DNA from: Candidatus Spechtbacterales bacterium | GTDB taxonomy: Bacteria > Patescibacteriota > Minisyncoccia > Spechtbacterales > 2-12-FULL-38-22 | DNA length: 60,245 bases | Assembly: GCA_040879145.1 (NCBI GenBank) | Contig: JBBDKX010000038.1 | Span: 1-60,245, forward strand | Direction: 5' to 3' | Part shown: positions 1 through 60,245 of the stretch, piece by piece | Layout of the letters: every line of letters starts with the position of its first letter | Numbering within the stretch: position 1 is the first letter of the stretch | Program-made: the position numbers and the translations under genes | Notes under the pieces: model-generated | What the model was told of the DNA's origin: nothing | Database searches by the model: none | Seen by the model: the letters and a program-made list of their open reading frames with translations, nothing else

Positions 1-38
1 GTTTTTCTGTTATCTGTTTTCTGTTATCTGTTTTCTGT
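1..38. repeat. Tandem heptamer 'word' repeat (CTGTTWT-type), truncated by the window edge
   Basis: Read directly: g tttttct gttatct gttttct gttatct gttttct gt. It has the same 7-nt periodic style as other spacers in this window. It lies in frame inside the partial minus-strand ORF 1-187. Confidence 0.8.
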
Positions 39-187
39 ACATATATCCTCCCCTCTTTTGCGCTTATATTTTTTCTCTCAACGCCTGTTGTTTTGGCAAT
101 ATTTAAAACAAGACGATCTATAAAATCATCCCTGTTTTTACCCTTGAGCCAAAGCTCGCCTAATTTTATTAAAATTACTTTATCCAT
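1..187 (-). CDS. Partial CDS (N-terminal part only; runs off the left edge), ThiI-like tRNA 4-thiouridine synthase N-terminus
   Basis: Not in the ORF track because it is open to the window edge. Hand translation from the ATG at 185-187 gives MDKVILIKLGELWLKGKNRDDFIDRLVLNIAKTTGVERKNISAKEGRIYVQKTDNRKQITEK. The GELxLKGKNRxxF and GRIxV pattern resembles ThiI N-terminal domains. It starts 9 nt after the stop of the upstream minus-strand gene. Confidence 0.35.
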   Translation of the reverse strand, partial: MDKVILIKLGELWLKGKNRDDFIDRLVLNIAKTTGVERKNISAKEGRIYVQKTDNRKQITEK

Positions 188-196
188 CTTCAAGGT

Positions 197-1804
197 TTAA
201 ATTGTCTTTGTTAAAAATATATTTAACGGACCGTCTTTATATATATCCTCAAATAATAAGCTGTCCAAATTACCCCCATTAACCTTAAGGTAGTTTAGCC
301 TATATCTCAAGTGTTCCTTGCAATCAGAGGTTGGAAATACTGCTGATTTTTTATTAATGCAAACTAAAAATACGTAATTCTTTTTTTGACTATCTGTAAT
401 TAAGCCACTTTTAGAAATATCTATAAAATCTGTATTAAGTTTATCTTCAAGAGCTAAATAAAAAATATAGTTTCTTACCCCATAAGGTCCTTTTTTATAT
501 ACTATAATGTCAAAGAAATTTAAGTCTTCATAATTATTAGTTTTTTTTATTTCAATAGCAGTGTCTTTTATTTTATCGGTGGCTTGATTTATGTAGTATG
601 AATTGGGTCGTTCAAATTTATCTACATCATTAAATAGTGCAAATGCAGAGCTTGAAAAAAACAACACGTACGCAATAAAAATAAATTGAATCACCCTTAA
701 TAATCCTTTGTTGATTTTTAATAGTTTAATTTTATCTAAGGAAAAAATTAAACCTACTGCAAAAATATAAAGTGGCGCAAATACTACCGAAAAATAGTGT
801 ATATGGAACTCTTTTACACCAAACAAAACAAACGCAAGAAATGGTTGAACTGCAATAAATATAACTACTGCTAATGTCTTAGTTGTTTTTTTGTTTTTAT
901 CAAAAGCGTAGATAATTATGAACAACAAATATAAAAAGTATAAAAAAAGCAAAGGATGAAAAATTTTTATACTTGAAAAGCTTAAAAAACTTAAAAATTG
1001 CTTGAATACTGCAAGCAGCTGATCCCAAGCGTAATTCAATTTTAAAAACCCCGAAAACGAAGCTTGAGTTTTGTTTTCTTGTTTATAGAAAAGAATTATA
1101 TTGGGTGCATAAAAGACCAAAAAAGTGGCTACTACTGTAATTACGGGCTTAAAAACTTGTGAAAGTTTTGGTTTATTCTTATAAATAATCCACATACTCA
1201 ATACTAAGAATACAGGCAAAAAAGAATAAGCGGAATTATGTAAAGCCCCCGCTATTATGATGGAAACTATGCCCAAATGTACAAACTTGTTACTTCTATC
1301 TTGGTAAGCTTTTATTAAAAATAAAAAAGATAGCAGGTAAAACGGATACATAAGATGTGGCTGCCAAATATACATAGACTGCAAATAAATAACTGGAACA
1401 GAAACAAAGGCTAAGGAAGATATTAATGCTACATACTTATTAAATAATTTTTTTGCAATTAGATAATAAATAATAATTGAAGCTAAAAAGAATAGTAAAT
1501 TGATTAAATTTAAATAAATATAACTGTCGTATATAAATAAAAATAAAGCCAACAAATAATAATAAAAAGGGCTATTAACCATAGTCCCAAATCCAGCATT
1601 CCACGGTCCTACCAAGGGCAAGCTTTCGCCCCTACTAATACTTCTTGCTATTAAATAATCTCTAGCTGAATCTCCATCACTTAAATCTAAGGGATAATCT
1701 AAATTAACAATTCCAATTGCCAAAATAGAGGCTATTAAAAAAATAAACAAATATTCTGATATGCTTAACTTTTTTACAAGATTTGAAATATAAATTTTAT
1801 TCAT
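197..1804 (-). CDS. Polytopic membrane glycosyltransferase, GT-C fold (ArnT/PMT, GT39/GT83-like)
   Basis: 535-aa ORF with an ATG start. It has many hydrophobic helices, an acidic first-loop motif (LDLSDGDSARDY) and a size typical of GT-C lipid-linked sugar transferases. This is a family-level call only. Confidence 0.5.
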   Translation of the reverse strand: MNKIYISNLVKKLSISEYLFIFLIASILAIGIVNLDYPLDLSDGDSARDYLIARSISRGESLPLVGPWNAGFGTMVNSPFYYYLLALFLFIYDSYIYLNLINLLFFLASIIIYYLIAKKLFNKYVALISSLAFVSVPVIYLQSMYIWQPHLMYPFYLLSFLFLIKAYQDRSNKFVHLGIVSIIIAGALHNSAYSFLPVFLVLSMWIIYKNKPKLSQVFKPVITVVATFLVFYAPNIILFYKQENKTQASFSGFLKLNYAWDQLLAVFKQFLSFLSFSSIKIFHPLLFLYFLYLLFIIIYAFDKNKKTTKTLAVVIFIAVQPFLAFVLFGVKEFHIHYFSVVFAPLYIFAVGLIFSLDKIKLLKINKGLLRVIQFIFIAYVLFFSSSAFALFNDVDKFERPNSYYINQATDKIKDTAIEIKKTNNYEDLNFFDIIVYKKGPYGVRNYIFYLALEDKLNTDFIDISKSGLITDSQKKNYVFLVCINKKSAVFPTSDCKEHLRYRLNYLKVNGGNLDSLLFEDIYKDGPLNIFLTKTI

Positions 1805-1808
1805 ATTA

Positions 1809-2318
1809 TTAATTTTTCACCCTCCTAACCATTTCTATTCTAGGAATAGTTTTTCCAGATTTAAGCACCCATTCTTTCTTTGTTGTCTCTTGAAAACCCA
1901 GGCGCTTATACCAATTATGACGATCCTTGTTATATTCAACCACATATAAAAAAATGTCTTTTTTTCTTTCATCTGCCCACTTAAGCATTTCGTTTATAAG
2001 CATGCGCCCCAAGTCCATTCCATTATACTCGGGCAAAAGATGCATAGTAGAAAATATTAACTTATCTTTTTTTATTTTTGCCGTTGATGCACCTATTGTC
2101 TCGCCCTTATCTTTATCTACAACAAGCCACCCACGTATTTTTTTTGAAGCCAGCCCCTCTTCAAGCGCGTCTACCGCATCGGGGCCACACTGCACTATCA
2201 TATCCTCTTCTGTTATCTTGTGAGTATCGCCAACATAAGCGACAAAAGAAGCCAACATTTTTATGGCTACCATCTCTTCGGCATCTGCCGGTTTTGCTTT
2301 GTTGATCTCTATATTCAT
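1809..2318 (-). CDS. GNAT family N-acetyltransferase
   Basis: 169 aa. It has an acetyl-CoA-binding motif-A-like region (LPEYNGMDLGRMLINEMLKWA) and a C-terminal YKRLGF typical of the GNAT fold. Confidence 0.7.
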   Translation of the reverse strand: MNIEINKAKPADAEEMVAIKMLASFVAYVGDTHKITEEDMIVQCGPDAVDALEEGLASKKIRGWLVVDKDKGETIGASTAKIKKDKLIFSTMHLLPEYNGMDLGRMLINEMLKWADERKKDIFLYVVEYNKDRHNWYKRLGFQETTKKEWVLKSGKTIPRIEMVRRVKN

Positions 2319-2349
2319 ACGTACTCAACAGCTACCACAAAACTTTAAA

Positions 2350-3498
2350 TTACATTCTGGCTACAACATTCCTTAAATTGGGTATAATTTCTTTAAGTGT
2401 TTTACACGTGTAAATAATTTCTTCCTCAGTATTATACCTTGAAAAGCTAAAACGAAGGCTTGAAACCGCGTATTCATAGGGAATATTAATGGCTTCTAAA
2501 ACATGGCTTATCTCCTGCTTGCCCGCGCCACAAGCTGAACCACTGGATGCAAAAATTCCCCGCTCTTCTATTGCGTGAAGTAAAATTTCAGAAGGTATTC
2601 CTTTAAAAGCGATATTTACTATATTTAACAAACCATCCTTGGGAGAATTTATTCGGACATCCGGAACTTCTTTTAATGTCCGAATAAATTCTTCCTGTAA
2701 TTCCTTCATTTTTTTACTATTTATTTCTAAATTTTCATACGAAATTTTAACAGCTTCACTCAAACCCACGATTCCCGGCACATTCTCAGTCCCGCTTCTA
2801 AGACCCCTTTCCTGCCCCCCTCCGTGTAGAACAGGTTCTATATTTACACCCTCTTTTACAACAATCGCGCCAATACCTTTTGGACCATGTATTTTGTGCC
2901 CACTAAAAGAATACATATCAATATTTTCAAGGTCAACATCAAGCTTTCCAACCGCCTGCACTCCGTCAGAAAAAAACAGGGTTTTTGGATTTTTTAGTTT
3001 AACCGCTTCTGCGTATTCGTTTATAGGATGTACTGTACCCAACTCATTGTTTACATGCATTATTGCAACCAAAGTAGTATCTTCCCGCACAGCATTTACA
3101 AGTTCTTCTTTATTTATATTCCCATATTCATCTGTGTCCAGATATGTTAACTCAAAACCATCCTTTTCCAACGCATGGCAACTCTCAATAACCGCTTCGT
3201 GTTCTGTTTTTTGTGTAACTATATGCATACCGTGCCTCTTTAAGGCATGAGCAGCTCCTTTTATCGCAAAATTATCCGCCTCTGTAGCGCCTGAGGTAAA
3301 AAAAACTTCAGAACTTTTCACGTGTAAGGCATCCGCTACTATCTGGCGACCCTCCTTTATAGCCCGCTCTGTTTCAATGCCTTTTTTGTGCCTGCTTGAA
3401 GGATTACCATAATATTCGTTCAAATAGGGTAACATTGCCTCCAAAACTTCAGGGGCTACAGGGGTACTGGCTGAATTATCTAAATATATTTCTCGCAT
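2350..3498 (-). CDS. Cysteine desulfurase (NifS/IscS-type class V aminotransferase)
   Basis: It has IYLDNSASTP at the N-terminus, a PLP-lysine motif SFSGHKIHGPKGIG and an active-site loop SSGSACG. The track start at 3519 is a GTG; the ATG at 3496-3498 (MREIYLDN) is preferred. Confidence 0.85.
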   Translation of the reverse strand: MREIYLDNSASTPVAPEVLEAMLPYLNEYYGNPSSRHKKGIETERAIKEGRQIVADALHVKSSEVFFTSGATEADNFAIKGAAHALKRHGMHIVTQKTEHEAVIESCHALEKDGFELTYLDTDEYGNINKEELVNAVREDTTLVAIMHVNNELGTVHPINEYAEAVKLKNPKTLFFSDGVQAVGKLDVDLENIDMYSFSGHKIHGPKGIGAIVVKEGVNIEPVLHGGGQERGLRSGTENVPGIVGLSEAVKISYENLEINSKKMKELQEEFIRTLKEVPDVRINSPKDGLLNIVNIAFKGIPSEILLHAIEERGIFASSGSACGAGKQEISHVLEAINIPYEYAVSSLRFSFSRYNTEEEIIYTCKTLKEIIPNLRNVVARM

Positions 3499-3625
3499 TT
3501 TGTTCGGCTTCTGCCTCACAATAACCGCAGATATATGCTGATTTTTTGCGGATTCTATGCTGAGATTATCCGCATTAATCTGCTTTAATCCGTATTAATC
3601 CGAGGTTTAAGCGAGCGAAGCGAGC
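3499..3625. repeat. Low-complexity 'word' spacer (CCGC / GCTGAT / ATTAATC words) ending in GCGAGCGAAGCGAGC against the cca stop codon
   Basis: Read directly. CCGCAGATATATGCTGAT (3525-3542) matches the reverse complement of 15787-15804 at 15 of 18 positions. The arms are imperfectly self-complementary. Confidence 0.65.
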
Positions 3626-5080
3626 TTACAAATAGTATTTCCTCTTTAGCTCCTCATCAACTGATTGCTCAAACTTATTCTGTTTATCCTTGGCCTTTTT
3701 TTCTAATTTTTCAAGCTCTTTGTCTGTCTTGGCACTTAAGTCTTTAATTTTTTCAAGTTGATATTTACGTTCATTCTTTTTTGGTTCGTCCAAAACCTCG
3801 TCAAGTAAAATATTTAATATACGCCCTATTTTCTTACCAGGCTTAACATCCGCAGCGCGCATAACATCCTCTCCATCTACCTTTAACATTCCCACTGAAA
3901 TAGGGTCTTTTTGCACCCTATCTATCATATACCTAAAGTGACGCAGTCTGTATGGTTCGGGTTTTGGAACTCCCGAACCCATTCTGTCGCATATCCTCAC
4001 CTTTACCAGATCGTCCATATTATCAGATCCAACTTTAGCTACCAGGCGCCTAACAGAGCTTTCGGTAACCTCTCCAACCTCATAATAAAAGAGGTGATAC
4101 CGAACCAAAAGTACCACTTTTTCTGTGAATTTTTTTGAGAACTTCAGGCGCTTTAAAAGCTTTTCAGCAATCTTGGCACCAACAACCTCATGGCCATAAA
4201 ACGTAGAGTCTTTTCCTTCGCCACGCTTAGTTTGTGGCTTCCCTACATCATGTAAAAGTGCGGCAAATTTCACGTGAAGCGGATAATCATGCTCTGCCGC
4301 CCACTTTAAAGCATACAAGTTGTGCTCAAAAACAGTGTATATGTGGTGTTTGTTTTGTCCCACACCTATGCCTTTTGCTATTTCCGGCAAAACAAGCTCT
4401 AAAAGCCCAGAATCCTGCATAAAAAGAATGCCGTTATGGGCGTATTTATTATCTATCATCTTAATCAATTCGTCTTTAATTCTCTCTTCCGCAACATTTT
4501 TTATCCAATGAGCATTCTCTTTTATCGCCTGAAATGTTTCACCCTCTATTGTAAAATTTAACTGTGTTGCAAAACGCAAAGCGCGCATAAGGCGCAGGGC
4601 ATCTTCAGAAAAACGCTCATTAGGGCTGCCTACCGTACGCACAACCCCTTCCTTAAGATCTTTTTGACCTTCGAAAAGATCTACAATATCATATGCTTTC
4701 TTTTTTGGCCTAAGAGCTAAGGCGTTTATTGTAAAATCGCGTCTTTTTAGGTCTTCTTCTAAGGATTCTGTAAAATCAACACTATCGGGATGGCGCTTAT
4801 CAGAGTATTTTGCCTCAGACCTAAAAGTGGTAACCTCTACTATTTTTAAACTTTCGTCTTTCGAATCTGTCTTTACGGCAACAGTTCCGAAATCATTCTC
4901 ATACACACTATCAGGAAATAATTTTTGTATTTTTTCGGGCTTTGCGCTTGTTGTTAGGTCCCAATCTTTCGGAGTTCTATCTAATAAAATATCGCGCACG
5001 CATCCGCCTACGACATAAGCTTCAAATCCCGCTTCTTCAAGGGTTTTTATAATATTTTTTACTTCTTTAGGTAACTTCAT
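3626..5080 (-). CDS. cca: CCA-adding tRNA nucleotidyltransferase with C-terminal HD domain
   Basis: It has the GGCVRD motif, RRDFTINA, and the HD-domain motif LLHDVGKP. The ATG at 5078-5080 (MKLPKEV) is preferred; an alternative ATG lies at 5107. Confidence 0.85.
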   Translation of the reverse strand: MKLPKEVKNIIKTLEEAGFEAYVVGGCVRDILLDRTPKDWDLTTSAKPEKIQKLFPDSVYENDFGTVAVKTDSKDESLKIVEVTTFRSEAKYSDKRHPDSVDFTESLEEDLKRRDFTINALALRPKKKAYDIVDLFEGQKDLKEGVVRTVGSPNERFSEDALRLMRALRFATQLNFTIEGETFQAIKENAHWIKNVAEERIKDELIKMIDNKYAHNGILFMQDSGLLELVLPEIAKGIGVGQNKHHIYTVFEHNLYALKWAAEHDYPLHVKFAALLHDVGKPQTKRGEGKDSTFYGHEVVGAKIAEKLLKRLKFSKKFTEKVVLLVRYHLFYYEVGEVTESSVRRLVAKVGSDNMDDLVKVRICDRMGSGVPKPEPYRLRHFRYMIDRVQKDPISVGMLKVDGEDVMRAADVKPGKKIGRILNILLDEVLDEPKKNERKYQLEKIKDLSAKTDKELEKLEKKAKDKQNKFEQSVDEELKRKYYL

Positions 5081-5131
5081 TGTTGTTTTAAAATAAGTCT
5101 TACACATTTAGACTACCCCAAAACATCTCTA

Positions 5132-5160
5132 TTGTCTATTGGTGTGAATTATGGTATATT
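5132..5160 (+). promoter_or_regulatory. Sigma70-like promoter TTGTCT-17-TATATT with TG-extended -10
   Basis: TTGTCT is at 5132-5137, followed by a 17-nt spacer and TGGTATATT with the hexamer at 5155-5160. This places a start about 20 nt upstream of the tRNA-like fragment at 5185. Confidence 0.45.
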
Positions 5161-5184
5161 TCATGTGAAAAGTGGCCACAAAAA

Positions 5185-5230
5185 GCGCCCGTAGCTCAAC
5201 CGGATAGAGTGGTCCGATGTTCATCGGACA
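5185..5230 (+). pseudogene. 5' tRNA fragment (acceptor and D arm of tRNA-Arg type, aberrant anticodon arm, no T arm)
   Basis: 5185-5211 (GCGCCCGTAGCTCAACCGGATAGAGTG) equals the first 27 nt of the intact tRNA at 5509 with 1 mismatch. It is followed by a stem TCCGA/TCGGA with loop TGTTCAT, which lacks U33. No T arm or 3' acceptor strand follows. Confidence 0.6.
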
Positions 5231-5254
5231 GGTGGTGGAGTTTTAATACTTATC

Positions 5255-5518
5255 ATGAAAACAGGGATTTATATTCTAAAATGCTCTAACGGTAGATTTT
5301 ACATAGGTAGCACAAATAACATTGATAGAAGAATAGAAGAACATAAAAATGGACAGGTTATATATACAAAAAATATTTTACCTGTTAAACTACTCCTGTT
5401 TCATCCCTGCACAACAATAAAAGAAGCAAGGCAAATAGAATATAAACTAAAAAGACTAAAAAACCGCACAATTATAGAAAAGATAGTTCAGGATGGAACT
5501 ATAAACATGCGCCCGTAG
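5255..5518 (+). CDS. Small GIY-YIG nuclease family protein (URI/UPF0213-type)
   Basis: 87 aa. GIYILKCSNGRFYIGSTNNIDRRIEEHKNG followed by KLLLF...EARQIEYKLKRL matches the GIY-YIG core. The last 10 nt, including the TAG stop, lie inside the tRNA-Arg gene. Confidence 0.85.
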   Translation: MKTGIYILKCSNGRFYIGSTNNIDRRIEEHKNGQVIYTKNILPVKLLLFHPCTTIKEARQIEYKLKRLKNRTIIEKIVQDGTINMRP

Positions 5519-5582
5519 CTCAACTGGATAGAGTGTCTGGCTTCGGACCAGAAGGTTGGGGGTTCGAATCCCTCCGGGCGTA
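5509..5582 (+). tRNA. tRNA-Arg (anticodon TCG)
   Basis: Hand-folded cloverleaf: acceptor GCGCCCG/CGGGCGT, D arm GCTC-AACTGGATA-GAGT, anticodon arm TCTGG-CTTCGGA-CCAGA, T arm GGGGG-TTCGAAT-CCCTC, discriminator A. No encoded CCA. Confidence 0.85.
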
Positions 5583-5630
5583 CTAATAATTAAAACACCT
5601 ATTTCAGTAGGTGTTTTAATTATTAGTACG
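5579..5630. terminator. Long palindrome (20-bp perfect stem, extendable to about 24 bp) overlapping the tRNA-Arg 3' end
   Basis: ACTAATAATTAAAACACCTA (5582-5601), loop TTTCAG, then TAGGTGTTTTAATTATTAGT (5608-5627). The flanking GCGT/ACGC extend the pairing. Confidence 0.7.
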
Positions 5631-5690
5631 CGGGATTCGAACCCGCGGAGGGGTCCCGCCAGAGGCGGGCAGGCGGGGAACCGTTGAGTA
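5628..5690 (-). pseudogene. tRNA-like 3' fragment (canonical T arm, no matching 5' acceptor strand)
   Basis: The minus strand reads ...CCCGCCTCTGGCGGGACCCCTCC GCGGG TTCGAAT CCCGC GTA. The T stem-loop is canonical, but I could not fold an acceptor stem or D arm. The segment is GC-rich. Confidence 0.4.
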
Positions 5691-5773
5691 TACATAAGTT
5701 TTTAAAAACCCTTTGAATGGGGTTTTTAGTTTTCCCCAATAAAAAATATTGATTTTGTGCTACTATTAACTTA

Positions 5774-7084
5774 ATGAAATTGGGCATTAAATTTTTCTTA
5801 ATTTTTGCAGTGTTGGTATCTGTTGCCGGTTTTTTTGTTGTAGAAGATGTCTCTGCTCAAGGGCAGTATTATTGCCAAATGAGTACTGCGGGGTGTGTAT
5901 TAGACCCGGGAATATCTCCAACCTGTCAACAGGGATATACATATGACTGCGGTCAATTCACAACGCTTTCCTCTTGTTTTAATAATCCACACACTTGTGA
6001 AATAGCAGGCAATCAATTTTCCTGTAATTACGATTTCGGAAGAAGTACATGCAATATAGACAGTAACAACAGCACGTGTGACACAGGTAAATCAGATAAT
6101 TGTTCCAACTGGAATAATGACCCCGCAGGATGTGAAAACGCTTTTGGCACATGCGTAGTAGGAATTCCCCCTGGTGAGGACTGCATGGTAACCTTCCCTG
6201 ACCCATGCTACGACGGAACAGGAGAACACTCATGCATAGCTTATGATGATTCCGGTACGGTTGGAATTTGCCAGCCAAATCCTTGTGAATCTACGGCACA
6301 GTGCCATGGAGGATATGAATGCCTTAGTGGAACATGTCGCCCGGGAGGTTCAAAGGCCCCGCTTGGAGTAAATGAAAAGACATGCATATGGGATACGCTT
6401 TATGGAAGGTGTGTACCTACAGGTACATGCAGGGCGGGGTATGAGGGTTACACTTTTGCTGAATGTAGTGCGTATCCCACCGAAGAAGAGTGTACGGCAG
6501 TACCTAACACAAGCTGTGATTTAATAGCTGAGTTCGGTGGAGAAGACTGTTTCGCGCGTTGCATAGAAGATCCCAATAATACCACCGCAGACCCTGTACG
6601 ACCAGGGGCAAACGACATATGCAATGCTAAGTGTAAAACAAATTTCAAACGATGCGATACAGACGGGGATTGTAAGTTTTTAATAGGGGAGGGTTGGAAG
6701 TGTATTCCAAACGATGTCACAGGAATGGGTATATGCCAATTTGAGCCTGATAAGATTTGTAATGCCGGAGGATTATTGCCCTGTGGAGGAACAGGATGCC
6801 CCTGCCAGCTTTGCGATGTATTTATTGTAATAAACAGAGTGGTAGATTTGCTTCTCTTTACAATAGCGCCCATACTTGTATCTATAATGGTTATAGTGGG
6901 TGGATTCTTTGTTATGACATCACGCGGTGCCGGGCAATTACGAAAAGGTAAGGAATTTATAAAGTGGGCCATTCTTGGATATTTATTAATGCTAACAGCA
7001 TGGGTAATTGTAAACAGCATACTTACTGTATTAGATCTGGCCACATGGGTTGGCGCAGGGGATTGGTGGGACCCAAACTGTTAA
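5774..7084 (+). CDS. Secreted Cys-rich protein with C-terminal TrbC/VirB2-like two-helix pilin module
   Basis: It has a signal peptide MKLGIKFFLIFAVLVSVAGFFVVEDVSAQ and about 40 Cys by hand count. The C-terminal hydrophobic hairpin has a short basic loop (GGFFVMTSRGAGQLRKGKEFIKWAILG), like the modules at 26635-32598. Confidence 0.55.
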   Translation: MKLGIKFFLIFAVLVSVAGFFVVEDVSAQGQYYCQMSTAGCVLDPGISPTCQQGYTYDCGQFTTLSSCFNNPHTCEIAGNQFSCNYDFGRSTCNIDSNNSTCDTGKSDNCSNWNNDPAGCENAFGTCVVGIPPGEDCMVTFPDPCYDGTGEHSCIAYDDSGTVGICQPNPCESTAQCHGGYECLSGTCRPGGSKAPLGVNEKTCIWDTLYGRCVPTGTCRAGYEGYTFAECSAYPTEEECTAVPNTSCDLIAEFGGEDCFARCIEDPNNTTADPVRPGANDICNAKCKTNFKRCDTDGDCKFLIGEGWKCIPNDVTGMGICQFEPDKICNAGGLLPCGGTGCPCQLCDVFIVINRVVDLLLFTIAPILVSIMVIVGGFFVMTSRGAGQLRKGKEFIKWAILGYLLMLTAWVIVNSILTVLDLATWVGAGDWWDPNC

Positions 7085-7105
7085 AGATTATTAAACAAAG
7101 TACAC

Positions 7106-7145
7106 AAATCAATAAGTCCTCCGATATCGGAGGACTTATTGATTT
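7106..7145. terminator. Perfect 40-nt palindrome downstream of the Cys-rich gene
   Basis: AAATCAATAAGTCCTCCGAT / ATCGGAGGACTTATTGATTT form exact reverse complements with no spacer. Confidence 0.7.
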
Positions 7146-7167
7146 AAGGCAAAACACGTGATATAAA
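7139..7167 (+). promoter_or_regulatory. Sigma70-like promoter TTGATT-17-TATAAA upstream of the tRNA-Lys fragment
   Basis: TTGATT is at 7139-7144, followed by a 17-nt spacer and TATAAA at 7162-7167. The -35 overlaps the right arm of the palindrome. Confidence 0.45.
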
Positions 7168-7203
7168 AAGGAGTGTCTTCACTATAAATATCAAATTTCC
7201 GGT

Positions 7204-7250
7204 CCGCCCATAGCTCAATTGGCAGAGCAGTTGCCTCTTAAGCAATTGGT
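7204..7250 (+). pseudogene. 5' fragment of tRNA-Lys (acceptor 5' strand, D arm, anticodon arm; no T arm)
   Basis: 7202-7250 is identical over 49 nt to 7404-7452 of the intact tRNA-Lys. The two copies diverge exactly after ...GCAATTGGT. Confidence 0.8.
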
Positions 7251-7405
7251 CGGGCCCTCTAATTAAAAACTGGGGTGCATTTGACGGGATTTATTTTGCA
7301 AATATTCTAGGCGTTTGGAGTGACGCGATGTTGAAACATCGTTAGCGACAAAGAACACTAAAGATTGGCAAAATAAACCCGCCCTTTTAAAACCCAGTTT
7401 CCAGT
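7251..7405 (+). other. 155-nt structured insert between the tRNA-Lys fragment and the intact tRNA-Lys
   Basis: It contains nested complementary segments. AAACTGGG (7267-7274) pairs with CCCAGTTT (7393-7400). CGGGATTTATTTTGC (7285-7299) pairs with GCAAAATAAACCCG (7368-7381) with one bulged A. There is an inner hairpin at 7325-7342. No ORF is present. Confidence 0.4.
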
Positions 7406-7478
7406 CCGCCCATAGCTCAATTGGCAGAGCAGTTGCCTCTTAAGCAATTGGTTCCAGGTTCAAGTCCTGGTGGGCGGA
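7406..7478 (+). tRNA. tRNA-Lys (anticodon CTT)
   Basis: Cloverleaf: acceptor CCGCCCA/TGGGCGG, D arm GCTC-AATTGGCA-GAGC, anticodon arm GTTGC-CTCTTAA-GCAAT, T arm CCAGG-TTCAAGT-CCTGG, discriminator A. Confidence 0.9.
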
Positions 7479-7536
7479 CTGGGAATTGGGTTGGGGGCAC
7501 AAATCAGACTTTTGCCGGATTTTCATGTGAAAGATA

Positions 7537-7565
7537 TTGCCTAAAATATTATTATATGTTATCAT
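7537..7565 (+). promoter_or_regulatory. Candidate promoter TTGCCT-17-TATCAT for rpsO
   Basis: The hexamers are at 7537-7542 and 7560-7565. The -10 ends 9 nt before the rpsO ATG, implying a very short or absent leader. Confidence 0.4.
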
Positions 7566-7574
7566 TATCTCTAT

Positions 7575-7844
7575 ATGGCAATAGAAACAAGCGACAAGCA
7601 AAAAATAATTGAAAAATACAAGCTGCACGAGAAGGACACTGGCTCAGCGGAAGTTCAGGCCGCTGTTTTAACTGAGGAAATAAAGCGTTTAGTGCGACAT
7701 CTTAAAAAGCATCCAAAAGACAACCACTCACGCAGGGGTTTGCTTATGATGGTGTCTAAAAGAAAAAAACTTCTTGACTACTTAATGCGTGAAAGCACTA
7801 AGCGATACAACGATCTCATAAAGAAGCTTGGTCTTAAAAAATAG
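7575..7844 (+). CDS. rpsO: 30S ribosomal protein S15
   Basis: 89 aa. [50 protein letters not shown] is the canonical S15 pattern. Confidence 0.95.
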
Positions 7845-7848
7845 TATA

Positions 7849-8370
7849 ATGGAACAGCAGATAATCAGGCATCCCGCACAAAGAGTAGCTGTGCTGATAG
7901 ATGTACAAAACTTCTATCACTCGGCAAAAAACTTATATCAGAAAAGGGTAAACTTTAAGGAAATATTAAAAACTGCCGTAGGTAACAGGCAGCTGATTCG
8001 TGCGTTTGCTTATGTTGTAAGCACAGAAGGCGGGGAGGAAAGCGTTTTTTTTGAGGTGTTACAAAAAATGGGGATTGAAATTCGTGTTAAAGAGCTCCAA
8101 ATATATTATGGAGGATTAAAAAAAGCAGACTGGGATGTAGGTCTTGCAATTGATGCGGTACGCCTTTCGGGCTCTGTGGATGTCATAATAATAATGAGCG
8201 GAGATGGGGATTTCATACCTTTGGTTGGTTACTTGCAGAATGAAGGAACACAGGTTGAGGTAATGGCGTTTGGTAAAAGCGCCTCCAGCAAACTTCGGGA
8301 AAGCGCGGACGCTTTTGTTGATTTATGTGAAAGTCCTGAAAAATACCTTCTTAGATATAAAGTAAAATAA
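7849..8370 (+). CDS. NYN domain (LabA-like) protein
   Basis: VAVLIDVQNFYHSAKNLY and IIIMSGDGDFIPLVGYLQNEGTQVEVMAF are typical of LabA/NYN. The ATG at 7849 is preferred because the track start at 7828 overlaps rpsO. Confidence 0.75.
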   Translation: MEQQIIRHPAQRVAVLIDVQNFYHSAKNLYQKRVNFKEILKTAVGNRQLIRAFAYVVSTEGGEESVFFEVLQKMGIEIRVKELQIYYGGLKKADWDVGLAIDAVRLSGSVDVIIIMSGDGDFIPLVGYLQNEGTQVEVMAFGKSASSKLRESADAFVDLCESPEKYLLRYKVK

Positions 8371-8494
8371 TTAAAGCTGCTGCGGATTTTTGTTCAACAT
8401 GAGAGGAGGAAGGCAAAAGAAAGCTTACTAAAATACTCTTATTAGTTTTCTCTTGTCTTTACTCTCCGACAAAGTTTCGTATCAGTAAAAATAC

Positions 8495-10627
8495 ATGGAG
8501 AAAAAAGAATACTCCGTTGACATGGGTGGGAAACCGCTTGTTTTAACATTTACAAACTGGGCAGAGCAAACAAATGCTTCTGTTCTTGCCCGTTACGGCG
8601 ATACTGTTGTGCTTACAACTGCTGTAATGAGCGGGCATGATGTTAAGTTGCACTACTTTCCTCTTACTCTGGAATACCGAGAAAAATACTATGCCGCCGG
8701 ATTTATAGGCGGTGGTAGATTCCAAAAAAGAGAGGGGAGGCCAAGTGATGAATCTACCCTCAAAGCACGTCTTATAGACAGAACCTTAAGGCCTTTATTT
8801 AAACACTCCATGCGCAGAGAGGTGCAAATTGTAAACACTATTTTATCCTACGATCCAGAACATAGCCCGGACATTGTAGCACTGATAGCTTCCTCTACAG
8901 CACTTGTTGTCTCAGACATACCCTGGAGTGGTCCTATAAGCGCCCTGCGCATAGGCAGGATAAATGGTGATTGGGTAATAAACCCATCACTAAAACAGCA
9001 GGAGGAAAGTGATTTAAATGTAACTGTAGCAGGCCCTGAAGGCAGGATAAATATGGTGGAAACAGATGCTAAAGAGGCCTCTGAAAAAGATATTTTGGAA
9101 GCAATGAGGTTTGGAGAAAAACTCATGCAGGACATCATAGATATTCAAAAGAAAATACAAAAAGATATAGGTAAAGAAAAAGCTGTAGTTGAACTAAAAG
9201 AACCCGGCGAAGAACTCCAGAAAGAGATACGAGAATTTGGAGAAAAGAAGTTAAAAGAAGCCATTTATGCAAAAGAGGCTAAAGAGGGCGGTGCTGAATT
9301 AGACGCCGCGGGTGATGAAATAAAAAAATACTTAGAAGAAAAATATGGCGAAAAAGACCCCGCATACATTGAAAATGCCTCTGCATACATTGAAAAATTG
9401 ACAGATGAACTCATTCACGAGGCAATCCTTAAAGACGAACGCAGAGTTGATGGGCGGGCTCTCGATGAGTTGCGCAATCTTTCAGGCTATACAGGAGTCT
9501 TACCAAGAACACACGGGTCCGGACTGTTTATGCGAGGCCTAACGCACGGCCTTTCTATAGCCACGCTTGACTCTCCGGGAGAAGAAGAGCTCAGCGATGC
9601 AATGGAAGGGGAGACCCGGAAACGATTCATGTTGCACTATAATTTCCCTCCATTTTCAACCGGAGAAACAGGATTTTTCCGCGGACCGGGAAGGCGAGAA
9701 ATAGGACATGGAGCTTTAGCAGAAAAGGCTGTGGAGGCAATGATTCCGGATAAGGAAGAATTTCCCTATGTTATACGAGTAGTAACTGAAATATTATCAT
9801 CAAATGGCTCAACTTCTATGGCGTCGGTTTGTAGTGCGTCTTTAGCGCTTATGGATGCCGGTGTACCCATGAAAAAACATGTAGCGGGAATAGCCATGGG
9901 GCTCATAGCTTCTGGAGATGATTATAAGGTGCTTACGGACATACAGGGACCTGAAGATCACTATGGAGACATGGATTTTAAAGTTGCCGGAACGCGTGAT
10001 GGGGTTACTGCAGTTCAAATGGATGTAAAAGTTGACGGTGTGACTCTTAAAATGATTGAAGATACATTAGAACAGGGTAAAAAGGCTCGGGAAAACATAC
10101 TGGATGTTCTGGAAAAAGCAATACCAGAGCCAAACACAGAGCTTTCTCCTTATGCCCCAAAGATAAAATTCCTTAAAATAGATCCTGAGAAAATAGGAAT
10201 GCTTATAGGTCCCGGGGGGAGGATAATAAAAGAGATAATGGCGGAAACAAATACAGAAATAAACGTTGAAGACGATGGAAGCGTGTCTATCACAGGCTCA
10301 ACGAATGAAGAGGTGGTACGCGCGGCGGAAATTGCAAGCAACATAACAAGAGAAATAAAGGTAGGAGAAATATTTGAGGCCACAGTCGTAAAAATAGCAG
10401 ACTTTGGCGCGTTTGTAGAGCTTGTTCCAAGCAAAGAAGCCCTTGTACATATATCCGAACTTAAAGAAGGTTTTGTAAGCAAGGTTGAAGATGTAGTAAA
10501 AATCGGGGACAAAATAACTGTCAAAATTATAAAAGCAGATGACAGTGGAAAGTTGAGTGCTTCAGCAAAACAGGCTTCACAAACACCTTCCGAAAAAAGT
10601 GAGGACAGAGGTGATGTGGAAAAGTAA
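8495..10627 (+). CDS. pnp: Polynucleotide phosphorylase
   Basis: 710 aa with two RNase PH-like halves, followed by KH (GPGGRIIKEI) and S1 (GEIFEATVVKIADFGAFVEL) domains. Confidence 0.95.
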   Translation: MEKKEYSVDMGGKPLVLTFTNWAEQTNASVLARYGDTVVLTTAVMSGHDVKLHYFPLTLEYREKYYAAGFIGGGRFQKREGRPSDESTLKARLIDRTLRPLFKHSMRREVQIVNTILSYDPEHSPDIVALIASSTALVVSDIPWSGPISALRIGRINGDWVINPSLKQQEESDLNVTVAGPEGRINMVETDAKEASEKDILEAMRFGEKLMQDIIDIQKKIQKDIGKEKAVVELKEPGEELQKEIREFGEKKLKEAIYAKEAKEGGAELDAAGDEIKKYLEEKYGEKDPAYIENASAYIEKLTDELIHEAILKDERRVDGRALDELRNLSGYTGVLPRTHGSGLFMRGLTHGLSIATLDSPGEEELSDAMEGETRKRFMLHYNFPPFSTGETGFFRGPGRREIGHGALAEKAVEAMIPDKEEFPYVIRVVTEILSSNGSTSMASVCSASLALMDAGVPMKKHVAGIAMGLIASGDDYKVLTDIQGPEDHYGDMDFKVAGTRDGVTAVQMDVKVDGVTLKMIEDTLEQGKKARENILDVLEKAIPEPNTELSPYAPKIKFLKIDPEKIGMLIGPGGRIIKEIMAETNTEINVEDDGSVSITGSTNEEVVRAAEIASNITREIKVGEIFEATVVKIADFGAFVELVPSKEALVHISELKEGFVSKVEDVVKIGDKITVKIIKADDSGKLSASAKQASQTPSEKSEDRGDVEK

Positions 10628-10708
10628 ATAACTATGCATTCACATTCTGTGCTAAAATGTATTTAAGCTGAAAAAGTTAAAATACTTCGTGAAGCGAAGT
10701 GAAGGAAC

Positions 10709-12268
10709 ATGCCTGAAGAATATACACAAAATACACCCAAAGGCCAGATAAGAACTATGGCAGATGACTTAGTAAAAGCCAAAGGAGAAAAGGTAGCAGA
10801 AACAAAAGAGGAAAACGCAGAACCAAAAAACACAGAACCCTTGGCTCCCAAACCACAAGATGACACTATTGTGGAATCTTTAGATGACCTTTTACCTCTT
10901 GAAGAGAGTGATGTTAACTCTAAACCTCAAACACCAACTCCTGCACAAAACATGCCTATACCTGAAAATTTGCCTACGGACCAAGCACAAAAAATCACAC
11001 CGCCAGAGCCGCCCAGGCCACCAAGCCCTGCACCTCAAGAAACAATGGGTGAAAAAACTTCAACAAACCTTGAAAGCGAGATATTTCCGGACCCAAATCT
11101 GGATTCCCCTGATGCAAAAACAGAGGCGGAAAGTTCCTCACCTCTCTCTTTGGGCGACGAGGAGGTTCCATCGGAAACTCCTGAAGAATTATTAGGACTC
11201 AACAAAAAAGAGGGTACTACTGAGTCTGTACCTCCGCCACCCAAGCCCGAACCTGATTCAACCATAAAAAGCCCTGAAGAGAAAAAGGAGTATAAAACTC
11301 TTTCTCCTGAGCCTAAGTCTTTCGAGCTTTCTATGGGGAAACCCGGAGGTCTTCCTCATGGCAAAAAGACAGGTTCAAAAAACACCACCAAGATGCTTAT
11401 TTTTGGATCTCTTGCTGTTCTTGGCCTGGTCTTGGCAGGTGCGCTAATATACTTTTTCTTCTTCGGTGGAAGAGAGTTGATATTTAACACAGAAGAGCCC
11501 GAACAAGAGGAACCATACCAAACACCTGACTCCGGGCCGACAAACCCGCCCCCACCATTAACACAGATAGACTATCCATCTCCTCTTATACGGCCTGACT
11601 TTGAACAAGAGGGGTTGGTGACCGCAAACACAGAACAAAACGCATTAAAAGGCGTTATAGGGCGTATAAAGAGCGACTTTAGCGCGCCATCCGAGTCCAT
11701 AACCTATCTTCCCATACAGCTTGGCAGTGTGCCACAAGGAGGAGAGGCTGAATTCGTAAATCTTCGCCAACTTTTGGAAGGACTCAATATTTCTACTCCC
11801 GGAGGATTTTATGATGCTGTAGAAAATGATTTAATGTTTTATGCCTATAGTCCCGGGGAGGAAGAAAGAATAATGTGCCAAAACAATTTAATATCCGAAT
11901 CGGATTGTTACGGAGTTCGCCTTGGTCTGGTTATAAAAGCAAAAGAGGGGAGAGAGGCAGACCTAAACACTCTGGTTACAGAGTGGATAAATCAAATATC
12001 TTCTTCCGGTATAGATTCTTTAGTGCTTAACAGCCTGTCTGTCATGCCGACAGACTTGGAATTTTCAAATGAAGAATATCAAAGCACAGCAGTTGAAAAT
12101 GCTCCTGTGGTAAATGTGCAGTATGTGAACCTACCAATGCCCTCTTATAACAACCTGGCCCTATCAACAACCGCGATAGACATAGCGGTCGTAAATGAAT
12201 ACATGGTTATATCCACATCAAAAAGATCTATGCTCTCTATGATAGATAAAATTTTACAGCAGCAATAA
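10709..12268 (+). CDS. Hypothetical bitopic protein with Pro/Glu-rich N-terminal region
   Basis: 519 aa. It has low-complexity P/E/T-rich residues in the first ~220 aa, a single TM (MLIFGSLAVLGLVLAGALIYFFFF) and a C-terminal globular part. No recognisable motifs. Confidence 0.4.
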   Translation: MPEEYTQNTPKGQIRTMADDLVKAKGEKVAETKEENAEPKNTEPLAPKPQDDTIVESLDDLLPLEESDVNSKPQTPTPAQNMPIPENLPTDQAQKITPPEPPRPPSPAPQETMGEKTSTNLESEIFPDPNLDSPDAKTEAESSSPLSLGDEEVPSETPEELLGLNKKEGTTESVPPPPKPEPDSTIKSPEEKKEYKTLSPEPKSFELSMGKPGGLPHGKKTGSKNTTKMLIFGSLAVLGLVLAGALIYFFFFGGRELIFNTEEPEQEEPYQTPDSGPTNPPPPLTQIDYPSPLIRPDFEQEGLVTANTEQNALKGVIGRIKSDFSAPSESITYLPIQLGSVPQGGEAEFVNLRQLLEGLNISTPGGFYDAVENDLMFYAYSPGEEERIMCQNNLISESDCYGVRLGLVIKAKEGREADLNTLVTEWINQISSSGIDSLVLNSLSVMPTDLEFSNEEYQSTAVENAPVVNVQYVNLPMPSYNNLALSTTAIDIAVVNEYMVISTSKRSMLSMIDKILQQQ

Positions 12269-12269
12269 A

Positions 12270-13196
12270 ATGACAACACCATTACCTCAGGCGCAAAAGA
12301 CTATATTAAAAACTCTTGCATACTATCAAGCCCTGAGTAAACTCTCCCTAACTGTTTTAGAAATTCAAAAATACCTGCGCAAAGAAAAGGGGGTAAGCCA
12401 TGCTTATTCCCTTTTTGAAATACAAAAAGAATTAAACAAGTTAGAAGAATACGGTTTAGTCACAGAACAAAACGGCTTTTGGGTTCTTTCTGTTTCTGTG
12501 ACGAATGAGCCTGGTTTAAGTGTTTTTGAAAACCGAATAACAAACTCAAAATATGCGGCCTTGAAGTGGAAAAAGTTTGCAAAAACAGGCAGATTTTTAC
12601 CCTATATACCGTTTATTCGGTCCGTGGCTGTAACAGGATCTACGGCCTTAAGCAACGCAAAAGAAAAAAGTGATATTGACGTCTTAATAACGAGCAAAGG
12701 CGGAGCAATATGGAGTACGCGCTTTCTCGTAACAACAGTCTCTCTCTTGCTTAAAAGGCGTAGATACGCAAAAAAAATAGAAAATAGGCTCTGTTTTAAC
12801 CAATACTTAACACAAGACGCGATAAACTTAGGTCCCGAAACAGTGGATGATACGGTAAATAGTATAAAAATAAAGGTCTGGGACAACAAAATACCAGCAA
12901 ATAACGAAGCACTACTTTCTTTGCAACCCTCAAAAATTTTAATACTCCTCAAAAACACTGTGGAAAAAATTTTAAAGACGCTTCGTCTGGACAAGTTATT
13001 TGAAACCTTTATAGCAAAATTACAAATAGCTAAAATTCAAAATAATCCGACAGACTACCCCAAAGAGTTGGAACAGCCGAGTCTTAACTCAGCCAATCTC
13101 ATATTTTATTACCCCAGAGTTAAAATTACAGAAAAAAAATATAAAGAGATATTAAGTTCTTTGCGCAATCCGGACACGATTCGGACACATGTTTAA
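12270..13196 (+). CDS. Putative winged-helix plus nucleotidyltransferase-fold protein
   Basis: 308 aa. The N-terminus is wHTH-like, followed by VAVTGSTALSNAKEKSDIDVLI, which resembles the GS...DxD signature of pol-beta-type nucleotidyltransferases. It starts 2 nt after the upstream stop. Confidence 0.4.
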   Translation: MTTPLPQAQKTILKTLAYYQALSKLSLTVLEIQKYLRKEKGVSHAYSLFEIQKELNKLEEYGLVTEQNGFWVLSVSVTNEPGLSVFENRITNSKYAALKWKKFAKTGRFLPYIPFIRSVAVTGSTALSNAKEKSDIDVLITSKGGAIWSTRFLVTTVSLLLKRRRYAKKIENRLCFNQYLTQDAINLGPETVDDTVNSIKIKVWDNKIPANNEALLSLQPSKILILLKNTVEKILKTLRLDKLFETFIAKLQIAKIQNNPTDYPKELEQPSLNSANLIFYYPRVKITEKKYKEILSSLRNPDTIRTHV

Positions 13197-13329
13197 CACT
13201 GCGGAAGTTTTCCACAGTTTATCCTATTGACCAGATGTGTCTCGTACGGGATAATAAGTGTAGTACATTGAAAGATTGCATCTGTCTGACAGAATAAGTT
13301 GATTAAATACACATACTGTTTCGCGGGGC

Positions 13330-13555
13330 CAATCATAGCCGGCAGACGGATATAATCTTATAGGATGTAGACTCTTACATCCTTAGATTGCAATCCCTTA
13401 AGAGGGTGTTTATAAGATTCTCTCTTAAGGGATTGCAATCCCGGCTCTCAGGGCGTGTTAGACACCCTCTAAGTAACTTAGATCTTCGGGGTAACATCAC
13501 ACATCCTGAGAGCCACCCACCTTAACTTTTCAAGTCGCTTTATTGCGGCTTTTTC
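13330..13555. ncRNA. Unassigned highly structured non-coding segment (candidate ncRNA or regulatory leader)
   Basis: It contains an 8-bp hairpin at 13362-13383 and a 19-bp perfect stem (13386-13404 with 13422-13440). A 10-bp helix is formed by GGCTCTCAGG (13443-13452) and CCTGAGAGCC (13505-13514). An alternative pairing joins 13397-13409 to 13462-13473. A weak hairpin plus T-run lies at 13534-13554. There is no ORF of 60 aa or more on the sense strand. Confidence 0.3.
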
Positions 13556-13633
13556 AATACAATAAACGCACCCGACATATTGCGCCTTAAACTGATCTAA
13601 GTTACAATTATTTTAATACTGTAATTTATATTC

Positions 13634-14008
13634 ATGGAAAAAAAAGAATTAGAAAAATTTAAAGAACAACTTCTGAAGCAAAAAGATTCTTTGGAGCAGG
13701 AACTAAAAGAGATAGCCAACCAAAACCCAAACTCTTCTGAAGACTGGGAAAGTAAGTTTCCAAATTTTGAACAGGAAGATTTTGATATTGAAGAGGCCGC
13801 GGATGAGGTAGAAGAATACATAAACCGCTTGCCTTTGGAGCAGGCTCTTGAGCTAAAATTAAAAGCAACCAAAGACGCGCTTGAGAAGATAGAACAAGAC
13901 AAATACGGCATTTGTGAAAATTGTGGAAAAAAGATACCCCAGGAAAGGCTTGCTGTTATTCCCGAAACTAAAATTTGCCTAAACTGTAAGGAAAAAGAGT
14001 GTAAATAA
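13634..14008 (+). CDS. DksA/TraR family C4-type zinc-finger protein
   Basis: 124 aa with an acidic coiled-coil N-terminus and CENCGKKIPQERLAVIPETKICLNC (CxxC-17-CxxC). Confidence 0.75.
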   Translation: MEKKELEKFKEQLLKQKDSLEQELKEIANQNPNSSEDWESKFPNFEQEDFDIEEAADEVEEYINRLPLEQALELKLKATKDALEKIEQDKYGICENCGKKIPQERLAVIPETKICLNCKEKECK

Positions 14009-14154
14009 GTACAACAATTAAAGTGTCTGTTATTAAAAGTGCCGTAAAGCGCTTTTTTATTTGTTAAAATAATGTTTGACACTGAAGCAACTTTTTTGAT
14101 ACCCTAAAGACGTTTACAAATACCTTTAGTCTTACTCTCTAACTTAAATAACCT

Positions 14155-15699
14155 ATGCCTGCAAAACTATACTCTGTTACGCGACACGGAATAAATGCTC
14201 AAACAATTGAAGTAGAAGTTGATGTTGCAAGCGGTCTCCACTCTTTTAGTATTGTAGGTCTTGCGGATAAGGCGGTGGAGGAATCAAAAGAAAGAATATC
14301 CTCCGCGCTCAAAAACAATGGCTTTAAAGCTCCTCGAAGTTTTAACAAAAGAGTTGTTATTAATTTAGCTCCGGCTGATCTAAAAAAAGAGGGCGGGATA
14401 TACGACGTACCCATGGCATTAGGTTTTCTGATTGATTCTGAACAGATGAAGCCCAAAAAAGACATTGAAAACACTTTAATAGTAGGGGAACTTGGATTAG
14501 ATGGTAAAATACGCCCGATAAAAGGCGCTCTTTTATACGCGCTGCATGCTAAAGATGCCGGTTATAGCACAATTTTAGTACCTAAAGAAAATGAAAAAGA
14601 GGCAGCGCTTGTAAAAGGTTTGGAAGTTGTTGCTCCTAAAAACATAAAAGAGTTGGTGCAACACCTTGAGGGTAGAAAAAAAATACAAACAACGTTGTCT
14701 GACAAAAAAGAGAGCAGTTCAAAAGATAGTAGCTTAAAAGAGGATGATTTTGCATATATAAAAGGGCAGGAAAGCGCTAAAAAAGCGCTTGAAATTGCGG
14801 TTGCAGGGGGACACAATATACTATTTCAAGGTCCTCCCGGTACAGGAAAGACAATGCTCGCACGTGCCGCAATAACCATAATGCCCGAAATGTCCTATGG
14901 TGAATCCTTAGAGGTTACAAAGATAGAAAGTGTTTGTCGCCAACTCCCTTCAGATGAGCCGTTAGTTACAAAAAGACCCTTCAGAACACCTCACCATTCA
15001 TCCTCAGAATCCGCTATAATAGGAGGGGGCAGTAAATTGCAGCCGGGAGAAATAACAAGAGCACACAGAGGGATACTCTTCTTGGATGAGTTCCCGGAAC
15101 TACACCGAAATGTACTGGAATCAATGCGACAACCACTTGAAGAGGGAAGTATACTTGTGGCCCGCGCCAGAGGTGTTGTAGAATACCCCGCTCGATTTAT
15201 GCTTGTAGCGGCAGCTAACCCTTGTCCTTGCGGATATTTTGGAGATAGTAGCCGCGCCTGCTCTTGCACGACAGGCAGTATTATTAGATACCAAAAAAAG
15301 CTTTCCGGACCCATAGCAGATAGGATAGATCTTCATGTGCAGGTTCCCAGACAAAAACACGAAAAACTATCTTCCGAAGAGCTGGAGGAAAGCTCCGCGA
15401 ATATAAAAACACGCGTAGATCACGCGCGAAAAGTGCAAACAAAAAGATTTGAAGGTGAAAACATTATTACAAACAGTGAGATGAAGCTACGGCATTTAAA
15501 AAAATACTGCGCGCTCGATGAACATTTAAACAAAAGGCTCGGAACGGCAATTGAAAAATATAAACTATCCGCGCGGGGCTATCACTCAACACTAAAGGTT
15601 TCCCGTACAATAGCGGACCTGGCTGGAGAAAAGGATATTAAGTGGGAACATCTATCACTCGCATTGCAGTACGCAAAAAGGGAAGGACCCGAGATATAA
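14155..15699 (+). CDS. comM: YifB/ComM family Mg-chelatase-like AAA+ ATPase
   Basis: 514 aa. It has a Lon-protease-like N-domain, Walker A GPPGTGKTML, Walker B ILFLDEFPE and a Cys cluster NPCPCGYFGDSSRACSC. Confidence 0.9.
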   Translation: MPAKLYSVTRHGINAQTIEVEVDVASGLHSFSIVGLADKAVEESKERISSALKNNGFKAPRSFNKRVVINLAPADLKKEGGIYDVPMALGFLIDSEQMKPKKDIENTLIVGELGLDGKIRPIKGALLYALHAKDAGYSTILVPKENEKEAALVKGLEVVAPKNIKELVQHLEGRKKIQTTLSDKKESSSKDSSLKEDDFAYIKGQESAKKALEIAVAGGHNILFQGPPGTGKTMLARAAITIMPEMSYGESLEVTKIESVCRQLPSDEPLVTKRPFRTPHHSSSESAIIGGGSKLQPGEITRAHRGILFLDEFPELHRNVLESMRQPLEEGSILVARARGVVEYPARFMLVAAANPCPCGYFGDSSRACSCTTGSIIRYQKKLSGPIADRIDLHVQVPRQKHEKLSSEELEESSANIKTRVDHARKVQTKRFEGENIITNSEMKLRHLKKYCALDEHLNKRLGTAIEKYKLSARGYHSTLKVSRTIADLAGEKDIKWEHLSLALQYAKREGPEI

Positions 15700-15804
15700 A
15701 CCGCTGATCAATGCAGATGGGGCAGATAGAGTGCAGATATAAAAAACCGAGCTGTGCTCGGTTTTAATCTACATAAAATCCGCTTTATCCGCATATATTC
15801 GCGG
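15700..15804. repeat. 'Word' spacer (CCGC / GCAGAT words) whose arms flank a central terminator hairpin
   Basis: Read directly. Its right end, 15787-15804, is an inverted copy (15 of 18) of 3525-3542. Confidence 0.6.
15743..15765. terminator. Bidirectional intrinsic terminator between convergent comM and the M23 gene
   Basis: AAAACCGAGC TGT GCTCGGTTTT forms a 10-bp stem with A/T runs on both sides. Confidence 0.7.
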
Positions 15805-17010
15805 TTAATATGCCAGATAGTTCCTTGCTCCATGCACTTCCCAGTGCAAATGAGATCCGGTAGAGCGCCCCGTAGAGCCCATATACCCTATAACTTGACC
15901 CTTGGTAACGGATTGGCCTGAAGCAACAGCTGTTTGTATCATGTGCGCATACAAAGTTCGCGTTCCGTTGTAATGATTAATGGTTACATAATTTCCAAAA
16001 CCTCCGTTCCAGCGTCCATTACCAATAGAAATGCCTACGGTACCACTTGCGGCCGCATATATTGGCGTCCACCGAGGTGCGGCTATGTCCACAGCATTGG
16101 TACCGTGAAGCCACTGACTTATGCGCCCCACACCGTTTGTAGGATGCGCGAAATATCCATCTATATTTTGAAGTGAAGAGGCATATCTTGGAGCGCGAGC
16201 CGAAGGTGCGGTACGAGCCGGAGCGGGTTTGGTTCCTCCTGGAATAATAATAGTTTGACCGGCAAATATATGAGTCTCGTTCTCTATTCCATTGGTTTCG
16301 AGTATGTCTGCAATTTCTGCTTTATGGTTTCTTGCGATAACCGAAAGGGTGTCTCCGCTCTTTATCTCATAAAGCACGCCGTCCGTTGGCAAAATACTTA
16401 ATACTTCCCCAGGTTGTATATAATTGGAATCTCTAAAGTGATTGCTCCAAAGCAGTGTCTCCAGCTTTAATCCAAATGAGCGTGCTATCCCGTTTGCCGT
16501 ATCTCCCGGCTTTACGGTGTATTCTGTTATTTCATTGCGTTGCTGAGGGGGTGTATCAGCTATTACCGGTGAGTTGTTTGAAAGTAGTGAACTGCCCTGA
16601 TTTGTAGGAAAGGTTGTATCAAAAGCTCCACCGATAGCAACACTGTCTTCATCTTTAGAAGATACAGCATTAGCGGAATTTAGTAATTTAGCACTTATAA
16701 AAGGTTGTACGCCTGCAAAGTTAGCTTTCTGCGCGTCTTTATCTATAACAACCTCTTCCTGCGCGGATGTGTGTAAAGAAACAAGACCATTAAGCTCTTT
16801 AGTATTAAACATGCTAATTAAGCCGGCTACAAAAATAAAAATAGCGACACCTCTCAAGTAATACAAAAAAATGGAGGAGCCGCCTCTTTTAAAAACCTTT
16901 GCTATAATCATGCGTTTATAGCGCTGTATGTCATCCCTCTTCGCATCCCAAAAATGAGACGAAGAAGAAGGGTCTTGTGGGTTGTTTTGGATAGGATTAT
17001 AGTACCTCAT
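15805..17010 (-). CDS. LysM-domain M23 family metallopeptidase
   Basis: It has an N-terminal TM and two LysM repeats (YTVKPGDTANGIARSF; YEIKSGDTLSVIARNH). The C-terminal M23 motifs are VDIAAP...GNYVTINH...LYAHM and GSTGRSTGSHLHWEV. Confidence 0.85.
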   Translation of the reverse strand: MRYYNPIQNNPQDPSSSSHFWDAKRDDIQRYKRMIIAKVFKRGGSSIFLYYLRGVAIFIFVAGLISMFNTKELNGLVSLHTSAQEEVVIDKDAQKANFAGVQPFISAKLLNSANAVSSKDEDSVAIGGAFDTTFPTNQGSSLLSNNSPVIADTPPQQRNEITEYTVKPGDTANGIARSFGLKLETLLWSNHFRDSNYIQPGEVLSILPTDGVLYEIKSGDTLSVIARNHKAEIADILETNGIENETHIFAGQTIIIPGGTKPAPARTAPSARAPRYASSLQNIDGYFAHPTNGVGRISQWLHGTNAVDIAAPRWTPIYAAASGTVGISIGNGRWNGGFGNYVTINHYNGTRTLYAHMIQTAVASGQSVTKGQVIGYMGSTGRSTGSHLHWEVHGARNYLAY

Positions 17011-17167
17011 TAGGTGCAGATTTTGATAACCTTTACCTATAAGGTATGATACTACAATGCAATCTGATTATTACAGTAACTAACTGCAATAAAAAATAGT
17101 GCCTAAGCACCAATACTTATATGATAGCAGTAGGGTATGCTTTGTCAATACATATAATCCACATTCT

Positions 17168-19054
17168 ATGGACTTACTATCATCCTTAAATCCACAACAA
17201 AAAGAGGCTGTCAAAACAACGGAGGGACCGTTGCTTATACTGGCAGGTCCGGGCTCCGGCAAAACCAAAACACTGACGCATAGGGTGGCATATTTAATCG
17301 CGCAAGGGGTACATCCAAAAAGTATTCTGGCTGTTACATTTACAAACAAGGCCGCTTTGGAAATGCGTGAGCGAGTAATACAGTTACTCGCTCAGCAACA
17401 AGCAGTATTGCCTGTTATGGGAACCTTTCACTCTGTTTGTGTGAGAATCTTAAGAGAGAATGCTCCGCTTATAGGGTATACATCATCTTTTGTTATATAT
17501 GATGATGGTGATCAGTTGTCTCTTATAAAAAAAATAATGAAAGAGCTGGAAATAGACCCCAAACAGCTGGCGCCCCAAAAAATCAGGTCTGCAATATCAC
17601 ATGCCAAAGATGACCTTCTGCTTCCCGAAGAATACAGCTCTCAAACAGGCGACTTTTTTGAAAAACAGGTTGCGGAAATATATTCACGCTACCAGAGCGC
17701 ACTTGCCGACAACAACGGATTTGATTTTGACGACCTCATAATGCAGGCGGTCTTGCTTTTTGAAACCAGGTCTGATGTTTTAAAAAAATATCAGAAAAGA
17801 TTTCAATATATAATGGTAGATGAGTACCAGGATACAAACACAGCGCAAAGTTCTCTTCTTGCCATGCTCGCAAAAAATTCAAAGAATATCTGTGCTGTTG
17901 GTGATGACGCGCAAGCCATATACAGTTGGCGCAACGCAAAGGTAGAGAACATTTTAAATTTTCAACGTGAATGGCCCGGCGCAAAAATAATAAAACTTGA
18001 ACAAAACTATCGTTCTACCAAAAACATAGTTGAAGCTGCATCCTTTTTAATACAGAAAAACTCACAGGGATACGCTAAAAACCTGTGGACAAAGAATGAA
18101 ACCGGAGAACCTATTCACATATGCGAATTGGCAAGCGAATACGCGGAAGCAGAATTTATACTCGCCGAAACAGAAAGTCTTATTGAAGAAAAAGGTTATG
18201 GGTTGGACAACTTCGTCGTGCTTTACAGAACAAACGCCCAGTCCCGAGCTATTGAAGAGGTTTTTTTGCGAAACGGCGTTCCCTACAAAATAGTAGGCGG
18301 AGTAAAGTTCTACCAAAGACAAGAAGTAAAAGATGCAATAGCATGGCTTCGTCTTGTACAAAACCCGGGTGATATGGCCGCGACAGACAGATTAGAAAAA
18401 TTAAAACTTAGCATGCTCAAGGAAAACATACAAAAACCCGTAAGAACCAAAACAGAAGCTGTAAATATTTTATCGCAGGCGATACAGGAAAAAGCAAAAA
18501 ACAAAGATATGTCTCTTACACAACTCTTGAGGTTTGTTATAGAAAAAGTTAATTTTGAAAAGATATTAAGAGACAAAACTGAAAAAGGGGAGGAGAGGTG
18601 GCAAAACATTCAGGAACTTCTTTCGGTAACAGAGGATTACGCCCCACTACCTTTAAACGAGGCCTTGGAAGCATTTTTAGAAGACGTAGCGCTTATGCAG
18701 GAGGCCGACAATGTCGCGCAGGATTCTAACCTTGTACACCTTATGACATTACACATGGCAAAAGGACTTGAATTTCCCGTAGTGTTTATAGCGGGGTGTG
18801 AAGAGGGTCTTTTGCCACACTCGAGCAGTATGATGAATAAAAGCGAGTACGAGGAAGAGAGACGGCTTCTTTATGTGGGAATAACACGCGCCAAGGAAAA
18901 GGCGTATCTGCTCTTTACTCGCAGAAGGATGATATGGGGAAGCATACAAAGCAACCCACCAAGCAGTTTTCTCTTTGAAATACCAGAAGAGCATATATTT
19001 TTTAAACCTCTTGAAGAAGGCGGGGAAACAGAAGATTTAATTGACTGGTATTAA
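17168..19054 (+). CDS. uvrD: UvrD/PcrA family ATP-dependent DNA helicase
   Basis: It has AGPGSGKT, VDEYQDTN, QNYRS, TLHMAKGLEFPVVFI and YVGITRAKE. The ATG at 17168 (MDLLSSLNPQQKEAV) is preferred over the track start at 17099. Confidence 0.9.
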   Translation: MDLLSSLNPQQKEAVKTTEGPLLILAGPGSGKTKTLTHRVAYLIAQGVHPKSILAVTFTNKAALEMRERVIQLLAQQQAVLPVMGTFHSVCVRILRENAPLIGYTSSFVIYDDGDQLSLIKKIMKELEIDPKQLAPQKIRSAISHAKDDLLLPEEYSSQTGDFFEKQVAEIYSRYQSALADNNGFDFDDLIMQAVLLFETRSDVLKKYQKRFQYIMVDEYQDTNTAQSSLLAMLAKNSKNICAVGDDAQAIYSWRNAKVENILNFQREWPGAKIIKLEQNYRSTKNIVEAASFLIQKNSQGYAKNLWTKNETGEPIHICELASEYAEAEFILAETESLIEEKGYGLDNFVVLYRTNAQSRAIEEVFLRNGVPYKIVGGVKFYQRQEVKDAIAWLRLVQNPGDMAATDRLEKLKLSMLKENIQKPVRTKTEAVNILSQAIQEKAKNKDMSLTQLLRFVIEKVNFEKILRDKTEKGEERWQNIQELLSVTEDYAPLPLNEALEAFLEDVALMQEADNVAQDSNLVHLMTLHMAKGLEFPVVFIAGCEEGLLPHSSSMMNKSEYEEERRLLYVGITRAKEKAYLLFTRRRMIWGSIQSNPPSSFLFEIPEEHIFFKPLEEGGETEDLIDWY

Positions 19055-19068
19055 CTGACAAATAACCA

Positions 19069-20001
19069 ATGATACAGAGTATGGGACATGAAACAATTAA
19101 AAAACTGCTTGAGAAATACAATGTAGAGCCGAACAAGGTCCTGGGTCAAAATTTTTTAAATGAGCCGAATGCGGTTCATGCCCTTATTAAAACGGCGGAG
19201 GTGTCGAAAGAAGACACAGTTATTGAGGTTGGTCCCGGAACCGGAGCTATAACAAAAGAGCTGGCGAAAAAAGCGGGTCAGGTTATTGCGGTGGAAAAAG
19301 ACGAGAATATGGTAGAAATTCTTAAACATGAGATAAGGGGATTTGAAAACATACAGATAGTGGAGGGTGATATTTTGAAATTTGAAATAACCAAGATACA
19401 AGAAACCCAGCCCGACATCGCGAGACGAAGTCGAGGCGGGCAGGCAAGAAACAAACAAATCTCAAATCACAATAACCAAGCAAAGGAAAACCCAAAAGGC
19501 TACGATCTAAAGCTTGATACCTACAAGCTGGTTGGCGCTCCTCCTTATTATTTAACGGCGCGCTTATTTAGGACCTTTTTAGAACAGGCTAATCTAAAAC
19601 CTGTTTCAATTACTGTTATTATCCAAAAAGAAGTTGCGGAAAAAATATGTGCAAAGCCACCCCGAATGAACCTTCTTGCTGTCTCCGTGCAACTGTATGG
19701 GGAGGCTAAAATTATAGAAAAGGTTCCGAAAGAGTTTTTTTGGCCTCGCCCAAAAGTGGACTCAGCTATTTTGACTGTACAAAATATCAAAAAACCTGGT
19801 GTTGATGAAACTAAATTCTTTAAAGTACTGCAAGCGGGTTTTTCTGCTCCAAGGAAACAGCTTGCGGGAAATCTTTCACGCGTCCTAAGTATTGAACGTG
19901 ATAAAGTAGAAAAAATACTTAAAGAGTGTGGCATAAAGCCCGAACAACGCGCCGAAACGTTAAGCGTTGATGACTGGAAAAAATTAACACTTAAGTTTTA
20001 A
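19069..20001 (+). CDS. rsmA: 16S rRNA (adenine1518/1519-N6)-dimethyltransferase with an internal ~35-40 aa insertion
   Basis: It has VLGQNFL, the SAM motif EVGPGTGAIT and VEGDILKF. The usual GNLPYxIS motif is replaced by VGAPPYYLT. An extra segment QETQPDIARRSRGGQARNKQISNHNNQAKENPKGYDLKLD lies between them. Confidence 0.85.
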   Translation: MIQSMGHETIKKLLEKYNVEPNKVLGQNFLNEPNAVHALIKTAEVSKEDTVIEVGPGTGAITKELAKKAGQVIAVEKDENMVEILKHEIRGFENIQIVEGDILKFEITKIQETQPDIARRSRGGQARNKQISNHNNQAKENPKGYDLKLDTYKLVGAPPYYLTARLFRTFLEQANLKPVSITVIIQKEVAEKICAKPPRMNLLAVSVQLYGEAKIIEKVPKEFFWPRPKVDSAILTVQNIKKPGVDETKFFKVLQAGFSAPRKQLAGNLSRVLSIERDKVEKILKECGIKPEQRAETLSVDDWKKLTLKF

Positions 20002-20085
20002 TGTTCCGTGTTTTGTGTTTTGTGTTTTATGACCATAAGTTATACACAAACACAAACCCTTTAAAGTACTGTATAATAGTAAGTA
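20002..20085. repeat. Heptamer-word hairpin spacer (GTGTTTT x3 facing ACACAAAC ACAAAC)
   Basis: GTGTTTT repeats tandemly at 20008-20028, with complementary ACACAAACACAAAC at 20044-20057. It starts directly after the rsmA stop. Confidence 0.7.
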
Positions 20086-22044
20086 ATGATGGGCTTATTA
20101 AACCCTCTAAAAAATAATCTAAAAAGACCTTCTCTCAAAAAGGGGTATTATTTGGTGTTACTCCTCTTTTTAGCAACTCCTAAATTTGCTCATGCAAACT
20201 TTTTCCTTGACGCCATAGAGAGGGCTGTTTTAGAGATGGGGTTCTTTCTTATAGGTGGAGCTGTAAGCATACTCTTCTTTATAATAAACTCTGTAATCTA
20301 TACCGCTGTGTGGCTTGCAAGATATATTGCTGAAATGGCAATAAGCCTCTCCCTTTCAATGCCATACACAAGCGGAGATGTCTTTAATGCGGGGTGGCCC
20401 GTTATGCGAGACCTGGCAAACATGGGTCTTATACTAATACTTGTCGGCATAGGCGTCGGCACAATGCTTAACCTTAAGCTAAACAAAGACCGCCTCGCGA
20501 TGTTTTTCCTGGTTGCACTGCTAATAAACTTCACAAATGTAATTACGGGGATAGTTATAGACTTTAGCAATATTATTGGAAGTGTTTTCTTTAATGCCGC
20601 GCAAAACAGCCTGAGCGCCCTCATAGGAGTGTCGCCCTTTGATGTCGCCCTGCAAGCTGGAAGAGAAACGGCACAAACCCTGGAAACCCTGGGAAGCGCG
20701 GAGGAATTTGCCAGCGGAATGATAGGGTTGATAGCCGGTCCTCTTATAACAAGCGTACTTGGAATTATTCTATTTTTTGTATTCATGCTCTTAACGGCGC
20801 TCTTTATAGGAAGAATATTGGCGCTAATGCTTTTAGTTATACTCTCGCCCGTGGCATTTCTCGGACTTATATGGAGCAGTGGAAAGATGCGACAGCTTTG
20901 GAACAAGTGGTGGGATACATTTTTACAGTGGGCGCTTATCGCGGTACCGATGCTCTTTTTTCTGTGGCTTGCCGGTATATTCCTTAATGAAGGAGCGGGT
21001 TACTGTACAGCGAGTCTTCCAAGCGGAGCGGAGCCAATAGAAGAAGCTATAGGATTAGGTGTACTGGATAGCGAGGGTGGGTTTGTGTGTAGGTCTATGC
21101 AATCCTTCCTCGCAATAGGCGCGTTGATTACAGGGGTTGTTATGAGTTTTAAAACAAGCGCGGCCGGAAGCAAAATGATTATAAGCAGAGCACAGCGATT
21201 CCAAAAATGGGGCACAAGCAAAGTAAGGCAGGCCGCCACAGCCCCCGGAAGAGCAGCGGGAAGAGTTGTAAAAAGAGAAAGCGCGAGAACAGTGGGGGCA
21301 GCTGGCACAAGAATAGCAGGATCAAAAGCCGCAAAGGTTCCCGTTATGGGCGGTGCCTTCAGAAGTGCGGGAAGGAGGTTGCAGGGATTTGAAGGAAAAC
21401 AAAGAACAGAGTGGAGAAAACATGAAAAAGATTATACCGGAATGACGTGGGATCAATTACAGGCTCACATAAAAACAGAGAAGGACCCTGATAAATTGGC
21501 TGCTATTATGAATCTGGCAGGTAGAAATCACGCCGACGATCTTGATTCCGCTATTCGAAACAATACAATAGATGACAAGAAAATCAAATCTTATCTAAAT
21601 ATGGCCCAATTTAGAACAACGGAAAAAGGTGAGAATCTACAAGATGCATGGATAAAAAATAATCCCCATCATCTTAAAAAGCATTTAGGAAAAACGGATA
21701 CAGACGTAAGAACAAAAACAGAAAGACTTTCGGCAAATGATTTATACAATCTAACGCTTTCAGCAATCAATGAACGGCATGTTGTTGAAGGTGTAATAAA
21801 AAATGATGACGCAAAAGTGAAGCAATTAAGACATGTTATCAACAAAGTTTCTAAAACAAATAATACTGCTATGAGTACCAACCTAAAAACAAACCTAAAA
21901 AATGCTATAATAGGCAGTTTCAATACCCTTGGACCAAATTCATCCACTCAGAACATATTAACTGAGCTTGACAATGCTGGGGGAAGATGGAAGGAGCTTA
22001 AAAATGCTTTAGAAAATGATCCTGATTTTGCAGGAATACTATAA
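20086..22044 (+). CDS. VirB6/TrbL-like polytopic T4SS membrane protein with basic hydrophilic C-terminal third
   Basis: 652 aa with about 8 or more hydrophobic helices in the first ~380 aa, followed by a Lys/Arg-rich soluble tail. The call rests on topology, size and its position at the head of a VirB3/VirB4 block. Confidence 0.45.
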   Translation: MMGLLNPLKNNLKRPSLKKGYYLVLLLFLATPKFAHANFFLDAIERAVLEMGFFLIGGAVSILFFIINSVIYTAVWLARYIAEMAISLSLSMPYTSGDVFNAGWPVMRDLANMGLILILVGIGVGTMLNLKLNKDRLAMFFLVALLINFTNVITGIVIDFSNIIGSVFFNAAQNSLSALIGVSPFDVALQAGRETAQTLETLGSAEEFASGMIGLIAGPLITSVLGIILFFVFMLLTALFIGRILALMLLVILSPVAFLGLIWSSGKMRQLWNKWWDTFLQWALIAVPMLFFLWLAGIFLNEGAGYCTASLPSGAEPIEEAIGLGVLDSEGGFVCRSMQSFLAIGALITGVVMSFKTSAAGSKMIISRAQRFQKWGTSKVRQAATAPGRAAGRVVKRESARTVGAAGTRIAGSKAAKVPVMGGAFRSAGRRLQGFEGKQRTEWRKHEKDYTGMTWDQLQAHIKTEKDPDKLAAIMNLAGRNHADDLDSAIRNNTIDDKKIKSYLNMAQFRTTEKGENLQDAWIKNNPHHLKKHLGKTDTDVRTKTERLSANDLYNLTLSAINERHVVEGVIKNDDAKVKQLRHVINKVSKTNNTAMSTNLKTNLKNAIIGSFNTLGPNSSTQNILTELDNAGGRWKELKNALENDPDFAGIL

Positions 22045-22045
22045 A

Positions 22046-22570
22046 ATGAAAATAGAATACGCAACATATATTTCTACTAAAAATAAGGCACCTGAAAAAA
22101 TTCTCGAGCTAATAGATTCGGGGGGTGTTGGGAATATTCTTGGTATAATTTATTCAAGGTACGGAATTACAAACCAGAAAATATCCTGTACACAGATTGT
22201 TGGCCACGTACTTGTTGGTCTTATTCCTATAAAACGTTTTATTCAGGCGCTTCAAGAAGATGCGGGTCTTGATGAAAGCACCGCGAAAAACATTGCGCAT
22301 GACGTGCGTGCGGAAATTTTTGCTCCCGTAGCCAGGGAGTTGGCAGCCATGCAGGAGCAGGCGATAAAAAACTGGCAGGAATTACATGCTTCGCAAGAAA
22401 CAAGCAATCCTCAAAATACAAACTTTGAACAAGAGAATGAGAAACTACCGACACCTGACGAAGGTGTTGTAAGAGAAGTTTTTCCGGCACCTGAGGTAAA
22501 CGAAAAAAAATTTGATGACGGTTTGGAAAAATCCCAAAACAAAGAGGAGGAGAAAGATGAAAGATTCTAA
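22046..22570 (+). CDS. Hypothetical protein (T4SS-like locus)
   Basis: The ATG at 22046 (MKIEYATY) lies 1 nt after the upstream stop. It has an acidic C-terminus and no recognisable motif. Confidence 0.4.
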   Translation: MKIEYATYISTKNKAPEKILELIDSGGVGNILGIIYSRYGITNQKISCTQIVGHVLVGLIPIKRFIQALQEDAGLDESTAKNIAHDVRAEIFAPVARELAAMQEQAIKNWQELHASQETSNPQNTNFEQENEKLPTPDEGVVREVFPAPEVNEKKFDDGLEKSQNKEEEKDERF

Positions 22571-22744
22571 CTCAGACTTCGTCTTCGTAATTTCAAATTT
22601 TAAATTTCCAATTTTAAAACAATTTTAAATGACTGAATTCCTGCCTGCCGGTTTACATGCCGATTGGTATGCAGGCAGGTTAAAACATTGGAACATTAAG
22701 GCATTAAATTAAAATTTTAAATTTAAAATTAGAGCGTAGCGACT
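22571..22744. repeat. Composite spacer element: CTTCG words, AATTTNN heptamers, GC-rich hairpin, AT words, GAGCGTAGCGAC
   Basis: AATTTCA AATTTTA AATTTCC AATTTTA lie at 22589-22616. CCTGCCTGC (22640-22648) pairs with GCAGGCAGG (22671-22679). GACTTCGTCT at 22575-22584 also occurs, inverted, inside rsmA at 19423-19432. Confidence 0.65.
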
Positions 22745-23185
22745 ATGGCACAATATCCCGTACCACAATTTATAGACAGGGAAACAAGACTTGTAGGCCC
22801 GCTAACAGTTCGGCAGATGATAATATTCGGCATAGATGCCGCGGTTTTATTTGTGCTTTGGTTTGTTTTAAATAAAATTACATTTATTTTTGCCGCCATA
22901 GTACTCACAAGTGCCGCCATAATACTTGCGTTTATAAAGATAAACGGACAACCACTAACAACTATTGTATTCTCTCTTCTAAACTACTTTCTACAACCGA
23001 GGCTGTATTTATGGGGAAAACAAGAAGATGTTGTTCAAAAAAAACCGAAGGGCGGACTATTTGATAAAATAGTGGGAGCGGGAACAGAAAAAAAAACGGC
23101 ACAGTCTTACGAAGTGCCCGAAGAGGCATCCAAAGAGCCGAGTGTTAGTGAAATAAAAGACGTAGCGAAATTGCTCGATGAGTAA
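22745..23185 (+). CDS. PrgI/VirB3-like small T4SS membrane protein
   Basis: 146 aa. YPVPQFIDRETRLVGPLTVRQMIIFGIDAAVLFVLWFVL plus a second TM match the PrgI/TcpE-type pattern. It sits immediately upstream of VirB4. Confidence 0.5.
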   Translation: MAQYPVPQFIDRETRLVGPLTVRQMIIFGIDAAVLFVLWFVLNKITFIFAAIVLTSAAIILAFIKINGQPLTTIVFSLLNYFLQPRLYLWGKQEDVVQKKPKGGLFDKIVGAGTEKKTAQSYEVPEEASKEPSVSEIKDVAKLLDE

Positions 23186-23323
23186 GCTCGCTTCGCGAGC
23201 TTCAAGATTACGCTGATAATAGCTGATACCACAGATGAACAATAAAACCTAAAGAAGCCTGTTAAAATAATTAGTGTAATCAGTTATTATCTGTGAAATC
23301 TGAAATTTTTCAAAGAAAAATTT

Positions 23324-23974
23324 ATGCCTTCAACAGCAACAACACAAAGTTTTATACCAATAGACAACATCCGAAACGATGTCGTTGTTGTTAAGGGCGG
23401 AGAACTTAGAGCCATACTCCAGGTATCAAGTGTCAACTTTGCCCTAAAAAGCCATGACGAGCAGGAAGCTACCATATACCAATACCAAAACTTTCTTAAC
23501 TCTTTGGATTTTCCCATACAAATACTGGTAAACTCCCGCATGATGAATGTTGATGAGTATGTAGGAACAATACAGGCGATGGAAGCCAAGCAACGTTCCG
23601 ACCTTCTAAAAATGCAGACACAAGAATATGTAAAATTTATACAGCGTTTTGTGCAGGAGGCAAACATAGTCTCCACAGACTTTTATCTTATAGTGCCTTT
23701 CAGTTTAATAGACGTGGCAACAACACAGGGGGGAGCAAATGAAAGAATGAAAAGTCTTATAGGAAAACAAAGTCAACTGGGAACGATGGAGGCCGAAAAA
23801 TTCTTGTACTTCAAAGGACAGTTGATGCAGAGGGTAGACTTTGTTGCGAGTGGTCTTCATAGAATGGGTATATCTGCAAGCATGATGACAACGGAGGAGT
23901 TGGTTTCTCTTTTTTGGAGTATATATAACGGGGGAGACCTCAGAAAACGCGGTGCGATAAAACCAATGTTTTAA
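23324..23974 (+). CDS. VirB4/TrbE N-terminal domain encoded as a separate ORF
   Basis: 216 aa. IPIDNIRNDVVVVKGGELRAILQVSSVNFALKSHDEQEATIYQYQNFLNSLDFPIQILV resembles the CagE/TrbE/VirB4 N-terminal region. It ends with its own TAA stop. Confidence 0.5.
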   Translation: MPSTATTQSFIPIDNIRNDVVVVKGGELRAILQVSSVNFALKSHDEQEATIYQYQNFLNSLDFPIQILVNSRMMNVDEYVGTIQAMEAKQRSDLLKMQTQEYVKFIQRFVQEANIVSTDFYLIVPFSLIDVATTQGGANERMKSLIGKQSQLGTMEAEKFLYFKGQLMQRVDFVASGLHRMGISASMMTTEELVSLFWSIYNGGDLRKRGAIKPMF

Positions 23975-24399
23975 AACAGCTTTTAGCTTCTGGCTTTCAG
24001 CTTATTAGCTTATGATAAATTCTTATAAAGAACTAAAGGTTTGGCAACGCGCAATGGAATTAGTTGTTGCTGTATATGAACTAACCGAAAAATACGCAAA
24101 AGAAGAAACTTATGGATTAACGGCACAAACAAGAAGATCGGTAATTTCTATACCTTCAAATATAGCTGAAGGTAGGCACAGGTCCACAAGAAAAGATTTT
24201 ATAAACTTTTTGATAATAGCTTATGCATCTGGCGCAGAATTAGAAACACAAATAGAAATAGCAAAACGATTACCAAAAACCAAACAATTAAACTATGTAA
24301 AAGTTGATAATCTTTTGGAAGAAGTTATGAAAATGTTAAACATAATGATAAAAAAGTTAAAAGCTAGTAGCTAATAGCTATAAGCTATAAGCTAAACAC
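23975..24399 (+). mobile_element. IVS-like cassette: four-helix-bundle gene flanked by mutually complementary NNAGCTT heptamer arrays
   Basis: The left array is at 23977-24011 and the right array at 24361-24399. The reverse complement of the right array aligns with the left at roughly three quarters of positions by hand. The cassette sits exactly between the two VirB4 pieces. Confidence 0.4.
24012..24374 (+). CDS. Four-helix-bundle protein of the 23S rRNA intervening-sequence protein family
   Basis: 120 aa. YKELKVWQRAMELVVAVYELT, LTAQTRRSVISIPSNIAEGRHRSTRKDFINFLIIAYASGAELETQIEIA is the family pattern as I recall it. Confidence 0.8.
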   Translation: MINSYKELKVWQRAMELVVAVYELTEKYAKEETYGLTAQTRRSVISIPSNIAEGRHRSTRKDFINFLIIAYASGAELETQIEIAKRLPKTKQLNYVKVDNLLEEVMKMLNIMIKKLKASS

Positions 24400-26229
24400 A
24401 TGCCTGAAAACCCACTAAGTGACCAACAACCGAATAACCAACCTCAAAAGGGTCCTCAACCCTTCCAGCAGGCGTACCAGGTGGTGCAGCAGTCTGAACA
24501 AGTGGACAAGCGCAAGCGACTTCTTGATATAATAGCTCCGCCCGCACTTGAGGTTACAGCAAACAATGTAAAGTTGGGGAATACATTCGTCCGTACTCTT
24601 TTTGCTTTCTCTTACCCCAGATATCTGGCAGAAAACTGGTTAAGTCCTATTATAAACATAGATAGAACAGTAGATGTTTCTATATTTATAGAGCCGGCTG
24701 ATACAGCTACCATTATGAAACAGCTTCAAAACCAGTTAACCAGTGTTGAGGCGGAAATGATGGAAAGAGAAGAAAAAGGCCTTGTGCGCGACCCGCTGCT
24801 TGAAGCGGCTTATGAGAACATTGAAGATTTGCGGGACAAAATGCAGACATCCGAAGAAAAAATGTTCAAGTTTGGGCTCTATATTATAATCTACGCAAAA
24901 AGCGAGAAGGAGGTAAACGAGATAGAAAATGAGCTTCGCTCTATTTTAGAAAGCCGTCTTGTATATGTAAAACCGGCCGTGTATCAGCAAAGAGAGGGTT
25001 TTAACTCCGGCCTACCGCTGGGGCTTAATTATCTTAACCTGACAAACAGCATGAACACTTCGCCCCTATCTTCCACCTTTCCTTTTGTTTCGTTTGACCT
25101 AACAATGGATGAGGGAATTCTTTATGGAATAAACCGGCACAATTCAAGTCTTATTCTGTTTGACAGGTTCTCTCTTGAGAACGCCAACACTGTAATACTC
25201 GGAAAATCAGGCGGAGGTAAGAGTTACACCGTAAAACTGGAGGTGCTCCGCTCTATGATGTTTGGAGTGGACGTTATAGTAATAGACCCCGAAAACGAGT
25301 ACCAATACTTGGCAGAAACCACGGGCGGAAGTTTTTTCCGTGTATCTTTAACCAGCGGAGACGAGATAAACCCCTTTGATCTGCGGGAGCCCCAGGAGGA
25401 TGAAAAACCTGAAGAGCTTTTTCGCGCAAACATAATAACCCTTATCGGGCTTTTAAAGATAATGTTGGGAGACATGACGCCGGAAGAAGAGAGTGTTTTA
25501 AACGAGGCTATAATCCAAACATATGACTCGCGTGATATATCTCCGGAAACACCCAGATATTGGGAAAAAACACCACCGTTAATGCAGGACCTGCAAACCG
25601 TACTGCAAAATATGGAGGGAGGCGCAAGTTTAGCGCAACGCCTTCTTAAATACACGGATGGCGTATACTCAGGATTTTTAAATAAGCAAACAAATGTAAG
25701 CCTTGAAGGACAGCTTGTTGTGTTTAATATTCGGGATATGGAAGATGAACTTCGTCCCGTAGCTATGTACCTTATAATTAACTATGTATGGAATGCTATA
25801 AGGCGCACACTAAAGAAAAGAATGCTCGTAATTGACGAGGCGTGGTGGATGCTTCAACATCATGAAAGCGCGGCATTTCTTTTTGGTATCGCCAAAAGAG
25901 CAAGAAAATACTACCTCGGGGTTACAACAATAACCCAGGACATAGAAGACTTTTCTACGAGCGACTATGGAAGAGCGATTATCACAAACTCATCCCTGCA
26001 GATATTAATGAAACAGTCTCCGGCAACAATAGACCAACTCCAAAGAATATTTAACCTTACAGATGAAGAAAAATATCTTCTATTAGAAGATAATGTAGGG
26101 GAAGGACTTTTCTTTGCGGGAACAAAACATGTCGCAATAAAAGTTATAGCCTCTTACATAGAAGACCAGATAATAACTTCGGATCCCGAACAACTCTTAC
26201 AAATAGAAGAGTCTAAGGATCGGTTATAA
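24400..26229 (+). CDS. virB4: VirB4-type T4SS ATPase (central and C-terminal part)
   Basis: 609 aa. It has IAPPALEV...RTLFAFSYPRYL, Walker A ILGKSGGGKSYT, Walker B RMLVIDEAWWML and the downstream motif GVTTITQDIEDF. Confidence 0.85.
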   Translation: MPENPLSDQQPNNQPQKGPQPFQQAYQVVQQSEQVDKRKRLLDIIAPPALEVTANNVKLGNTFVRTLFAFSYPRYLAENWLSPIINIDRTVDVSIFIEPADTATIMKQLQNQLTSVEAEMMEREEKGLVRDPLLEAAYENIEDLRDKMQTSEEKMFKFGLYIIIYAKSEKEVNEIENELRSILESRLVYVKPAVYQQREGFNSGLPLGLNYLNLTNSMNTSPLSSTFPFVSFDLTMDEGILYGINRHNSSLILFDRFSLENANTVILGKSGGGKSYTVKLEVLRSMMFGVDVIVIDPENEYQYLAETTGGSFFRVSLTSGDEINPFDLREPQEDEKPEELFRANIITLIGLLKIMLGDMTPEEESVLNEAIIQTYDSRDISPETPRYWEKTPPLMQDLQTVLQNMEGGASLAQRLLKYTDGVYSGFLNKQTNVSLEGQLVVFNIRDMEDELRPVAMYLIINYVWNAIRRTLKKRMLVIDEAWWMLQHHESAAFLFGIAKRARKYYLGVTTITQDIEDFSTSDYGRAIITNSSLQILMKQSPATIDQLQRIFNLTDEEKYLLLEDNVGEGLFFAGTKHVAIKVIASYIEDQIITSDPEQLLQIEESKDRL

Positions 26230-26230
26230 T

Positions 26231-26635
26231 ATGACTGAGAAAATAAACAAAAGAATAAAAGAGGCGGCAGCAAAAAAAGCTGAGCAGGAGGAAAAAGACC
26301 CTTACGAAAATGTACCAGGCTTGGGCAGTCCTGAGGCATTTTTGTGGCTTATGTGGGCCTTTATACTTGATATGATGGGGGTATTAAGCGCCATATTAAT
26401 ACTTGTGTTTGGTGTGGGTCTCGCAATCTCTATTGCTGTTGATATTTTAGCAATGGGCACAATAGGCGTATATATGTACTTTAAAACAAAACACATGCCT
26501 ACAGGGAAAAGAGTGGCGCGTGCGGCAAAAAGAACGGGTTTGGTGTCCGCAATTGAAGCTGTACCCGTACTTGGTGACATAGCGTTTTCATGGACCATTT
26601 ATCTTTTTATGGAATTTAGCAAAGGAAAAGCATAA
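26231..26635 (+). CDS. Small three-TM membrane protein (T4SS-like locus)
   Basis: 134 aa with a charged N-terminus followed by three hydrophobic helices. It is tightly packed between neighbours, and its stop overlaps the next gene's start (ATAATG). Confidence 0.4.
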   Translation: MTEKINKRIKEAAAKKAEQEEKDPYENVPGLGSPEAFLWLMWAFILDMMGVLSAILILVFGVGLAISIAVDILAMGTIGVYMYFKTKHMPTGKRVARAAKRTGLVSAIEAVPVLGDIAFSWTIYLFMEFSKGKA

Positions 26636-27732
26636 TGAAACTCTACATCAAAAAATCAGTTATAGGGTTCTTGTTTTTACTGATATTTTTACTATTTAGT
26701 GCTCCTTCTTTCGCATTAGCCCTTGAGCTTGACTACCCGACAATTCCAACACCAATAGGGCCTCTAGACTTAGACACCATAACAGACGAGGGGGGGTTTA
26801 CCGTAGCTGGTCTTATTGTGTTTATTTATGGAGCCGCTATTTGGATTGCCGGAATACTTGCTTTTATTTCTCTTGTGTACGTGGGGTTTGTTTACATACT
26901 TTCCGGCTCAGGCATGGTGGGGCGCGGAAAGGCCCTCCGCAGATTAAAAAATGTGCTGTGGGGACTGGTTATATTATTATTCGTTACAGCACTTTTAAAT
27001 GTGGTAAATCCTGAAATTTTAAACTTAGAAGACTCTCTTGTTGTAGCTGTTGCGCCTAACGATAAAACATATCAGGAGGTAGAGTTTGAAGGGTTTAAGT
27101 TTGAAGGATTTTTTGTTGACAATGGTAGTGGAGGCGGTGGCACTGGAGATGGTGAGGAGCCTGTCATATCTTGCCAAGAACAGTGTTTGGCTAAATGTGG
27201 TGGCATGCCGGCTTGCGAAACAGAGTGTTTTAAACTTCCCCCTTGTCCTGAGTTAGCATGTCCAGTTCTGCGGGTTACAAGCTCTTTTACTGCGTACTGT
27301 TACGACAGGGGAAGCGCGCGCCACAACGGGCACGATGTTATGGCCAACGAAGGAACTCCTATATACGCAATGGAGGCGGGAACACTGGACAGGGTGGGGT
27401 GGATAGATTCCGGAGGGTGTCGTTTGTGGATAATTGGCACTCAATCTGGAAGAGCTTATGCACATTTACACATGGGTACTACATTAGATTGTTCTGATGC
27501 ATTCGGTTCTGGAATAAGGGAGGGGGCAACTGTTGTTGCAGGGCAAACACTGGGATATGTGGGCACAACATACAATGGACGTGCAGATGGTACTGTTGCA
27601 CACTTACACTTAACAATTGTTAAGCCCAGCGGAAGTGAAGAATGTAGTCCACCACCCCTCAGTGGAAATTATGGCGGACCAACAATGGACGGAGCTCCTC
27701 TTTTTAAACAAGCTGGGTGTCCGTTTACATAA
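26635..27732 (+). CDS. Pilin-module protein fused to a C-terminal M23 metallopeptidase domain
   Basis: In order: signal peptide, LELDYPTIPTPIGPLDLD, TM hairpin (AIWIAGILAFISLVYVGFVYILSGSGMVGRGKALRRLKNVLWGL), Gly-rich linker, a Cys cluster, then M23 motifs HNGHD, AHLHM and GTVAHLHL. Confidence 0.65.
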   Translation: MKLYIKKSVIGFLFLLIFLLFSAPSFALALELDYPTIPTPIGPLDLDTITDEGGFTVAGLIVFIYGAAIWIAGILAFISLVYVGFVYILSGSGMVGRGKALRRLKNVLWGLVILLFVTALLNVVNPEILNLEDSLVVAVAPNDKTYQEVEFEGFKFEGFFVDNGSGGGGTGDGEEPVISCQEQCLAKCGGMPACETECFKLPPCPELACPVLRVTSSFTAYCYDRGSARHNGHDVMANEGTPIYAMEAGTLDRVGWIDSGGCRLWIIGTQSGRAYAHLHMGTTLDCSDAFGSGIREGATVVAGQTLGYVGTTYNGRADGTVAHLHLTIVKPSGSEECSPPPLSGNYGGPTMDGAPLFKQAGCPFT

Positions 27733-27763
27733 TAGGTTTATAATTTAAGACCCATACTTACTT

Positions 27764-28513
27764 ATGCAGCCAACAAACTCCACAACAAAGAAAAAGATAG
27801 TGTTTTTACTTATAGTATCTTTAGTGCTTGTTATGTTGTTGTTTTTCATACAACTATTAACAAACCAGGGCACAACAGATCCGCGTGACGAAGAAAGAAC
27901 TGTGCCTCCTGGAACAATTGGTAATGAGGAGTATTTAATAGAGAATCCGGAACTACCAAAAACAAGTTGGCAAAGGAAGGTAGAGATACAAAAAGAAGAT
28001 GGTATGCAAACCGTAACAAATTTTTATGACGGATACCGCATTGATGTATCAAGTGATTGGGAAATTGTAGAAGAAGTAAGGGGGGGGCTGGGTGGTTTAA
28101 ATTTACTTTACGGACAGCATGAAGAAGATATAAACGAATACGAAACAGAACAACACATACACGACGGTCTCGTTCTTAGTGTTGTTGTTTTTGAAAATGA
28201 AGAAGGGTTTAACCTAATAGACTGGCTGGCCCGATCAGACAATCATGGAAGTTTTCTGTTTGGAGCCGAACTTAGGGAAGTGCCAAGTGATTTATACAAA
28301 ATTTATAAAACCGAAAGGCCCCTAACAGAAGACCGGTTCATAGATGGCAAGATAGTAGATGCTCAAATAGAAGACACGCTATCCTCTAAGTACATAATAA
28401 AAGATCCTAAAATAGACTCGGTTTATGTTTTAATTTGCACTATATATAACAATGTAAACACACTAGTTCCTCTTTGCGAAGAAGCTATGCAAGGGTTTAA
28501 CATACTAAAATAG
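27764..28513 (+). CDS. Bitopic hypothetical protein (VirB8-like size and topology, unverified)
   Basis: 249 aa with one N-terminal TM and a ~210-aa extracytoplasmic domain. There is no motif-level evidence. Confidence 0.35.
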   Translation: MQPTNSTTKKKIVFLLIVSLVLVMLLFFIQLLTNQGTTDPRDEERTVPPGTIGNEEYLIENPELPKTSWQRKVEIQKEDGMQTVTNFYDGYRIDVSSDWEIVEEVRGGLGGLNLLYGQHEEDINEYETEQHIHDGLVLSVVVFENEEGFNLIDWLARSDNHGSFLFGAELREVPSDLYKIYKTERPLTEDRFIDGKIVDAQIEDTLSSKYIIKDPKIDSVYVLICTIYNNVNTLVPLCEEAMQGFNILK

Positions 28514-28516
28514 GCT

Positions 28517-29500
28517 ATGAATATTTTGAACAAATTTCGTTCAAACACAGTTGGTATACTTTTTTTTGTTATACTTTTTAGCATTATCACGCCTCACGCA
28601 GATGCGTTAACCTTGGAATTAAACTATCCGGAGATTCCAACGCCCACAGGGTCTATAGACTTAAACTGTCTGGAAATAGGGCTTTGCGACCTTAGTATCG
28701 CGCTGTTGCTTGTTGTCTTTTATGGAGCAAGTGTGTGGATAGCAGGTATACTGGCTTTTTTGGCTTTAATTTTTGCAGGAATGTCCTATATTATAAGCGG
28801 GGCCAGCCCCGGCGCGCGCGCACGCGCTAATGAAAGATTTATAAATGTTCTGTGGGGACTTTCCATTTTACTCCTTGCAAATGCTATAATATATACAGTA
28901 AACCCACAACTAATAACCGGGTTTGAAGACCCTTTGTTTCCGACAGCATCTTCAGGGTCTACAGAGTATGAAGAGATATACTTTACAAGCGAAGGGTTGT
29001 TAATAAGAGGGGGCTCAAGCGGTACAGGAGGAACAAGTGGAGGTGGGGGTGGAGGAGGCGGTACACCCTCATCCTGTAGTAGTGCAGAAGTTGTGGAAAA
29101 TGGCACAAATGAAACCTACAACCATGAAGGGTCCTCAACCGCAGAGATACAAAACACAGTATCCCAACAACTACGGGCAGAGCTTTCAGCTGGTGGATTA
29201 TCAACAGCACAAGTAGAAGATTACGCAAACTACTTCTTCACCACAGTTATACCTTGTGAAAGCACCTGGGTTCCTCACGCAGAAAACGAAGGGGGAACAA
29301 ATTGTATGGCAGTCGGGTTGTACCAGTTAGAGGATAACAGGTATGGAAAACAGGCTTGTAGGGCAGAGTATCACAGGTGGCACCACTGGCAATGCGAAAC
29401 ATCACATGCTGTAGATAGGTTTTTTGAAATAAGAAACAACAGACCAGGGTGCTCGGGTTGGGAGTACTGGGAATGCGCAAAAACAAGGTGGACCTGTTAG
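28517..29500 (+). CDS. Pilin-module protein fused to a Cys-rich lytic-transglycosylase-like domain
   Basis: It has LELNYPEIPTPTGSIDLN, the TM hairpin SVWIAGILAFLALIFAGMSYIISGASPGARARANERFINVLWGL, and a poly-Gly linker. The C-terminal CESTWVPHAENEGGTNCMAVGLYQL resembles the ES...GLxQ signature of SLT-type enzymes. Confidence 0.5.
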   Translation: MNILNKFRSNTVGILFFVILFSIITPHADALTLELNYPEIPTPTGSIDLNCLEIGLCDLSIALLLVVFYGASVWIAGILAFLALIFAGMSYIISGASPGARARANERFINVLWGLSILLLANAIIYTVNPQLITGFEDPLFPTASSGSTEYEEIYFTSEGLLIRGGSSGTGGTSGGGGGGGGTPSSCSSAEVVENGTNETYNHEGSSTAEIQNTVSQQLRAELSAGGLSTAQVEDYANYFFTTVIPCESTWVPHAENEGGTNCMAVGLYQLEDNRYGKQACRAEYHRWHHWQCETSHAVDRFFEIRNNRPGCSGWEYWECAKTRWTC

Positions 29501-29521
29501 ACCTTAAAACAATCACACAAC

Positions 29522-30031
29522 ATGCCACAAAAAACCAAAATAATACTGTTCTTACTATTTGTGACAACATCGCTTGCTCTTGTGTTTTGGGGGGCCTACA
29601 AAACAAGGGATATTATTGATAATGAGCCTGCGAGTATAACAAATACAACTGGCTCACCAATACAAATACCTGGGGAGACTGTGCAAAAGTTTAATGAAAA
29701 AGGAAACGAGTCACAAGATGCTAAAATTTTAAAGCAAAATCTTATATCCCCCCTGCAGGGAAATTCGGGAACCATACACCAAACAACTGAATATCGTATA
29801 GACTACATACCTCATCCGGACACATTTATGGTAGAAATACTTGCTGCAGACTTTAAAAATGCCCAGGACTCAGTTTTTGGATGGTTTTTAGCTCAAGGGT
29901 TTTCAAGAAGCGACGTGTGTAGTATGAAAATACTATTCTACTTAAGTGGTGCGGTGAAAAATTACTATCAACAAAATGAGCAAACAATAATTTTTAACCC
30001 CGTTTTTGAGCACTGTGATGCAGATTTTTAA
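29522..30031 (+). CDS. Bitopic hypothetical protein
   Basis: 169 aa with an N-terminal TM (IILFLLFVTTSLALVFWGA). No motif is recognised. Confidence 0.35.
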   Translation: MPQKTKIILFLLFVTTSLALVFWGAYKTRDIIDNEPASITNTTGSPIQIPGETVQKFNEKGNESQDAKILKQNLISPLQGNSGTIHQTTEYRIDYIPHPDTFMVEILAADFKNAQDSVFGWFLAQGFSRSDVCSMKILFYLSGAVKNYYQQNEQTIIFNPVFEHCDADF

Positions 30032-30034
30032 ACC

Positions 30035-31630
30035 ATGAGAATGAGTATTTCTAAAAAAACAACTTTTATACTGCTGCTCTCTCTGTTCTTAACAGGATTC
30101 TTTGTAATTTTAAATACCAGCCCCGCTTCAGCCCAAACTTCCTGTACACGTTGTAGTAATAATTATAGTTTTTCTTACGCAGAATGGACGGCAGTTACTG
30201 CGTGCGACCCCTACGGAGGCGAACCTGTTACCTACACTCAGGATAATTCTTGTACGGGACATAACTGTGGTAATGGGGCTTGTGAAAACGATGGATTCAA
30301 CTTTGAAACCTCAACCAACTGCCCTTCTGACTGTTCTTCATCCACATCAACACCCAGCGACACGTGCCAACGGTGTAGCCTTAACTATCCGGGATGCTGG
30401 TCTACGTGGGACAATATTGATGATAGCGACTGTGTAGCTCCCACAACAACAGATGAAATAAGCTCTGTAGAATACACCCCCACAGGATGCACAACCGGAG
30501 AGCCTATAGACAGAAGGTGTGCGGAAGGGCCTGCATGCGGTCGCTGTAGCCTTAACTATCCGGGATGTTGGGCAGTGTGGATAGATATTGATGAAAATGG
30601 ATGCACGGCTCCGAACTCTTTAAATGAGAATATAACTGTTATATATACTCCAGCGGGGTGTCAGTCCGGAAATGACTTTGACCGACGTTGCAACTTTGAC
30701 AGATTGAATGTAAATTATCCAATTGTACAAACACCGAACGGTCCCTTAGACATAAACAGCCTATACACAGGGGGTAATGTTACAATGGCGACCATTGTCT
30801 TGTTTGCATACGCGGCCTCCATATGGGTCGCGGGAATTCTTGCTTTTGTGGCTCTCATTTACGCTGGCTTTATATTTATACTATCGGGCGGAAATCCAGG
30901 CAAAAGAGTTAAAGCCAAAAAACAATTTACCGATGTTTTGTGGGGACTGTTGGTGGTTCTTTTGGTGCCTGTGATAATGAACTACATAAACCCCACAAGC
31001 GCTCTTTTGCGCGACCCCAATCTTTTGGGTGTAGATGGTAGTGACAAAGAGTTTCAATTGCCCTTATTTAGCCAGGAGGGAGATTTCGACATGGCGGCGT
31101 GCTTAAATGCGGGCAACACAACAGATTATTGTCTTGATACCTGCATAGAAGGGAGTGGGGATGATTCCATCCTAAGCTGTTCAATAGGAGCTGCGAATTG
31201 GATAATGAGCAAATGTGAATCCTCCGGAACAGCTACTAGTACTTGTGTGGATCAGTGTACAAACGAACTAATAAGCACGGGGTGGTATAACGATGCAACA
31301 AGAACAGATGCGGAATCCATTTGCGCAGGCACGGGGTCAAGTGGAGGCACTGGGGAAGGAGGGACATTCAGCACCACAGAAGAAGATAATATGTTTGTCT
31401 CATGCGCTACCATACTAGGAATTACAAACTCAAGCCTTGTGCCTTTCAGTATAAACTCAGAGCGTAACCAAGTTTTATGTGACGCACCAAGCACAGCTTC
31501 GTGGGACAACAATACCTGGTGTAGTTCTTGCTCTGATAACGGTGGAGATATTACTTCCTGTAACAATTATATAGGCAACACGTCGGGCGGTTGCTGTGAC
31601 AGGTTTAATGGATCATGCCCAACAAGTTAA
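30035..31630 (+). CDS. Cys-rich repeat protein with an internal pilin module
   Basis: It has a signal peptide and two clear ~57-aa repeats (C.RCSLNYPGCW...DRRC) preceded by a degenerate copy. These are followed by LNVNYPIVQTPNGPLDIN, the TM hairpin SIWVAGILAFVALIYAGFIFILSGGNPGKRVKAKKQFTDVLWGL, and a Cys-rich C-terminal region. Confidence 0.55.
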   Translation: MRMSISKKTTFILLLSLFLTGFFVILNTSPASAQTSCTRCSNNYSFSYAEWTAVTACDPYGGEPVTYTQDNSCTGHNCGNGACENDGFNFETSTNCPSDCSSSTSTPSDTCQRCSLNYPGCWSTWDNIDDSDCVAPTTTDEISSVEYTPTGCTTGEPIDRRCAEGPACGRCSLNYPGCWAVWIDIDENGCTAPNSLNENITVIYTPAGCQSGNDFDRRCNFDRLNVNYPIVQTPNGPLDINSLYTGGNVTMATIVLFAYAASIWVAGILAFVALIYAGFIFILSGGNPGKRVKAKKQFTDVLWGLLVVLLVPVIMNYINPTSALLRDPNLLGVDGSDKEFQLPLFSQEGDFDMAACLNAGNTTDYCLDTCIEGSGDDSILSCSIGAANWIMSKCESSGTATSTCVDQCTNELISTGWYNDATRTDAESICAGTGSSGGTGEGGTFSTTEEDNMFVSCATILGITNSSLVPFSINSERNQVLCDAPSTASWDNNTWCSSCSDNGGDITSCNNYIGNTSGGCCDRFNGSCPTS

Positions 31631-32598
31631 AGATTAAAAAACTGTTTTTTTTAAACATCCTTATTTTCATTGGGTTATTTTTTGTTTTAAACATATCAAA
31701 CGCCCAAACACTAAATCTTGACTACCCGCCGCTTAGGGTGCCGGGAGGGATTTTTGATTTAAACGACGCTTATGAGTCGGGAAAAGTCGGATTAAGACAA
31801 GTAATAATTCTCTTTTATGTACTTACTCTTTGGTCTTCAGGGATTTTAGCTTTTGTACTACTTATCTACACTGGACTTGTTTACATAATATCCGGAGGTA
31901 AGCCGGCGAAAAGAAAAGAGGCATTTCAAAAGTTTAAAAACGTCTGGATAGGAGTTGCGGTGCTTTTATTCTCCTTTTTCTTTTTAAATATTTTAAATCC
32001 CGGCATAACAAATTTGGACCTTTACGTTTTTCTATCTACCACAGGTGGCGGCACAGACTACAATTTTGATACAGATATTGCTTTTGCTCTGCCTAAAAGC
32101 CAGGCCTTAACGGCAGAGGAGGCCGGGACCTTTACTTGCCAATGGACAGGCGCTGACTGTGTCGCGAATATTAATAACTGCAACGAGGGCTTCAGTCCAG
32201 ACTGCCATTTTGGCACCAACCACGACAGCGCCAGTTATTCTGATTTTTGCACAGAAGCACAAGACAATGGACAAGCGTTCGTTTGCGTAAAAGAAGCCTC
32301 AGATATTTCTTCCTCCGAAGGATCTGGTGAGCCCGAACCACCCCCCGGTGCTGATGGTATAGACTCTACTGAAGAGGGCGTCTTAAGACAAGATTGTACT
32401 AATTATTCTATAGGAGCAAGATATGACACAGAAGATGTAGCTGGAAACAGCTATTTCTACTGCGATACAGGGATTTTAACAGACACGTTTGCGACCAGCT
32501 GGCGCAACAAATGCTTGAATGATTTCTCAGGACATGAAAGCGGTGTTTTAGATTCAAATAATGAGGCCAGGCTGTATTGCGGTTACTTAGTAAACTAA
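31615..32598 (+). CDS. Pilin-module protein with Cys-rich C-terminal domain
   Basis: It has LNLDYPPLRVPGGIFDLN plus LWSSGILAFVLLIYTGLVYIISGGKPAKRKEAFQKFKNVWIG, then a Cys-rich acidic domain. Its start overlaps the upstream gene by 16 nt. Confidence 0.5.
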   Translation: MPNKLKIKKLFFLNILIFIGLFFVLNISNAQTLNLDYPPLRVPGGIFDLNDAYESGKVGLRQVIILFYVLTLWSSGILAFVLLIYTGLVYIISGGKPAKRKEAFQKFKNVWIGVAVLLFSFFFLNILNPGITNLDLYVFLSTTGGGTDYNFDTDIAFALPKSQALTAEEAGTFTCQWTGADCVANINNCNEGFSPDCHFGTNHDSASYSDFCTEAQDNGQAFVCVKEASDISSSEGSGEPEPPPGADGIDSTEEGVLRQDCTNYSIGARYDTEDVAGNSYFYCDTGILTDTFATSWRNKCLNDFSGHESGVLDSNNEARLYCGYLVN

Positions 32599-32599
32599 T

Positions 32600-32761
32600 A
32601 TGAACACACATATAAAAATAGGGTTAGGGCTTATTTTAGGTTTTATTTTACTAATCGCGCTTTTTTATTTAAACCTTAAACTTGCATCAAAAATAGAGAA
32701 TAAAAACAACCCGCAGAACGAAAGCGGGCTTTATGAAGAAACACAAGTACGTTTTTTCTAA
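32600..32761 (+). CDS. Possible 53-aa single-TM protein (below the ORF-track cutoff)
   Basis: Hand translation gives MNTHIKIGLGLILGFILLIALFYLNLKLASKIENKNNPQNESGLYEETQVRFF. The ATG is 1 nt after the upstream stop. The 3' end overlaps the convergent flippase gene by 4 nt. Confidence 0.3.
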   Translation: MNTHIKIGLGLILGFILLIALFYLNLKLASKIENKNNPQNESGLYEETQVRFF

Positions 32762-34179
32762 TCAATACTTATGCGGGAAAACAGTCCCGCTTTCCAGGAA
32801 AAGAGCGTATATATAGAAACAGCGCTTAGGGTAACAAAAATAAATTTAAACACAGAGAGGGGTGTTTGTAGGGGAGTTGTCAGATAAAATACGCCCAAGC
32901 CCATAACAGCCGTTACAGCGGCTATTTTTGTTAGAGCACCCAGTGGCACATTAAACCCAACCTCTTTTCTTACTATAAACACGAGATACGTGGTGACTAA
33001 GATTTCTGTAAACACAGTGGTCCAAGCTGTGCCTATATATGAGTACTGGGGAATAACAACAATGTTTGCCGCAAAATTAAACACAAAACCCGCAAAGTAT
33101 GCCCACATGGCCTTGCGTTGAAGCCCTAAAGCTATGACTGTGTTCCCAAAAAGAGTTCCAAAAAATATTACTCCCGTAGCTAAAAATAATATTTGAAGCG
33201 GAAGAGCAGAAGCCAAAAAATCAGCGCCACCAATAAAGTAAACCACCGTCGTTGCTGTAAGTGCTCCGCCAACAACAACAGGAAACGCCCCAACTGTTAT
33301 AAGTTTTAAAAGTTGCGACATTACAAGAGACAGTTTTTCTTTGTTGTTTTTGGCATATCTGCTTAATACAGGCAACATTAAGCCCATAAAGGCCGCGGGG
33401 AAAAATATCAATGTTTCCAAGACCTTATAAGCTGCGCTGTAAATACCGACATCTTCTTGTGTCTTCATTATTGAAAGAAGAATTGTATCCGCCTTAAAAT
33501 AAAGAAGCGTAAAAAGCAAAGAGGCAGCTATGGGTAAAGTCTCTTTGGTTATGCGCCTCCACTCTTTAAAAGATACCAACAACCGAAAACGCACCAATTT
33601 TCTGGTAAAAAACAGGTTGAGCGCAAAAATAACAAACGCGCCCACTATCAGAGCACTTAAATACGATACAAGTACACCCTCTTTTGTAAAAAAATACCAC
33701 ACAAACCCCAGCTGCGCGGTTCTTCCGAGAACCTCTGCTATCGCCGCCTTATATACTTGTGTGTGTTTTTGAAAAACTCCAAGAAATATCTGGCTCAAAG
33801 AAAGAAACAAAAAAGCTGAGGAGGTAATAACTACACCCATTTTAACCTCTAAAGAGTAGGGGAACGCAAAAACAAGGATGGACGCTAAAAACAAAAAAAG
33901 CGCTGCAGTAAACAGGCGCAATGTAAAATAGTGACCGACAAGCTCTTTTTCTTTGTCCGGTTTTTGAGATATTTCTTTTGTTAATAAAGAATAGAGACCT
34001 AAATCTGCAAGTATTTGAAATGTTGAAAGATACGCAACCACTGTTGAATACTCACCAAACCCTCCTTTGCCAAGCCCGCGGGTAATAAACCCGACAGACG
34101 CAAGGGCTAAAATGCCTCCAATAACGCGTCCCAACGATGACGCTATTGTGTTAAATGTTATTTTTCCAAGAACTCCCAT
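32758..34179 (-). CDS. MOP-superfamily oligosaccharide/lipid-linked flippase (Wzx/MurJ-like)
   Basis: 473 aa with about 12-14 TM helices. The N-terminus NTIASSLGRVIGGILALASVGFITRGLGKGGFGEYS is typical of polysaccharide-biosynthesis flippases. Confidence 0.65.
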   Translation of the reverse strand: MGVLGKITFNTIASSLGRVIGGILALASVGFITRGLGKGGFGEYSTVVAYLSTFQILADLGLYSLLTKEISQKPDKEKELVGHYFTLRLFTAALFLFLASILVFAFPYSLEVKMGVVITSSAFLFLSLSQIFLGVFQKHTQVYKAAIAEVLGRTAQLGFVWYFFTKEGVLVSYLSALIVGAFVIFALNLFFTRKLVRFRLLVSFKEWRRITKETLPIAASLLFTLLYFKADTILLSIMKTQEDVGIYSAAYKVLETLIFFPAAFMGLMLPVLSRYAKNNKEKLSLVMSQLLKLITVGAFPVVVGGALTATTVVYFIGGADFLASALPLQILFLATGVIFFGTLFGNTVIALGLQRKAMWAYFAGFVFNFAANIVVIPQYSYIGTAWTTVFTEILVTTYLVFIVRKEVGFNVPLGALTKIAAVTAVMGLGVFYLTTPLQTPLSVFKFIFVTLSAVSIYTLFSWKAGLFSRISID

Positions 34180-34187
34180 TCGTAGTT

Positions 34188-34640
34188 TTATACCGAACGC
34201 ACAACAACTTTTCTGTAAGGATGCTCCCCAACACTCTCTGTTTCAACATCGTCAAAATCAGCAAGTGTTGTGTGAATAATTCTCCTGTCAAACCCGTTCA
34301 TAGGCTCCATTTCTAAAAGGTTTTCACCATCCAAAACCCTTCTTCGTGCGGTTAGAGCAAACTCTTTTAAAAACTCTGCCCTTCTTTGTTTGTATCCATT
34401 TACATCTAAGTCTACTTGTACTTCAGGTCCGTATTTTTTATTCACCACCATTCTAAACAGAGATTGTACATCGCGCAGATTGGCGCCCCGTTCTCCTATA
34501 AACGCACGGGGTTCATCTACAAAAACATGCACCAGAAACCTTTCGTCTGTTCTTTTAACTTCCGGATCGTGCAACAAATTGAATGTCATTTTGTCCACGA
34601 ACTCTTTTATGTCTTTTTTCAATTGTGCCTCTGTACTCAT
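34188..34640 (-). CDS. jag: Jag/KhpB-type KH plus R3H RNA-binding protein
   Basis: It has the R3H motif region MNGFDRRIIHTTLADFDDVETESVG. The start is set at the ATG at 34638-34640 (MSTEAQLKKD); the 77-codon upstream extension in the track runs through repeat DNA. Confidence 0.8.
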   Translation of the reverse strand: MSTEAQLKKDIKEFVDKMTFNLLHDPEVKRTDERFLVHVFVDEPRAFIGERGANLRDVQSLFRMVVNKKYGPEVQVDLDVNGYKQRRAEFLKEFALTARRRVLDGENLLEMEPMNGFDRRIIHTTLADFDDVETESVGEHPYRKVVVRSV

Positions 34641-34902
34641 AGTTTTATTTCGGCTCCGCCTTATAAAAAGTATAAAGTATAGAGTATTCAGTATACAGGG
34701 GTGCTTTGTAATTAGCTTTGCTGAATACTCTATACTATATACTATATACTTGAACGAGCGTGCCTGCCTGCCGCGATAGCGCAGCCTGCCTGAGCGAGGA
34801 CGCTCGCAGACAGGCGGCGCAGGTAGGAAGCGCGAGTTCCAAGCGAGCCCCGTTAGAGACTGCGAGGGCACGTAGCGTGCCTACGACTCTAACGGGGCGA
34901 GT
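34641..34902. repeat. Composite spacer: AT-rich TACTMTA heptamer hairpin plus ~150-nt GC-rich GCGAG/GCCTGCC word block with nested hairpins
   Basis: A 16-bp perfect inverted repeat joins AGTATAGAGTATTCAG (34676-34691) and CTGAATACTCTATACT (34721-34736). CCCCGTTAGAG pairs with CTCTAACGGGG around GGCAC-GTAGC-GTGCC (about 34848-34898). CGCAGACAGGC (34805-34815) recurs at 59962-59972. Confidence 0.7.
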
Positions 34903-35655
34903 TTATCCTACACTCTTGTTAATAACATACTGCTGTCCGATTGAAAAGAGGGTCGTAACAAACCAATACAGCGCCAATCCTGCCGGAAAACTTTGTGCTA
35001 TAAATATAGTAACGAACGGTAAAACATAAGTCATTTGTTTACCCATCATGTTTTGAAAGTCAGGCGCACCGCTTTTTTTGCTCTTAGTTCTAACAGGAAG
35101 TCCTGTTTTATCTTTTTGAGCAAGCGTAAGTTTGCTTAACACAAACTGCGCAAAACCTGCTAAAATTCCGAATACCAAGGAAAGGGGGCCTATCTCTGTA
35201 ATAACACCTATGTTAAAAAAACTCGCATTTATGTTATCTGAAACAGTTACAAAAGGGTAAATTAAGCCCTGCAGTGCATCTCCTCCTCTAAGCTCTACCA
35301 GAAATACTCTATACATACCTATTATAACTGGTATTTGAATAATAAACGGCAAACATCCGGCAAAGGGGTTTATACCCTTCTCTTTATACAAAGCCATTAC
35401 AGCCATAGACTGTTTTTGTTTATCGTCTTTATTTTCTTTTTGTATTTTTTTTATTTCAGGCTGAAGTTTTGTAAGCTCTCTTTGAGATTTTAAAGCTTTA
35501 TACGATAACGGGTACAAGAAAAGACGAATAATAATTGTTACTAATATTATTCCTATCCACAGATCGTTACCCGGAATAAAATCAACAATAACCAACAAAA
35601 AATTTAATATTGGTTTAAATATTGTTTCGTTAAAAATTGTAATAATAAAGTTCAT
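34903..35655 (-). CDS. yidC: Membrane protein insertase YidC (short form)
   Basis: It has LYPLSYKALKSQRELTKLQPEIKKIQ and MALYKEKGINPFAGCLPFIIQIPVIIGMY. The ATG at 35655 is preferred; the track start at 35676 is a GTG. Confidence 0.9.
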   Translation of the reverse strand: MNFIITIFNETIFKPILNFLLVIVDFIPGNDLWIGIILVTIIIRLFLYPLSYKALKSQRELTKLQPEIKKIQKENKDDKQKQSMAVMALYKEKGINPFAGCLPFIIQIPVIIGMYRVFLVELRGGDALQGLIYPFVTVSDNINASFFNIGVITEIGPLSLVFGILAGFAQFVLSKLTLAQKDKTGLPVRTKSKKSGAPDFQNMMGKQMTYVLPFVTIFIAQSFPAGLALYWFVTTLFSIGQQYVINKSVG

Positions 35656-35755
35656 AGTTTTGTTCACTTCGTTCACAAAAAGGTTCTAGGTACTAGGAGT
35701 TAGGTGTTAGTCTAATACCTAAAAGCTAAAACCTAATACCTGCGAGTGAAGCGAG
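35656..35755. repeat. Heptamer-word hairpin spacer (AGGNNNT x4 facing TAAWANC x4) ending in GCGAGTGAAGCGAG against the yidD stop
   Basis: AGGTTCT AGGTACT AGGAGTT AGGTGTT lie at 35681-35708. TAATACC TAAAAGC TAAAACC TAATACC lie at 35713-35740. The arms are complementary at about 21 of 29 positions by hand. Confidence 0.75.
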
Positions 35756-36028
35756 CTAATAGCATTTTTTAATTTGCCTAAAACCAACAACCAAGCCTTT
35801 TGCGGCGCCCAGTCTTTTTACAGCGTTCTTTGTATACTCAGAACAGGTGGGCCTGTGCTTACAGACGCCCGTGTTATACATGCTAAAAATTCCGTGGTCC
35901 GGAGAGAGTGTCCACTGATATACTGTAATCAACACAACAACCAAAAAACCGGGTATTTTGCCCAGTTTGCTTAAAAAAATAGGTTGGTCTTTAGTTGTTA
36001 ATAATGCCTGTTTTGCGAAATAGTTCAT
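35756..36028 (-). CDS. yidD: Membrane protein insertion efficiency factor YidD
   Basis: CKHRPTCSEYTKNAVKRLGAAKGLVVGFRQIKKC is the YidD signature. The ATG at 36028 is preferred (the track start is a TTG). It overlaps the rnpA 3' end. Confidence 0.8.
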   Translation of the reverse strand: MNYFAKQALLTTKDQPIFLSKLGKIPGFLVVVLITVYQWTLSPDHGIFSMYNTGVCKHRPTCSEYTKNAVKRLGAAKGLVVGFRQIKKCY

Positions 36029-36332
36029 ACATTTCTTTTTGTAACTTATCAAATTTTTGTCCTCGCATGTTCTCGTTTGCGATAATTACTACATCATATC
36101 CCGGTGTTGTACTTTCTAAAACACTTTTTATAAGGTGCCTTAAAACTCTTTTATAGTAATTTCTTTTAACGGCCTTTTTTGTTAGTTTTTTCGTAATCCC
36201 AACACCCACTCTTGTGTTCTTTGTGCTGTTTTTTACAACTTTAACAAAAAATGATGTGCTTTTAAAACTCTTTCCTTTACGAAATGTGTCTTCAAAAGAC
36301 TTAGAGTCCAGCCTGTGTTTTTGAGGAATCAT
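35991..36332 (-). CDS. rnpA: Ribonuclease P protein component
   Basis: 113 aa and basic, with the N-terminal pattern HRLDSKSFEDTFRKGKSF. It sits between rpmH and yidD. Confidence 0.8.
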   Translation of the reverse strand: MIPQKHRLDSKSFEDTFRKGKSFKSTSFFVKVVKNSTKNTRVGVGITKKLTKKAVKRNYYKRVLRHLIKSVLESTTPGYDVVIIANENMRGQKFDKLQKEMYELFRKTGIINN

Positions 36333-36358
36333 AAATTAACCAGTTTTTTGGTTTTTTA

Positions 36359-36505
36359 TTAAACAGTGAGTTTTTTACGCCCCTTAGCCCTTCTTCTCTT
36401 AATAGTTTGTTGTCCTGTTTTTGAAGACATTCTCTTCAAAAAACCGTACTTTCTTTTCCTTTTTTTCTTTTTGGGGTTGTAGGTTTGTGCTTTTGCTTTT
36501 CCCAT
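36359..36505 (-). CDS. rpmH: 50S ribosomal protein L34 (below the ORF-track cutoff)
   Basis: Hand translation gives [48 protein letters not shown], which matches the L34 pattern (HGF..RM.T..G..V...RR.KGRK.L). Confidence 0.85.
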
Positions 36506-36620
36506 AAATTAAAATTATTATTTAAAATGATTTATAAACCCGTTCCAACTTATACCTATGATACTTTACCAGTATTTTTGTTACATTTCAAGCTTTATTC
36601 TTCTTTTTTATACGTTATTC

Positions 36621-36662
36621 TTATCCACACCTATTCCACAGCTTCCACACAATTTTCCCCAC
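36621..36662 (+). promoter_or_regulatory. DnaA-box cluster upstream of dnaA (oriC / dnaA promoter region)
   Basis: TTATCCACA (36621-36629) is a perfect box. TATTCCACA (36632-36640), GCTTCCACA (36641-36649) and TTCCCCACA (36654-36662) follow in the same orientation. Confidence 0.7.
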
Positions 36663-36784
36663 AAATCAAGACTTTACTTTATCAACCTTGTTTAGGTATC
36701 ATTAGTATAACTTAAAAAATATTATAACAACTTTCATCTCCTGTGGAATTTTATAGCTTATTTCACACGGGGCTTGGGAACCTT

Positions 36785-38143
36785 ATGGATGAACAAGAAC
36801 TCTGGCAATCTGTGCTAAACGAAATAGAACTACAAACATCAAAGGCCAACTTTATTACGTGGTTTAAGAATACTTATATTGCAAACAAAAAAAATGGCGT
36901 TGTTACTGTGGCTGCGCCTAACGGGTTTAGCAAGGAGTGGTTGGAAAATAAATACGGAAAACAAATACTTAAATTTTTGCGCGCGCAAGAAAACGAAATA
37001 AAAGAGATAAGGTATATTATAGAAAACAAAAAACCTCAAAACATCCTCACGGATACAAAAAGGAAAGATGGTATTCCTGACATAGAAGAGTCTCAGTTAC
37101 AATTTGAAGAATTTAAAATAGATAAAAACACAAACCTTAACCCCAAATACACCTTTGAATCTTTTGTTGTAGGTCCATCTAATGAATTAGCGCATGCCGC
37201 CGCTTTTTCTATTTTCAAAAAACCCGGGCTAACCTACAATCCGCTTTTTGTTTATGGCGGTGTTGGTTTGGGCAAAACACATCTTTTACAGGCATTGGGT
37301 AATAAGTTTTCCTCTAAGGGTATATCTGTTGTGTACTTAACATCGGAGAGATTTACGAGTGAGTTTATATCTTCCATACAAAACCAAGACATAGATGGTT
37401 TTAAAAATAAGTATAGAAAGAAGGATGTACTTATTATAGATGACATACAGTTCCTAGCAGGCAAAGAACAGACTCAGGAAGAATTTTTCCACACATTCAA
37501 CGCGCTCCATGAACAAAACAAGCAGATAATACTTAGCTCTGATAGGCCTCCAAAAGCAATACCCACACTGGAGGAGCGTTTAAGAAGCCGTTTTGAAGGG
37601 GGCATGCTTGTTGATATAGGTTATCCCGATTATGAAACAAGGGTAGCTATACTAAAAACAAAAATAAAAGATAGAAACATATCTTTAACAGATGAGGTTA
37701 TTCACTATATAGCAAGTAATATACAAAGAAACATACGGGAGCTGGAAGGAGCTTTAAACTTAGTTGTTGCTTCTTCGCGTTTATACAACAACGAAGTGGA
37801 TTTAGAACGCGCCAAAAAAATACTGTCTCACATCACTCATAAACCAAGTAAACCCATAAGCTATAAAAAAATATTAAAAGCAGTTTGTAATTTTTATGAA
37901 GTAGAAGAAGAAGAGCTTTTAGGAAAAAACAGAAAAAGAGACATAGTGTTACCAAGACAGGTGGCGATGTATTTAATGCGTACAGAACTTAAAACTTCTT
38001 ACCCAACAATAGGGGACAGGTTTGGAGGTAAGGACCATACAACAGTCATACATGCATGTGATAAAATAGAGTACCAACTAAAAGATAATACTACTTTTGA
38101 GGAGGAATTTAATTTTCTAAAACAACAGCTATACGTTGAGTAA
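36785..38143 (+). CDS. dnaA: Chromosomal replication initiator DnaA
   Basis: It has Walker A GGVGLGKTHL, DVLIIDDIQFLAGKEQTQEEFFHTFN, and the C-terminal DNA-binding region VLPRQVAMYLMRTELKTSYPTIGDRFGGKDHTTVIHA. The ATG at 36785 is preferred; the track start is a GTG. Confidence 0.95.
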   Translation: MDEQELWQSVLNEIELQTSKANFITWFKNTYIANKKNGVVTVAAPNGFSKEWLENKYGKQILKFLRAQENEIKEIRYIIENKKPQNILTDTKRKDGIPDIEESQLQFEEFKIDKNTNLNPKYTFESFVVGPSNELAHAAAFSIFKKPGLTYNPLFVYGGVGLGKTHLLQALGNKFSSKGISVVYLTSERFTSEFISSIQNQDIDGFKNKYRKKDVLIIDDIQFLAGKEQTQEEFFHTFNALHEQNKQIILSSDRPPKAIPTLEERLRSRFEGGMLVDIGYPDYETRVAILKTKIKDRNISLTDEVIHYIASNIQRNIRELEGALNLVVASSRLYNNEVDLERAKKILSHITHKPSKPISYKKILKAVCNFYEVEEEELLGKNRKRDIVLPRQVAMYLMRTELKTSYPTIGDRFGGKDHTTVIHACDKIEYQLKDNTTFEEEFNFLKQQLYVE

Positions 38144-38183
38144 ACCAAAAAGAATAAGTTGTTGAATACTATGTATACAGTAG

Positions 38184-38335
38184 TGTGGAAAACTGTGGAT
38201 AAAAAGTATTTTTAAAACATCTATTTTTAAAAATACTTTTTATCCCCCACAAATCCACAAGACAACGTTCCTGTTTCCCACCCTTTTTACTCTCCTAATT
38301 TGTTTAGTTTAAAGAGTAAAACAACTGTTTCCACA
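38184..38335. promoter_or_regulatory. Second DnaA-box cluster with AT-rich palindrome between dnaA and dnaN (candidate oriC core)
   Basis: The boxes are TGTGGAAAA (38184-38192), TGTGGATAA (38194-38202, perfect), TTATCCCCC (38240-38248), AAATCCACA (38251-38259) and GTTTCCACA (38327-38335). A 16-bp perfect AT-only inverted repeat joins 38202-38217 and 38225-38240. Confidence 0.65.
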
Positions 38336-38363
38336 AAAAACTAAACTTCTAAATACAATAAAT

Positions 38364-39476
38364 ATGGAGTTATTAATTAAAAAAGATTTATTTTTAAAAG
38401 GAATTAATCTTACAGAAAAAAATATTGGGAGAAACTTATCTCTACCGGTATTAAATAATGTTTTAATAAAAACAGAAAAAAATAGTTTAAAAATTATTTC
38501 TACTGATCTTGAAATGGCAGTCTCTGTTAATATGCCGGCAAAAATAGAAAAAGAAGGTTCTATTACTGTTCAACCGAGAGTTTTAAGCGGATTTTTAAAC
38601 AACCTATCTGATGAAAATTTACATATTAAAACAGAAAAAAACACTCTTTTTATAGAGCAAGGAGATTATAAAATAAAACTAAATGGAGAAGACGATAAAG
38701 AGTTTCCTATATTACCCAAAGTAAATAAAATAAATACTATAGAAATAAATACGCAAGACTTCATAAAATCTCTTGGTCAGGTAATAAACTCAGTAGCTTC
38801 CTCCGAACTTAAACCGGAACTCACAGGTGTATTTTTTAGTATTACAAAAAATGGAATTAAACTTGCTGCAACAGACTCCTTCCGATTGGCTGAAAAAACA
38901 ATTAATCATGAAACAAGTATGCAGGGAGATTTTAAATTTATCTTACCCGCTAAAACAGTACAGGAAATTATTAGAAGTTTTCAAGACAATGAAGGACAGC
39001 TTTTACTTTTTGTGGATAAAAACCAAGTAGTTATTCAAAACAAGAGTGATCAAAAAATAAATATTCAACTGATATCCAAACTTATTGAGGGAGATTACCC
39101 GGAATATACACAAATAATACCCAAGGAGTTTAAAACCAGAAGCATAGTAGCTAAAAAAGATTTTATACAACAAGTAAAAGCGGCGAATATTTTCACAAGT
39201 AGGATAAACGATGTAAAACTAAATATTTCCGGAAAAAAAATAGAAATAGAGTCTGAGAACAATGATATAGGAAAATTTCATTCTTCTGTGAATGCGGCAA
39301 TAGAAGGAGAAAACAAAGAGGTTTCTTTTAATTGCCAGTATCTTCTGGATGGTTTAAATAATATAGAGGGAGATGAAATATTATTTAAAGTAAACAATAA
39401 TGAAGGACCGACTCTTTTAGAATCTTCTAAACACAAAGATTACTTTTACGTGTTAATGCCTATAAGAGGAAACTAA
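38364..39476 (+). CDS. dnaN: DNA polymerase III beta sliding clamp
   Basis: 370 aa with three-domain length. It has the pattern LPVLNNVLIKTEKNSLKIISTDLEMA and a C-terminal YVLMPIR, and sits after dnaA. Confidence 0.9.
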   Translation: MELLIKKDLFLKGINLTEKNIGRNLSLPVLNNVLIKTEKNSLKIISTDLEMAVSVNMPAKIEKEGSITVQPRVLSGFLNNLSDENLHIKTEKNTLFIEQGDYKIKLNGEDDKEFPILPKVNKINTIEINTQDFIKSLGQVINSVASSELKPELTGVFFSITKNGIKLAATDSFRLAEKTINHETSMQGDFKFILPAKTVQEIIRSFQDNEGQLLLFVDKNQVVIQNKSDQKINIQLISKLIEGDYPEYTQIIPKEFKTRSIVAKKDFIQQVKAANIFTSRINDVKLNISGKKIEIESENNDIGKFHSSVNAAIEGENKEVSFNCQYLLDGLNNIEGDEILFKVNNNEGPTLLESSKHKDYFYVLMPIRGN

Positions 39477-39477
39477 A

Positions 39478-39759
39478 ATGTGGATAGACCTTTCTTATTT
39501 AATAAAAAAAAGAGAAAGTCATTATGAGGACAATAAAAATGATGCCCAGTTGCCTGTAGTTTGGAGCGAGACAATAAAAAACGTTCATCCGGAACTCGCT
39601 TCTTTTACTCAGTATAAAGAAATAAAAAAAGACACACTTTATATTCAAGTAAAAGACAGTTTTTTATTAAGTGAATTAGAGGCGCGCAAAGAGGATATAA
39701 GGTATGAAATAAATAAAAAAATAGAAAAACCTATTAGTCTTATAAGATTTACAATATAA
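39478..39759 (+). CDS. DUF721 (DciA-like) protein
   Basis: 93 aa directly after dnaN. The pattern VWSETIKNVHPELASFTQYKEIKKDTLYIQVKDSFLLSELE resembles DUF721. Confidence 0.45.
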   Translation: MWIDLSYLIKKRESHYEDNKNDAQLPVVWSETIKNVHPELASFTQYKEIKKDTLYIQVKDSFLLSELEARKEDIRYEINKKIEKPISLIRFTI

Positions 39760-39761
39760 AA

Positions 39762-42299
39762 TTACTCTATTTTAAATATAAAACTACTTTTACCTGTATT
39801 GGTAAGAGTGTCAAAAACTTCCACTAAAATTTGGTGGGAGTTATTTTTTTGAAGGTCCTGTAAGGATATGTTTTTTGTTATCTTTACCGAATATATTCCT
39901 GTATTGGAATACGTATTTCTTAATATCTCTTCTCCGTTTAAGTACACAAAAGATTTTTCAAGAGGATTATTAGAGTTTATCTGTATATCAAGAAACATCG
40001 TTTCTTCTTCAGAAAAAGAACGTTTGGATGGGCTTAAGTATGAAACAATAAAAGGCCCTACAATTTCTGTTGGTATTTCTTCGTCTGTAAAATCTCTCTC
40101 ATCTGTTTCGGTGTCTGAATCTAAATTATTTAATATTGCCCAATTTCTTACAGCGTCCTCCCAGTTTTTATATTGGGGGTTTGAGTTTGGATTGTTTGGA
40201 TTATCACCTAAAGGATTATTCAAAGATATATAGTGCAATATGTTGTGGTATCCTGTCATAACACCATCCAATACCGGTTTGTTTGTTTTCTCTACCATTG
40301 GACGTATAAAAGACCTCTCGTTGTTTATAGAGGGGAGAGAAAAGTAAGAACCTCTTCCTTTAAATTCGGATGACTCCACAGATTTTTTTTGATAAACTTT
40401 GCGCATAAAACTATTCCATATAGGAGCTGCCGCTTGTGACCCGGGAGCTTGATACATTGTTGCGTTGTTGTTATTTCCAACCCAAACACCGGCAGCAATG
40501 CTTGGGGTATATCCAACAGTCCAAGCATCTCTGTAGTCCTGTGTTGTGCCGGTTTTCACTGCAACACTTAAGCCCGGAATAACTAAACTGTTTTGTTCGC
40601 CAAAAACCCTGGAACGATAATCATTTATGCTTAGAATATGATTGATTTGGTCTGCGATATTTTTTTCTAAAACCTGCTGACTGTTTTTAGTATGCTCTTC
40701 TAATATTTTCCCGTTTTTGTCCTGGACACGCAAAATCATTGTTGCGGGGTTGCGTTCTCCGCGTGCGGCAAAAACACCAAAAGCAGATGTTTCCTCAAGA
40801 AGGGTAACATCACCTCCTCCCAGTACCAAAGAAAGACCGTAACGAGAGCTTTCTTGAAGACTCTCTATTCCCATTTCATTAGCTAACTTTATGGTGTCAT
40901 TTATACCAGCTAAATATAATACTTTTACAGCGGGGACATTTCTTGATTGTGCCAAAGCCTCCTTGAGAGTGATTTTCCCGAAGTATTGAAGGTCATAATT
41001 TCTTGGATGGTAACAATTTAAACCGGAATCTTCTTTTTCCTGATTTGCAGAAGAAGAACAGTTTGGATTAAATTCCGTAAGAACATCAAAAACTAAAGTG
41101 TCCGGAGTATAGCCCTTCTTAAAAGCCTGAGCATAAGCAAAAGGCTTAAAAGATGACCCGGGTTGTTGAGGAGATGTAGATATATTAACCTGCGGATCAA
41201 ATAAACACGCTCGTCCTGATGTGCATCCTTCGGGCTCTGATTTACCAAAATAATCCCTAGAACCCACCATCGCCAAGATATGTCCTGTATAAGGATCTAT
41301 TGCCACCAGAGATGCGTTATGAGCATTGAAGTTTCTAATATTATAATTTGCACGCTCATCAACAGCTTCTTCAGCGGCTTCTTGAACAGTTTTGTCTAAG
41401 GTTGTAACAACCCTAAGACCGGCTTGCTGCACGTAAGACGGTCCGTACTTGTTTTCAAGATATTGTTTTACCTCAATAACAAAATGAGGAGCTTGTATGA
41501 AGCTTGCGATAGGTTGGAACTCTATCTCCTCGTTTATAGCTTCTGTGTGCTCCTCTTCCGTTATGTACCCCAAAGAAAGCATTTTGTTTAAAATATTTTT
41601 TTGACGCACCAACAGGTCTTCTCTGTTAGCGTTGTAGTAAGAGGGAGCGTTGGGTAGGGCGGCAAGTATTGCTGATTCGGCAATAGTTATGTCTTTCGCG
41701 CTTTTGTCAAAATATGTCTGGGCTGCAGCCTCTGTGCCATATGCGCTGTTGCCGTAAGGTACCTGGTTTAAATAGAGCATTAATATTTCATCTTTTGAGT
41801 ATTTTAGTTCTAACTCTATAGCCAATATTGCCTCCTTTATTTTTCTTGGAAAAGTTCTTTCGGAAGTTAAAAACGCATTTTTTATAAATTGTTGTGTAAG
41901 AGTGCTTCCGCCCTGGCTTATGCCACCACCTTTTAGGTTTGTTACAACAGCTCTTGCTATTCCACGTATGTCCAAGCCCATATGATGATAGAACTGATCA
42001 TCCTCGGCTACAATCGTTGCCCAACGCACATAATCTGCCATGTCTTCGTAGGAAACAACAGTTCTTTTTTGTTCACCGTGGATATCATACAAGACAACAG
42101 TTTCTGTTCTGTCCAGTATTTTTGTGGACTCAGGTACAAAAAGATCACTCAAAGCCTCGGGAGAGGGTAGGTCTTTAGAGTAGTAAATAAAGAGAAACGC
42201 GACAAAAACACACCCCAAAAAAAGAGCTAATCCAAACCATTCTAATATTTTCATTTTATTTCTCCAAAAAAAATCAAAGAAACTTGATATGTGGCGCAT
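39762..42299 (-). CDS. Class A penicillin-binding protein (GT51 transglycosylase plus transpeptidase) with ~150-aa C-terminal extension
   Basis: The GT51 motifs are EDDQFYHHMGLD, GGSTLTQQ and RKIKEA. The transpeptidase motifs are GSSFKPF, SRN and KTGTT. An alternative ATG lies at 42254. Confidence 0.9.
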   Translation of the reverse strand: MRHISSFFDFFWRNKMKILEWFGLALFLGCVFVAFLFIYYSKDLPSPEALSDLFVPESTKILDRTETVVLYDIHGEQKRTVVSYEDMADYVRWATIVAEDDQFYHHMGLDIRGIARAVVTNLKGGGISQGGSTLTQQFIKNAFLTSERTFPRKIKEAILAIELELKYSKDEILMLYLNQVPYGNSAYGTEAAAQTYFDKSAKDITIAESAILAALPNAPSYYNANREDLLVRQKNILNKMLSLGYITEEEHTEAINEEIEFQPIASFIQAPHFVIEVKQYLENKYGPSYVQQAGLRVVTTLDKTVQEAAEEAVDERANYNIRNFNAHNASLVAIDPYTGHILAMVGSRDYFGKSEPEGCTSGRACLFDPQVNISTSPQQPGSSFKPFAYAQAFKKGYTPDTLVFDVLTEFNPNCSSSANQEKEDSGLNCYHPRNYDLQYFGKITLKEALAQSRNVPAVKVLYLAGINDTIKLANEMGIESLQESSRYGLSLVLGGGDVTLLEETSAFGVFAARGERNPATMILRVQDKNGKILEEHTKNSQQVLEKNIADQINHILSINDYRSRVFGEQNSLVIPGLSVAVKTGTTQDYRDAWTVGYTPSIAAGVWVGNNNNATMYQAPGSQAAAPIWNSFMRKVYQKKSVESSEFKGRGSYFSLPSINNERSFIRPMVEKTNKPVLDGVMTGYHNILHYISLNNPLGDNPNNPNSNPQYKNWEDAVRNWAILNNLDSDTETDERDFTDEEIPTEIVGPFIVSYLSPSKRSFSEEETMFLDIQINSNNPLEKSFVYLNGEEILRNTYSNTGIYSVKITKNISLQDLQKNNSHQILVEVFDTLTNTGKSSFIFKIE

Positions 42300-42356
42300 A
42301 AATACTTAATATGCTATTCTCTTAATAAATGATACCATAGATTTATATAGAAACTT

Positions 42357-43547
42357 ATGGCAAATGTCAAATTCACAAAAAGAGACCTGTTGACCAGAGG
42401 TGTTGCAGAAATAATAGAAGAAGAAAGCTTTAACAAGCGCTTAAAATCCGGAAAAAAACTCCGCATTAAGTTTGGCATTGACCCAACTGGACCCAATATT
42501 CATCTAGGACACACAGTGCCCCTCTGGAAGCTTAGACAGTTTCAAGATTTAGGACATAAAATTGTTTTGGTAATAGGTGATTTTACAGCAACCATAGGTG
42601 ACCCAAGCGGACGCAGTGAAGAAAGAAAAGTTTTATCGGTTAAAGAGGTTAAAGAGAATAAAAAAAGATACGTGGAACAGGTGGGTAAAATATTAGACAT
42701 AAAAAAAATAGAAATTCTACACAACAGCGAGTGGCACAAAAAAGAGGGGTTGGAGGCTATGCTTCAGCTTGCAAGAACCGCAACTGTTCAACAGCTTACT
42801 GAGCGTGCTGATTTTACTGAGAGAATTGCAAAAAAGAGCGGTATTAGCGCTATTGAGCTCTTGTACCCATTACTGCAAGCTTATGACTCTGTTAGGGTGC
42901 GCGCAGATGTAGAAGTTGGCGGCATAGACCAAAAATTTAATTTATTAATGGGTAGGCAGGTACAGAAAAGATATGGGCAAAAAGAACAAGATATTTTTAT
43001 GTTGCTGCTACTTAAGGGCACAGATGGTGTTAAAAAGATGAGTAAGTCCATGGATAACTACATAGCTCTTTTAGACGAACCGGGTGAGATGTTTGGAAAA
43101 ACCATGACAATAACAGACGGTGAGATAGTAGAATACTTTGAGTGTGTTACACCCCTACCACTTGATGAGCTTGAAAAGATAAAAAAAGAAAAAATCACGG
43201 GCAAAAGGGCCCGCGATTTAAAACTTCAGCTTGCAGAGCTTGTAGTCTCTGTTTATTGGGGTAAAAATGAGGCCAAAAAAGCAAGAGATAATTTTCTAAA
43301 AGTTTTTAGAGAACAAAAAAACCCCAAAGATATTTCTGAGATAGAGGCAGGTAAAAATAGCAGTGTTGTAGATGTTCTTGTTAAAGCGGGTTTTGCATCA
43401 TCAAAAACAGAAGCTCGTCGCCTTGTTGACCAGGGCGGAGTTTATCTGGACGATATAAAAATAGGGGATTATGCAAAAAAAATTCCTTTAAAAAGATCTA
43501 TTTTAAGGGTTGGGAGAAGAAAAATAATAAAAGTCGTTGTTAAGTAA
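42357..43547 (+). CDS. tyrS: Tyrosyl-tRNA synthetase
   Basis: It has a HIGH-type motif (PNIHLGH), KMSKS, and a C-terminal S4-like domain (SKTEARRLVDQGGVYLDD). Confidence 0.9.
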   Translation: MANVKFTKRDLLTRGVAEIIEEESFNKRLKSGKKLRIKFGIDPTGPNIHLGHTVPLWKLRQFQDLGHKIVLVIGDFTATIGDPSGRSEERKVLSVKEVKENKKRYVEQVGKILDIKKIEILHNSEWHKKEGLEAMLQLARTATVQQLTERADFTERIAKKSGISAIELLYPLLQAYDSVRVRADVEVGGIDQKFNLLMGRQVQKRYGQKEQDIFMLLLLKGTDGVKKMSKSMDNYIALLDEPGEMFGKTMTITDGEIVEYFECVTPLPLDELEKIKKEKITGKRARDLKLQLAELVVSVYWGKNEAKKARDNFLKVFREQKNPKDISEIEAGKNSSVVDVLVKAGFASSKTEARRLVDQGGVYLDDIKIGDYAKKIPLKRSILRVGRRKIIKVVVK

Positions 43548-43567
43548 AAAATAGGGTGAAGATTATC

Positions 43568-44983
43568 CTATTTTTTACGGTTGCGCCCTTTTTGTTTTGT
43601 AAGACCCGGTCCCTTGACCCTTTTTTCGGGATTAATTATATATTCATAAACCACCCCGTCACCACTTTCTCCAAAGTGGTCTTTTAATATGGTGTCCGTT
43701 TTTTTGAATCCGGCACGTTTAAATGTTGTTTGTCTTTTTTTGTTAGACAAAGGAATCACAGCGTTTATTTTTAAATCCCGCTCTGTTTTTGATATTTTAA
43801 TTAGAGCTCTAAGCATTCTCCTGCCCATGCGTTGCCCTCGATACTTGGGAAGTATTCCATACCTTGTTATACGCCTCACATCATCTTTTTTATAGTGTGT
43901 AAGATAGGCAATAGGTTTTCTTTCTTTGTTAATTACAACCAACTCTCTTTCAAGCACTGTTTTTAAGAATTTTTTAGGTGTTAACAGCGGTTTTTCAAGA
44001 TTTTCTTTTTCAATTTTATAAAGGTTTTCAAAAATACTTTTTTTATCTTCTTTGGCAAATTCAGACTCCACGCTCCAAAGATATTTCTTTTCTATGTACA
44101 TTACCAGTTCCCGCGCCACGTTTATGCCCGTTGCTTGTTCAAAACCCTCAAATCCTGGGAAAATATTTACCTCAAGAACATAGTATATTCCTTTGTGTTT
44201 TATAATATCTACGCCCGCGAATTCAGCGTTAAAAACCTTTGTCGCTTTTACAGCAACCTCCTGCATTTCTTTAGACATACTGCTTTTTTCAGCCTTTCCG
44301 CCGATAGATATATTTGTTCTGAAGTCGCTTCCGGGTGCCACTCGCTTCATAGCGCCGATTGCTTTGTTGCCTAAAACCAAAACCCTGTAGTCCTGGGTTA
44401 TAGGCACATATTTTTGCACCAAAAGCTGTCCAAGCCCGAATTTTTCCAGTAGTTTTCTTGCAGCTTTGCGCTGCGTTATTAAAAAGACCTGTTTTCCCCC
44501 AAGACCCTCTATGCTTTTTATTATGTAGGGTTTTTTAAATTTGTCATATACGGATTTAGGTGTTTGTTTTCCTGTATACAAAAGAGACGGCACAACGGGG
44601 ACATCGTGGGTGCTTAAAAGAAAATGCTGGAATAATTTATCATAAAAAGCCAGTTTTTTTGTTGTATGTTCATTAAGCGCGTGTTTGTGGAAGTGGTTTA
44701 TATACTTTACAACTAAAAAATAGTGCCTGTACAAATGGCTTAACCTCACTTCACTTTCCTTCGCCGCTTTGGTTATGGGTGATTTCGGTATTATATAATC
44801 ATAGTATTTCAAGTCTGTGCCGTTAACACGCTGTATTGATACCCCCTTTTTTCCAAAAGAAAAAACAAGCCCCCTCCAAGACATGTATGTAACAGTATGC
44901 CCGCGCTTTTTAAGTTCGCTAACGAGCCTCTTTACTGTGTAGGACCTCTTCTTTTGGTTGAACCCCAGTAAAAGTATTTTCAT
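43568..44983 (-). CDS. RimK-type ATP-grasp ligase fused to a C-terminal GNAT acetyltransferase domain
   Basis: The N-terminus MKILLLGF...LKKRGHTV and the ATP-grasp core (IIKSIEGLGGKQVFLI, YRVLVLG, YVLEVNIFPGFEG) fit RimK-type ligases. The C-terminal GILPKYRGQRMGRRMLRALI is GNAT motif A. Confidence 0.65.
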   Translation of the reverse strand: MKILLLGFNQKKRSYTVKRLVSELKKRGHTVTYMSWRGLVFSFGKKGVSIQRVNGTDLKYYDYIIPKSPITKAAKESEVRLSHLYRHYFLVVKYINHFHKHALNEHTTKKLAFYDKLFQHFLLSTHDVPVVPSLLYTGKQTPKSVYDKFKKPYIIKSIEGLGGKQVFLITQRKAARKLLEKFGLGQLLVQKYVPITQDYRVLVLGNKAIGAMKRVAPGSDFRTNISIGGKAEKSSMSKEMQEVAVKATKVFNAEFAGVDIIKHKGIYYVLEVNIFPGFEGFEQATGINVARELVMYIEKKYLWSVESEFAKEDKKSIFENLYKIEKENLEKPLLTPKKFLKTVLERELVVINKERKPIAYLTHYKKDDVRRITRYGILPKYRGQRMGRRMLRALIKISKTERDLKINAVIPLSNKKRQTTFKRAGFKKTDTILKDHFGESGDGVVYEYIINPEKRVKGPGLTKQKGRNRKK

Positions 44984-45581
44984 ATTCTGTTATAAAAGAG
45001 TACAACACATGTATAAGTTTATCAAATTTTTGTTCACTTTCTTTTATTGTTTTGTTAATTTCAAGCTGTATTGCTGGTATCCCGAAATATTTGCGCACAT
45101 AGTAGGTTAGGGTTTTTTTACCAGACCCTTTAATTTTTCTATAAAAACCGTTACTCAGCTCTTCAGCAGGGAAGTGTGAAGCAAAAGTGTTACAAAGCAA
45201 CTTTTCTACATACTGGTCGTGGGGGTGTTTGTTTGGAATCATAAAATCATAATCAATATAAAAAGGTCTTGTTTTTTTCGCTCCATGTATGTCTATAACT
45301 AAATTAATACCCTCATTTTGTATGAGGTTTTTTACTGTTTTTTTGTATTTTCCGTAAATGCTTTCTTGCCAGCCATCTAAAGGGCCTTCTTCTGAGGCAG
45401 TGAATATTCCCCATGCGCCATTTTTTTCACAGAGCGTTTTAACGAGCTCATCAGCCCGTTTTTCAGCCATTCGCACATACGATCTCTCTTGTACTGTTTT
45501 CCTGATTGGTGCAGCATGGGGTGCCGAAAGCAAGACCGGTCCGCTTCCTTTTATTAGTTTAATATTTTCGTGCTTTATCAT
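44919..45581 (-). CDS. N-formylglutamate amidohydrolase (FGase)-family hydrolase
   Basis: LLSAPHAAP, LVIDIHGAKK and PAIQLEINK resemble the three metal/active-site segments of the FGase family. The 3' end overlaps the ATP-grasp gene by 65 nt. Confidence 0.5.
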   Translation of the reverse strand: MIKHENIKLIKGSGPVLLSAPHAAPIRKTVQERSYVRMAEKRADELVKTLCEKNGAWGIFTASEEGPLDGWQESIYGKYKKTVKNLIQNEGINLVIDIHGAKKTRPFYIDYDFMIPNKHPHDQYVEKLLCNTFASHFPAEELSNGFYRKIKGSGKKTLTYYVRKYFGIPAIQLEINKTIKESEQKFDKLIHVLYSFITEYENTFTGVQPKEEVLHSKEAR

Positions 45582-45600
45582 GGACAGGTTATGGTATAGC

Positions 45601-46110
45601 TTATTTTTCAGAAAATTGCAACATCTTTAAAGAGTGGGCGCAACTTATAGCTACAGCCAGGGCATCTGCGGCATCATCGGGCTTTGGGGTATCCTCTAAA
45701 TGTAAAATCGCTTTAACCATTTCCTGGACCTGGTGTTTTTCGGCTTGCCCGTAGCCCACAACAGCCTGTTTTACCTGTAGGGGTGTAAAAGAGTAACATT
45801 TTTTCCCGTTGTTTGTTGCGGCAAGAAGGGCTATACCCCTCGCCTGGCTTACCTGCACCAATGTTTTTTGGTTTTTAAAATAAAAAATATCTTCTATCGC
45901 TACAACATCCGGATTGTGCTTGTGTATAAGATTGTTTAACCCCTTGTAAAGATCCTTTAACCTAAGAGCTTCTTCTGTTTTTGTTTCTGTTTCTAAAACA
46001 CCGTACTCTACACATGAAATATCAGGATTTTTATAATTTATGACCCCATAACCCATTCTTGCTGTTCCAGGATCTATTCCCAAGACAACTTTTTCTTCAG
46101 TGTTGTGCAT
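45601..46110 (-). CDS. ruvC: Crossover junction endodeoxyribonuclease RuvC
   Basis: It has VLGIDPGTARMGYGVI, VAIEDIFYFKN and PDDAADALAVAI. Confidence 0.9.
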   Translation of the reverse strand: MHNTEEKVVLGIDPGTARMGYGVINYKNPDISCVEYGVLETETKTEEALRLKDLYKGLNNLIHKHNPDVVAIEDIFYFKNQKTLVQVSQARGIALLAATNNGKKCYSFTPLQVKQAVVGYGQAEKHQVQEMVKAILHLEDTPKPDDAADALAVAISCAHSLKMLQFSEK

Positions 46111-46112
46111 GT

Positions 46113-46835
46113 TTATTCTGTGTTTGTATAAATATCCTGAACATCATCTTGTTCATCCAGCGCTTCAAAAAGCTTTTCTAATTGGGAGTTTTCTTTTTCA
46201 CTAATCTCTACAGTGTTTTTCGGTATCCACTCTAAACTTGCCTCCAACTCATCATAACCCTGTTTTTGCATATATTCCAACATTTTTTGTGTATTGTCAA
46301 CGTTTGTATAGATATAAAAACTACCACCCATATTTTTGATATCTTCTGCCCCCTCTTCTATGGCTAAAAGTTCAAATTCCTCCTTGTTTTTTGTTAAGAC
46401 CTCTTGTATGCGCAACACACCATATCTTGCAAATTGCCACTGTACGCTACCTTCACCGGCCATTTTTCCGTGGTTTTGGTTTAATATGTGGCGTACCTCT
46501 GCTGTCGTGCGGTTGCGATTGTCGGTTATAGCTTCAATTAATATTGCTGAACCTCCGGGACCGAGACCCTCTATTAAAAGTTCTACAAGTTGAACACCTT
46601 CTTTTGACTCTCCTGTTCCGCGTTTTACGGCCTGCTCTATTTTGTCCTTGGGCAAATTGAAAGATTTTGCCCTATCAATTTCACTGCGAAGCGCATAGTT
46701 GGTTTCAGGGTCTCCGCCACCCTGGTTCGCGGCAATTGTTATTGCTTTTGCCAGCTTTGCAAAAACAGCCGACCTTTTTTTGTCGGTAGCAGCCTTTTTA
46801 TGTTTAATTGTTGACCATTTAGAGTGTCCGCTCAT
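46113..46835 (-). CDS. YebC/PmpR family DNA-binding regulator
   Basis: MSGHSKWSTIKHKKAATDKKR is the canonical N-terminus. The ATG at 46835 is preferred over the track start at 46901. Confidence 0.9.
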   Translation of the reverse strand: MSGHSKWSTIKHKKAATDKKRSAVFAKLAKAITIAANQGGGDPETNYALRSEIDRAKSFNLPKDKIEQAVKRGTGESKEGVQLVELLIEGLGPGGSAILIEAITDNRNRTTAEVRHILNQNHGKMAGEGSVQWQFARYGVLRIQEVLTKNKEEFELLAIEEGAEDIKNMGGSFYIYTNVDNTQKMLEYMQKQGYDELEASLEWIPKNTVEISEKENSQLEKLFEALDEQDDVQDIYTNTE

Positions 46836-46851
46836 GTTTTGGGTTGATTGC

Positions 46852-47898
46852 CTACAATAAAGGGTCTTGTAGGTTATCCATAGAAAATCCAAGGTGTTCA
46901 TAAGCTGACCTTGTTGCCATCCTTCCTCTCTGAGTTCTTTCTATAAATCCTATTTGCATAAGGTAGGGTTCATAGACCTCTTCTATGGTGTCAGTTTCTT
47001 CAAATGTTCCGGCGGCAAGAGTTTGAAGACCAACGGGACCGCCGTTAAATTTTGTAATCATCATTTCAAGCATTCTTCTGTCTGTTGGTTCAAGCCCTAA
47101 TTCGTCTATTTCAAGCATCTTTAAAGCGCTTTTTGCCGCGTCAAGAGATATGCCACCCTTATTTTTTACCTCCGCGTAATCTCTAATTCGTTTTAACAAT
47201 CTGTTTGCCACCCTCGGGGTACTTCTTGAGCATCTTGCAATATACAATAAAGCTTCAGAATCGGCTTGTATATTTAATATTTTTGCGGAACGCGTGAGTA
47301 TTTTTTCCAAGTCTTCGTGTTCATAGAAATCTAAACGACTGGTTATACCAAACCTGGAACGCAGAGGAGCTGACATAAGTCCCGCGCGCGTTGTAGCCGC
47401 TATTAGTGTGAATGGGGGAAGGTCTAACTGTATTGTGCGGGCTGAAGGGCCTTTTCCTAAAATTATATCCAGCGTTCTTTGTTCCATTGCCGGATATAAC
47501 ACTTCTTCAACCATTTTATTTAGACGATGTGCCTCATCTATAAACAAAACATCATGCGGTGCAAGATTGGTTAATATGGAAGCTAAATCGCCAACCTTTT
47601 CTATGGCCGGACCGGAGGTTACTCTCATATTAACACCCAACTCTTTGGCTATAAGATGTGAAAGGGTTGTTTTTCCAAGACCGGGAGGGCCGTATAATAA
47701 GGTATGATCTAATGTTTCCTTTCTTTGTTTTGCGGCCGCTATGAATATCTGCAACCTTTCTTTGGTCTTTTCCTGTCCTATGTACTCGTCCCATGCTGCG
47801 GGCCTCAGTGCCATGTCCAGATATTTGTCACCTTTTTGCTCTTCCGGCTGTGTTTTTGACGATTCGGACACCGTATTTTTAGAAAAATTACTTGACAT
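46852..47898 (-). CDS. ruvB: Holliday junction branch migration helicase RuvB
   Basis: It has [14 protein letters not shown], Walker [11 protein letters not shown], Walker [10 protein letters not shown] and [16 protein letters not shown]. Confidence 0.95.
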
Positions 47899-47920
47899 AT
47901 TTTAGATAATCTGATAATAT
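47892..47920 (+). promoter_or_regulatory. Consensus-like promoter TTGACA-17-TAATAT reading away from ruvB into the 47980-48154 element
   Basis: TTGACA is at 47892-47897, overlapping the ruvB start codon on the other strand. A 17-nt spacer and TAATAT at 47915-47920 follow. Confidence 0.4.
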
Positions 47921-47979
47921 AGTGTATCTGTAGTAGTTTACTAATAAAATAAAAAACCTACCTTTAGTAATTGTACCAG

Positions 47980-48154
47980 AAAACACCCTAAAAATGTAGG
48001 CATTCACTCGTCCCGATTGTTTGATCGGGATAAGGGATATTTCTCAGTTAATGGATGGCCCGGCTGCATGGCTGGTCCATTCCTCAGATGTATTCCATAT
48101 TATAGGTTCCCAAGCCAAGATTTGTGGTGAATGCCTACATTTTCAGGGTGTTTT
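47980..48154 (+). ncRNA. Candidate small RNA or MITE: 28-position closing stem around a 119-nt structured interior, followed by T-runs
   Basis: AAAACACCCTAAAAATGTAGGCATTCAC (47980-48007) pairs with GTGAATGCCTACATTTTCAGGGTGTTTT (48127-48154) with 1 mismatch. An inner hairpin TCCCGAT-TGTTTG-ATCGGGA lies at 48011-48030. TTTTTGTTTTTG follows the stem. Confidence 0.35.
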
Positions 48155-48168
48155 TGTTTTTGCGATTT

Positions 48169-49833
48169 TTACAATGTACCCAGAACCCTTTCAACCTCTT
48201 TGTAAGAAGTTGTGCCCTCTAATATTCTTATAACTGCATCTTGTTTTAAATTTGTCATTCCCTCCTCTTTGGCCAATTGCCGTATTTCTTCTTCGGAAGG
48301 GTTTTCCATTATTTTTTCCTTTATCTTTTTTGTTGCAACTACTATTTCAACAATAGCTATTCTGCCTTTATATCCTGTGTGTCTGCACTCTACGCATCCG
48401 CCTGGTGACGGGGTGTGTATGGTCGCGTCGGGTGTTAAGGGAGAGTGAGGAATTTTTTCCGGTAAATCTTTTAATATTTTTTGAAATAGCTCATATTCTT
48501 CATCTGTTATGGTTTTCCCTTGCTTACATTCACCACATAGCCTTCTTACAAGTCGTTGTGCAACAGAAGCAGAAAGTGCAGAGGCAATGGTAGACGGGTC
48601 GCCACCAAGGTCTGTTAAACGCGGAGCAGTTCCCGCTGCGTCTATTGTGTGTAAAGTACTCATGACAAGTCTTCCTGCCAGAGCCGCCTGCATCGCAGCA
48701 TCGGCTGATTCAAGGGTCCTTAGCTCGCTTAAGAGCACAATGTCAGGGTCTTGCCGTAAAATAGCACGCAGACCGGTTTCAAAAGTGTACTCCTTATGTG
48801 GGTTTACCTGTGTCTGAGTTATTCCGGGAAGATGATACTCTATAGGGTCTTCTATTGTAATTACTTTTAACTCTCTCTCTTGTAAAAAACGCAAACCTGC
48901 ATACAGGGTGGTTGTCTTACCGGAACCTGTTGCTCCTGTGATGAGCAGAAAACCCTGGGGTTGTTGTAACTGATTTTTTAATTCTTTTTCTAAATCAGGG
49001 CGTAATCCAAGTTCTGAGAGGGATAATAAAAATTTAGGGTCTAAAACTCTTAAGGCAATATCTTCATTGTATTCACTTGGAATTATTGATATTCTGGCTT
49101 CTATTTCTCTTTCTTCAAATAGTATTGAGAACCTTCCTTCCTGGGGTTCGTCATGAACATTTAGTTTTAAGCTGGAAAGAAGCTTAATGCGCGAAAGGAT
49201 TAATTTGTATAAGTGCTCGTTTATTGTCGCTACCTCGTACAGCATTCCATCTATTTTAAGCCGGATGTCTGTTTTTCCACGCTGGGGTTCTATGTGTATA
49301 TCTGTTGCATCAAAAGCAAGAGCCGCGCTTATTAAGACCTCAAACGCATGAGACGCGTTTATATCTTCTATGTCGCTTAGAAGGATATTAATGTCGTTTA
49401 TCTCTTTTAGTTTGCTTTTAAATCTTTCAAGTGTGCTTGGGTCTATACTTACAGATCCGGTTATGTCTGCCGCTTTCCCGGATGTGTTTTTTGGGTATTT
49501 CTCCCAAACCTCTTCAAGGCTACTGTGTGACACAACAACAAGACTTATATTGCGATAAGTTTTTTTAAGTTCATCGAGCGCCTCTTTTGTTTTGGGGTCT
49601 TTGGGATCCTGAAGAGCAACTTTTATAGACTCTCCCTTTTTATAAATTATAGCAATATTTGCTTCACGAGCTTTTTCTTCTTTAAACAGCATCATGGCCT
49701 CCTCTTGTATCGGTGTCATAGAAAGATTAGCATAAGTCATTCTGTAAGCCTCCGCCCTTTGTTGGGCGACTCTCTCCTCATCTTCTCTCTGAATGTTGTT
49801 TAAATTGTTTTTAGGGTAGAGCTCATCAGACAT
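48169..49833 (-). CDS. pilB: GspE/PilB-family type II/IV secretion or type IV pilus assembly ATPase
   Basis: It has Walker A GATGSGKTTTLYA, ITIEDPIEY, DPDIVLLSELR and the tetracysteine region CGEC...CVECRHTGYKGRIAI. Confidence 0.85.
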   Translation of the reverse strand: MSDELYPKNNLNNIQREDEERVAQQRAEAYRMTYANLSMTPIQEEAMMLFKEEKAREANIAIIYKKGESIKVALQDPKDPKTKEALDELKKTYRNISLVVVSHSSLEEVWEKYPKNTSGKAADITGSVSIDPSTLERFKSKLKEINDINILLSDIEDINASHAFEVLISAALAFDATDIHIEPQRGKTDIRLKIDGMLYEVATINEHLYKLILSRIKLLSSLKLNVHDEPQEGRFSILFEEREIEARISIIPSEYNEDIALRVLDPKFLLSLSELGLRPDLEKELKNQLQQPQGFLLITGATGSGKTTTLYAGLRFLQERELKVITIEDPIEYHLPGITQTQVNPHKEYTFETGLRAILRQDPDIVLLSELRTLESADAAMQAALAGRLVMSTLHTIDAAGTAPRLTDLGGDPSTIASALSASVAQRLVRRLCGECKQGKTITDEEYELFQKILKDLPEKIPHSPLTPDATIHTPSPGGCVECRHTGYKGRIAIVEIVVATKKIKEKIMENPSEEEIRQLAKEEGMTNLKQDAVIRILEGTTSYKEVERVLGTL

Positions 49834-49885
49834 ATTATTTACATACTATATTGATTTTGAGCTTAATACAATATTGACCCCCACA

Positions 49886-50824
49886 TTAAAGTGTTGCAGA
49901 AATCTCTTTTGCAGCTTTATGTGTCGCGGTTTTTATGGCGTGTCCGGAGCGGAGCTGCATAATACATGAGGAGTTTTTTAGCGCCACACCTCTTGTTTTA
50001 GAAAAGTTTTTTAAAAAATCAGGACTTAGCGCGTGTATAAGAGCAATGTTTTTCCCGGGCGCATGTTCTATTCCCAGTATAATAATATTTGCCTGATTAA
50101 AATTATTTTTTAGTTCGTTTATTAAGGAGGCTCCAAGACTTTTATTAAAGCTATTTTTTTTAATATCGCTGTATTCAATAAAACTCCAGCCTATTTTTTT
50201 GTCTTCAACGTAGGAAAAATTAGCTATTACAGAACCCCACAATTTTATAGTTTCCATGGGCTTTGTTTTGTATAAGTGCTGTACTATTAACTCGTTTTTT
50301 GCTTTTTTTGATGTAAGATAGGCTGAAATAAAAAGGGTTTGTGGTTGAACATTCGGGTTTTGAAAATTTTGTGTTGAAGAAACAATCCCAGACAGAAGCG
50401 CTGTTGCAACAACATCTGTTATATAATTTGCATCTAGTTCTTTTAAGGCGCGAGTTAGTTTTTCTGAAGCCGTGTCCGGGGGGTTTCCTGAATGTATATT
50501 TAAAACATTGTTAGCAGTTGTGTGTTCAGGCATAAACATGCGATAACGCTCTTCGTTTGTTACACCCACAAAGACAGTGCCGTCGTGTTTGGGGAACTCT
50601 TTGTACTGCCCTTCGGTAAATTTTTGGATATTTAAAAAACGAAGCTGTTCAGGCAGGTTTTGACCTGTAAAATATATAGAAACATTTTTCCCCTCTTTTT
50701 TTGCGACCAGCGCCAAGGCATAAGAAGATACAAGGTTGTCTATTTTTTTATCATTGCCCGCAACAATGAGTATATTTTTGCAGGCATCTATAAAGTTTTT
50801 TAATGATAGTGAAAAATTATTCAT
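49886..50824 (-). CDS. DHH/DHHA1 (NrnA-like) fold protein with degenerate catalytic motifs
   Basis: The length and motif spacing are NrnA-like. However, ILIVAGNDKKIDNLVSS replaces H..PDGD..GS, LLSGIVSSTQNF replaces DTG.F, and RSGHAIKTA replaces GGGH..AAG. Confidence 0.4.
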   Translation of the reverse strand: MNNFSLSLKNFIDACKNILIVAGNDKKIDNLVSSYALALVAKKEGKNVSIYFTGQNLPEQLRFLNIQKFTEGQYKEFPKHDGTVFVGVTNEERYRMFMPEHTTANNVLNIHSGNPPDTASEKLTRALKELDANYITDVVATALLSGIVSSTQNFQNPNVQPQTLFISAYLTSKKAKNELIVQHLYKTKPMETIKLWGSVIANFSYVEDKKIGWSFIEYSDIKKNSFNKSLGASLINELKNNFNQANIIILGIEHAPGKNIALIHALSPDFLKNFSKTRGVALKNSSCIMQLRSGHAIKTATHKAAKEISATL

Positions 50825-50906
50825 TGTAATGTTGTTGTTTTTGGTTAATAATCTAAAATACAGGATATTGTCGGGCGTGTCAAAGCTTTTTACTTAAATA
50901 AAATTT

Positions 50907-51380
50907 ATGAAACAAAAAATATTTAAATCAGTATCCGTAGAAGAAACTAAAAAAATAGCAGCACATGTTTTAGATGTTTTTTGGGATAAAAAAAGAAGCA
51001 ATGCTTTAGTTGTCGGCTTAACAGGCGAGCTTGGGGCAGGGAAGACACATTTTGCGCAAGGGGTTGCAGAACATTTAGGCCTTAAGCGAAATATAACAAG
51101 CCCAACATTTGTTATAATGAAGAAGTATGGTGTTAAGAAAGAGAATTTTAACACCAAAAAATTCTCTGATGTTAACTACTTGTATCATTTTGACTGTTAT
51201 CGTGTTGGTTTGTCAAAAGAAGTACAGGATATCGGTTGGGATGAGATAGTATCTAATCTCGACAATATAGTTTTGGTTGAGTGGGCTGAAAGAATTAAAA
51301 CTATTATGCCGGATAATTCCATATATATATCTATAGAAAACACAAGCGAGGACAGTAGGGTGCTTACTGTAAGTTTTTAA
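50907..51380 (+). CDS. tsaE: tRNA t6A biosynthesis ATPase TsaE
   Basis: GLTGELGAGKTHFAQGVAEHLG, SPTFVIMKKY, LYHFDCYR and VLVEW are canonical TsaE/YjeE motifs. Confidence 0.85.
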   Translation: MKQKIFKSVSVEETKKIAAHVLDVFWDKKRSNALVVGLTGELGAGKTHFAQGVAEHLGLKRNITSPTFVIMKKYGVKKENFNTKKFSDVNYLYHFDCYRVGLSKEVQDIGWDEIVSNLDNIVLVEWAERIKTIMPDNSIYISIENTSEDSRVLTVSF

Positions 51381-51471
51381 GGCAGTATTCTCAAAAGACA
51401 CGTTCAATATTGGACATGTCTTTTATTTGTCCGAAAAGTTCTAAGTAAGTGTGGTAAAATAAAGTAAATAT

Positions 51472-53679
51472 ATGCCGAACAACAAAAAAATATTTTTAGT
51501 TGTAGACTCTAACTCCCTTTTTCACCGCGCTTATCATGCACTACCCAGGTTAATGACCCAAAAAGGTGAGTTAGTAAACGCTGTTTATGGGTTTAGTACA
51601 ATTTTAATAAAAGCTCTAAAAGATTTTAAACCGGACTATTTGGCGGCAGCTTTTGATGTTTCCGGACCCACATTTCGTGACAATGAATTCGATGCGTATA
51701 AAGCCACGCGAGATAAAGCGCCTGACGAACTTTATGCGCAAATACCCCGGATTAAAGAGATGTTAGAGGCCTTTAATGTTCCTGTCTATGAAAAGGAGGG
51801 TTTTGAGGCAGACGATGTTATTGGGACAATTGCCGCAAAATTAGAAAAAGAACATTCGGACATACACACAATTATAGTAAGCGGTGATTTGGACACACTT
51901 CAGCTGGTTTCCAAAAGTACCAGTGTTTATACAATGAAAAAAAGTGTTACCGAAACGGTTGTTTATAATGTAAGGGCCGTGAAGGAAAGGTTTGGGTTAG
52001 ACCCAAAACAGCTTGCAGATTATAAGGGGCTTCGCGGAGATACTTCAGACAACATACCCGGAGTACCGGGGATAGGTGAAAAAACCGCTTCAATTCTTCT
52101 TCAAAAACATGAGAATCTGGAAAAATTATATGATGCTGTTGAAAAAAATAAAGAGATAGGTGTTAGCGATAGGATAAAAAAACTTCTCGTAGAGCATAAA
52201 GAACAGGCCTTTTTCTCACGAATGTTGGCTCAAATCCGTCTGGATGTTCCTATAAATTTGAGTGTTGAACACGCAAAGTGGGGTGGTTTTAACCCTGTAA
52301 AAGTTGAAGAGTTGCTTAAAGAGCTGGGATTTAACAGGTTGATAAGCAGGTTGGGTGAGTTAGAGGGCTTTGAGGCAAAAGATGCAGATTCGGGGGATAA
52401 AAAAGAGGGTGGAAGAGAAGCGCAGCTTGTGCGTGAAATTGAAGATGCCAACGAAGCGGGGCTTTTATCTGACTATTTGTATAAGATTGAGAAAGAGTTA
52501 GTGTCGGTTATTTTAAAAATGGAAGAAAATGGAATAAAAATAGATAAAAAATCACTTAATAAGCTGCGGGTAGAGCTGGAAAATCAACTTGGCGCTCTTG
52601 AGAAAAAAATATACAGAGAAGCGGGGCAAGAATTTAATATAAATTCACCTCAGCAGTTGTCGGATATTCTTTTTGAAAAACTTGAAATAAGCACCAAAGG
52701 CATTAAAAAAACTCCAGGAAAAAAGATTTCAACTGCAGCAAGCGAGTTAGAAAAAATAAAAAATACACATCCGGTGGTGGATATGGTTTTAGAGCAGAGG
52801 GAGTTGCAAAAAATGCTTTCCACTTATATACACCCTCTTCCGGAGCTTGCTGATGAGAATAGCCGCATACATACAACTTTTCAACCAATGGGCACTACAA
52901 CAGGGAGGCTTTCAAGCAAGAATCCTAATATGCAAAATATTCCAATAAGGGGTGAGTTTGCGAAAAAAATTAGAAACACCTTTGTTGCGGATAAGGGCAA
53001 TCTTTTGTTGGCATGCGATTATTCTCAAATGGAGTTAAGGGTTGCGGCACATCTTGCAAAAGATAAAAATATGATAAATGTCTTTAAAAACGATGAAGAT
53101 ATTCATATAAATACGGCCGCCCTTGTTTTTGGCGTACCCAAAAAAGAGGTAACAAAAAAAATGCGCTACGATGCTAAAGCTTTAAATTTTGGCATAATTT
53201 ATGGAATTGGTCCTCGCGCGTTTGCTCAAAGCGCTGGCATAACTTTTGACGAGGCCCAGGAGTTTATTGATAAATATTTGAAAGTTTTTGATGGTGTTGC
53301 TGCATACATGGAAGAGACAAAAGAAAAGGCCTATAAATTAGGGTACGTGGAGACAATGTTTGGCAGGAAAAGGTTTCTTCCTGATCTTAAATCTCCAAAC
53401 CCCATGCACCGCTCAATGGCGGAGCGCGCCGCAATAAATATGCCCGTGCAAGGCACAGCGGCCGATATTGTAAAAATTGCCATGATAAAGGCCTACAAAG
53501 ACCTTAAAAACATAGACATACTTTTGCAGATACATGATGAATTGTTGTGGGAAGGGGACAGTGATACAATAAAAAAGACAGCAGAACACGCAAAAGATAT
53601 ACTTGAAAACGCGGTGGAGTTATCCGTTCCCTTAAAAGTGGAATATAAAATAGGCGAGTCTTGGGGAGAGATGAAGTAA
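51472..53679 (+). CDS. polA: DNA polymerase I (5' nuclease plus polymerase; short middle region)
   Basis: The 5'-nuclease N-terminus reads VVDSNSLFHRAYHA...GDTSDNIPGVPGIGEKTA. The polymerase motifs are A (DYSQMELRVAAHLA), B (RYDAKALNFGIIYG) and C (QIHDELLWE). At only 735 aa the 3'-5' exonuclease region is reduced. Confidence 0.9.
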   Translation: MPNNKKIFLVVDSNSLFHRAYHALPRLMTQKGELVNAVYGFSTILIKALKDFKPDYLAAAFDVSGPTFRDNEFDAYKATRDKAPDELYAQIPRIKEMLEAFNVPVYEKEGFEADDVIGTIAAKLEKEHSDIHTIIVSGDLDTLQLVSKSTSVYTMKKSVTETVVYNVRAVKERFGLDPKQLADYKGLRGDTSDNIPGVPGIGEKTASILLQKHENLEKLYDAVEKNKEIGVSDRIKKLLVEHKEQAFFSRMLAQIRLDVPINLSVEHAKWGGFNPVKVEELLKELGFNRLISRLGELEGFEAKDADSGDKKEGGREAQLVREIEDANEAGLLSDYLYKIEKELVSVILKMEENGIKIDKKSLNKLRVELENQLGALEKKIYREAGQEFNINSPQQLSDILFEKLEISTKGIKKTPGKKISTAASELEKIKNTHPVVDMVLEQRELQKMLSTYIHPLPELADENSRIHTTFQPMGTTTGRLSSKNPNMQNIPIRGEFAKKIRNTFVADKGNLLLACDYSQMELRVAAHLAKDKNMINVFKNDEDIHINTAALVFGVPKKEVTKKMRYDAKALNFGIIYGIGPRAFAQSAGITFDEAQEFIDKYLKVFDGVAAYMEETKEKAYKLGYVETMFGRKRFLPDLKSPNPMHRSMAERAAINMPVQGTAADIVKIAMIKAYKDLKNIDILLQIHDELLWEGDSDTIKKTAEHAKDILENAVELSVPLKVEYKIGESWGEMK

Positions 53680-53686
53680 GGTATTT

Positions 53687-54829
53687 ATGGTAAAAAAAGA
53701 AAAGAGACGAGTTAAAAAACAAAGCAAATTGCGTACGCGGTTTACGTTTTTGTTCGCGGGGAGCTCACTTTTGCCTTTGGTTGTTATTATTAGCATTATG
53801 GAGTGGTGGCCCTATATTCTTGCGGATGACAATGCACTGTTTTTTGTCGGAGCACTTTTTGTTGTATCTATTTTGTTCGCGGTATTTTTTAGCAGTATTG
53901 CATCAAGGAGCATTGTTAAACCAATTGAGGACCTACGCAAAGCCGCAGAGCAGTATGAAAAGGGTAATTTTGATTTTCGTATAAGCGCGGAAACGCATGA
54001 TGAGCTTGGAAAATTGGCGGAAACCTTTAACGAGATGGCGGAGAAGGTTACACAGATGTATGCGCGTGAAAAGTATATCTCTGATATGAAATCTGAGTTT
54101 ATTTCTATAGCAGCACACCAAATGAGAACTCCGTTGTCCGCTATTCGCTGGACACTAAGTATTATTGGAAACGGGAGTATGGGTCCGCTTACGGAGAAAC
54201 AGAAAGATGCTTTGCGTCAGGGCACAGAGGTTTCCGAGCACATGATACGTCTTGTTAATGATCTTTTGAATGTTTCGCGCATTGAAGAGGGGCGTTTTGG
54301 ATATGATTTTAAACAGGCCTCTATTGTAGAGGTTGTAGAGGAACTCATAAAAGAGGAGAACATAAAAGCCGAGGAAAATGATGTAAAACTTGTGTTTCGT
54401 AAGCCAAAACAGAAACTCCCGGATATACTGCTTGATACTGAAAAAATGAGAATAGCACTAAGTAATATTATAGACAATGCTATTAAGTACAGCCTTCCCG
54501 GAAAGAGCGTGGACATAGGCGTGGGTGTGCGTAATAGTCAGATAATAGTAGCCATAAGAGACCACGGTATCGGTATTCCCGAAAAAGATATACCCCGTCT
54601 TTTTTCTAAGTTTTTTCGTGCGGAAAACGCCTTGCGTCTTCAGACATCGGGTAGTGGCTTAGGGCTTTATATAACAAAAAACATAGTTGAACAGCACGGA
54701 GGAAAGCTTTGGGCTGAATCAGAACAAAATAAGGGTTCTATATTTTATTTTAGTCTGCCTATTCATAAAGAAAAAAAGGGGGAGGTGGTGGACGAGAAAG
54801 AGTTCACAGAGTTTCTGGAAGACTTATAA
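53687..54829 (+). CDS. Sensor histidine kinase (2 TM, HAMP, HisKA, HATPase_c)
   Basis: It has the H-box FISIAAHQMRTPL, N-box IIDNAIKYS, G1 DHGIGIP and G2 GSGLGLYI. Confidence 0.85.
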   Translation: MVKKEKRRVKKQSKLRTRFTFLFAGSSLLPLVVIISIMEWWPYILADDNALFFVGALFVVSILFAVFFSSIASRSIVKPIEDLRKAAEQYEKGNFDFRISAETHDELGKLAETFNEMAEKVTQMYAREKYISDMKSEFISIAAHQMRTPLSAIRWTLSIIGNGSMGPLTEKQKDALRQGTEVSEHMIRLVNDLLNVSRIEEGRFGYDFKQASIVEVVEELIKEENIKAEENDVKLVFRKPKQKLPDILLDTEKMRIALSNIIDNAIKYSLPGKSVDIGVGVRNSQIIVAIRDHGIGIPEKDIPRLFSKFFRAENALRLQTSGSGLGLYITKNIVEQHGGKLWAESEQNKGSIFYFSLPIHKEKKGEVVDEKEFTEFLEDL

Positions 54830-54896
54830 AATGTGTACAAGATATATAAATAGTGCTTAGGGAGTGGAAAATAGTAATTGTGGTATACTAAAAAAC

Positions 54897-55709
54897 ATGG
54901 AAACAAAAGTACTGATAATTACAAGCGAAAATAATTTAGTTCAAGCTTTAACTCAGCAATTTGGTGTGGCTGGATATAGTGTAGATAGCGCCGCCAGTAT
55001 TGAAGAAGGTTTAATGAAAATGAAACTAAATAAACCAGGTTTTGTTGTTGTGGATATATCGGTTCCAAACATTGATGGTGTAAGCTTTATACAACAAATG
55101 AAACAAGCTTCATCACTATCGGCAATACCCGTTATAGCTGTTTTGGGGGCTGGACAAGAAGGTCAAGCCGATGCGGTTAAGCAGTCCGGCGCTAACGAGG
55201 TTATAACTCGTGCAGATGTAGAGCAAGGGGCTGTGCTTCAGAAAATTCAGGCACAAACAGGCGAATCTGTCGTGCCAACTCAAGGTGTGGCGAGTACCGC
55301 TTCCGACAAGGATATAATAATGTTTGTTGATGATGACCCATTTTTACATAAGATAATGACGGAACAGCTTCAGGAAAATCCTAACCTCGAGGTTATAAGT
55401 TGTATGGATGCTGAAACGGCACTACAAAAGCTACAAGGAGTAACCCCGAATCTTATTTTATTGGATCTCTTATTGCCTGGGATGAGCGGTTTTGACCTTC
55501 TGGTTAAAATTAAAAGCACGCCGGAATGGAAAGATATTCCGGTTGTAATACTTTCAAACTTTGGACAAGAAGAAGATATTCAAAGATCAAAAAAACTTGG
55601 CGCTGCAGAGTTTCTTATTAAAGCTCATTGCGTTCCCGAAGATATTATCGCTAAAATAAACGAAGTACTAAAAAAAATACAGGGTGGAAGTGCGGGACCA
55701 CTTGCATAA
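54897..55709 (+). CDS. Tandem receiver (REC-REC) response regulator without output domain
   Basis: The second REC is canonical (IMFVDDDP, LILLDLLLPGMSGFDLL, VVILSN, LIKA). The first REC (VLIITSEN, VVVDISVPNIDG) lacks the usual acidic pair at its N-terminus. The ATG at 54897 is preferred. Confidence 0.75.
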   Translation: METKVLIITSENNLVQALTQQFGVAGYSVDSAASIEEGLMKMKLNKPGFVVVDISVPNIDGVSFIQQMKQASSLSAIPVIAVLGAGQEGQADAVKQSGANEVITRADVEQGAVLQKIQAQTGESVVPTQGVASTASDKDIIMFVDDDPFLHKIMTEQLQENPNLEVISCMDAETALQKLQGVTPNLILLDLLLPGMSGFDLLVKIKSTPEWKDIPVVILSNFGQEEDIQRSKKLGAAEFLIKAHCVPEDIIAKINEVLKKIQGGSAGPLA

Positions 55710-55715
55710 TTTAAG

Positions 55716-55898
55716 ATGTCAAAGGTTTCAAAAACTCAGTTGAGTATGGTGTTTTTCTTTATAACAGGACTAAGTGTACTGAGCGCTGTTTGGTTTTTGG
55801 ATACAAAAACCGGACTATTTGTATGGAGGATTGCTAAGGTATTTTATTTTGCGGGTCTTGCGGCTTTTATTTTTAATCTTTTCACATCTAAAAAATAG
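55716..55898 (+). CDS. Small two-TM hypothetical protein
   Basis: A 60-aa ORF with two hydrophobic helices. Only ORF and topology evidence are available. Confidence 0.3.
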   Translation: MSKVSKTQLSMVFFFITGLSVLSAVWFLDTKTGLFVWRIAKVFYFAGLAAFIFNLFTSKK

Positions 55899-55903
55899 TA
55901 AAA

Positions 55904-56902
55904 ATGGAGATATCCGGCGAAATATCAAACATGCTAAGATTTTTAACCCAGGCCAGCCTGGCGGTTGCCGGAGCAGCGTGCCTTTGGGGGTATGTCTTTT
56001 CCAGAAAAGCTGCCACTGGGGATAAAAATAAGAAAAAATATTGGGATCTTTCAGCAGGATTATTTTTTCTTTTTGCGGGGAGTTTCTCCTTTTTTGTTGT
56101 TGGGTGGTGGTTTATGGCGTTGTTTGTTTACCCGACACTTATTTATGGACATGAAGGCGTGGTGCATACAACCCAGGATTTCATACGCGCGGGATTTCAG
56201 GCTGGCTTACCCATTGTTGTTTTGGCAACAATAACAGGGTTCGCCGGTATACTTGCTTTTATCAAAAAGGCAGAATACTTTAAAGGCATAGCTCATAAAT
56301 TTTTTGCGGTTCAATTTATACTTTTGAGTGTAATTCTCGCGCTCTCTTCGTATACAGGAACTGTCGGTAGGCTCCAGTTGTCTTATATTTTGCACAACTG
56401 GCATTCCATCATTACTCTTGGAACAGTTGTTGTTGTTGATTTTCTGTTTTTATACACCCTCCACAAGGACTCACTTAAGAGAGTTTTATATCCCGCCTAT
56501 CCTGTGATGAGCGCTTTTATATGGATTGGTCTTGGAATGGACTTTATAAGCTCCGGTCTTTTTAATAACTTTGACCCCATACATAATACACAGTTTGTGT
56601 TTAACCAGATAGTTATAGCTATAATTATAATGAACGGAGCTTTGCTTTCTGTGTATCTTAATGATGCTTTTACGTCGTTAATCAAAAAAACAAAAGTAAA
56701 CAAACCGAGCGAGGCATTGGAAGAAATAGTAAGAATATCAGGATCAGTTTCCATAGTTTCCTGGGTTACAATTACATTTTTAGATTTTACGAGAGTGTAT
56801 CTTGACTTAAACTATCTTTTTGCGATATATATGGGTCTGATTGCTTTGGCATACCTACTTAAACCAGCAGCTGAAAAATCAGCATCAAAGCTTTTTGCAT
56901 GA
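55904..56902 (+). CDS. Polytopic membrane protein, unknown function
   Basis: 332 aa with about 9 hydrophobic helices. It has an ATGA start/stop overlap with the next gene. Confidence 0.35.
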   Translation: MEISGEISNMLRFLTQASLAVAGAACLWGYVFSRKAATGDKNKKKYWDLSAGLFFLFAGSFSFFVVGWWFMALFVYPTLIYGHEGVVHTTQDFIRAGFQAGLPIVVLATITGFAGILAFIKKAEYFKGIAHKFFAVQFILLSVILALSSYTGTVGRLQLSYILHNWHSIITLGTVVVVDFLFLYTLHKDSLKRVLYPAYPVMSAFIWIGLGMDFISSGLFNNFDPIHNTQFVFNQIVIAIIIMNGALLSVYLNDAFTSLIKKTKVNKPSEALEEIVRISGSVSIVSWVTITFLDFTRVYLDLNYLFAIYMGLIALAYLLKPAAEKSASKLFA

Positions 56903-57942
56903 CTATTTCACGTAAAGACACAGTATTAATAATATTGTCCACATTACTCCTGGTTGTAGTCTCGGGAGTCTTTTATTTTGACCTCAATAAACCTCGCACA
57001 GTAGATGTTTTGCCGCAAACAGTGGTTAAGGAAGAGATAAAAAATGATCCACACCCACTTTCCGGTAAAAGGTGCGAGAACAGTACCACAAGACCTTTTG
57101 CTGTTATGTTGGCTGAAGACACCTCAACACGTCCTCTTTCCGGCATAGCAAAGGCAGATCTTGTGGTGGAAATGCCGGTCGTAAAGGACTCAATTACGCG
57201 AATAATGGCGCTTTACGCGTGTGAAGAGCCGGAAGCCATAGGTTCTGTCAGGTCAGCTCGGGATGATTTTATTCCTCTCGCCGCGGGATTTGACGCCATA
57301 TATGCCCACTGGGGAGGTTCTTCTTTTGCCTTGAAAGAATTGAATAAGGATATTTTAGATAATTTGGATGCCTTAATAAATCCAAACAACGTTTTTTATA
57401 GAAAGAGCGGTATTTTAGCGCCGGATAACGGTTTTACGTCTTACGCCCGCCTTTTAGAAACCTCTATTTTTTTAGACTACCGCTTAAAAACTGATTTTGA
57501 GGGATATCCGGATTTAGAAGAGTCCAGCCCAGAGATAGATACTCCTTCCACAATTTTTATATCGTATCCGAAACCTTTTGATGTTAGTTATATTTACAGT
57601 AAAGATAAAAATGAATACTTAAGATGGCGTGGTTCTAAGCCTGAGATTGATGCACTGGACGGCTCGCAGGTATCGGCAAAAGTCCTTGTTATAATGAAAA
57701 CAAGCACACGCCAGATTAACGCGGATTACAACGATGTAGATGTTACAGGAGAAGGGGATGCTGTAATTTTTCAAAACGGGGGAATGCAGAAGGTTAAGTG
57801 GGAAAAAAGCGTCGATTCAATATATAGCAAACTTAAGTTTTTAGACGCAAAAGGTAATGAGGTTCCGCTGGTTGCAGGTAATAAGTGGATTCACATTATA
57901 GATACATACACCCCGGTCTTGTGGGGGGACAACAATGTCTGA
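56899..57942 (+). CDS. DUF3048 (YerB-like) secreted/anchored protein
   Basis: It has an N-terminal anchor followed by RPFAVMLAEDTSTRPLSGIAKADLVVEMPVVKDSITRIMALY, which resembles the DUF3048 N-domain. Confidence 0.55.
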   Translation: MTISRKDTVLIILSTLLLVVVSGVFYFDLNKPRTVDVLPQTVVKEEIKNDPHPLSGKRCENSTTRPFAVMLAEDTSTRPLSGIAKADLVVEMPVVKDSITRIMALYACEEPEAIGSVRSARDDFIPLAAGFDAIYAHWGGSSFALKELNKDILDNLDALINPNNVFYRKSGILAPDNGFTSYARLLETSIFLDYRLKTDFEGYPDLEESSPEIDTPSTIFISYPKPFDVSYIYSKDKNEYLRWRGSKPEIDALDGSQVSAKVLVIMKTSTRQINADYNDVDVTGEGDAVIFQNGGMQKVKWEKSVDSIYSKLKFLDAKGNEVPLVAGNKWIHIIDTYTPVLWGDNNV

Positions 57943-57976
57943 TGAGTTTTTGCCCCACTTTTGGGTTGGGTTAAAG

Positions 57977-57996
57977 TTATCCACGAGTTATCCACA
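57977..57996 (+). promoter_or_regulatory. Two tandem DnaA boxes outside the origin region
   Basis: TTATCCACG is at 57977-57985 and TTATCCACA (perfect) at 57988-57996, about 110 nt upstream of the ORF at 58106. Confidence 0.55.
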
Positions 57997-58105
57997 GAAA
58001 ACAAACTCTTTTATCAAGGCGCAACTCTGCGCTATAGTTAGCTGTTTACAAAAAGAAAGTGTGGCGTTACACTATGTTTAGTTATTTACAAAAAGGAGGT
58101 TTGCA

Positions 58106-58408
58106 ATGCCCAGGTATGAGCTCCAAAGGGCTGTAGGTGCCTATGGCGAGTGGTATACTGACAAGATTTTTAATTCGGAAAATGAAGATGAGGCGCGCAA
58201 GATTGCAGCGGACCATATAAGTTCCGCAAGAATGATATTTGGAGATAGAAAGATAAGGATTGTAGAAGTTGTTTACGAGGGCAACTTATATGGCTTAAAT
58301 CACCCCATAGAAGATGATGACAGGTACTTGGAACTGAAGGGAATGCAGCTTGCCGAAGAGACCGAAATGCACCTTAGGGTGAAAAAAGGGAAAAATGAGC
58401 AAGACTGA
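58106..58408 (+). CDS. Hypothetical 100-aa acidic protein with strong Shine-Dalgarno site
   Basis: AAAGGAGG lies 6-7 nt upstream of the ATG, the only canonical GGAGG-type SD I noticed before a CDS in this window. No motif is recognised. Confidence 0.4.
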   Translation: MPRYELQRAVGAYGEWYTDKIFNSENEDEARKIAADHISSARMIFGDRKIRIVEVVYEGNLYGLNHPIEDDDRYLELKGMQLAEETEMHLRVKKGKNEQD

Positions 58409-58634
58409 CAAAAAGAAAGAGGAAAAACTCGGAAGAGAAATTTTAAAAATAATTAATACCCACAAAAGCACGGGATGGTCATTTGATAAAAACGGAAAAA
58501 CAGTAAATATAGGATGTAAGTGTGGCCGGAGAGCTCACAATTTAAACCCCGAAGACTACTTTGCCACTACCAAATCTCATAATCGCCACTTGGTAAAAGT
58601 AATTACCAACTTTGTTCTTACAGAGTCCCCATAA
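58395..58634 (+). CDS. Hypothetical 79-aa basic protein
   Basis: It overlaps the upstream ORF by 14 nt. It is Lys-rich, and its stop codon lies in the loop of the terminator hairpin. Confidence 0.35.
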   Translation: MSKTDKKKEEKLGREILKIINTHKSTGWSFDKNGKTVNIGCKCGRRAHNLNPEDYFATTKSHNRHLVKVITNFVLTESP

Positions 58635-58650
58635 GGGACTCTGTTTTTAT
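58621..58650 (+). terminator. Intrinsic terminator
   Basis: CAGAGTCCC CATAA GGGACTCTG is followed by TTTTTATTT. Confidence 0.75.
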
Positions 58651-58695
58651 TTAAGCTGTATATAATATATACTAAATATTAAAGACTATATTTTT

Positions 58696-59643
58696 ATGAT
58701 AATACTTCTTCACGGCAAGGATACATTTAGAAGCCGTCAAAAATTAAAAGAGCTTGAGGTGGCCTATCAACAAAAACACAAAACCGGTTTTTCGTTTGAA
58801 AAAATAGACGGCTTTAGTACAGATATGAAACAAGTAAAAAACGCGCTTCAGAGCGGGTCTCTTTTTGACTCGTCAAAACTTGTGGTTTTAGAGAATGTGT
58901 CCGCAAACGCGGGACTTAAGGGTGAGTTTGCAGATTGGCAGGGTCTTAGGAGCTTTAAAGGAGATAAAGATAATACAATAATTTTATTTGAAAATTCTTC
59001 TGTTGAAAAAGATAAGGATTATAAAAAAATTATCGCCCTCGCGGATAAAAAACAGGAATTTAAAGAATTGGGCGTAGCGGAAACTGCGAGATGGTTTTTT
59101 GCATATTATGCTAACAGAAGTCCTGTGTCTCTGGATATAATAAAGGAAGTAGTTAGTTTGTGTAGAGGGGATATGTGGTTTATATATAATGAACTAAATA
59201 AAATACGCGCATATAGCCATGGGCGGAAGATAACAAAAAAAACACTGGATGCTGTGTCTGTTGGAGGTGCGGAGGCGCAAATTTTTCCTACAATAGACGC
59301 AATATTTAGAGGTGATACAAACAAAGCTTTTTATAATCTGCTTTTGCAGTGGCGCGCTGGAGAAGCTCCCGAATATGTATTTTATATGATAGTTCGTCAG
59401 CTTAAAATTATAGCCCAAGTAAAAGAACAAAAAGACTTAGGCGTTTCTCCTGATTTAATTGCAAAAAAAATAGGAGAACATCCTTTTGTTGTTAAAAAAA
59501 CACTGAGTATTGTCGGCTTGTTTTCCTGGCCTAAAATAAAAGACCTCTACTCAAGGGTAGGGTCTTTAGATGTAAAAAGTAAAACGGGTCAAATTGATGT
59601 CTACTTATCTTGCGAACTGCTTTCGGCGGCGGTAGCGTCCTGA
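58696..59643 (+). CDS. holA: DNA polymerase III delta subunit
   Basis: 315 aa. The N-terminus MIILLHGKDTFRSRQKLKEL, the overall length, and the pattern ending in a helical C-domain fit short HolA proteins. This is a family-level call. Confidence 0.6.
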   Translation: MIILLHGKDTFRSRQKLKELEVAYQQKHKTGFSFEKIDGFSTDMKQVKNALQSGSLFDSSKLVVLENVSANAGLKGEFADWQGLRSFKGDKDNTIILFENSSVEKDKDYKKIIALADKKQEFKELGVAETARWFFAYYANRSPVSLDIIKEVVSLCRGDMWFIYNELNKIRAYSHGRKITKKTLDAVSVGGAEAQIFPTIDAIFRGDTNKAFYNLLLQWRAGEAPEYVFYMIVRQLKIIAQVKEQKDLGVSPDLIAKKIGEHPFVVKKTLSIVGLFSWPKIKDLYSRVGSLDVKSKTGQIDVYLSCELLSAAVAS

Positions 59644-59927
59644 TTTTTTGCAGAAACTTGGTTTTTTTCATTCCCGGATACCCTCCTTGCGTACAGAGAC
59701 TTTCTGCGATTAGCCGTGTTTTTGTGGAAAATATTTATTTTTGTGGCTTTGTCTATAGCTTTAAAATAAATAGGTAGAAGTTTTTCTGCTTCTTCTTTTT
59801 TACCCTCCTTTAGAAGGTCATCTATTTTTCGGGCAGCTTTTTTGACCCTGTTTTTGTATTGGCGATTGTGCGCTTCCTCTTTTTGGCTTTTGCGCAACGC
59901 CTTTTTTGCATTTGGTAATTGTGGCAC
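59601..59927 (-). CDS. rpsT: 30S ribosomal protein S20 with C-terminal extension
   Basis: NAKKALRKSQKEEAHNRQYKNRVKKAARK...IFHKNTANRRKSLYARRV is the S20 pattern. It has a GTG start and an extra ~25 aa tail overlapping the convergent holA by 43 nt. Confidence 0.85.
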   Translation of the reverse strand: MPQLPNAKKALRKSQKEEAHNRQYKNRVKKAARKIDDLLKEGKKEEAEKLLPIYFKAIDKATKINIFHKNTANRRKSLYARRVSGNEKNQVSAKNQDATAAESSSQDK

Positions 59928-60020
59928 GTTTATTCGCTTCGCCTACCTGTGCGTTGACGCACGCAGACAGGCTCAGTCAAATTAAGAGTTAAAAATGAAA
60001 AATTAAAAATTGAGCGAATG
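59928..60020. repeat. Composite spacer: CGCTTCGC word, GC-rich CGCAGACAGGC block, AATNAAA heptamers
   Basis: CGCTTCGC is at 59935-59942. CGCAGACAGGC at 59962-59972 is identical to 34805-34815. AGTTAAA AATGAAA AATTAAA AATTGAG lie at 59987-60014. Confidence 0.65.
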
Positions 60021-60177
60021 TATTAGTTTAACTATTGTTTTTTACCACCCTTTAACTTTTTATGCAAGCCCTTGCGGAAAGGGTTGTTATAAGTTGAATT
60101 TTTGCGAGAACGGCAAAGGGAATTTAATAGCGATAGGTGAACTTTAAGCCGCAAATTAATGAGGCTTTTAATTGGAC

Positions 60178-60227
60178 AAATAACCTACTAGCAAAAAGAC
60201 GGCCGTCTTTTTGCTAGTAGGTTATTT
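60178..60227. terminator. Perfect 50-nt palindrome
   Basis: AAATAACCTACTAGCAAAAAGACGG / CCGTCTTTTTGCTAGTAGGTTATTT form exact reverse complements with no spacer. Confidence 0.7.
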
Positions 60228-60245
60228 TAACCCTTCAATAGTTTG

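Follow-up and report, generated by a model that had tools for sequence, protein, structure and literature searches.

Putative pilin hairpins fused to different domains in the T4SS operon of a Candidatus Spechtbacterales bacterium

Gene content of the locus

The window (the whole analysed stretch of 60,245 nt, contig JBBDKX010000038.1 of assembly GCA_040879145.1), from an ultrasmall bacterium of the Patescibacteria (CPR), carries four long genes, designated A, B, C, and D, which lie just downstream of VirB4 within a T4SS operon of monoderm type, in an origin-proximal position. The genes are chromosomal, and dnaA lies ~4 kb from the end of the pilin array. The gene order is PrgI, TraC-like gene, VirB4, 134-aa gene, A, X249, B, Y169, C, and D, with gaps of 0–37 nt or small overlaps from PrgI to D. 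A fifth family member, E, was found elsewhere in the window. The features are as follows:

5774..7084, + strand: paralog E, outside 26635-32598; signal peptide, Cys-rich N-terminal part, C-terminal hairpin
20086..22044, + strand: polytopic membrane protein, candidate VirB6/TrbL-like T4SS channel subunit (weak matches only)
22745..23185, + strand: PrgI/VirB3-like small membrane protein
23324..23974, + strand: 216-aa protein upstream of VirB4, probably a TraC-like/TrsD-like partner
24400..26229, + strand: VirB4-type T4SS ATPase of monoderm (CD1110) type
26231..26635, + strand: 134-aa membrane protein directly after VirB4, without signal peptide
26635..27732, + strand: paralog A; signal peptide, module, Gly-rich linker (aa 164-175), Cys-rich stretch, Peptidase_M23 (aa 229-330)
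26722..27012, + strand: module of A (aa 30-126); cap, helix 1, basic loop, helix 2, NP
27764..28513, + strand: X249, single-pass membrane protein with N-terminal hydrophobic segment
28517..29500, + strand: paralog B; signal peptide, module (28613-28906), Gly-rich linker (aa 165-183), SLT-like tail
29522..30031, + strand: Y169, of a second single-pass membrane protein family, with N-terminal hydrophobic segment
30035..31630, + strand: paralog C; signal peptide, Cys-rich head, internal module (30704-30994, aa 224-320), Cys-rich tail
31615..32598, + strand: paralog D; signal peptide, module (31711-32001), 4-Cys mini-domain (aa 173-197), tail of no assigned family

The VirB4 protein matched NCBIfam NF045971 (E = 1e-112, 377.8 bits, cut-off 325) and Pfam P-loop_TraG (2e-29), and the PrgI-like protein matched PF12666 (E = 1.6e-10, 41.8 bits, cut-off 27). 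Matches of the candidate channel subunit to TrbL_4 (Pfam, E = 0.0018) and to the conjugal transfer family MMCAP2_0566 (NCBIfam, E = 1e-4) are both below the curated cut-offs. The 216-aa protein has no Pfam match of its own and is probably TraC-like, because its positional 216-aa counterpart in the related loci L001 and L002 has a precomputed PF26593 (TraC-like) match. That gene is directly upstream of VirB4 in L002, and here a 120-aa gene (24012-24374) is the sole gene between the two. The 134-aa protein had no match in Pfam or NCBIfam, and its ortholog of 147 aa is coded at the same position in L001 (32% identity, E = 2e-22). Neither a T4CP nor a relaxase was seen in the window, and no phage genes were seen. 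A class A PBP is encoded at 39762-42299.

The shared module

A module common to four ORFs had been described in a sequence-only reading of this DNA, and MAFFT alignment recovered it in A–D, all on the plus strand. It is ~97 aa long, with pairwise identities of 37–49% (aa) and 47–57% (nt), and consists of a cleavable signal peptide followed by a conserved cap (YP..P.G..D), a pair of hydrophobic helices with a basic loop between them, and a terminal NP. Twenty-four columns are invariant (Y5, P6, P11, G13, D16, Y36, W41, G44-F48, L51, G55, I59, S61, G62, R68, A71, V78, G81, L86, N96, and P97), with polar and aromatic residues (Y, P, W, R, N, P) present besides hydrophobic ones. The motifs quoted in the earlier reading hold as consensus strings and not literally; the actual sequence is LNVNYPIVQTPNGPLDI in C and LNLDYPPLRVPGGIFDL in D. 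A and B have a clear Gly-rich linker, which is reduced to TTGGGTDY in D and absent right after the module of C; the Gly-rich stretch of C occurs at aa 432-443.

Of the 402 ORFs in a six-frame translation of the window, only A–D were matched by an HMM of the module, each with E = 1e-45 to 1e-47, and the similarity is far beyond chance. The tails behind the module were said to diverge completely, and by BLASTP they are indeed unrelated, apart from a stretch of ~59 aa right after NP in A and B (34% identity, E = 7e-4). Identical residues of the module are encoded by identical codons in only 36–59%, and synonymous sites are saturated. Because the DNA is only 47–57% identical and the tails are unrelated, A–D are considered old paralogs. 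Judged from the sequences, the constraint on the hairpin among paralogs with unrelated tails is stronger than a mere membrane anchor would require. AlphaFold modelling of the A module with 51 family sequences gave a mean pLDDT of 82, a beta-hairpin at 8-15, and helices at 28-60 and 65-95.

Family assignment was based mainly on PF18895 (T4SS_pilin, cut-off 26.6 bits), which B (27.3), C (32.6), and D (26.8) pass; A (20.1) is just short of it and E reaches 24.4 bits; E matched a broadened family HMM with E = 8e-9. When family modules were scanned alone, 50 of 51 matched PF18895, and five of the 51 also matched PF04956 (TrbC/VirB2). Among PDB folds, the module model fits best with the archaeal conjugation pilin 8dfu (TM 0.54/0.63); the Foldseek E of 2.9 is not significant, a common outcome for queries of two helices. 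No significant sequence similarity of the module to Agrobacterium VirB2 or F TraA was found in hhalign, and a sequence search of PDB gave no match. A short pilin ORF was found neither in the window nor in four related loci, where all family ORFs are at least 297 aa long; one could lie elsewhere in the genome. A–D and E are assigned to the T4SS_pilin family of VirB2-like pilins.

An AxA-type signal-peptide cleavage site is present in all five proteins. The loop has 3–6 K/R and the cap is acidic; for A the loop contains 5 K/R and no D/E, and the cap 6 D/E and no K/R. Both ends of the hairpin would be on the same, outer side, because among relatives M23 occurs before and after the hairpin about equally often (six and seven representatives, respectively). 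Both pilin termini are on the outer surface in F-type and T-type pili.

Individual proteins

The M23 tail of A, recognized already in the sequence-only reading, scored 42.4 bits with PF01551 (E = 8e-11, cut-off 28.7) and has intact metal/catalytic motifs, HxxxD at aa 230-234 and HxH at aa 323-327. Full-length orthologs of A are P0022 (46% identity) and P0014. The SLT-like (lytic transglycosylase/lysozyme-like) assignment of B rests on a motif, ES...GLYQ at aa 247-274, and on a score of 12.9 bits, below the Pfam cut-off of 21.3. Orthologs P0173 and P0049 reach 18.2 bits across the same region, and the Glu and GLYQ are invariant in five orthologs. The tail is probably a lytic transglycosylase. 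Its AlphaFold model was too poor for use. P0173 is named "pilin" at NCBI.

C has the module in an internal position, as noted before, with two Cys-rich repeats of ~52 aa ahead (aa 111-162 and 168-219, readable in the translation) and a tail with 7.6% Cys. Its 421-aa ortholog in L001 agrees with it in the tail but has a shorter head. Relatives of D share its hairpin and 4-Cys mini-domain but end in other domains, VanY in P0065 (E = 4e-8) and an unassigned domain of ~200 aa in P0041. E, which extends the family beyond the range 26635-32598 given originally for the four ORFs, has a Cys-rich part of ~320 aa with two 4-Cys mini-domains (motifs at aa 32 and 82) ahead of the hairpin at aa 346-422. 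The Cys-rich domains of C, D, and E are disulfide-rich and probably bind something.

X249 and Y169 have no Pfam match. An ortholog of X249 is coded after the M23-pilin gene at both L001 (35% identity, E = 6e-35) and L005 (45% identity, E = 6e-76). Relatives of Y169 are neighbours of long pilin genes at three loci, L001 (46% identity, E = 1e-52), L005 (E = 6e-23), and the more distant L004 (E = 1.6e-4). Copies related to X and Y are present also at the array end of L001, apart from the hydrolase genes.

Relatives and synteny

The same paralog set in the same order is coded in the Candidatus Spechtbacterales MAG GCA_033721955.1. The pilin fusions are 37–53% identical between the two genomes, vs 88% for VirB4; such low identity is expected of exposed proteins interacting with something outside the cell. 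Locus L004, from another lineage, has three long pilin genes and no VirB4 within 10 kb.

A profile search over 1.84 billion cluster representatives gave 7560 clusters at E ≤ 1e-3. The 150 closest representatives, 84 of them with a single hairpin, were used for a domain census; 131 of the 150 matched PF18895. At least 100 residues follow the hairpin in 74 of the 84, and the extra domains form at least 39 unrelated groups. The HMM search for fused domains suggested by the sequence-only reading identified, among the 150, M23 (14 representatives), SLT (four to five), and VanY (one), and the module as a carrier of different domains is a family-wide feature.

Interpretation

The best reading, held with moderate confidence, is that a pilin hairpin has been reused as a portable, T4SS-linked carrier. 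Each protein would be exported by Sec and its signal peptide cut, both helices would lie in the membrane, the basic loop on the cytoplasmic side, and the hairpin ends would point outward, so that domains fused before or after it are held outside the cell, often via a Gly-rich tether. The role of "anchor or display scaffold" given to the hairpin earlier is likewise a functional one, suggested by sequence. The cargo would be an active-looking M23 peptidoglycan endopeptidase in A, a probable lytic transglycosylase in B, and disulfide-rich domains in C, D, and E. VirB4 dislocates VirB2 from the membrane, and the VirB4 machine here would most likely treat the long hairpins like ordinary VirB2-type pilins. 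Once extracted, they would be built into a T4SS stalk or short pilus-like fibre, as its subunits, or only as a minor part or at its tip, carrying enzymes and binding domains through the own cell wall and towards the wall of the host cell. The fusions would then supply VirB1-like wall opening and possibly host-wall attack and adhesion.

A pilin-derived two-helix hairpin could instead never leave the membrane, with no extraction by VirB4 and no fibre; we consider this possible but doubtful. The hydrolases would then cut the own peptidoglycan by the T4SS, as equivalents of VirB1, PrgK, or CwlT, and the Cys-rich proteins would be ordinary surface proteins. The organism makes peptidoglycan (class A PBP, 39762-42299), recognizable VirB1 is missing in most Patescibacteria with VirB2 homologues, a gap that a fused hydrolase would fill, and a membrane-anchored wall hydrolase is normal in monoderm T4SS operons according to PMC12102498 and PMC8557374. 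Moreover, if every subunit carried a domain of 20–30 kDa, packing into a VirB2-type helical lattice might be sterically impossible. However, such an anchor needs neither a hairpin of two helices nor a conserved cap outside the cell nor ~24 positions that stay invariant across paralogs with unrelated tails, and it leaves unexplained why the same module is found on non-enzymatic Cys-rich domains in a fixed, conserved gene order. Another pilin candidate is absent at the locus, yet pilin genes are essential in the characterised system (PMC10633639).

Two further explanations find less room. It is unlikely that the T4SS delivers the hydrolase-pilins as effectors against bacteria or the host, with X249 and Y169 as cognate immunity or inhibitor proteins guarding the own wall, in the manner of the X-Tfe/X-Tfi pairs known from the killing T4SS of Xanthomonas. 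Antibacterial T4SSs delivering wall hydrolases exist, the alternation of hydrolase-pilin and small membrane protein is kept (A-X249 in three genomes, B-Y169 in two), and the N-terminal hydrophobic segments would place the bulk of X249 and Y169 on the outer side, where the enzymes are. The placement of their relatives speaks against such pairs, as these lie also at the L001 array end away from hydrolase genes, after three pilins in L004 (Y), and in L005 ahead of a pilin without recognized enzyme (Y); so do the lack of a Pfam family for either protein and of a T4CP or relaxase in the window. Very improbable is a module that is no pilin at all, but a generic signal-anchor, a low-complexity hydrophobic region, or part of a prophage holin/SAR-endolysin-like lysis cassette, with the A–D similarity due to composition or recent local duplication. 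Two-helix hairpins do draw spurious matches (FecCD, Cyt_bd_oxida_II, MatE), A scores below the PF18895 cut-off, and a hydrolase with a membrane hairpin could superficially resemble phage lysis genes. This is contradicted by the specificity of the module HMM, the invariant polar and aromatic positions, and the PF18895 matches in 50 of 51 modules and 131 of 150 representatives, and by a chromosomal setting near dnaA, free of visible phage genes, within a T4SS operon that also encodes PrgI, VirB4, and a VirB6-like protein. Nucleotide identity of 47–57%, saturated synonymous sites, synteny with the MAG, and 7560 clusters argue against recent tandem duplication.

Comparison with known systems

Wang 2023 and Quinonero-Coronel 2025 (PMC10633639, PMC12102498) describe Patescibacteria with arrays of VirB2-like pilins next to virB4, and in S. 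epibionticum the pilin array is essential (PMC10633639). A–E are one of these known arrays, and the array itself is not new. No mention of the enzyme-carrying form was found in the searched literature, and the fusion architecture appears to be undescribed, going beyond what PMC10633639 and PMC12102498 report. Enzyme-carrying pilins could hint at the function of the essential but unexplained T4SS. Characterised pilins are short, whereas A–D are 327–531 aa long.

Gene Organization of the Array

Six tightly packed ORFs are located on the + strand across positions 26635–32598 of the window, with the genes of four paralogous proteins (A–D) interleaved with two others:

26635–27732, + strand: paralog A, 365 aa
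27764–28513, + strand: X249, partner ORF
28517–29500, + strand: paralog B, 327 aa
29522–30031, + strand: Y169, partner ORF
30035–31630, + strand: paralog C, 531 aa
31615–32598, + strand: paralog D, 327 aa

A–D share their + strand gene run with a VirB6/TrbL-like membrane protein (weak matches), PrgI, and VirB4, all encoded upstream. The VirB4 gene at 24400–26229 matches NF045971, the monoderm CD1110 type, with E = 1e-112, and the ortholog of the 216-aa gene upstream of it is TraC-like. Downstream and on the opposite strand are genes for Polysacc_synt (polysaccharide-synthesis/flippase family), Jag, YidC, YidD, and RnpA, followed by dnaA (36743–38143) and dnaN. An origin-proximal arrangement is reported for Patescibacteria T4SS in PMC12102498, and the locus in the window matches it. 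No coupling protein or relaxase was identified among the larger ORFs of the window that were scanned. In a promoter/terminator scan of the operon, the promoter count was equal to the shuffle mean.

The pilin genes alternate with those of X249 and Y169, which represent two families of single-pass membrane proteins without a Pfam match. Both families are conserved beside long-pilin arrays of other genomes, the X249 family in loci L001 (of a Spechtbacterales MAG) and L005 (of another genome), and the Y169 family in both of these and in the distant locus L004. A role as assembly factors, as VirB8-like parts, or as inhibitors is conceivable. A 120-aa “23S rRNA-intervening sequence protein” (24012–24374, + strand; PF05635, E = 8e-36), with weak bAvd-like similarity, is encoded between the TraC-like gene and virB4. 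It has the appearance of a gene inserted into this operon, because these two genes are adjacent in locus L002 of the same MAG.

Three further genes were annotated on the − strand of the window:

15805–17010, − strand: stand-alone LysM-LysM-M23 hydrolase
39762–42299, − strand: class A penicillin-binding protein
48169–49833, − strand: PilB-type T2SS/T4P ATPase

The class A penicillin-binding protein indicates that the organism has its own peptidoglycan, and the PilB-type ATPase with its neighbouring genes indicates a separate type IV pilus system. The G+C content is about 29% in 1–2000 and 38001–40000 and about 40% elsewhere in the window; the second of these regions, which covers dnaN and the sequence just past dnaA, may mark the replication origin.

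The Conserved Module and Its Family

The sequence-only reading had described one conserved module common to the four ORFs, and alignment confirmed this with small corrections. The module is about 97 aa long in A, B, C, and D, starts with L-x-(L/V)-x-Y-P...P-x-G..D, runs on through two hydrophobic helices with a basic loop between them, and closes with N-P. Its HMM recognized A–D at E of about 1e-45 and no other ORF of the window. Pairwise identity of the modules is 37–49% in protein and 47–57% in DNA, and identical residues are coded by an identical codon in only 36–59% of cases, so that A–D are old paralogs and a recent tandem duplication is ruled out. The sole BLASTP similarity among A–D outside the module is a stretch of about 59 aa common to A and B right after NP.

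A broadened family HMM added a fifth paralog, E (5774–7084), with E = 8e-9. It is encoded 20 kb from the T4SS operon and consists of a signal peptide, a Cys-rich part of about 320 aa (40 Cys), and the hairpin at the extreme C-terminal end, a layout that is the reverse of that in A, B, and D.

The hairpin was assigned with the Pfam T4SS_pilin model PF18895, which has 71 positions and a curated gathering score of 26.6 bits. B (27.3 bits), C (32.6 bits), and D (26.8 bits) are above this cut-off. E (24.4 bits) falls just short of it, and so does A, whose whole sequence scores 20.1 bits and whose module by itself scores 24.4 bits. When modules of the subfamily were scanned alone, PF18895 was matched by 50 of 51 at E < 0.01 and PF04956 (TrbC/VirB2) by only 5 of 51. 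Weak NCBIfam matches of the module are to “Mbov_0395 family pilin-like conjugal transfer protein”. PF04956 gave no match in A–D at E ≤ 0.1. Comparison by hhalign of the 51-sequence family profile with VirB2 of pTi (Agrobacterium) and F TraA was not significant (probabilities below 1%), and a sequence search of the PDB with the module profile returned no match even at E ≤ 10. On its profile matches, the module is a member of PF18895; it is not filed as a demonstrated member of TrbC/VirB2 because the VirB2/TraA comparisons were not significant and no PDB sequence was matched. That the module could be a generic signal anchor is ruled out by the specificity of its HMM in the window together with the PF18895 matches of the family modules.

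AlphaFold modelled the mature module from 51 family sequences confidently, with a mean pLDDT of 82, as a small N-terminal beta-hairpin, a short helix, and the long antiparallel helices 28–60 and 65–95. The top fold match of this model in the PDB is 8dfu, a conjugation pilin of Aeropyrum pernix (TMq 0.54, TMt 0.63, rmsd 2.6 Å over 71 columns). With a Foldseek E value of 2.9 (probability 0.51), the match agrees with the pilin assignment and proves nothing.

Relatives in Other Genomes

Single-protein searches with A and B found few full-length relatives, and a homolog search with the 4-sequence module profile returned nothing. The closest full-length relatives of the fusions are in Candidatus Spechtbacterales MAGs (phylum Minisyncoccota), and one further named cluster member is also from Spechtbacterales. 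In one such MAG (GCA_033721955.1), genes for PrgI, the TraC-like protein, VirB4, a 147-aa product, an M23-pilin, X, an SLT-like pilin, Y, a C-like pilin, and a D-like pilin follow in the same order, and then the same origin-proximal genes as in the window. VirB4 is 88% identical between the two genomes and the pilin fusions only 37–53%. When 24400–32598 of the window was compared with 2154–10093 of locus L001, identities were only 33–53% for the 134-aa gene that follows virB4, the pilin fusions, and both partner families (X and Y), so that the genes past the ATPase diverge much faster.

Searched with the profile, 1.84 billion cluster representatives yielded 7560 clusters at E ≤ 1e-3, of which 184 remained at E ≤ 1e-10, so the module is part of a wide family and not confined to a local duplication. 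Neither of the refuting outcomes named in the sequence-only reading was observed. The domain census was made on the best 150 representatives. PF18895 was found in 131 of them, TrbC in 20, M23 in 14, SLT in 4–5, and VanY and PKD in one each, and the extra segments fall into at least 39 unrelated BLASTP clusters; the earlier claim that the module is a carrier of different domains holds well beyond the four ORFs. A single hairpin is present in 84 of the 150. At least 100 aa follow it in 74 of these 84, more than 60 aa precede it in 22, and only five are pilin-sized. A short pilin ORF was found neither in the 60-kb window nor in the related loci compared.

The other 66 of these closest representatives have several tandem hairpins per polypeptide (“polypilins”), numbering 2–12 by the module HMM and up to 17 by the broadened HMM, with a spacing of about 70–100 aa and a single N-terminal signal peptide. 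Examples, all outside the window, are P0032 (1775 aa), P0013 (1147 aa), P0003 (552 aa), and P0011 (501 aa). How such pilins are made and assembled, by cleavage to single pilins or as pre-linked units, is a separate question.

Three long pilins of 354, 389, and 391 aa are encoded in tandem at locus L004 (8933–12359), on a CPR contig of more distant relationship; their genes adjoin ruvC, with no VirB4 within 10 kb. These pilins have a variant cap, W-x-[IV]-P..I-[SG]-IP..C....YC..PWIGEY. By eye, one of their tails is M15/VanY-like (H..D...HxH) and another SLT-like (ES...GCFQIN). A scan of genome contigs with the module found one weak locus, L003, in a Verrucomicrobiales single-cell assembly (local HMM E = 8e-4), and a scan of metagenome contigs with the 12-sequence alignment gave no confirmed locus.

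Fused Domains and Predicted Topology

In A–D, 198–239 aa follow the hairpin, and none of the four has the pilin-only size of about 100–190 aa. A carries Peptidase_M23 (PF01551; 42.4 bits, cut-off 28.7). Its motifs, HNGHD at aa 230–234 (HxxxD) and HLH at aa 323–325 (HxH), are intact in an alignment with five M23 proteins. Both this hydrolase domain and the position in a T4SS operon are as in the VirB1-type hydrolases of monoderms, a class that is also required for T4SS assembly and is anchored by a single helix instead of a pilin hairpin.

The tail of B had been called SLT-like from the sequence. A catalytic-type Glu-Ser/Thr and a GLYQ motif, invariant across five B orthologs, speak for this, but the match to SLT (PF01464) stays below the Pfam cut-off of 21.3 bits, with 12.9 bits for B and 18.2 bits for the orthologs, and covers only profile positions 14–52. 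Comparison with VirB1 by hhalign was not significant, and a PDB sequence search with the B-tail profile gave no match even at E ≤ 10. In the AlphaFold model of full-length B (10-sequence alignment; mean pLDDT 50), the hairpin alone is confident and the tail is below 50. Going by its conserved motifs, the tail is probably lytic transglycosylase-like.

In C, the module is preceded by two Cys-rich repeats of about 52 aa and followed by a Cys-rich tail. D has a 4-Cys mini-domain and then a tail without a family match. Relatives of D retain the hairpin and the mini-domain and differ in their ends, as P0065 has VanY (E = 4e-8) and P0041 another uncharacterised domain. The mini-domain, [FYW]xCx[WYF]..C..C..G..C, was located three times in the window:

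32131–32205: in D, aa 173–197
5867–5950: in E, aa 32–59
6017–6103: in E, aa 82–110

Among the 150 family representatives, 16 also have it, in some before the hairpin and in others after it, and 20 shuffles of the same proteins gave 0 matches.

All five proteins, A–E, have a hydrophobic leader ending in an AxA-type site, as assigned by rule only. After this leader, hydropathy segments and the AlphaFold model of the mature module agree on two hydrophobic helices, which a short basic loop connects. Since the loop has 3–6 Lys/Arg and the cap before helix 1 is acidic, the positive-inside rule predicts a cytoplasmic loop and both hairpin ends outside. Independent support for outside ends is that the same M23 domain occurs after the hairpin in seven family representatives and before it in six; one uncharacterised domain cluster is likewise found on either side. 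The Cys-rich heads and tails would fit an extracytoplasmic location.

Possible Function

The pilin-family hairpin is encoded in a T4SS operon and is far more conserved than its cargo. Many unrelated domains that face outward are joined to it, at one end or the other, and the M23 motifs are intact. Chance, a generic anchor, and a phage lysis cassette are effectively excluded as explanations of A–D, the phage holin-endolysin cassette by the chromosomal, origin-proximal position within a T4SS operon. The best reading, for which a slight preference can be given, is that VirB4 handles the A–D hairpins as VirB2-type pilins and that they are incorporated into the stalk or fibre of the T4SS. The proteins would be exported by Sec, the leader would be cleaved, and the hairpin would rest in the membrane with its loop in and its ends out before VirB4 passed it into the stalk or fibre as it does VirB2-type pilins. 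Hydrolases and binding domains could thereby be carried through the wall of the producer and towards the host. The chief alternative is that the hairpin, although derived from a pilin, is only a static anchor for VirB1-like enzymes. This accounts for the hydrolases but not for the non-enzymatic paralogs, the lack of another pilin in the locus, or the strong conservation of hairpin and cap, and it seems clearly less probable. That A with X249 and B with Y169 form effector-immunity pairs is improbable, as X-like and Y-like genes are also found away from hydrolase genes.

A more far-reaching form of the incorporation of A–D as VirB2-type pilins is at present speculative and would be an “armed” T4SS fibre or stalk. 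Its VirB2-like subunits would themselves be the cargo (M23, SLT, M15/VanY, or a Cys-rich binding domain), drilling through the host wall and docking at it, and domain swapping on either side of the hairpin would tune host range. In the one Patescibacterium tested genetically, the T4SS and pilin array are essential for epibiotic life (PMC10633639). The cargo of Patescibacteria T4SS and its route across two cell walls are not known (PMC10633639, PMC11665869, PMC12857230), and their role was termed “completely unknown” (PMC11665869). Published surveys treat VirB2-like genes as small pilins and report VirB1-type hydrolases and adhesins as mostly missing (PMC12102498). An armed fibre, if true, would give the essential T4SS a concrete function and explain the apparent lack of VirB1 and adhesins in most genomes.

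Should hydrolases and binding domains be borne by the pilin itself in a large branch of the family, the “missing” functions would be present after all, and HMM surveys that look for small pilins or for VirB1 as a protein of its own would miss or misclassify such fusions. Among NCBI names of the orthologs, one is only “peptidoglycan DD-metalloendopeptidase” and another only “pilin”. There would then also be a directly testable hypothesis for T4SS action at the host surface, and the hairpin, with its ends predicted outside and domains tolerated on either side, would lend itself to experimental use as a natural display scaffold.

Comparison with Known Systems

The nearest known systems are the Patescibacteria pilin arrays, such as SEML1_0014–0019 of Southlakia epibionticum (PMC10633639; Quinonero-Coronel et al. 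2025, PMC12102498), which belong to the same Pfam family PF18895, are likewise encoded beside virB4 in a monoderm-type T4SS near dnaA, and likewise lack a neighbouring relaxase or coupling protein. In the T4SS cluster of S. epibionticum, a run of predicted pilin genes was reported as essential (Wang et al. 2023, PMC10633639). A 2025 review (PMC12857230) regards Patescibacteria pilins as the one exception among monoderm T4SS, and by the same review no pilus has yet been demonstrated even for the short ones. Characterised pilins of the S. epibionticum type have about 125–185 aa and are pilin only (genes of 381–417 nt where listed), and that locus encodes its wall hydrolases, SEML1_0006 and SEML1_0007, separately. 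In contrast, the family members in the window have 327–531 aa with enzyme or Cys-rich domains, and also an extra conserved N-terminal cap, YP..P.G..D, outside the 71-position Pfam model. Pilins fused to enzymes or other large domains are not mentioned in the literature searched, including PMC10633639, PMC12857230, and PMC12102498; the pilin array is thus already known, while within this literature the carrier architecture appears to be undescribed.

The TrbC/VirB2/TraA pilins (PF04956) and archaeal conjugation pili (8dfu) are similar in the signal peptide, the two-helix hydrophobic hairpin, and the short basic loop, and also in being encoded with VirB3-, VirB4-, and VirB6-like genes. Classical conjugative pilins have about 70–120 aa when mature and no globular domains, in which A–D differ. 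The VirB1 analogues PrgK (pCF10), TraG (pIP501), and CwlT (ICEBs1) resemble the window proteins as wall hydrolases encoded inside a T4SS operon and tethered on the outward side of the membrane, with lytic transglycosylase and peptidase activities both represented (in the window as predictions). They rely on an ordinary single transmembrane helix or on a signal peptide, and they unite SLT with CHAP or NlpC/P60 in one protein, partly according to literature cited in PMC12102498. In the window, a hairpin of the pilin family is the anchor instead, and M23 and the SLT-like domain are divided between paralogs.

Minor pilins of T4P/T2SS with large globular domains are similar by analogy only, as a conserved hydrophobic assembly module with variable outward domains that display adhesins. 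They are unrelated proteins that have a single N-terminal helix, are processed by prepilin peptidase, and depend on a PilB-type ATPase for assembly. Pam pili, lately reported from CPR bacteria, assemble by donor-strand exchange and were rejected as an unrelated system. The A–D locus is a variant of the Patescibacteria VirB2-like pilin array, apparently unremarked before and apparently widespread, and not a new kind of system.

Follow-up and report, generated by a model that had tools for sequence, protein, structure and literature searches.

Introduction

How the T4SS of Patescibacteria crosses cell walls is the question raised by a gene at positions 26635–27732 of a 60,245-nucleotide stretch of Candidatus Spechtbacterales DNA (the whole of which is called the window in what follows). 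The source organism is an uncultured, ultrasmall sediment bacterium (Patescibacteria/CPR). An earlier note, made from the letters alone, had proposed that this virB4-linked gene encodes an M23 endopeptidase joined covalently to a T4SS pilin-like module, and the present analysis bears this out by profile, catalytic alignment, fold, homology to paralogues and synteny. The combined pilin and M23 match is no chance match, and on architecture alone the gene very probably encodes an intact M23 domain facing outward on a VirB2-like T4SS hairpin.

Architecture of the gene at 26635–27732

The product of this gene (hereafter M23-pilin) comprises, in order, a signal peptide, a VirB2-like hairpin, a Gly linker, a Cys-rich spacer and an M23 domain:

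26635..27732, + strand, M23-pilin gene, 365 aa, ATG start (ORF list, Pfam, orthologues, AF2 model)
26635..26721, + strand, predicted Sec signal peptide, residues 1–29 (sequence, hydropathy, helix 2–22 in the AF2 model)
26722..26775, + strand, acidic N-terminal motif of the mature module, LELDYPTIPTPIGPLDLD (module alignment)
26803..27006, + strand, VirB2-like helical hairpin, helices 57–89 and 94–124 (PF18895 match, AF2, hydropathy)
27031..27168, + strand, disordered Gly/acidic linker, residues 133–178, including GSGGGGTG at 164–171 (pLDDT <50)
27172..27261, + strand, Cys-rich spacer, CX3CX3C...CX3C, with short helices 180–188 and 191–200 (Cys positions, orthologue alignment; model confidence low)
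27262..27639, + strand, M23 zinc endopeptidase domain of the LytM/lysostaphin type (Pfam, alignments, Foldseek)

The start codon overlaps the upstream stop codon by 1 base (TAATG), AGGA lies 5' of the start, and the protein has two full-length orthologues, P0002 (46% identity) and P0003 (34% identity). The leader shows a K-rich n-region, a hydrophobic core and an AxA cleavage motif, A27-L28-A29, after which it is predicted to be cleaved. The module that follows carries the conserved motif LxLDYPxIPxPxG, with L30, Y34, P35, P40 and G42 invariant in an alignment of 9 pilin-module sequences, and two hairpin helices (predicted pLDDT about 90) joined by the basic loop GRGKALRRLK. This conserved motif and the two long helices after the leader make the N-terminal module more than a cleaved signal peptide, and leader, two hydrophobic helices and short basic loop together give a pilin-type layout. 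In size the protein exceeds a plain pilin (approximately 70–130 aa when mature), with about 230 residues beyond the module. As read from the sequence, the connecting loop has five basic residues and the segments on both sides of the hairpin are acidic, which fits an N-out/C-out topology.

The Gly linker and the Cys cluster, which begins at C180, lie upstream of the M23 domain as had been described. The linker varies in length between orthologues and is indel-rich in one co-occurring strain. The whole protein contains 12 Cys, all in the part predicted to be extracytoplasmic; C180, C188, C198, C204 and C209 are invariant in three orthologues, and the Cys-rich spacer is probably a disulfide-stapled hairpin.

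The M23 domain

Peptidase_M23 (PF01551) matches residues 229–330 over profile positions 2–89 of 96; at 42.4 bits (E 7.9e-11) the match clears the gathering score of 28.7. In phmmer comparisons with PDB chains the M23 motifs align with the catalytic residues of solved enzymes: HNGHD (230–234) with HYGVD of lysostaphin and HEGTD of 3nyy; H323-L-H325, within AHLHL (322–326), with HLH of lysostaphin (HLHF), 3nyy and StM23; and H279 with the middle M23 histidine (YxHL; YMHL/YAHL). The earlier note was right about HNGHD as the HxxxD motif and AHLHL as the HxH motif, but AHLHM (276–280), which it had also taken for an HxH, holds the middle catalytic histidine H279. Zinc would be bound by H230, D234 and H325, with H279 and H323 catalytic, so that all M23 residues are present and the enzyme is apparently active, an assignment made on the alignments. 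Neither P0002 nor P0003 departs from M23-pilin at any of these five positions.

The structure model agrees with this assignment in showing a confident LytM/lysostaphin-like fold. The M23 core has a pLDDT of 82–93, and Foldseek returned 9gy1, 2b13 and 4qpb with a probability of 1.00 and TM-scores of 0.68–0.79 by target length. Within M23-pilin, Pfam at E values up to 1 finds only M23 and T4SS_pilin and no SLT or CHAP domain; lacking a lytic transglycosylase/lysozyme-like or CHAP/NlpC-P60 domain, the protein is at most a functional analogue of VirB1.

The pilin module and its family

In M23-pilin, residues 64–124 score 20.1 bits against the T4SS_pilin family (PF18895; E 6.7e-4), whose gathering score of 26.6 they do not reach. 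The module of M23-pilin is 36–43% identical to those of three downstream paralogues (B, C and D), which score 26.8–32.6 bits, above the threshold, and the four hairpin copies are recognisable even at the DNA level in a repeat search of 20–36 kb. Large extra domains are attached to each of the four array members, and no short plain pilin gene is present in the 60-kb window.

An exhaustive HMM search with a profile of the module matched 14,771 representative proteins; it replaced a word-index search with the module alignment, which had given 5 short PF18895 proteins and missed the window's own. A scan of 140 close relatives gave matches to PF18895 in 121 and a TrbC/VirB2 match as well in 6. Hydrolases are fused to the module in approximately one in seven of these closest family members (M23 in 11, SLT or SLT_3 in 8, VanY in 1), and the appended domains also include crystallin-like and Cys-rich types. 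The hydrolase may stand on either side of the hairpin, as expected if both ends are extracytoplasmic, and in P0077 of L007 peptidase and SLT-like functions occur on one hairpin protein. A pattern-based scan of GTDB species genomes, too narrow for measuring how the fusion is distributed, returned only the known Spechtbacterales locus, one unrelated Bacillales M23 and one Saccharibacteria pilin.

The M23 domain of the window is 35–44% identical to stand-alone M23 domains of other bacteria and 27–36% identical to those of other pilin fusions (the close orthologue P0002 excepted). A single origin of the fusion was considered; both the similarity, which is no higher within fusions, and the placement of M23 on either side of the hairpin speak against it, and these sequence comparisons argue for repeated domain shuffling as the source of pilin-hydrolase fusions.

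The T4SS operon and its array

The genes around M23-pilin, from 20086 to 32598, share one strand and are separated by very short gaps or overlap slightly:

20086–22044, + strand, TrbL/VirB6-like gene (TrbL_4 match weak)
within 20086..23974, between the VirB6-like and PrgI genes, + strand, 184-aa ORF
22745–23185, + strand, PrgI/VirB3-like gene (Pfam PrgI, 41.8 bits, threshold 27)
23324–23974, + strand, 216-aa TraC-like protein (its L001 and L007 orthologues are PF26593 TraC-like)
24400..26229, + strand, VirB4-type ATPase, CD1110 family (NCBIfam NF045971, 377.8 bits, cutoff 325; Pfam P-loop_TraG)
26231..26635, + strand, 134-aa membrane protein between virB4 and M23-pilin (same position in L001, 147 aa, and L007, 154 aa)
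27764..28513, + strand, 249-aa type-II membrane-anchored partner, directly 3' of M23-pilin
28517..29500, + strand, paralogue B, pilin module and C-terminal domain with an SLT-like ES...GLYQ motif (PF18895, 27.3 bits)
29522..30031, + strand, 169-aa membrane-anchored partner after the SLT-like pilin gene (orthologues in L001, L003 and L007)
30035..31630, + strand, paralogue C, Cys-rich N-terminal domain, pilin module (residues ~215–335) and Cys-rich C-terminal domain (PF18895, 32.6 bits; module alignment)
31615..32598, + strand, paralogue D, pilin module and C-terminal domain of unknown type (PF18895, 26.8 bits)

The cluster adjoins rnpA-yidC-jag and dnaA-dnaN, with ksgA, rnpA, dnaA and dnaN nearby. 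By its gene content (VirB4, PrgI, a VirB6-like gene and a VirB2-like array near dnaA) it is a monoderm-type Patescibacteria chromosomal T4SS of the MPF-FATA-like clade. Neither a relaxase nor a coupling protein nor a TraF/TrhF-type peptidase gene was seen among the cluster genes scanned, and Pfam and NCBIfam scans of the operon recognised no further wall hydrolase. The organism makes peptidoglycan, as a class A PBP is encoded at 39762–42299; a separate, typical housekeeping LysM+M23 protein is encoded at 15805–17010.

The 134-aa membrane protein matches no family in Pfam or NCBIfam. The 249-aa partner has no Pfam family and no recognisable inhibitor fold and is a candidate regulator or immunity protein. 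A membrane-anchored partner gene of this kind (~240 aa) follows M23-pilin at each orthologous locus, and its orthologues stand directly downstream in L001, L003, L007 and L008 (33–47% identity). In paralogue B the SLT match of the C-terminal domain is sub-threshold (E 0.086; E 0.0019 in the L001 orthologue), and hhalign against the SLT domains of family members gives a probability of 45% over 32 columns. A profile of this domain found no PDB chain, a word-index search with it yielded one protein, too few for a deep alignment, and the AF2 model of paralogue B (mean pLDDT 48.5) was too poor for a fold search; the SLT-like nature of the domain is suggestive only.

M23-pilin orthologues occur in the same pilin arrays at three other loci, and the synteny of the array is common to Ca. 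Spechtbacterales (L001/L002) and GCA_040879075.1 (L007). Whether homologues always adjoin virB4, as the earlier note had asked, can be answered in part: they lie in the virB4-linked pilin array, but virB4 need not be their immediate neighbour, since the order is permuted in L003. The hydrolase-plus-partner cassettes stay joined despite this permutation. Divergence between orthologues and co-occurring strains is faster in the C-terminal domains than in the hairpin.

An Avd-like gene ('23S rRNA IVS protein') lies at 24012–24374. It prompted consideration of a diversity-generating retroelement, which was rejected: 20–36 kb holds no template/variable repeat pair, the four pilin modules being the sole repeats, and no reverse transcriptase was found among the scanned ORFs.

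Comparison with known systems

The closest described systems are the Patescibacteria T4SS with arrays of VirB2-like pilins (Quinonero-Coronel et al. 2025, PMC12102498; Wang et al. 2023, PMC10633639), which share with the window the monoderm-type VirB4, PrgI/VirB3 and VirB6-like genes. The arrays of PMC12102498 likewise consist of divergent PF18895 genes, some with non-pilin genes between them, stand beside ksgA, rnpA, dnaA and dnaN, and show no relaxase or coupling protein. In these papers array members are treated as pilins and hydrolases are discussed separately, whereas the members in the window carry large extra domains. Nothing in the searchable text and supplements of these papers speaks of M23 or SLT domains fused to a pilin module, or of partner genes paired with such fusions; in the searchable literature we did not find the M23-pilin fusion described, and it recurs in relatives.

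According to the earlier note, a T4SS normally uses a separate VirB1-type hydrolase. This holds for Gram-negative systems; in monoderm systems the hydrolases are usually membrane-anchored (PMC11323569). PrgK of pCF10, TraG of pIP501, CwlT and TcpG are, like M23-pilin, membrane-anchored extracytoplasmic hydrolases of T4SS operons. PrgK combines LytM (M23-fold), SLT and CHAP domains on one protein and shares the M23 fold with M23-pilin, but its LytM domain is degenerate, without HxxxD and HxH, and inactive (PMC11323569), whereas M23-pilin retains all catalytic residues. Its anchor, one transmembrane helix that follows a cytoplasmic domain, contrasts with the VirB2-like hairpin, and in the window peptidase and SLT-like functions sit on separate hairpin proteins. 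VirB1 of Gram-negative bacteria presumably does the same job of opening peptidoglycan locally for the apparatus; being a soluble periplasmic lytic transglycosylase (PMC11323569), it is an analogue and not a homologue of the membrane-tethered metallo-endopeptidase. What is unusual here is the type of anchor (VirB2-like) together with an intact M23 site, not tethering as such.

Lysostaphin, LytM and StM23 (MEROPS family M23) have the same fold and the same five catalytic/zinc residues at an identity of only 22–27%. M23-pilin has no SH3b or LysM targeting domain, in place of which the membrane hairpin would target the enzyme, and its extra Cys relative to these enzymes suggest disulfides. In the X-Tfe/X-Tfi effector and immunity systems of the bacteria-killing T4SSs of Xanthomonadales (PMC6536674), T4SS-linked M23, SLT and similar wall hydrolases are likewise encoded beside a small cognate envelope protein. 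X-Tfe are recognised by VirD4 of a diderm T4SS through a C-terminal XVIPCD, whereas M23-pilin has a Sec leader and a pilin-like hairpin, with no XVIPCD or VirD4 detected; the X-Tfi partner gene lies upstream, that of M23-pilin downstream and with a putative immunity role.

Possible roles of M23-pilin

The best explanation, a full mechanism to which we give about an even chance, is that M23-pilin serves as the tethered wall endopeptidase of the T4SS, acting on the cell's own wall as the equivalent of VirB1 or PrgK. It starts from the observed domain identity, catalytic residues, fold, operon membership, recurrence and partner gene. M23-pilin would be one of four VirB2-like (PF18895) subunits of a chromosomal monoderm-type T4SS in a bacterium that probably belongs to the Paceibacteria. 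After Sec export and leader cleavage the hairpin would lie in the membrane with its basic loop cytoplasmic and, by the predicted topology, both ends outward, so that the flexible linker of ~45 residues, the Cys-rich spacer and the M23 domain would be on the outer face. There the domain would act as a competent zinc endopeptidase on its presumed substrate, the peptide cross-links of peptidoglycan. Co-assembly with the three paralogues at the VirB4/VirB3/VirB6 machine is proposed because the four proteins have closely similar hairpins; wall cutting would thereby be concentrated where the apparatus or fibre crosses the wall, M23-pilin doing the job of VirB1/PrgK together with the neighbouring SLT-like pilin fusion, and the downstream membrane-anchored protein probably controlling or neutralising the enzyme.

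Two published observations count for this own-wall role: most Patescibacteria genomes with VirB2 homologues have no VirB1 homologue (survey, PMC12102498), and membrane anchoring is the usual state of monoderm T4SS hydrolases (PMC11323569). Against it, activity, Zn binding, topology and localisation of M23-pilin are predictions, its own PF18895 score is under the Pfam threshold, and the hairpin could simply anchor the enzyme without joining the T4SS or a pilus. The absence of a short plain pilin from the 60-kb window makes the nature of any fibre uncertain. The host wall could equally be the target, given the presumed life of these bacteria on host cells, for which the T4SS is essential (PMC10633639); by analogy, the effector and downstream partner have a layout typical of weapon/immunity pairs (PMC6536674), and the fast C-terminal divergence fits a changing interaction partner better than own-wall housekeeping.

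That the enzyme faces the host is possible, although we consider it on the unlikely side: VirB2-like modules would polymerise or insert at host contact and present M23 and SLT-like domains to host peptidoglycan, opening the host wall so that the cell could attach, take up nutrients or pass effectors, with the downstream membrane proteins as immunity. In the single Patescibacterium tested, epibiotic growth requires both the T4SS and its pilin array (PMC10633639; PMC12857230), and conjugation-specific parts are missing, most clusters in the survey having no relaxase (PMC12102498) and the scanned genes of this one neither relaxase nor coupling protein. The cassettes stay intact under permuted order, like the X-Tfe/X-Tfi pairs, which include M23 and SLT effectors (PMC6536674). 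The diversity of appended domains (M23, SLT, VanY, crystallin-like, Cys-rich) and the rapid divergence of the enzyme part relative to the hairpin point the same way. In a conjugative pilus both termini of the pilin are on the outer surface; if so here, a domain added to either terminus would point away from the fibre. The loop of such a pilin faces the lumen and its termini lie together, so close that they can be joined covalently, as in cyclic H-pilin (PMC12037004). However, a pilus has not been seen for this system, a fibre with a 20–40 kDa domain on every subunit is without precedent and the window holds no plain pilin to dilute decorated subunits; nor do the partner genes have a recognisable inhibitor fold or family.

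Two further readings were considered. It is improbable that the hairpin is a carrier or pro-domain, inserted like VirB2 and cut after helix 2 to release a soluble M23 enzyme and leave a short mature pilin. Such a cut would account for the absent short pilin gene, a long disordered linker does follow helix 2, and C-terminal processing is documented in the VirB2 family (27 residues off TrbC, 5 off TrhA; PMC12037004); yet these known trimmings remove a few to 27 residues and not ~230, the module and orthologue alignments show no conserved cleavage motif beyond helix 2, and no TraF/TrhF-type peptidase gene was seen among the scanned cluster genes. In paralogue C the corresponding LxLNYP motif is internal, so that a free pilin would also need an N-terminal cut. 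Very improbable is a housekeeping M23 autolysin for cell separation or growth, placed near the T4SS by chance with the hairpin as a generic anchor. M23 enzymes are commonly housekeeping autolysins and the closest stand-alone M23 domains belong to ordinary MepM/NlpD-like proteins, but the anchor shows specific homology to the pilin modules of three other array genes, the position inside virB4-linked arrays is kept in four loci, and the LysM+M23 protein at 15805–17010 is encoded separately.

Implications

A broader proposal, unlikely as it stands and put forward tentatively, is that the VirB2-like 'pilins' of many Patescibacteria form a modular display system rather than serving as plain fibre subunits, in which a conserved T4SS hairpin carries interchangeable outward enzymes or binding domains (M23, SLT, VanY, Cys-rich), each with an immunity-like partner, on an enzyme-studded fibre or pore that cuts the host wall. 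Such a system would account for T4SS and array being essential in epibiotic life despite the lack of conjugation parts.

Wall-cutting enzymes built into pilin-like subunits offer a concrete answer to how the Patescibacteria T4SS crosses walls. In this lineage one pilin-like subunit carries an intact M23 peptidase and its neighbour an SLT-like domain, and the simple rule that the hydrolase stands on either outward end of the hairpin supports the predicted topology. If the enzymes do face the host, they would represent a new way to arm a secretion-system fibre.

Architecture of the M23-pilin protein

The ORF at 26635-27732 (+) has an ATG start, encodes 365 aa and shares one base of its start codon with the stop of the preceding gene (TAATG); an AGGA lies upstream. 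All the elements listed in the earlier note are present: HNGHD (residues 230-234), AHLHM (276-280), AHLHL (322-326), the Gly run GSGGGGTG (164-171) and a Cys cluster starting at C180. The 12 Cys residues all lie within the predicted extracytoplasmic part. The proposed endopeptidase assignment held in a profile search, where Pfam Peptidase_M23 matches residues 229-330 with 42.4 bits (gathering score 28.7), and the top PDB sequence matches are the Ruminococcus LytM-like enzyme 3nyy (E 5.4e-9), lysostaphin, StM23 and LytM. In these alignments H230 and D234 fall on the HxxxD zinc ligands and H323 and H325 on HxH. AHLHM is also a catalytic motif but not, as had been read, an HxH: H279 aligns with the middle catalytic histidine (YxHL) of solved M23 enzymes and is the only histidine of the motif kept in the orthologue P0003, H277 being an additional one on the same strand two residues before it. 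In the AlphaFold2 model the domain core reaches a pLDDT of ~82-93, and the top Foldseek matches are M23 enzymes only (StM23, LytM and lysostaphin; probability 1.00, TM-score normalised by target length 0.68-0.79). By every feature testable from sequence and model, the protein belongs to family M23. It is not a homologue of VirB1. Its M23 domain has every catalytic residue, unlike the LytM domain of PrgK, an enterococcal T4SS hydrolase, in which both motifs are missing and which is inactive (PMC11323569).

The N-terminal part is more than a cleaved signal peptide, in agreement with the pilin-like module proposed before. It comprises a leader (residues 1-29) that has an AxA site, the conserved acidic motif LxLDYPxIPxPxG and two long helices (57-89 and 94-124, pLDDT ~90) connected by the basic loop GRGKALRRLK. 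Pfam T4SS_pilin (PF18895) scores 20.1 bits on residues 64-124, under its threshold of 26.6, which is passed by all three downstream paralogues (28517-29500, 30035-31630 and 31615-32598); their modules share 36-43% identity with this one, and the four copies are detectable at the DNA level too. Weak NCBIfam matches relate the module to pilin-like conjugal transfer proteins of mycoplasma ICEs and to pLS20 p028. By homology, the protein would belong to the PF18895/VirB2-like module family without being a plain pilin. From the charge distribution a VirB2-type topology is predicted, in which the loop lies in the cytoplasm and both termini are extracytoplasmic. This would place the M23 domain, which is joined to the hairpin by ~45 residues of disordered linker and a Cys-rich spacer of CX3C type, on the outer face.

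The T4SS operon and its surroundings

Every gene between 20086 and 32598 is on the + strand, and neighbouring genes are separated by very short gaps or overlap slightly.

Genes of the T4SS operon
20086-22044 (+), TrbL/VirB6-like
22016-22570 (+), 184-aa ORF
22745-23185 (+), PrgI/VirB3
23324-23974 (+), 216-aa TraC-like protein
24012-24374 (+), inserted 23S-IVS/Avd-like gene (PF05635, E 8e-36)
24400-26229 (+), VirB4, CD1110 family (377.8 bits, cutoff 325)
26231-26635 (+), 134-aa membrane protein
26635-27732 (+), M23-pilin
27764-28513 (+), 249-aa partner
28517-29500 (+), SLT-like pilin (paralogue B)
29522-30031 (+), 169-aa partner
30035-31630 (+), pilin C
31615-32598 (+), pilin D

The operon is flanked by uvrD and ksgA on one side and by genes for a MurJ-like flippase, jag, yidC, rnpA, dnaA, dnaN and a class A PBP on the other. 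This layout is the published arrangement of the Patescibacteria chromosomal T4SS, with a monoderm-type VirB4, arrays of 2-11 VirB2-like genes, in most cases no relaxase, and a location beside the replication origin (PMC12102498); the T4SS type is already known. Southlakia epibionticum requires this T4SS and its pilin array to grow as an epibiont (PMC10633639; PMC12857230). Sediment metagenomes match the window, and among its named relatives a Candidatus Spechtbacterales MAG is the closest.

The G+C content falls to 0.29-0.34 around dnaA and dnaN (36000-40000), probably the replication origin region, and falls also at the left end of the window (1-2000). The gene at 24012-24374, between the TraC-like gene and virB4, encodes a four-helix, Avd-like '23S rRNA intervening sequence protein', which is absent from the same position in the homologous loci L001/L002 and L007; neither DGR-type repeats nor a reverse transcriptase were found near it. 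Between tRNA-Arg (5509-5583) and tRNA-Lys (7406-7479), a weak, short (51-nt) Rfam tRNA match of 31.6 bits at 7204-7254, where ARAGORN called no tRNA, may represent an atypical tRNA or a fragment of one.

Relatives of the fusion

A word-index search returned only two full-length homologues, P0002 (46% identity) and P0003 (Spechtbacterales, 34%). The contig of P0003 (L001) has the same synteny as the window (PrgI, TraC-like, VirB4, a 147-aa gene, M23-pilin, a 249-aa gene, on toward dnaA). On that of P0002 (L003) the array order is permuted, so that the M23-pilin gene does not directly adjoin virB4, though it lies within the array.

When the hairpin profile was run in an exhaustive HMM search, 14,771 representative proteins matched at E<=1e-3, of which 744 reached E<=1e-10; lengths of 300-1,100 aa predominate among the best 150. 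Among 140 of the matches scanned with Pfam, T4SS_pilin was found in 121 and TrbC in 6, together with Peptidase_M23 (11), SLT (6), SLT_3 (2), VanY (1) and beta/gamma-crystallin (3). The M23 domain is C-terminal to the hairpin in P0077, P0061, P0153 and P0097 and N-terminal to it in P0124, P0080, P0095, P0096 and P0071. P0077, from a VirB4 array adjoining dnaA in another MAG (L007), has the order SLT-like motif, hairpin, M23. These counts and the presence of M23 on both sides indicate that the pilin-hydrolase fusion is a recurrent design, with hydrolases on either end of the hairpin, both predicted to face outward. Compared with stand-alone M23s, those of most other fusions are no closer to the M23 domain of the window, which suggests repeated domain shuffling.

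Other relatives carry tandem hairpins, 7-16 copies per polypeptide: P0106 (1046 aa; 7 PF18895 and 3 TrbC stretches), P0064 (1147 aa), P0081 (1775 aa) and P0073 (966 aa). Covalent chaining of this kind suggests side-by-side packing of the modules, a point relevant to the choice between a fibre and a membrane ring.

Partner genes and other array members

In every locus the M23-pilin is directly followed by a gene for a protein of 232-249 aa with one N-terminal membrane helix and a predicted outward-facing domain (window 27764-28513; L001 5283-6032; L003 3393-4124; L007 9688-10386). Identity among these partners is 33-47%, and a pair of Cys residues is conserved. The SLT-like pilin is followed by a ~157-171-aa single-pass membrane protein (window 29522-30031; L001 7115-7630; L003 715-1209; L007 7517-7990). 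The pairs are kept together despite the permuted array order. No Pfam family matched the partners, which may be immunity or regulator proteins.

Paralogue B (28517-29500) has a C-terminal ES...GLYQLED motif resembling the catalytic region of SLT lytic transglycosylases; the SLT Pfam match is under threshold in it and in its L001 orthologue, hhalign gives a probability of 45%, and the quality of the AF2 model is too low for a judgement. Paralogue C (30035-31630) has its pilin module in mid-protein (residues ~215-335) between very Cys-rich flanks that match no known domain; its N-terminal part contains the internal repeat CQRCSLNYPGCWSTWDNIDDSDC / CGRCSLNYPGCWAVWIDIDENGC. The Spechtbacterales array includes an extra pilin-module protein (L001 8825-10093) whose C-terminus (…CFGADCGTFVG…GDILLSRTIPGHVSIWL…) looks, by eye, like a Cys/His NlpC-P60 or CHAP-type hydrolase, a domain absent from the Pfam results at E<=0.05. 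Two different members of the L003 array (2-694 and 2109-3362) have a near-identical Cys-rich linker cassette, KSCFDNSDCS.GE.CSFSDP.DP.SGSCVST, suggesting recombination or gene conversion between paralogues.

A related strain co-occurring in one sediment sample (run X1; depth ~21 vs ~52-73) matches the pilin modules and has many linker indels and <80% identity across the enzyme domain and partner gene (window 27072-27236 and 28565-29031); by this comparison the hairpin seems to evolve more slowly than the domains appended to it.

Possible function

Alignments and model together show an intact M23 endopeptidase domain covalently joined to a VirB2-like hairpin, in a protein whose gene belongs to a T4SS operon; the design recurs in relatives. 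In the literature and supplements searched, no description was found of array "pilins" carrying wall-hydrolase domains with paired partner genes.

A plain housekeeping autolysin is unlikely because of the synteny and because the product of a separate gene at 15805-17010 (-), outside the T4SS operon, combines M23 (PF01551 at 100 bits) with two LysM domains and is a typical NlpD/MepM-like housekeeping autolysin. Release of a soluble enzyme by C-terminal processing, for which TrbC and TrhA give precedent (PMC12037004), is a smaller rival. The main one, possible but rather doubtful, is a pilin armed against host cells and accompanied by immunity partners. The epibiotic lifestyle, the faster divergence of the enzyme part and the cassette structure speak for it; the layout of hydrolase-pilin plus partner recalls bacteria-killing T4SSs, in which effectors, some of them with M23 or SLT domains, are paired with immunity proteins (PMC6536674).

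We favour, at roughly even chances, the view that the M23-pilin is the T4SS's own wall-opening enzyme, an equivalent of VirB1/PrgK. Monoderm T4SSs rely on membrane-anchored wall hydrolases such as PrgK, which is essential for conjugation (PMC11323569); most Patescibacteria with VirB2 homologues lack VirB1 (PMC12102498); no other recognisable wall hydrolase was found in the T4SS operon; and the tether would hold the enzyme near the producer's membrane. The hairpin would lie N-out/C-out in the membrane and assemble with its three paralogues at the VirB4/VirB3/VirB6 machine, where the M23 domain would cleave peptidoglycan cross-links locally. If the SLT-like domain of paralogue B is real, pilin hairpins of the operon would carry a glycosidase as well as a peptidase.

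Follow-up and report, generated by a model that had tools for sequence, protein, structure and literature searches.

Results

The yidD-yidC spacer is filled by a gene-less hairpin

In the window, by which we mean the whole 60,245-nt stretch of DNA analysed, the genes yidD and yidC are separated by a spacer of 100 nt that is filled by a gene-less hairpin with heptamer arms (element F, 35656-35755, transcribed on the minus strand). The true start of yidC is at 35655 (protein P0001); the ORF calls for both jag and yidC are over-extended in the window. The left arm of F (35683-35710) consists of four units, GTTCTAG, GTACTAG, GAGTTAG and GTGTTAG, the right arm (35715-35742) of four more, ATACCTA, AAAGCTA, AAACCTA and ATACCTG, and an outer stem is formed by the pairing of about 35662-35676 with 35743-35756. 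A first-pass annotation had described the words and the 7-nt construction of this spacer as we read them, with arms complementary at about 21 of 29 positions; this agrees with the values that we computed (18/24 in the best register, and 17/25 when the register is moved by 7). Folding of the spacer (35655-35765), a check proposed in that annotation, gave an imperfect hairpin with a z of about -4 (-33.5 kcal/mol and z -4.1 for the minus strand; -37.7 kcal/mol and z -4.6 for the plus strand).

Compared with the 100 nt found in the window, the yidD-yidC spacer measures 21, 9 and 1 nt in relatives with 83%, 68% and 59% YidC identity, respectively. The neighbouring yidC-jag spacer, about 262-266 nt long in the window, has 11, 11 and 68 nt in the same three relatives. 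No period-7 array was found in the relatives when up to 20 kb of syntenic DNA was searched, and the element sites are empty in their loci (L081-L085). Conservation of position in relatives, which the first-pass annotation had made a test of its proposal, was thus not observed in the nearest ones; the empty sites mean that the spacers are insertions and they do not refute the family itself. The sequence comparison indicates that F is a lineage-specific insertion.

As no further copy of any element was found inside the window with blastn-short, multi-copy status was taken from Logan contigs. The assembly depth rises from a baseline of 60-80 to about 3700 over F, and contigs with other flanks join the element at 35658 and 35757. 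Separate contigs of genome-like depth (70-79) contain 60-85 nt of F, with about 88-92% identity and, again, other flanks.

Period-7 arrays are in excess and intergenic

In a lag-match scan of the whole window (cut-off of at least 16/21 matches), period 7 gave 10 clusters, while the other periods from 4 to 15 gave 0-5 each. The expectation from local shuffles for period 7 was 0.43 clusters, with a shuffle maximum of 3. Tandem Repeats Finder placed period-7 arrays at 6-38, 20008-20028, 22589-22618, 22709-22730, 24358-24395, 34667-34695, 34725-34750, 35712-41 and 59979-60011. Every period-7 array lies within intergenic DNA, which makes up 8.3% of the window. Thus, both the comparison of period 7 with other periods and the check for intergenic enrichment that had been suggested came out positive when run on the window, and the claim that the spacers are not random low-complexity DNA holds. 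An additional cluster of the lag-match scan at 58658-58688 is AT-rich and weak, and is probably a chance occurrence.

Sites B, C, D, E and F, which are described individually below, are inverted array pairs with co-oriented neighbouring genes; they begin 0-27 nt past a stop codon and finish 0-20 nt short of a start codon. The heptamer words found in the window include TTAGGNN, AGTATAN, AATTTNA and GTGTTTT, and none of them contains a G3 tract. Some arrays, in the window as well as in the metagenome loci, have a 14-nt super-period. An element family with a common 7-nt period, as proposed earlier, was borne out by the scan and by the multi-copy data, while two parts of the proposal had to be amended. 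Several words do occur, but not every site has its own, since TTAGCTT/AAGCTAA (23977/24361) and TTAGGNN/NNCCTAA with one GCTAAAA unit (35683/35715) form one word family. Furthermore, the listed sites are not all one construction: C, D, E, F and, in part, H are dispersed and multi-copy, but 1-38 and 20008-20057 are single-copy, local arrays.

A search of the whole window against Rfam at gathering thresholds returned tRNAs only, and two other structured spacers had no credible match when scanned against Rfam by E-value. The window contains no rRNA, no transposase or reverse transcriptase gene and no rnc gene, and no direct repeat or target-site duplication was evident at the ends of the elements.

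Other gene-less hairpins and local arrays

Element E (34663-34762, minus strand) is a gene-less hairpin with AGTATA/TATACT heptamer arms in the yidC-jag spacer. Either strand of 34640-34770 folds with a z of about -4 and forms a stem of about 22 bp. Depth rises from about 70 to about 1000 over E, and the junctions are located at 34665 and 34760-62. Two GC-rich hairpins follow in the same spacer (34763-34902, minus strand), one of the (CCTG)n/(CAGG)n type and the other reading CGCCCCGTTAGAG...CTCTAACGGGGCG; this region is missing from relatives L081 and L082. The fold of the entire yidC-jag spacer reaches -113.8 kcal/mol (z -8.4).

Element C (22588-22731, plus strand), a 144-bp hairpin with AATTTNN/NNAAATT arms upstream of a prgI-like gene, folds less markedly (22565-22750, z -1.9). 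A second full copy, which shows 6 differences and a deletion of 20 nt, is present in a 3905-nt contig of matching depth (75.9), and it extends exactly from 22588 to 22731. The loop of C holds a nested GC-rich palindrome, CCTGCCTGCC...GCAGGCAGG (22640-22681, not assigned to a strand), which is a separate high-copy element with a depth of 1240-1960 (as compared with about 75) and loose ends at 22640 and 22681. Its motif is also found inside the 3' end of a gene for an IVP, the protein described in the next section, at locus L189.

The spacer between prgI and a traC-like gene contains a degenerate hairpin (23186-23323, plus strand; GCTGATA.. facing ..TATCTG), which is preceded by a GCTCGCTTCGCGAGC mini-hairpin beginning directly past the stop codon. 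It folds with -40.1 kcal/mol (z -5.6), has a depth of about 140 (as compared with 75), and is joined by other copies at 23206. Where the window has this degenerate hairpin, the prgI-traC spacer of locus L190 holds an IVP cassette.

Site B (20008-20062, plus strand), with (GTGTTTT)3 facing ACAAAC ACAAAC, is a local single-copy heptamer hairpin; its fold is weak (19995-20075, z -1.4), its depth is flat (71.5), and no other copies were found. Site A (1-41, minus strand) is a single-copy (CTGTTWT)n array with a 14-nt super-period, 100% matches and a flat depth of 76.9. It had been listed as a hairpin (1-38), but only one arm is visible, because the start of the window cuts the array, and it has no fold on its own. 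Site H (59932-60014, minus strand), upstream of rpsT (identified with Pfam), is composed of a high-copy GC-rich palindrome (59932-59970, depth 570-920) and an A-rich heptamer-like array (59971-60011, depth about 190-230), closed by an outer stem, TTCGCTTCGCC...GAGCGAA. Its fold (59930-60030) has z values of -1.2 and -2.1 on the two strands.

One cassette carries a PF05635 gene

Element D differs from F, E and C, which have no ORF, in that its loop contains a gene. The 5' arm (23975-24011, plus strand), made of five NNAGCTT/TTAGCTT units, extends from the upstream stop codon to the start codon of this gene (24012-24374, plus strand), which encodes a 120-aa PF05635 '23S rRNA intervening sequence protein' (IVP or S23p), alias four-helix-bundle protein (TIGR02436). 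The assignment is based on matches to Pfam PF05635 (E 8e-36), TIGR02436 (E 2e-35) and XCC0516 (PDB 2GSC, E 4e-22). The 3' arm (24355-24399, plus strand), with five AAGCTAN units, overlaps the stop codon of the IVP gene and ends 0-5 nt before the start codon of a virB4/traG-like gene. The first-pass annotation had listed the two arms at 23977-24011 and 24361-24399; the gene between them, which it overlooked, is the informative part.

The two arms form a duplex of -33.6 kcal/mol (z -8.5), and in the minimum-free-energy fold they are paired with each other, enclosing the 120-aa gene. When flank complementarity was computed for 56 genes of the window, the IVP gene was the top outlier (z -7.5). The gene itself is single-copy (depth 65.6), while depth is raised over the arms (181 vs 75 for the 5' arm and 255 vs 66 for the 3' arm). 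When inverted arrays separated by 150-2500 nt were searched for other small cargo genes, they were seen to enclose, beyond the IVP gene, only ordinary genes between neighbouring spacers.

The word family in metagenomes

The 20-mer ACCTAAAAGCTAAAACCTAA from the right arm of F is present in 103 metagenome stretches. Matches to eukaryote-type telomere repeats, (CCCTAAA)n, were excluded (L118, L131, L135, L142, L178 and L181), as were two loci dominated by CCTAAA-like runs (L187 and L103). Most matches are TTAG(C/G)NN/NN(C/G)CTAA hairpins ending just 5' of start codons. The 20-mer is never within a long ORF, and in about 35/85 cases no more than 35 nt separate its end from a downstream start codon. 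A phased TTAG array was found within 130 nt of the 20-mer in 33/78 cases, as compared with 12/475 random positions, and the 20-mer loci contain 284 period-7 arrays, as compared with 4-26 for other periods. In many of the metagenome copies complementarity is limited to the TTAG/CTAA core of each unit, and the C/G position does not show clean covariation between the arms. An exact protein look-up, made for 10 of the 20-mer metagenome contigs, gave a taxon name for one of them (Patescibacteria), and the hosts seen so far for the TTAGS word are Patescibacteria and two cyanobacterial plasmids.

Heptamer arrays bracket IVP genes in other bacteria

IVP homologues chosen by protein similarity alone, at four operon sites (rny/ymdB, prgI/traC, mraZ/rsmH and x/prgI), were bracketed by TTAGCT/AGCTAA in 4/4 cases. 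The same bracket is found at the IVP loci L094 and L134, and at L094 the exact 20-mer of F is part of the 3' arm. The lag-7 detector (15-16/21 matches) misses the degenerate cassette arms of L189, L190 and L194, where the spacing alternates between 7 and 8 nt, and these three brackets rest on the sequence itself and on duplex energy. Duplex energies of the sense and the antisense strand, compared in order to tell selection on the RNA from selection on the DNA, showed no consistent difference.

The IVP gene of Xanthomonas, Stenotrophomonas and Dokdonella is located between accB and accC and is bracketed by GGGAATC/CATTCCC arrays; the Xanthomonas gene, XCC0516, sits inside one inverted GGGAATC array pair. 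Inverted heptamer arrays bracket the IVP gene at about 10/12 loci of cyanobacterial plasmids, and on a Calothrix plasmid these are TTAGCTG/AAGCTAA arrays. The analogy with cyanobacterial STRR, which had been drawn in the first-pass annotation, is therefore apt. At two IVP loci of Nostoc 7120 an array is present on one side only, and the Gemmatirosa locus has direct 8-mers, not inverted 7-mers. The word differs between IVP lineages, being TTAGCT in Patescibacteria, GGGAATC in Xanthomonadales and GACAGAT in Coxiella. We found in the literature no earlier tie of bacterial heptamer repeats to a protein family such as PF05635; a heptamer-bracketed IVP gene had been noted once, in the 23S rRNA IVS of Coxiella (PMC4990558).

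Discussion

Relation to known elements

The spacers described here are IVS-type or STRR-type elements inside operons. F and the IVS cassette, in which the loop of a heptamer stem holds a PF05635 gene, are elements of one kind. Of the cassettes in the window, that at 23975-24399 is loaded, whereas F, E, C and 23186-23323 are empty.

The elements resemble Correia/NEMIS of Neisseria, other MITEs and REP-type palindromes, which are likewise small (about 100-150 bp), multi-copy, intergenic, palindromic and co-transcribed. As is typical of MITEs, they measure 100-144 bp, are multi-copy, have inverted ends and are missing at the orthologous sites of relatives. Correia hairpins are substrates of RNase III, and some IS elements target REP loops, a behaviour that the palindrome nested in the loop of C recalls. 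Nevertheless, Correia and MITE elements have unique terminal inverted repeats, whereas the window elements have arms of tandem 7-nt words. Furthermore, no target-site duplication, cognate transposase or RAYT was found in the window, and the only related loaded form carries IVP, a four-helix bundle that is not a known enzyme.

STRR of heterocystous cyanobacteria are tandem intergenic heptamers with many copies and few word families, as are F, E, C and the arms of D. Their canonical words (CCCCAGT, TTGGTCA and CAACAGT) differ from those of the window, and their hosts are cyanobacteria rather than a Patescibacterium near Spechtbacterales. Vioque (1997, title as cited in PMC2858038) is reported to have described STRR also inside the RNase P RNA gene.

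The 23S rRNA IVS with an S23p/IVP ORF, known from Leptospira, Coxiella and Brucella, resembles D in that a PF05635 gene lies in the loop of an inverted-repeat stem; terminal inverted repeats forming a long stem are also seen in F, E and C. In the Coxiella IVS, the 28-bp terminal stem (4 x 7) contains tandem GACAGAT heptamers, which, as in D, are found directly upstream of the ATG of the ORF; strains differ in how many of them they have, and the cleavage site of RNase III is at the first one (PMC4990558). The 23S IVS are inserted in helix 25 or 45 of 23S rRNA, whereas the window elements lie between protein-coding genes of operons, are in most copies gene-less and use TTAGCT and other words rather than GACAGAT.

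The construction, for which the first-pass annotation named no described equivalent in CPR-like genomes, is not new in kind, since besides the Coxiella IVS it has been described in Xanthomonas and Nostoc as inverted heptamer array pairs between co-oriented genes, hugging stop and start codons (Rehm et al. 2015; PMC4692102). There, as here, the arrays (GGGAATC in Xanthomonas, GGGGAYT in Nostoc) consist of 7-nt units, usually about 4 per array. Inverted pairs occur as well, with 70 close convergent two-array cases among the 186 arrays of Xcc. Most of the Xanthomonas arrays separate co-oriented ORFs, are found right at a stop codon or <50 bp from a start codon, and are transcribed (PMC4692102). 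They differ by being G-rich and having been read as G-quadruplexes, while the window words are AT-rich, and by the presence of one dominant word in the Xanthomonas genome, as opposed to several coexisting words in the window. No link to PF05635 was made in that paper.

Heptamer arrays just upstream of start codons are also known from hmw of H. influenzae (PMC12721329) and, in the form of TAACTGA repeats, from Beggiatoaceae, cyanobacteria and Bacteroidetes (PMC4679880). In hmw, the (ATCTTTC)n array forms one arm of a long 5'-UTR hairpin that is cut by RNase III, the other arm being a non-repeat G-rich stretch. Transcription, hairpin and RNase III are all required for the repeat number to change at this single phase-variable locus (PMC12721329). 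The TAACTGA sets are almost exclusively direct (169 direct vs 1 inverted; PMC4679880), whereas sites B-F of the window are inverted pairs.

A probable gene-less IVS-type insertion

Our best explanation, which we hold to be probable, is that F is a gene-less, IVS-type palindromic insertion in an operon, with arms that pair into a stem, removal by RNase III and drift in the number of units. In the first step, which is seen in the window itself, the element is inserted directly past the upstream stop codon, and only a few bases separate its end from the start codon that follows; this placement implies co-transcription with essential operons. The arms are then predicted to pair into a long imperfect stem, thereby reuniting the flanking cistrons. 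By analogy with the Coxiella S23p IVS and with H. influenzae hmw, RNase III would cut this stem, so that the insert would be removed or split out at little cost for the host; excision by RNase III has been demonstrated for the Coxiella IVS, and for the window elements, which we know from their sequence, such processing is put forward by comparison. Finally, slippage would cause the number of heptamer units to drift, perhaps in a manner dependent on transcription and on RNase III. The basis for this last step is provided by the Coxiella strains, by H. influenzae and, in the present material, by a 7-nt deletion variant at 22618 in one contig.

Candidate routes for the spread of the elements are recombination between arrays that share a word and assistance by the IVP protein. 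Words, architecture and context suggest that the gene-less hairpins derive from IVP cassettes. Alternatively, the IVP gene could insert preferentially into the loops of pre-existing hairpins, and the GC-rich palindrome nested in C indicates that such loops do attract insertions.

Other readings of the arrays

Among the alternatives, a possible though not a leading one is that the arrays are binding sites of a nucleic-acid-binding protein that is multimeric or forms a ring, with one heptamer per subunit, and that would regulate downstream translation or mRNA stability; a pentameric PF05635/IVP protein or a cold-shock-type protein could be considered, and such a function would not conflict with an origin of the elements by insertion. 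The number of units (usually 4-5 per arm) and the end of the arrays 0-15 nt before start codons are consistent with this proposal. In XCC0516 (PDB 2GSC), four-helix bundles are assembled into a homopentamer (as cited in PMC4990558). IVP has a distant relative in Avd, a DGR protein that binds nucleic acids (weak match, NCBIfam NF033474), and each molecule of B. subtilis CspB takes up a single heptamer (as cited in PMC4679880). The differences in word between IVP lineages (TTAGCT, GGGAATC and GACAGAT) point in the same direction, although the match between word and protein lineage could reflect mere common ancestry, as does the maintenance of the IVP gene at accB/accC across several genera of Xanthomonadales. 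However, one genome contains several unrelated words (AGTATA, AATTTNA and TTAGS), which a single protein would hardly be able to read, and S23p is apparently not made in vivo in Coxiella (PMC4990558).

A broader proposal, which we consider tentative, makes PF05635 the trans-acting partner of heptamer repeats. The IVP cassette would be the 'autonomous' form, and STRR, the GGGAATC repeats and the Patescibacteria spacers would be its gene-less derivatives, with word and protein co-evolving and with RNA-mediated, RNase III-dependent spread and change in copy number. If each subunit of a pentameric IVP ring contacted one 7-nt unit, the period of 7 and the usual 4-5 units per arm would both be accounted for.

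It is unlikely, in our opinion, that the arrays are plain simple-sequence repeats, produced by preferential 7-nt slippage of the polymerase in unconstrained DNA, with hairpins that are incidental or due to local inverted duplication and with no link to a gene. Heptanucleotide repeats are reportedly the commonest long simple-sequence repeat class in prokaryotes (as cited in PMC4679880), for which an explanation based on the polymerase footprint has been cited (PMC4679880, PMC4692102). Simple local slippage fits the single-copy sites A (1-41) and B (20008-20062); the deletion variant at 22618 would be another product of it, and the 14-nt super-periods suggest duplication of two-unit blocks. What it does not account for is that F, E, C and the arms of D occur in multiple copies with other flanks, that an identical 20-mer recurs across the metagenome stretches, and that the spacers of the closest relatives are short and array-free over 20 kb. 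Moreover, all the independent IVP sites that we examined in Patescibacteria and Xanthomonadales, and most of those in cyanobacteria, are array-bracketed, and inversion of the repeat tract in H. influenzae abolishes the change in repeat number, which led the authors to argue against simple DNA slippage (PMC12721329).

We also rejected the view, which appears very improbable, that the hairpins are intrinsic transcription terminators or attenuators. Stable stems past stop codons would be expected of terminators, and a clear terminator with a U-tract is indeed contained in a related repeat-armed hairpin at 15690-15810, but this one lies between convergent genes. F, E, C and D have no U-run after the stem and are located within tight co-oriented operons (rnpA-yidD-yidC-jag; T4SS-like), with spacers of 1-21 nt in relatives, where termination would silence the downstream genes.

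Guide-RNA-type arrays (CRISPR-like or TIGR-Tas) or G-quadruplex elements have next to no likelihood: TIGR arrays, whose repeats are not conserved, occur commonly in Patescibacteria, but they have 36-nt units, with 8-12-nt repeats, 9-nt spacers and an adjoining Nop-domain gene, as opposed to dispersed 7-nt units (3-5 per arm) and no Nop-domain (Tas) gene in the window, and the interpretation of the Xanthomonas and Nostoc arrays as G4-forming (PMC4692102) cannot be extended to AT-rich words without G3 tracts, so that G4 formation is not the property common to the arrays across phyla.

Significance

These findings join three separate puzzles: the abundance of heptamers in bacteria, the nature of STRR and GGGAATC repeats, and the role of the very widespread PF05635 protein together with the origin of IVS. 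In Patescibacteria, Xanthomonadales, cyanobacteria and Coxiella, a PF05635 gene is found in the loop of a stem built from the heptamer words of its own genome, and gene-less copies of such stems populate intra-operon spacers. They also call for caution in annotation. IVP genes in cas, acc, mraZ and T4SS operons are probably insertions and not functional partners, and the hairpins break short-read assemblies and inflate ORF calls, as for jag and yidC here. The questions about heptamers and PF05635 are now open to ordinary experiments. For the compact genomes of Patescibacteria, the results mean that a noticeable part of the scarce intergenic DNA would be recent insertions, selfish or regulatory, in essential operons such as rnpA-yidD-yidC-jag.

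Heptamer hairpins between genes of the window

Spacer 35656-35755 (element F) is exactly the gap from the yidD stop to the true yidC start at 35655, which is set by a database protein of 250 aa (P0001). The first-pass annotation had read this spacer as an imperfect hairpin of 7-nt words, and the reading was borne out: four 7-nt units are opposed to four complementary units across a 4-nt loop. The arms are complementary at 18/24 positions in one register and at 17/25 when slipped by one unit, and outer GC-rich segments lengthen the stem. Heptamer hairpins can inflate ORF predictions: among mechanical ORF calls, 'yidC' (34903-35676) reached a GTG at 35676, the real ATG being at 35655, and 'jag' (34188-34871) ran to 34871, the real start lying near 34640 as judged by relatives and the R3H domain.

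Tandem Repeats Finder, run on the window, returned 11 period-7 rows out of 55. We also performed a lag scan, counting scan windows with at least 16/21 matches at a given lag and dropping anything explained by a shorter period. This gave 10 clusters at lag 7 and 0-5 at each other lag from 4 to 15, while composition-preserving local shuffles gave a mean of 0.43 lag-7 clusters (maximum 3), in agreement with the earlier view that the arrays are not random low complexity. All lag-7 clusters lay outside genes, bar a few terminal codons.

On the transcribed strand, F was predicted to fold with -33.5 kcal/mol (z -4.1). Element E (34663-34762, folded as 34640-34770) gave a z of about -4, and the whole 266-nt yidC-jag spacer -113.8 kcal/mol (z -8.4). 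Weaker folds (z -1.2 to -2.1) were obtained for element C (22588-22731), site B (20008-20062) and site H (59932-60014, upstream of rpsT). In the minimum-energy fold of element D (23975-24399), arrays 23977-24011 and 24361-24399 pair mutually across a 120-aa gene, the arm duplex amounting to -33.6 kcal/mol (z -8.5). Sense and antisense pairing were compared as a sign of RNA-level selection, and both strands paired equally well.

The elements are multi-copy and recently inserted

Logan contigs from two sediment-metagenome runs containing the window were aligned to it for depth. The baseline was flat at 60-80 and jumped at the elements, to about 1000 over E (34662-34769), up to about 3700 over the right arm of F (35711-35731), 1240-1960 over a palindrome nested in C (22632-22697), 180-255 over the D arms (23952-24017 and 24348-24413) and 570-920 over the GC palindrome of H (59932-59970). 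Contigs with unrelated flanks join F at 35658 and 35757, E at 34665 and 34760-62, and C at 22588 and 22731. Since Logan depth adds up contigs from every organism sampled, the number of copies in this one genome is a lower-confidence estimate, resting on contigs of matching depth: in several unrelated-flank contigs at the depth of the window genome (70-79), a 60-85-nt part of F is present with about 88-92% identity, and a 3905-nt contig (depth 75.9) includes C in full for a second time, with a 20-nt deletion and six differences. One contig carries a 7-nt deletion variant at 22618. No extra copies of the elements were found inside the window. Sites A (1-41) and B showed flat depth and no other copies; therefore the sites that the first-pass annotation had listed as a single family are heterogeneous, mixing dispersed elements with two local arrays, although its proposal of an element family of common origin was right in substance.

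The window comes from the chromosome of a Patescibacterium (candidate phyla radiation). The best match of its DnaA among species-representative genomes is a Candidatus Spechtbacteria genome (61% identity), and matches to its YidC and to its PF05635 protein ('23S rRNA intervening sequence protein', IVP) bear Spechtbacterales names. We compared the same operon from the nearest available relatives (YidC identity 83%, 68% and 59%). The yidD-yidC spacer is 100 nt in the window versus 21, 9 and 1 nt in these relatives, respectively, and the yidC-jag spacer about 262 nt versus 11, 11 and 68 nt. The coding ends align ('...AACAAGAAAGTAGGATAA AC' is common to the window and a relative); past this point the window has ~250 nt made of three hairpins, followed by '...AAAACT ATG'. 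No period-7 clusters were found in up to 20 kb of syntenic DNA of these relatives. Literally, then, the spacers are not conserved in position in any of them, an outcome that had been named as counting against the claim, but it points to recent insertion rather than to an artefact. The spacers contain discrete palindromic elements made up of 7-nt units, which are multi-copy and were inserted recently; they sit inside operons, after one stop codon and before the next start codon. They share their construction with the stems found around IVP genes.

Spread of the F word family in metagenomes

An exact 20-mer of the F right arm, ACCTAAAAGCTAAAACCTAA, was present in 103 stretches of a metagenome collection, in which a random 20-mer would occur, by a rough estimate, only a handful of times. 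Most loci read in context showed a left arm, a short loop and a right arm, as in F, with 3-9 units on the left (e.g. GTTAGCT, GTTAGGT, TTTTAGC) and 3-12 units of GCTAAAA or CCTAAAA on the right; in many copies, the TTAG/CTAA core is the only complementary part of each unit. Very often a start codon followed a few bases past the right arm, the downstream genes including dnaJ, gyrA, groEL, nusA, tuf and secF. The 20-mer lay inside a long ORF at 0/85 distinct loci, and a phased TTAG-type array was present at most 130 nt upstream at 33/78 loci, versus 12/475 random positions. A period scan of 693 kb of these loci gave 284 period-7 arrays versus 4-26 at other periods, with 72 at period 14 (twice 7), and the contigs hold arrays of many further words. 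For the TTAGS word, a taxonomic range could be established in Patescibacteria (from one named contig and the IVP loci) and on two cyanobacterial plasmids only. In dnaA loci of species-representative genomes, period-7 arrays occurred in a scattered subset of Patescibacteria-like contigs (one with 7 arrays, one with 5, several with 2, often as inverted pairs), and none was found in about 35 Bacillales dnaA loci.

Heptamer brackets around IVP genes

The 120-aa gene between the D arms (24012-24374) belongs to PF05635 (Pfam E 8e-36). Further matches are to TIGR02436 ('four helix bundle protein'), to XCC0516, a pentameric protein of Xanthomonas (PDB 2GSC, E 4e-22), and, weakly, to the DGR protein Avd. 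When 5' and 3' flanks of 56 window genes were compared for complementarity, this gene was a clear outlier (z -7.5; median -0.1). Homologues were chosen by protein similarity alone, more than 7900 of the 8000 candidates scored passing E<=1e-8. Sampled Patescibacterial IVP genes occupied four conserved-operon sites (rny|ymdB, prgI|traC-like, mraZ|rsmH and upstream of prgI). At all four, 3-4 units of (N)TTAGCT(N) begin right at the end of the upstream stop codon, and 3-4 AAGCTAA-type units overlap the IVP stop and end just short of the next ATG. The same TTAGCT/AAGCTAA bracket surrounds two more IVP genes, which a tblastn search of the metagenome loci located in L094 and L134, and the exact F 20-mer is present in the 3' arm of the L094 cassette. 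Flanks were complementary in 9/9 IVP cassettes tested (z -3.5 to -11.4). IVP identity is 65-77% across several Patescibacterial orders (Spechtbacterales, Wolfe-, Wildermuth- and Nomurabacteria; P0122-P0240), while YidC of the window's genome shows at most 59% identity outside its own genus-level group. Because IVP is more conserved than YidC across those orders, the sequences suggest that the cassette moves horizontally.

In Xanthomonas, Stenotrophomonas and Dokdonella, XCC0516 orthologues separate accB from accC and have GGGAATC units on their upstream side and CATTCCC/GATTCCC units on their downstream side. GGGAATC is the repeat whose abundance in Xanthomonas was described by Rehm et al., and gene-less pairs of this word occur in spacers neighbouring the IVP locus. 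These Xanthomonadales loci represent one ancestral insertion, not several.

Among 72,556 plasmids, IVP homologues were found in 30 records, 26 of them cyanobacterial. Inverted heptamer arrays surrounded the gene at about 10/12 cyanobacterial plasmid loci read, with words varying by lineage: TTAGCTG/AAGCTAA in Calothrix PCC 7716, GGCAGAA/TTCTGCC in Stanieria, GGGTGTA/TACACCC in Nostoc punctiforme and Calothrix brevissima, GGGAAAA/TTTTCCC in Geminocystis and GGAGATA/TATCTCC in Picosynechococcus. A Pseudanabaena plasmid (L216) has TTAGC words with long runs, (AAAGCTA)x17 and (AAAGCCA)x10, and an Anabaena sp. 90 plasmid (L223) has GGTGACA/TGTCACC with about 270 nt of (GGTGACA GGGAACA)n; in both, IVP lies between cas6 and cas4. 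The exceptions were two Nostoc 7120 loci with an array on one side only and a Gemmatirosa locus with direct 8-mers. An ISL3 transposase gene lies just upstream of IVP on the Nostoc 7120 gamma plasmid. Several cyanobacterial IVP genes have cas6 and cas4, or cmr2 and cmr3, as their neighbours on the two sides. The presence of IVP genes in cas operons was reported earlier (PMC3936711); those genes are probably insertions, as in the cyanobacterial loci, and CRISPR-Cas-'associated' IVP genes may be heptamer-flanked cassettes inserted into cas operons.

Other palindromes and features of the window

Small GC-rich palindromes with (CCTG)n/(CAGG)n arms, e.g. CCTGCCTGCCGG...GCAGGCAGG, form a second family (depth 570-1960 versus about 75). 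They are nested in the C loop (22640-22681), lie beside E (34763-34835) and H (59932-59970), and occur inside the 3' end of the IVP gene at L189, a locus of another Spechtbacterales genome (about 1850-1875). They behave like a very small mobile palindrome targeting hairpins, and their nesting in the C loop and in the L189 gene end shows that the element loops attract further insertions.

The 11-mer GCTCGCTTCGC occurs at 3615-3625 (-), 23186-23196 (+) and 35746-35756 (-, one mismatch), each time directly after a stop codon, in the orientation of the upstream gene, and is followed by a repeat-armed hairpin. Motifs related to it (GCGAAGCGAGC-like) are found ahead of start codons at 10700, 22731 and 60012. 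The 11-mer could be a terminal module common to several hairpin families; its count in the window, allowing up to 2 mismatches, was not above chance (9 versus 6.9 expected). Repeat-armed hairpins with other periods were seen at 3560-3602 (period 10, ATCCGCATTA x3.5) and at 15690-15810, a 120-nt hairpin between convergent genes (z -5 to -9) with GCAGAT/ATCYGC at 9-11-nt spacing around a canonical terminator. Two long non-coding stretches, 13200-13600 (400 nt) and 47900-48170 (270 nt), contain strong internal inverted repeats, such as GGGATTGCAATCCC... and CACCCTAAAAATGTAGGCATTCAC...GTGAATGCCTACATTTTCAGGGTG. Rfam gave no credible match for either, only a sub-threshold CRISPR-DR31 (13387-13440, E 0.012); the stretches could be structured RNAs that lack annotation, or additional palindromic elements. 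At its end (60177-60232), the window has a perfect palindrome, AACCTACTAGCAAAAAGACGGCCGTCTTTTTGCTAGTAGGTT, that resembles a terminator and is also multi-copy (depth 250-285 versus 80).

The window carries dnaA-dnaN, a divergent rnpA-yidD-yidC-jag operon, a type-IV-secretion-like operon (prgI-like, traC-like, virB4/traG-like, pilins), polA, pnp, ruvABC and other housekeeping genes, and only 8.3% of it is intergenic. DnaA-box-like motifs (TTATCCACA / TGTGGATAA) cluster on both sides of dnaA (36600-36700 and 38170-38270), two tandem copies (AGTTATCCACG AGTTATCCACA) lie at 57975-57995, and GC skew climbs steadily along the window. The clusters are probably the oriC region, and 57975 a separate DnaA-box pair. 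The tRNA region looks disturbed at 5185-5680 and 7204-7479. A GIY-YIG ORF (5255-5518), with tRNA-like fragments on either side, abuts tRNA-Arg (5509-5583), and ~150 nt upstream of the full tRNA-Lys (7406-7479) there is a 51-nt fragment similar to tRNA-Lys (7204-7254, Rfam 31.6 bits), with the first half of the full gene in common. This suggests insertion or duplication in or beside tRNA genes.

Discussion

Heptamer hairpins have precedents. Coxiella burnetii's 23S rRNA intervening sequence (IVS), which holds an S23p ORF, has a 28-bp terminal stem, with three tandem GACAGAT heptamers and a degenerate one directly before the ORF's ATG; strains vary between two and three units, and the IVS is excised in vitro by RNase III of Coxiella or E. 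coli, the 5' cut falling at the start of the first heptamer (PMC4990558). In the hmw 5'-UTR of H. influenzae, an (ATCTTTC)n tract is one arm of a long RNase III-cut hairpin, and changes in repeat number require transcription, the hairpin and RNase III, all three (PMC12721329). X. campestris has 186 GGGAATC arrays, with 70 cases of two close arrays in convergent orientation; they lie mostly between co-oriented ORFs, hug stop codons, are mostly transcribed and were interpreted as G-quadruplexes (Rehm et al., PMC4692102). According to citations in PMC4679880, no long simple-sequence repeats are commoner in prokaryotes than heptanucleotide ones, the reason put forward being that 7 nt is the length of DNA interacting with polymerase, which would favor slippage by that unit.

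The predicted folds of the elements are long, imperfect stems, of 22-28 bp in E and D, which would bring the flanking cistrons together. By analogy with Coxiella and H. influenzae, the stems may be cut by RNase III, so that the operon transcript would lose the insert, or have it split out, at little cost, and unit number may drift by slippage, itself possibly dependent on the transcribed hairpin. Spread could proceed by recombination between same-word arrays, with the IVP cassette landing in empty hairpins, or gene-less hairpins could arise by deletion of IVP from loaded cassettes; both options fit the data. No transposase, reverse transcriptase or RNase III gene was found within the window, and no target-site duplication was seen at the element ends.

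The 7-nt-word hairpin spacers first noticed in the window are thus confirmed, and their likeness to STRR, the heptamer repeats of heterocystous cyanobacteria, holds. The construction is not new in kind, given the Coxiella IVS heptamers and the convergent Xanthomonas arrays. In the literature searched, we found no paper that ties heptamer repeats in general to PF05635. Three points appear to be new: heptamer hairpin elements densely fill the operon spacers of a Patescibacterial genome; the gene-less hairpins and the PF05635 cassettes represent one element type in two forms; and in Patescibacteria, Xanthomonadales, cyanobacteria and Coxiella alike, PF05635 is paired with the heptamer word of its own host. 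There is a good chance that the function of both the heptamer repeats and the IVP proteins can thereby be put to the test.
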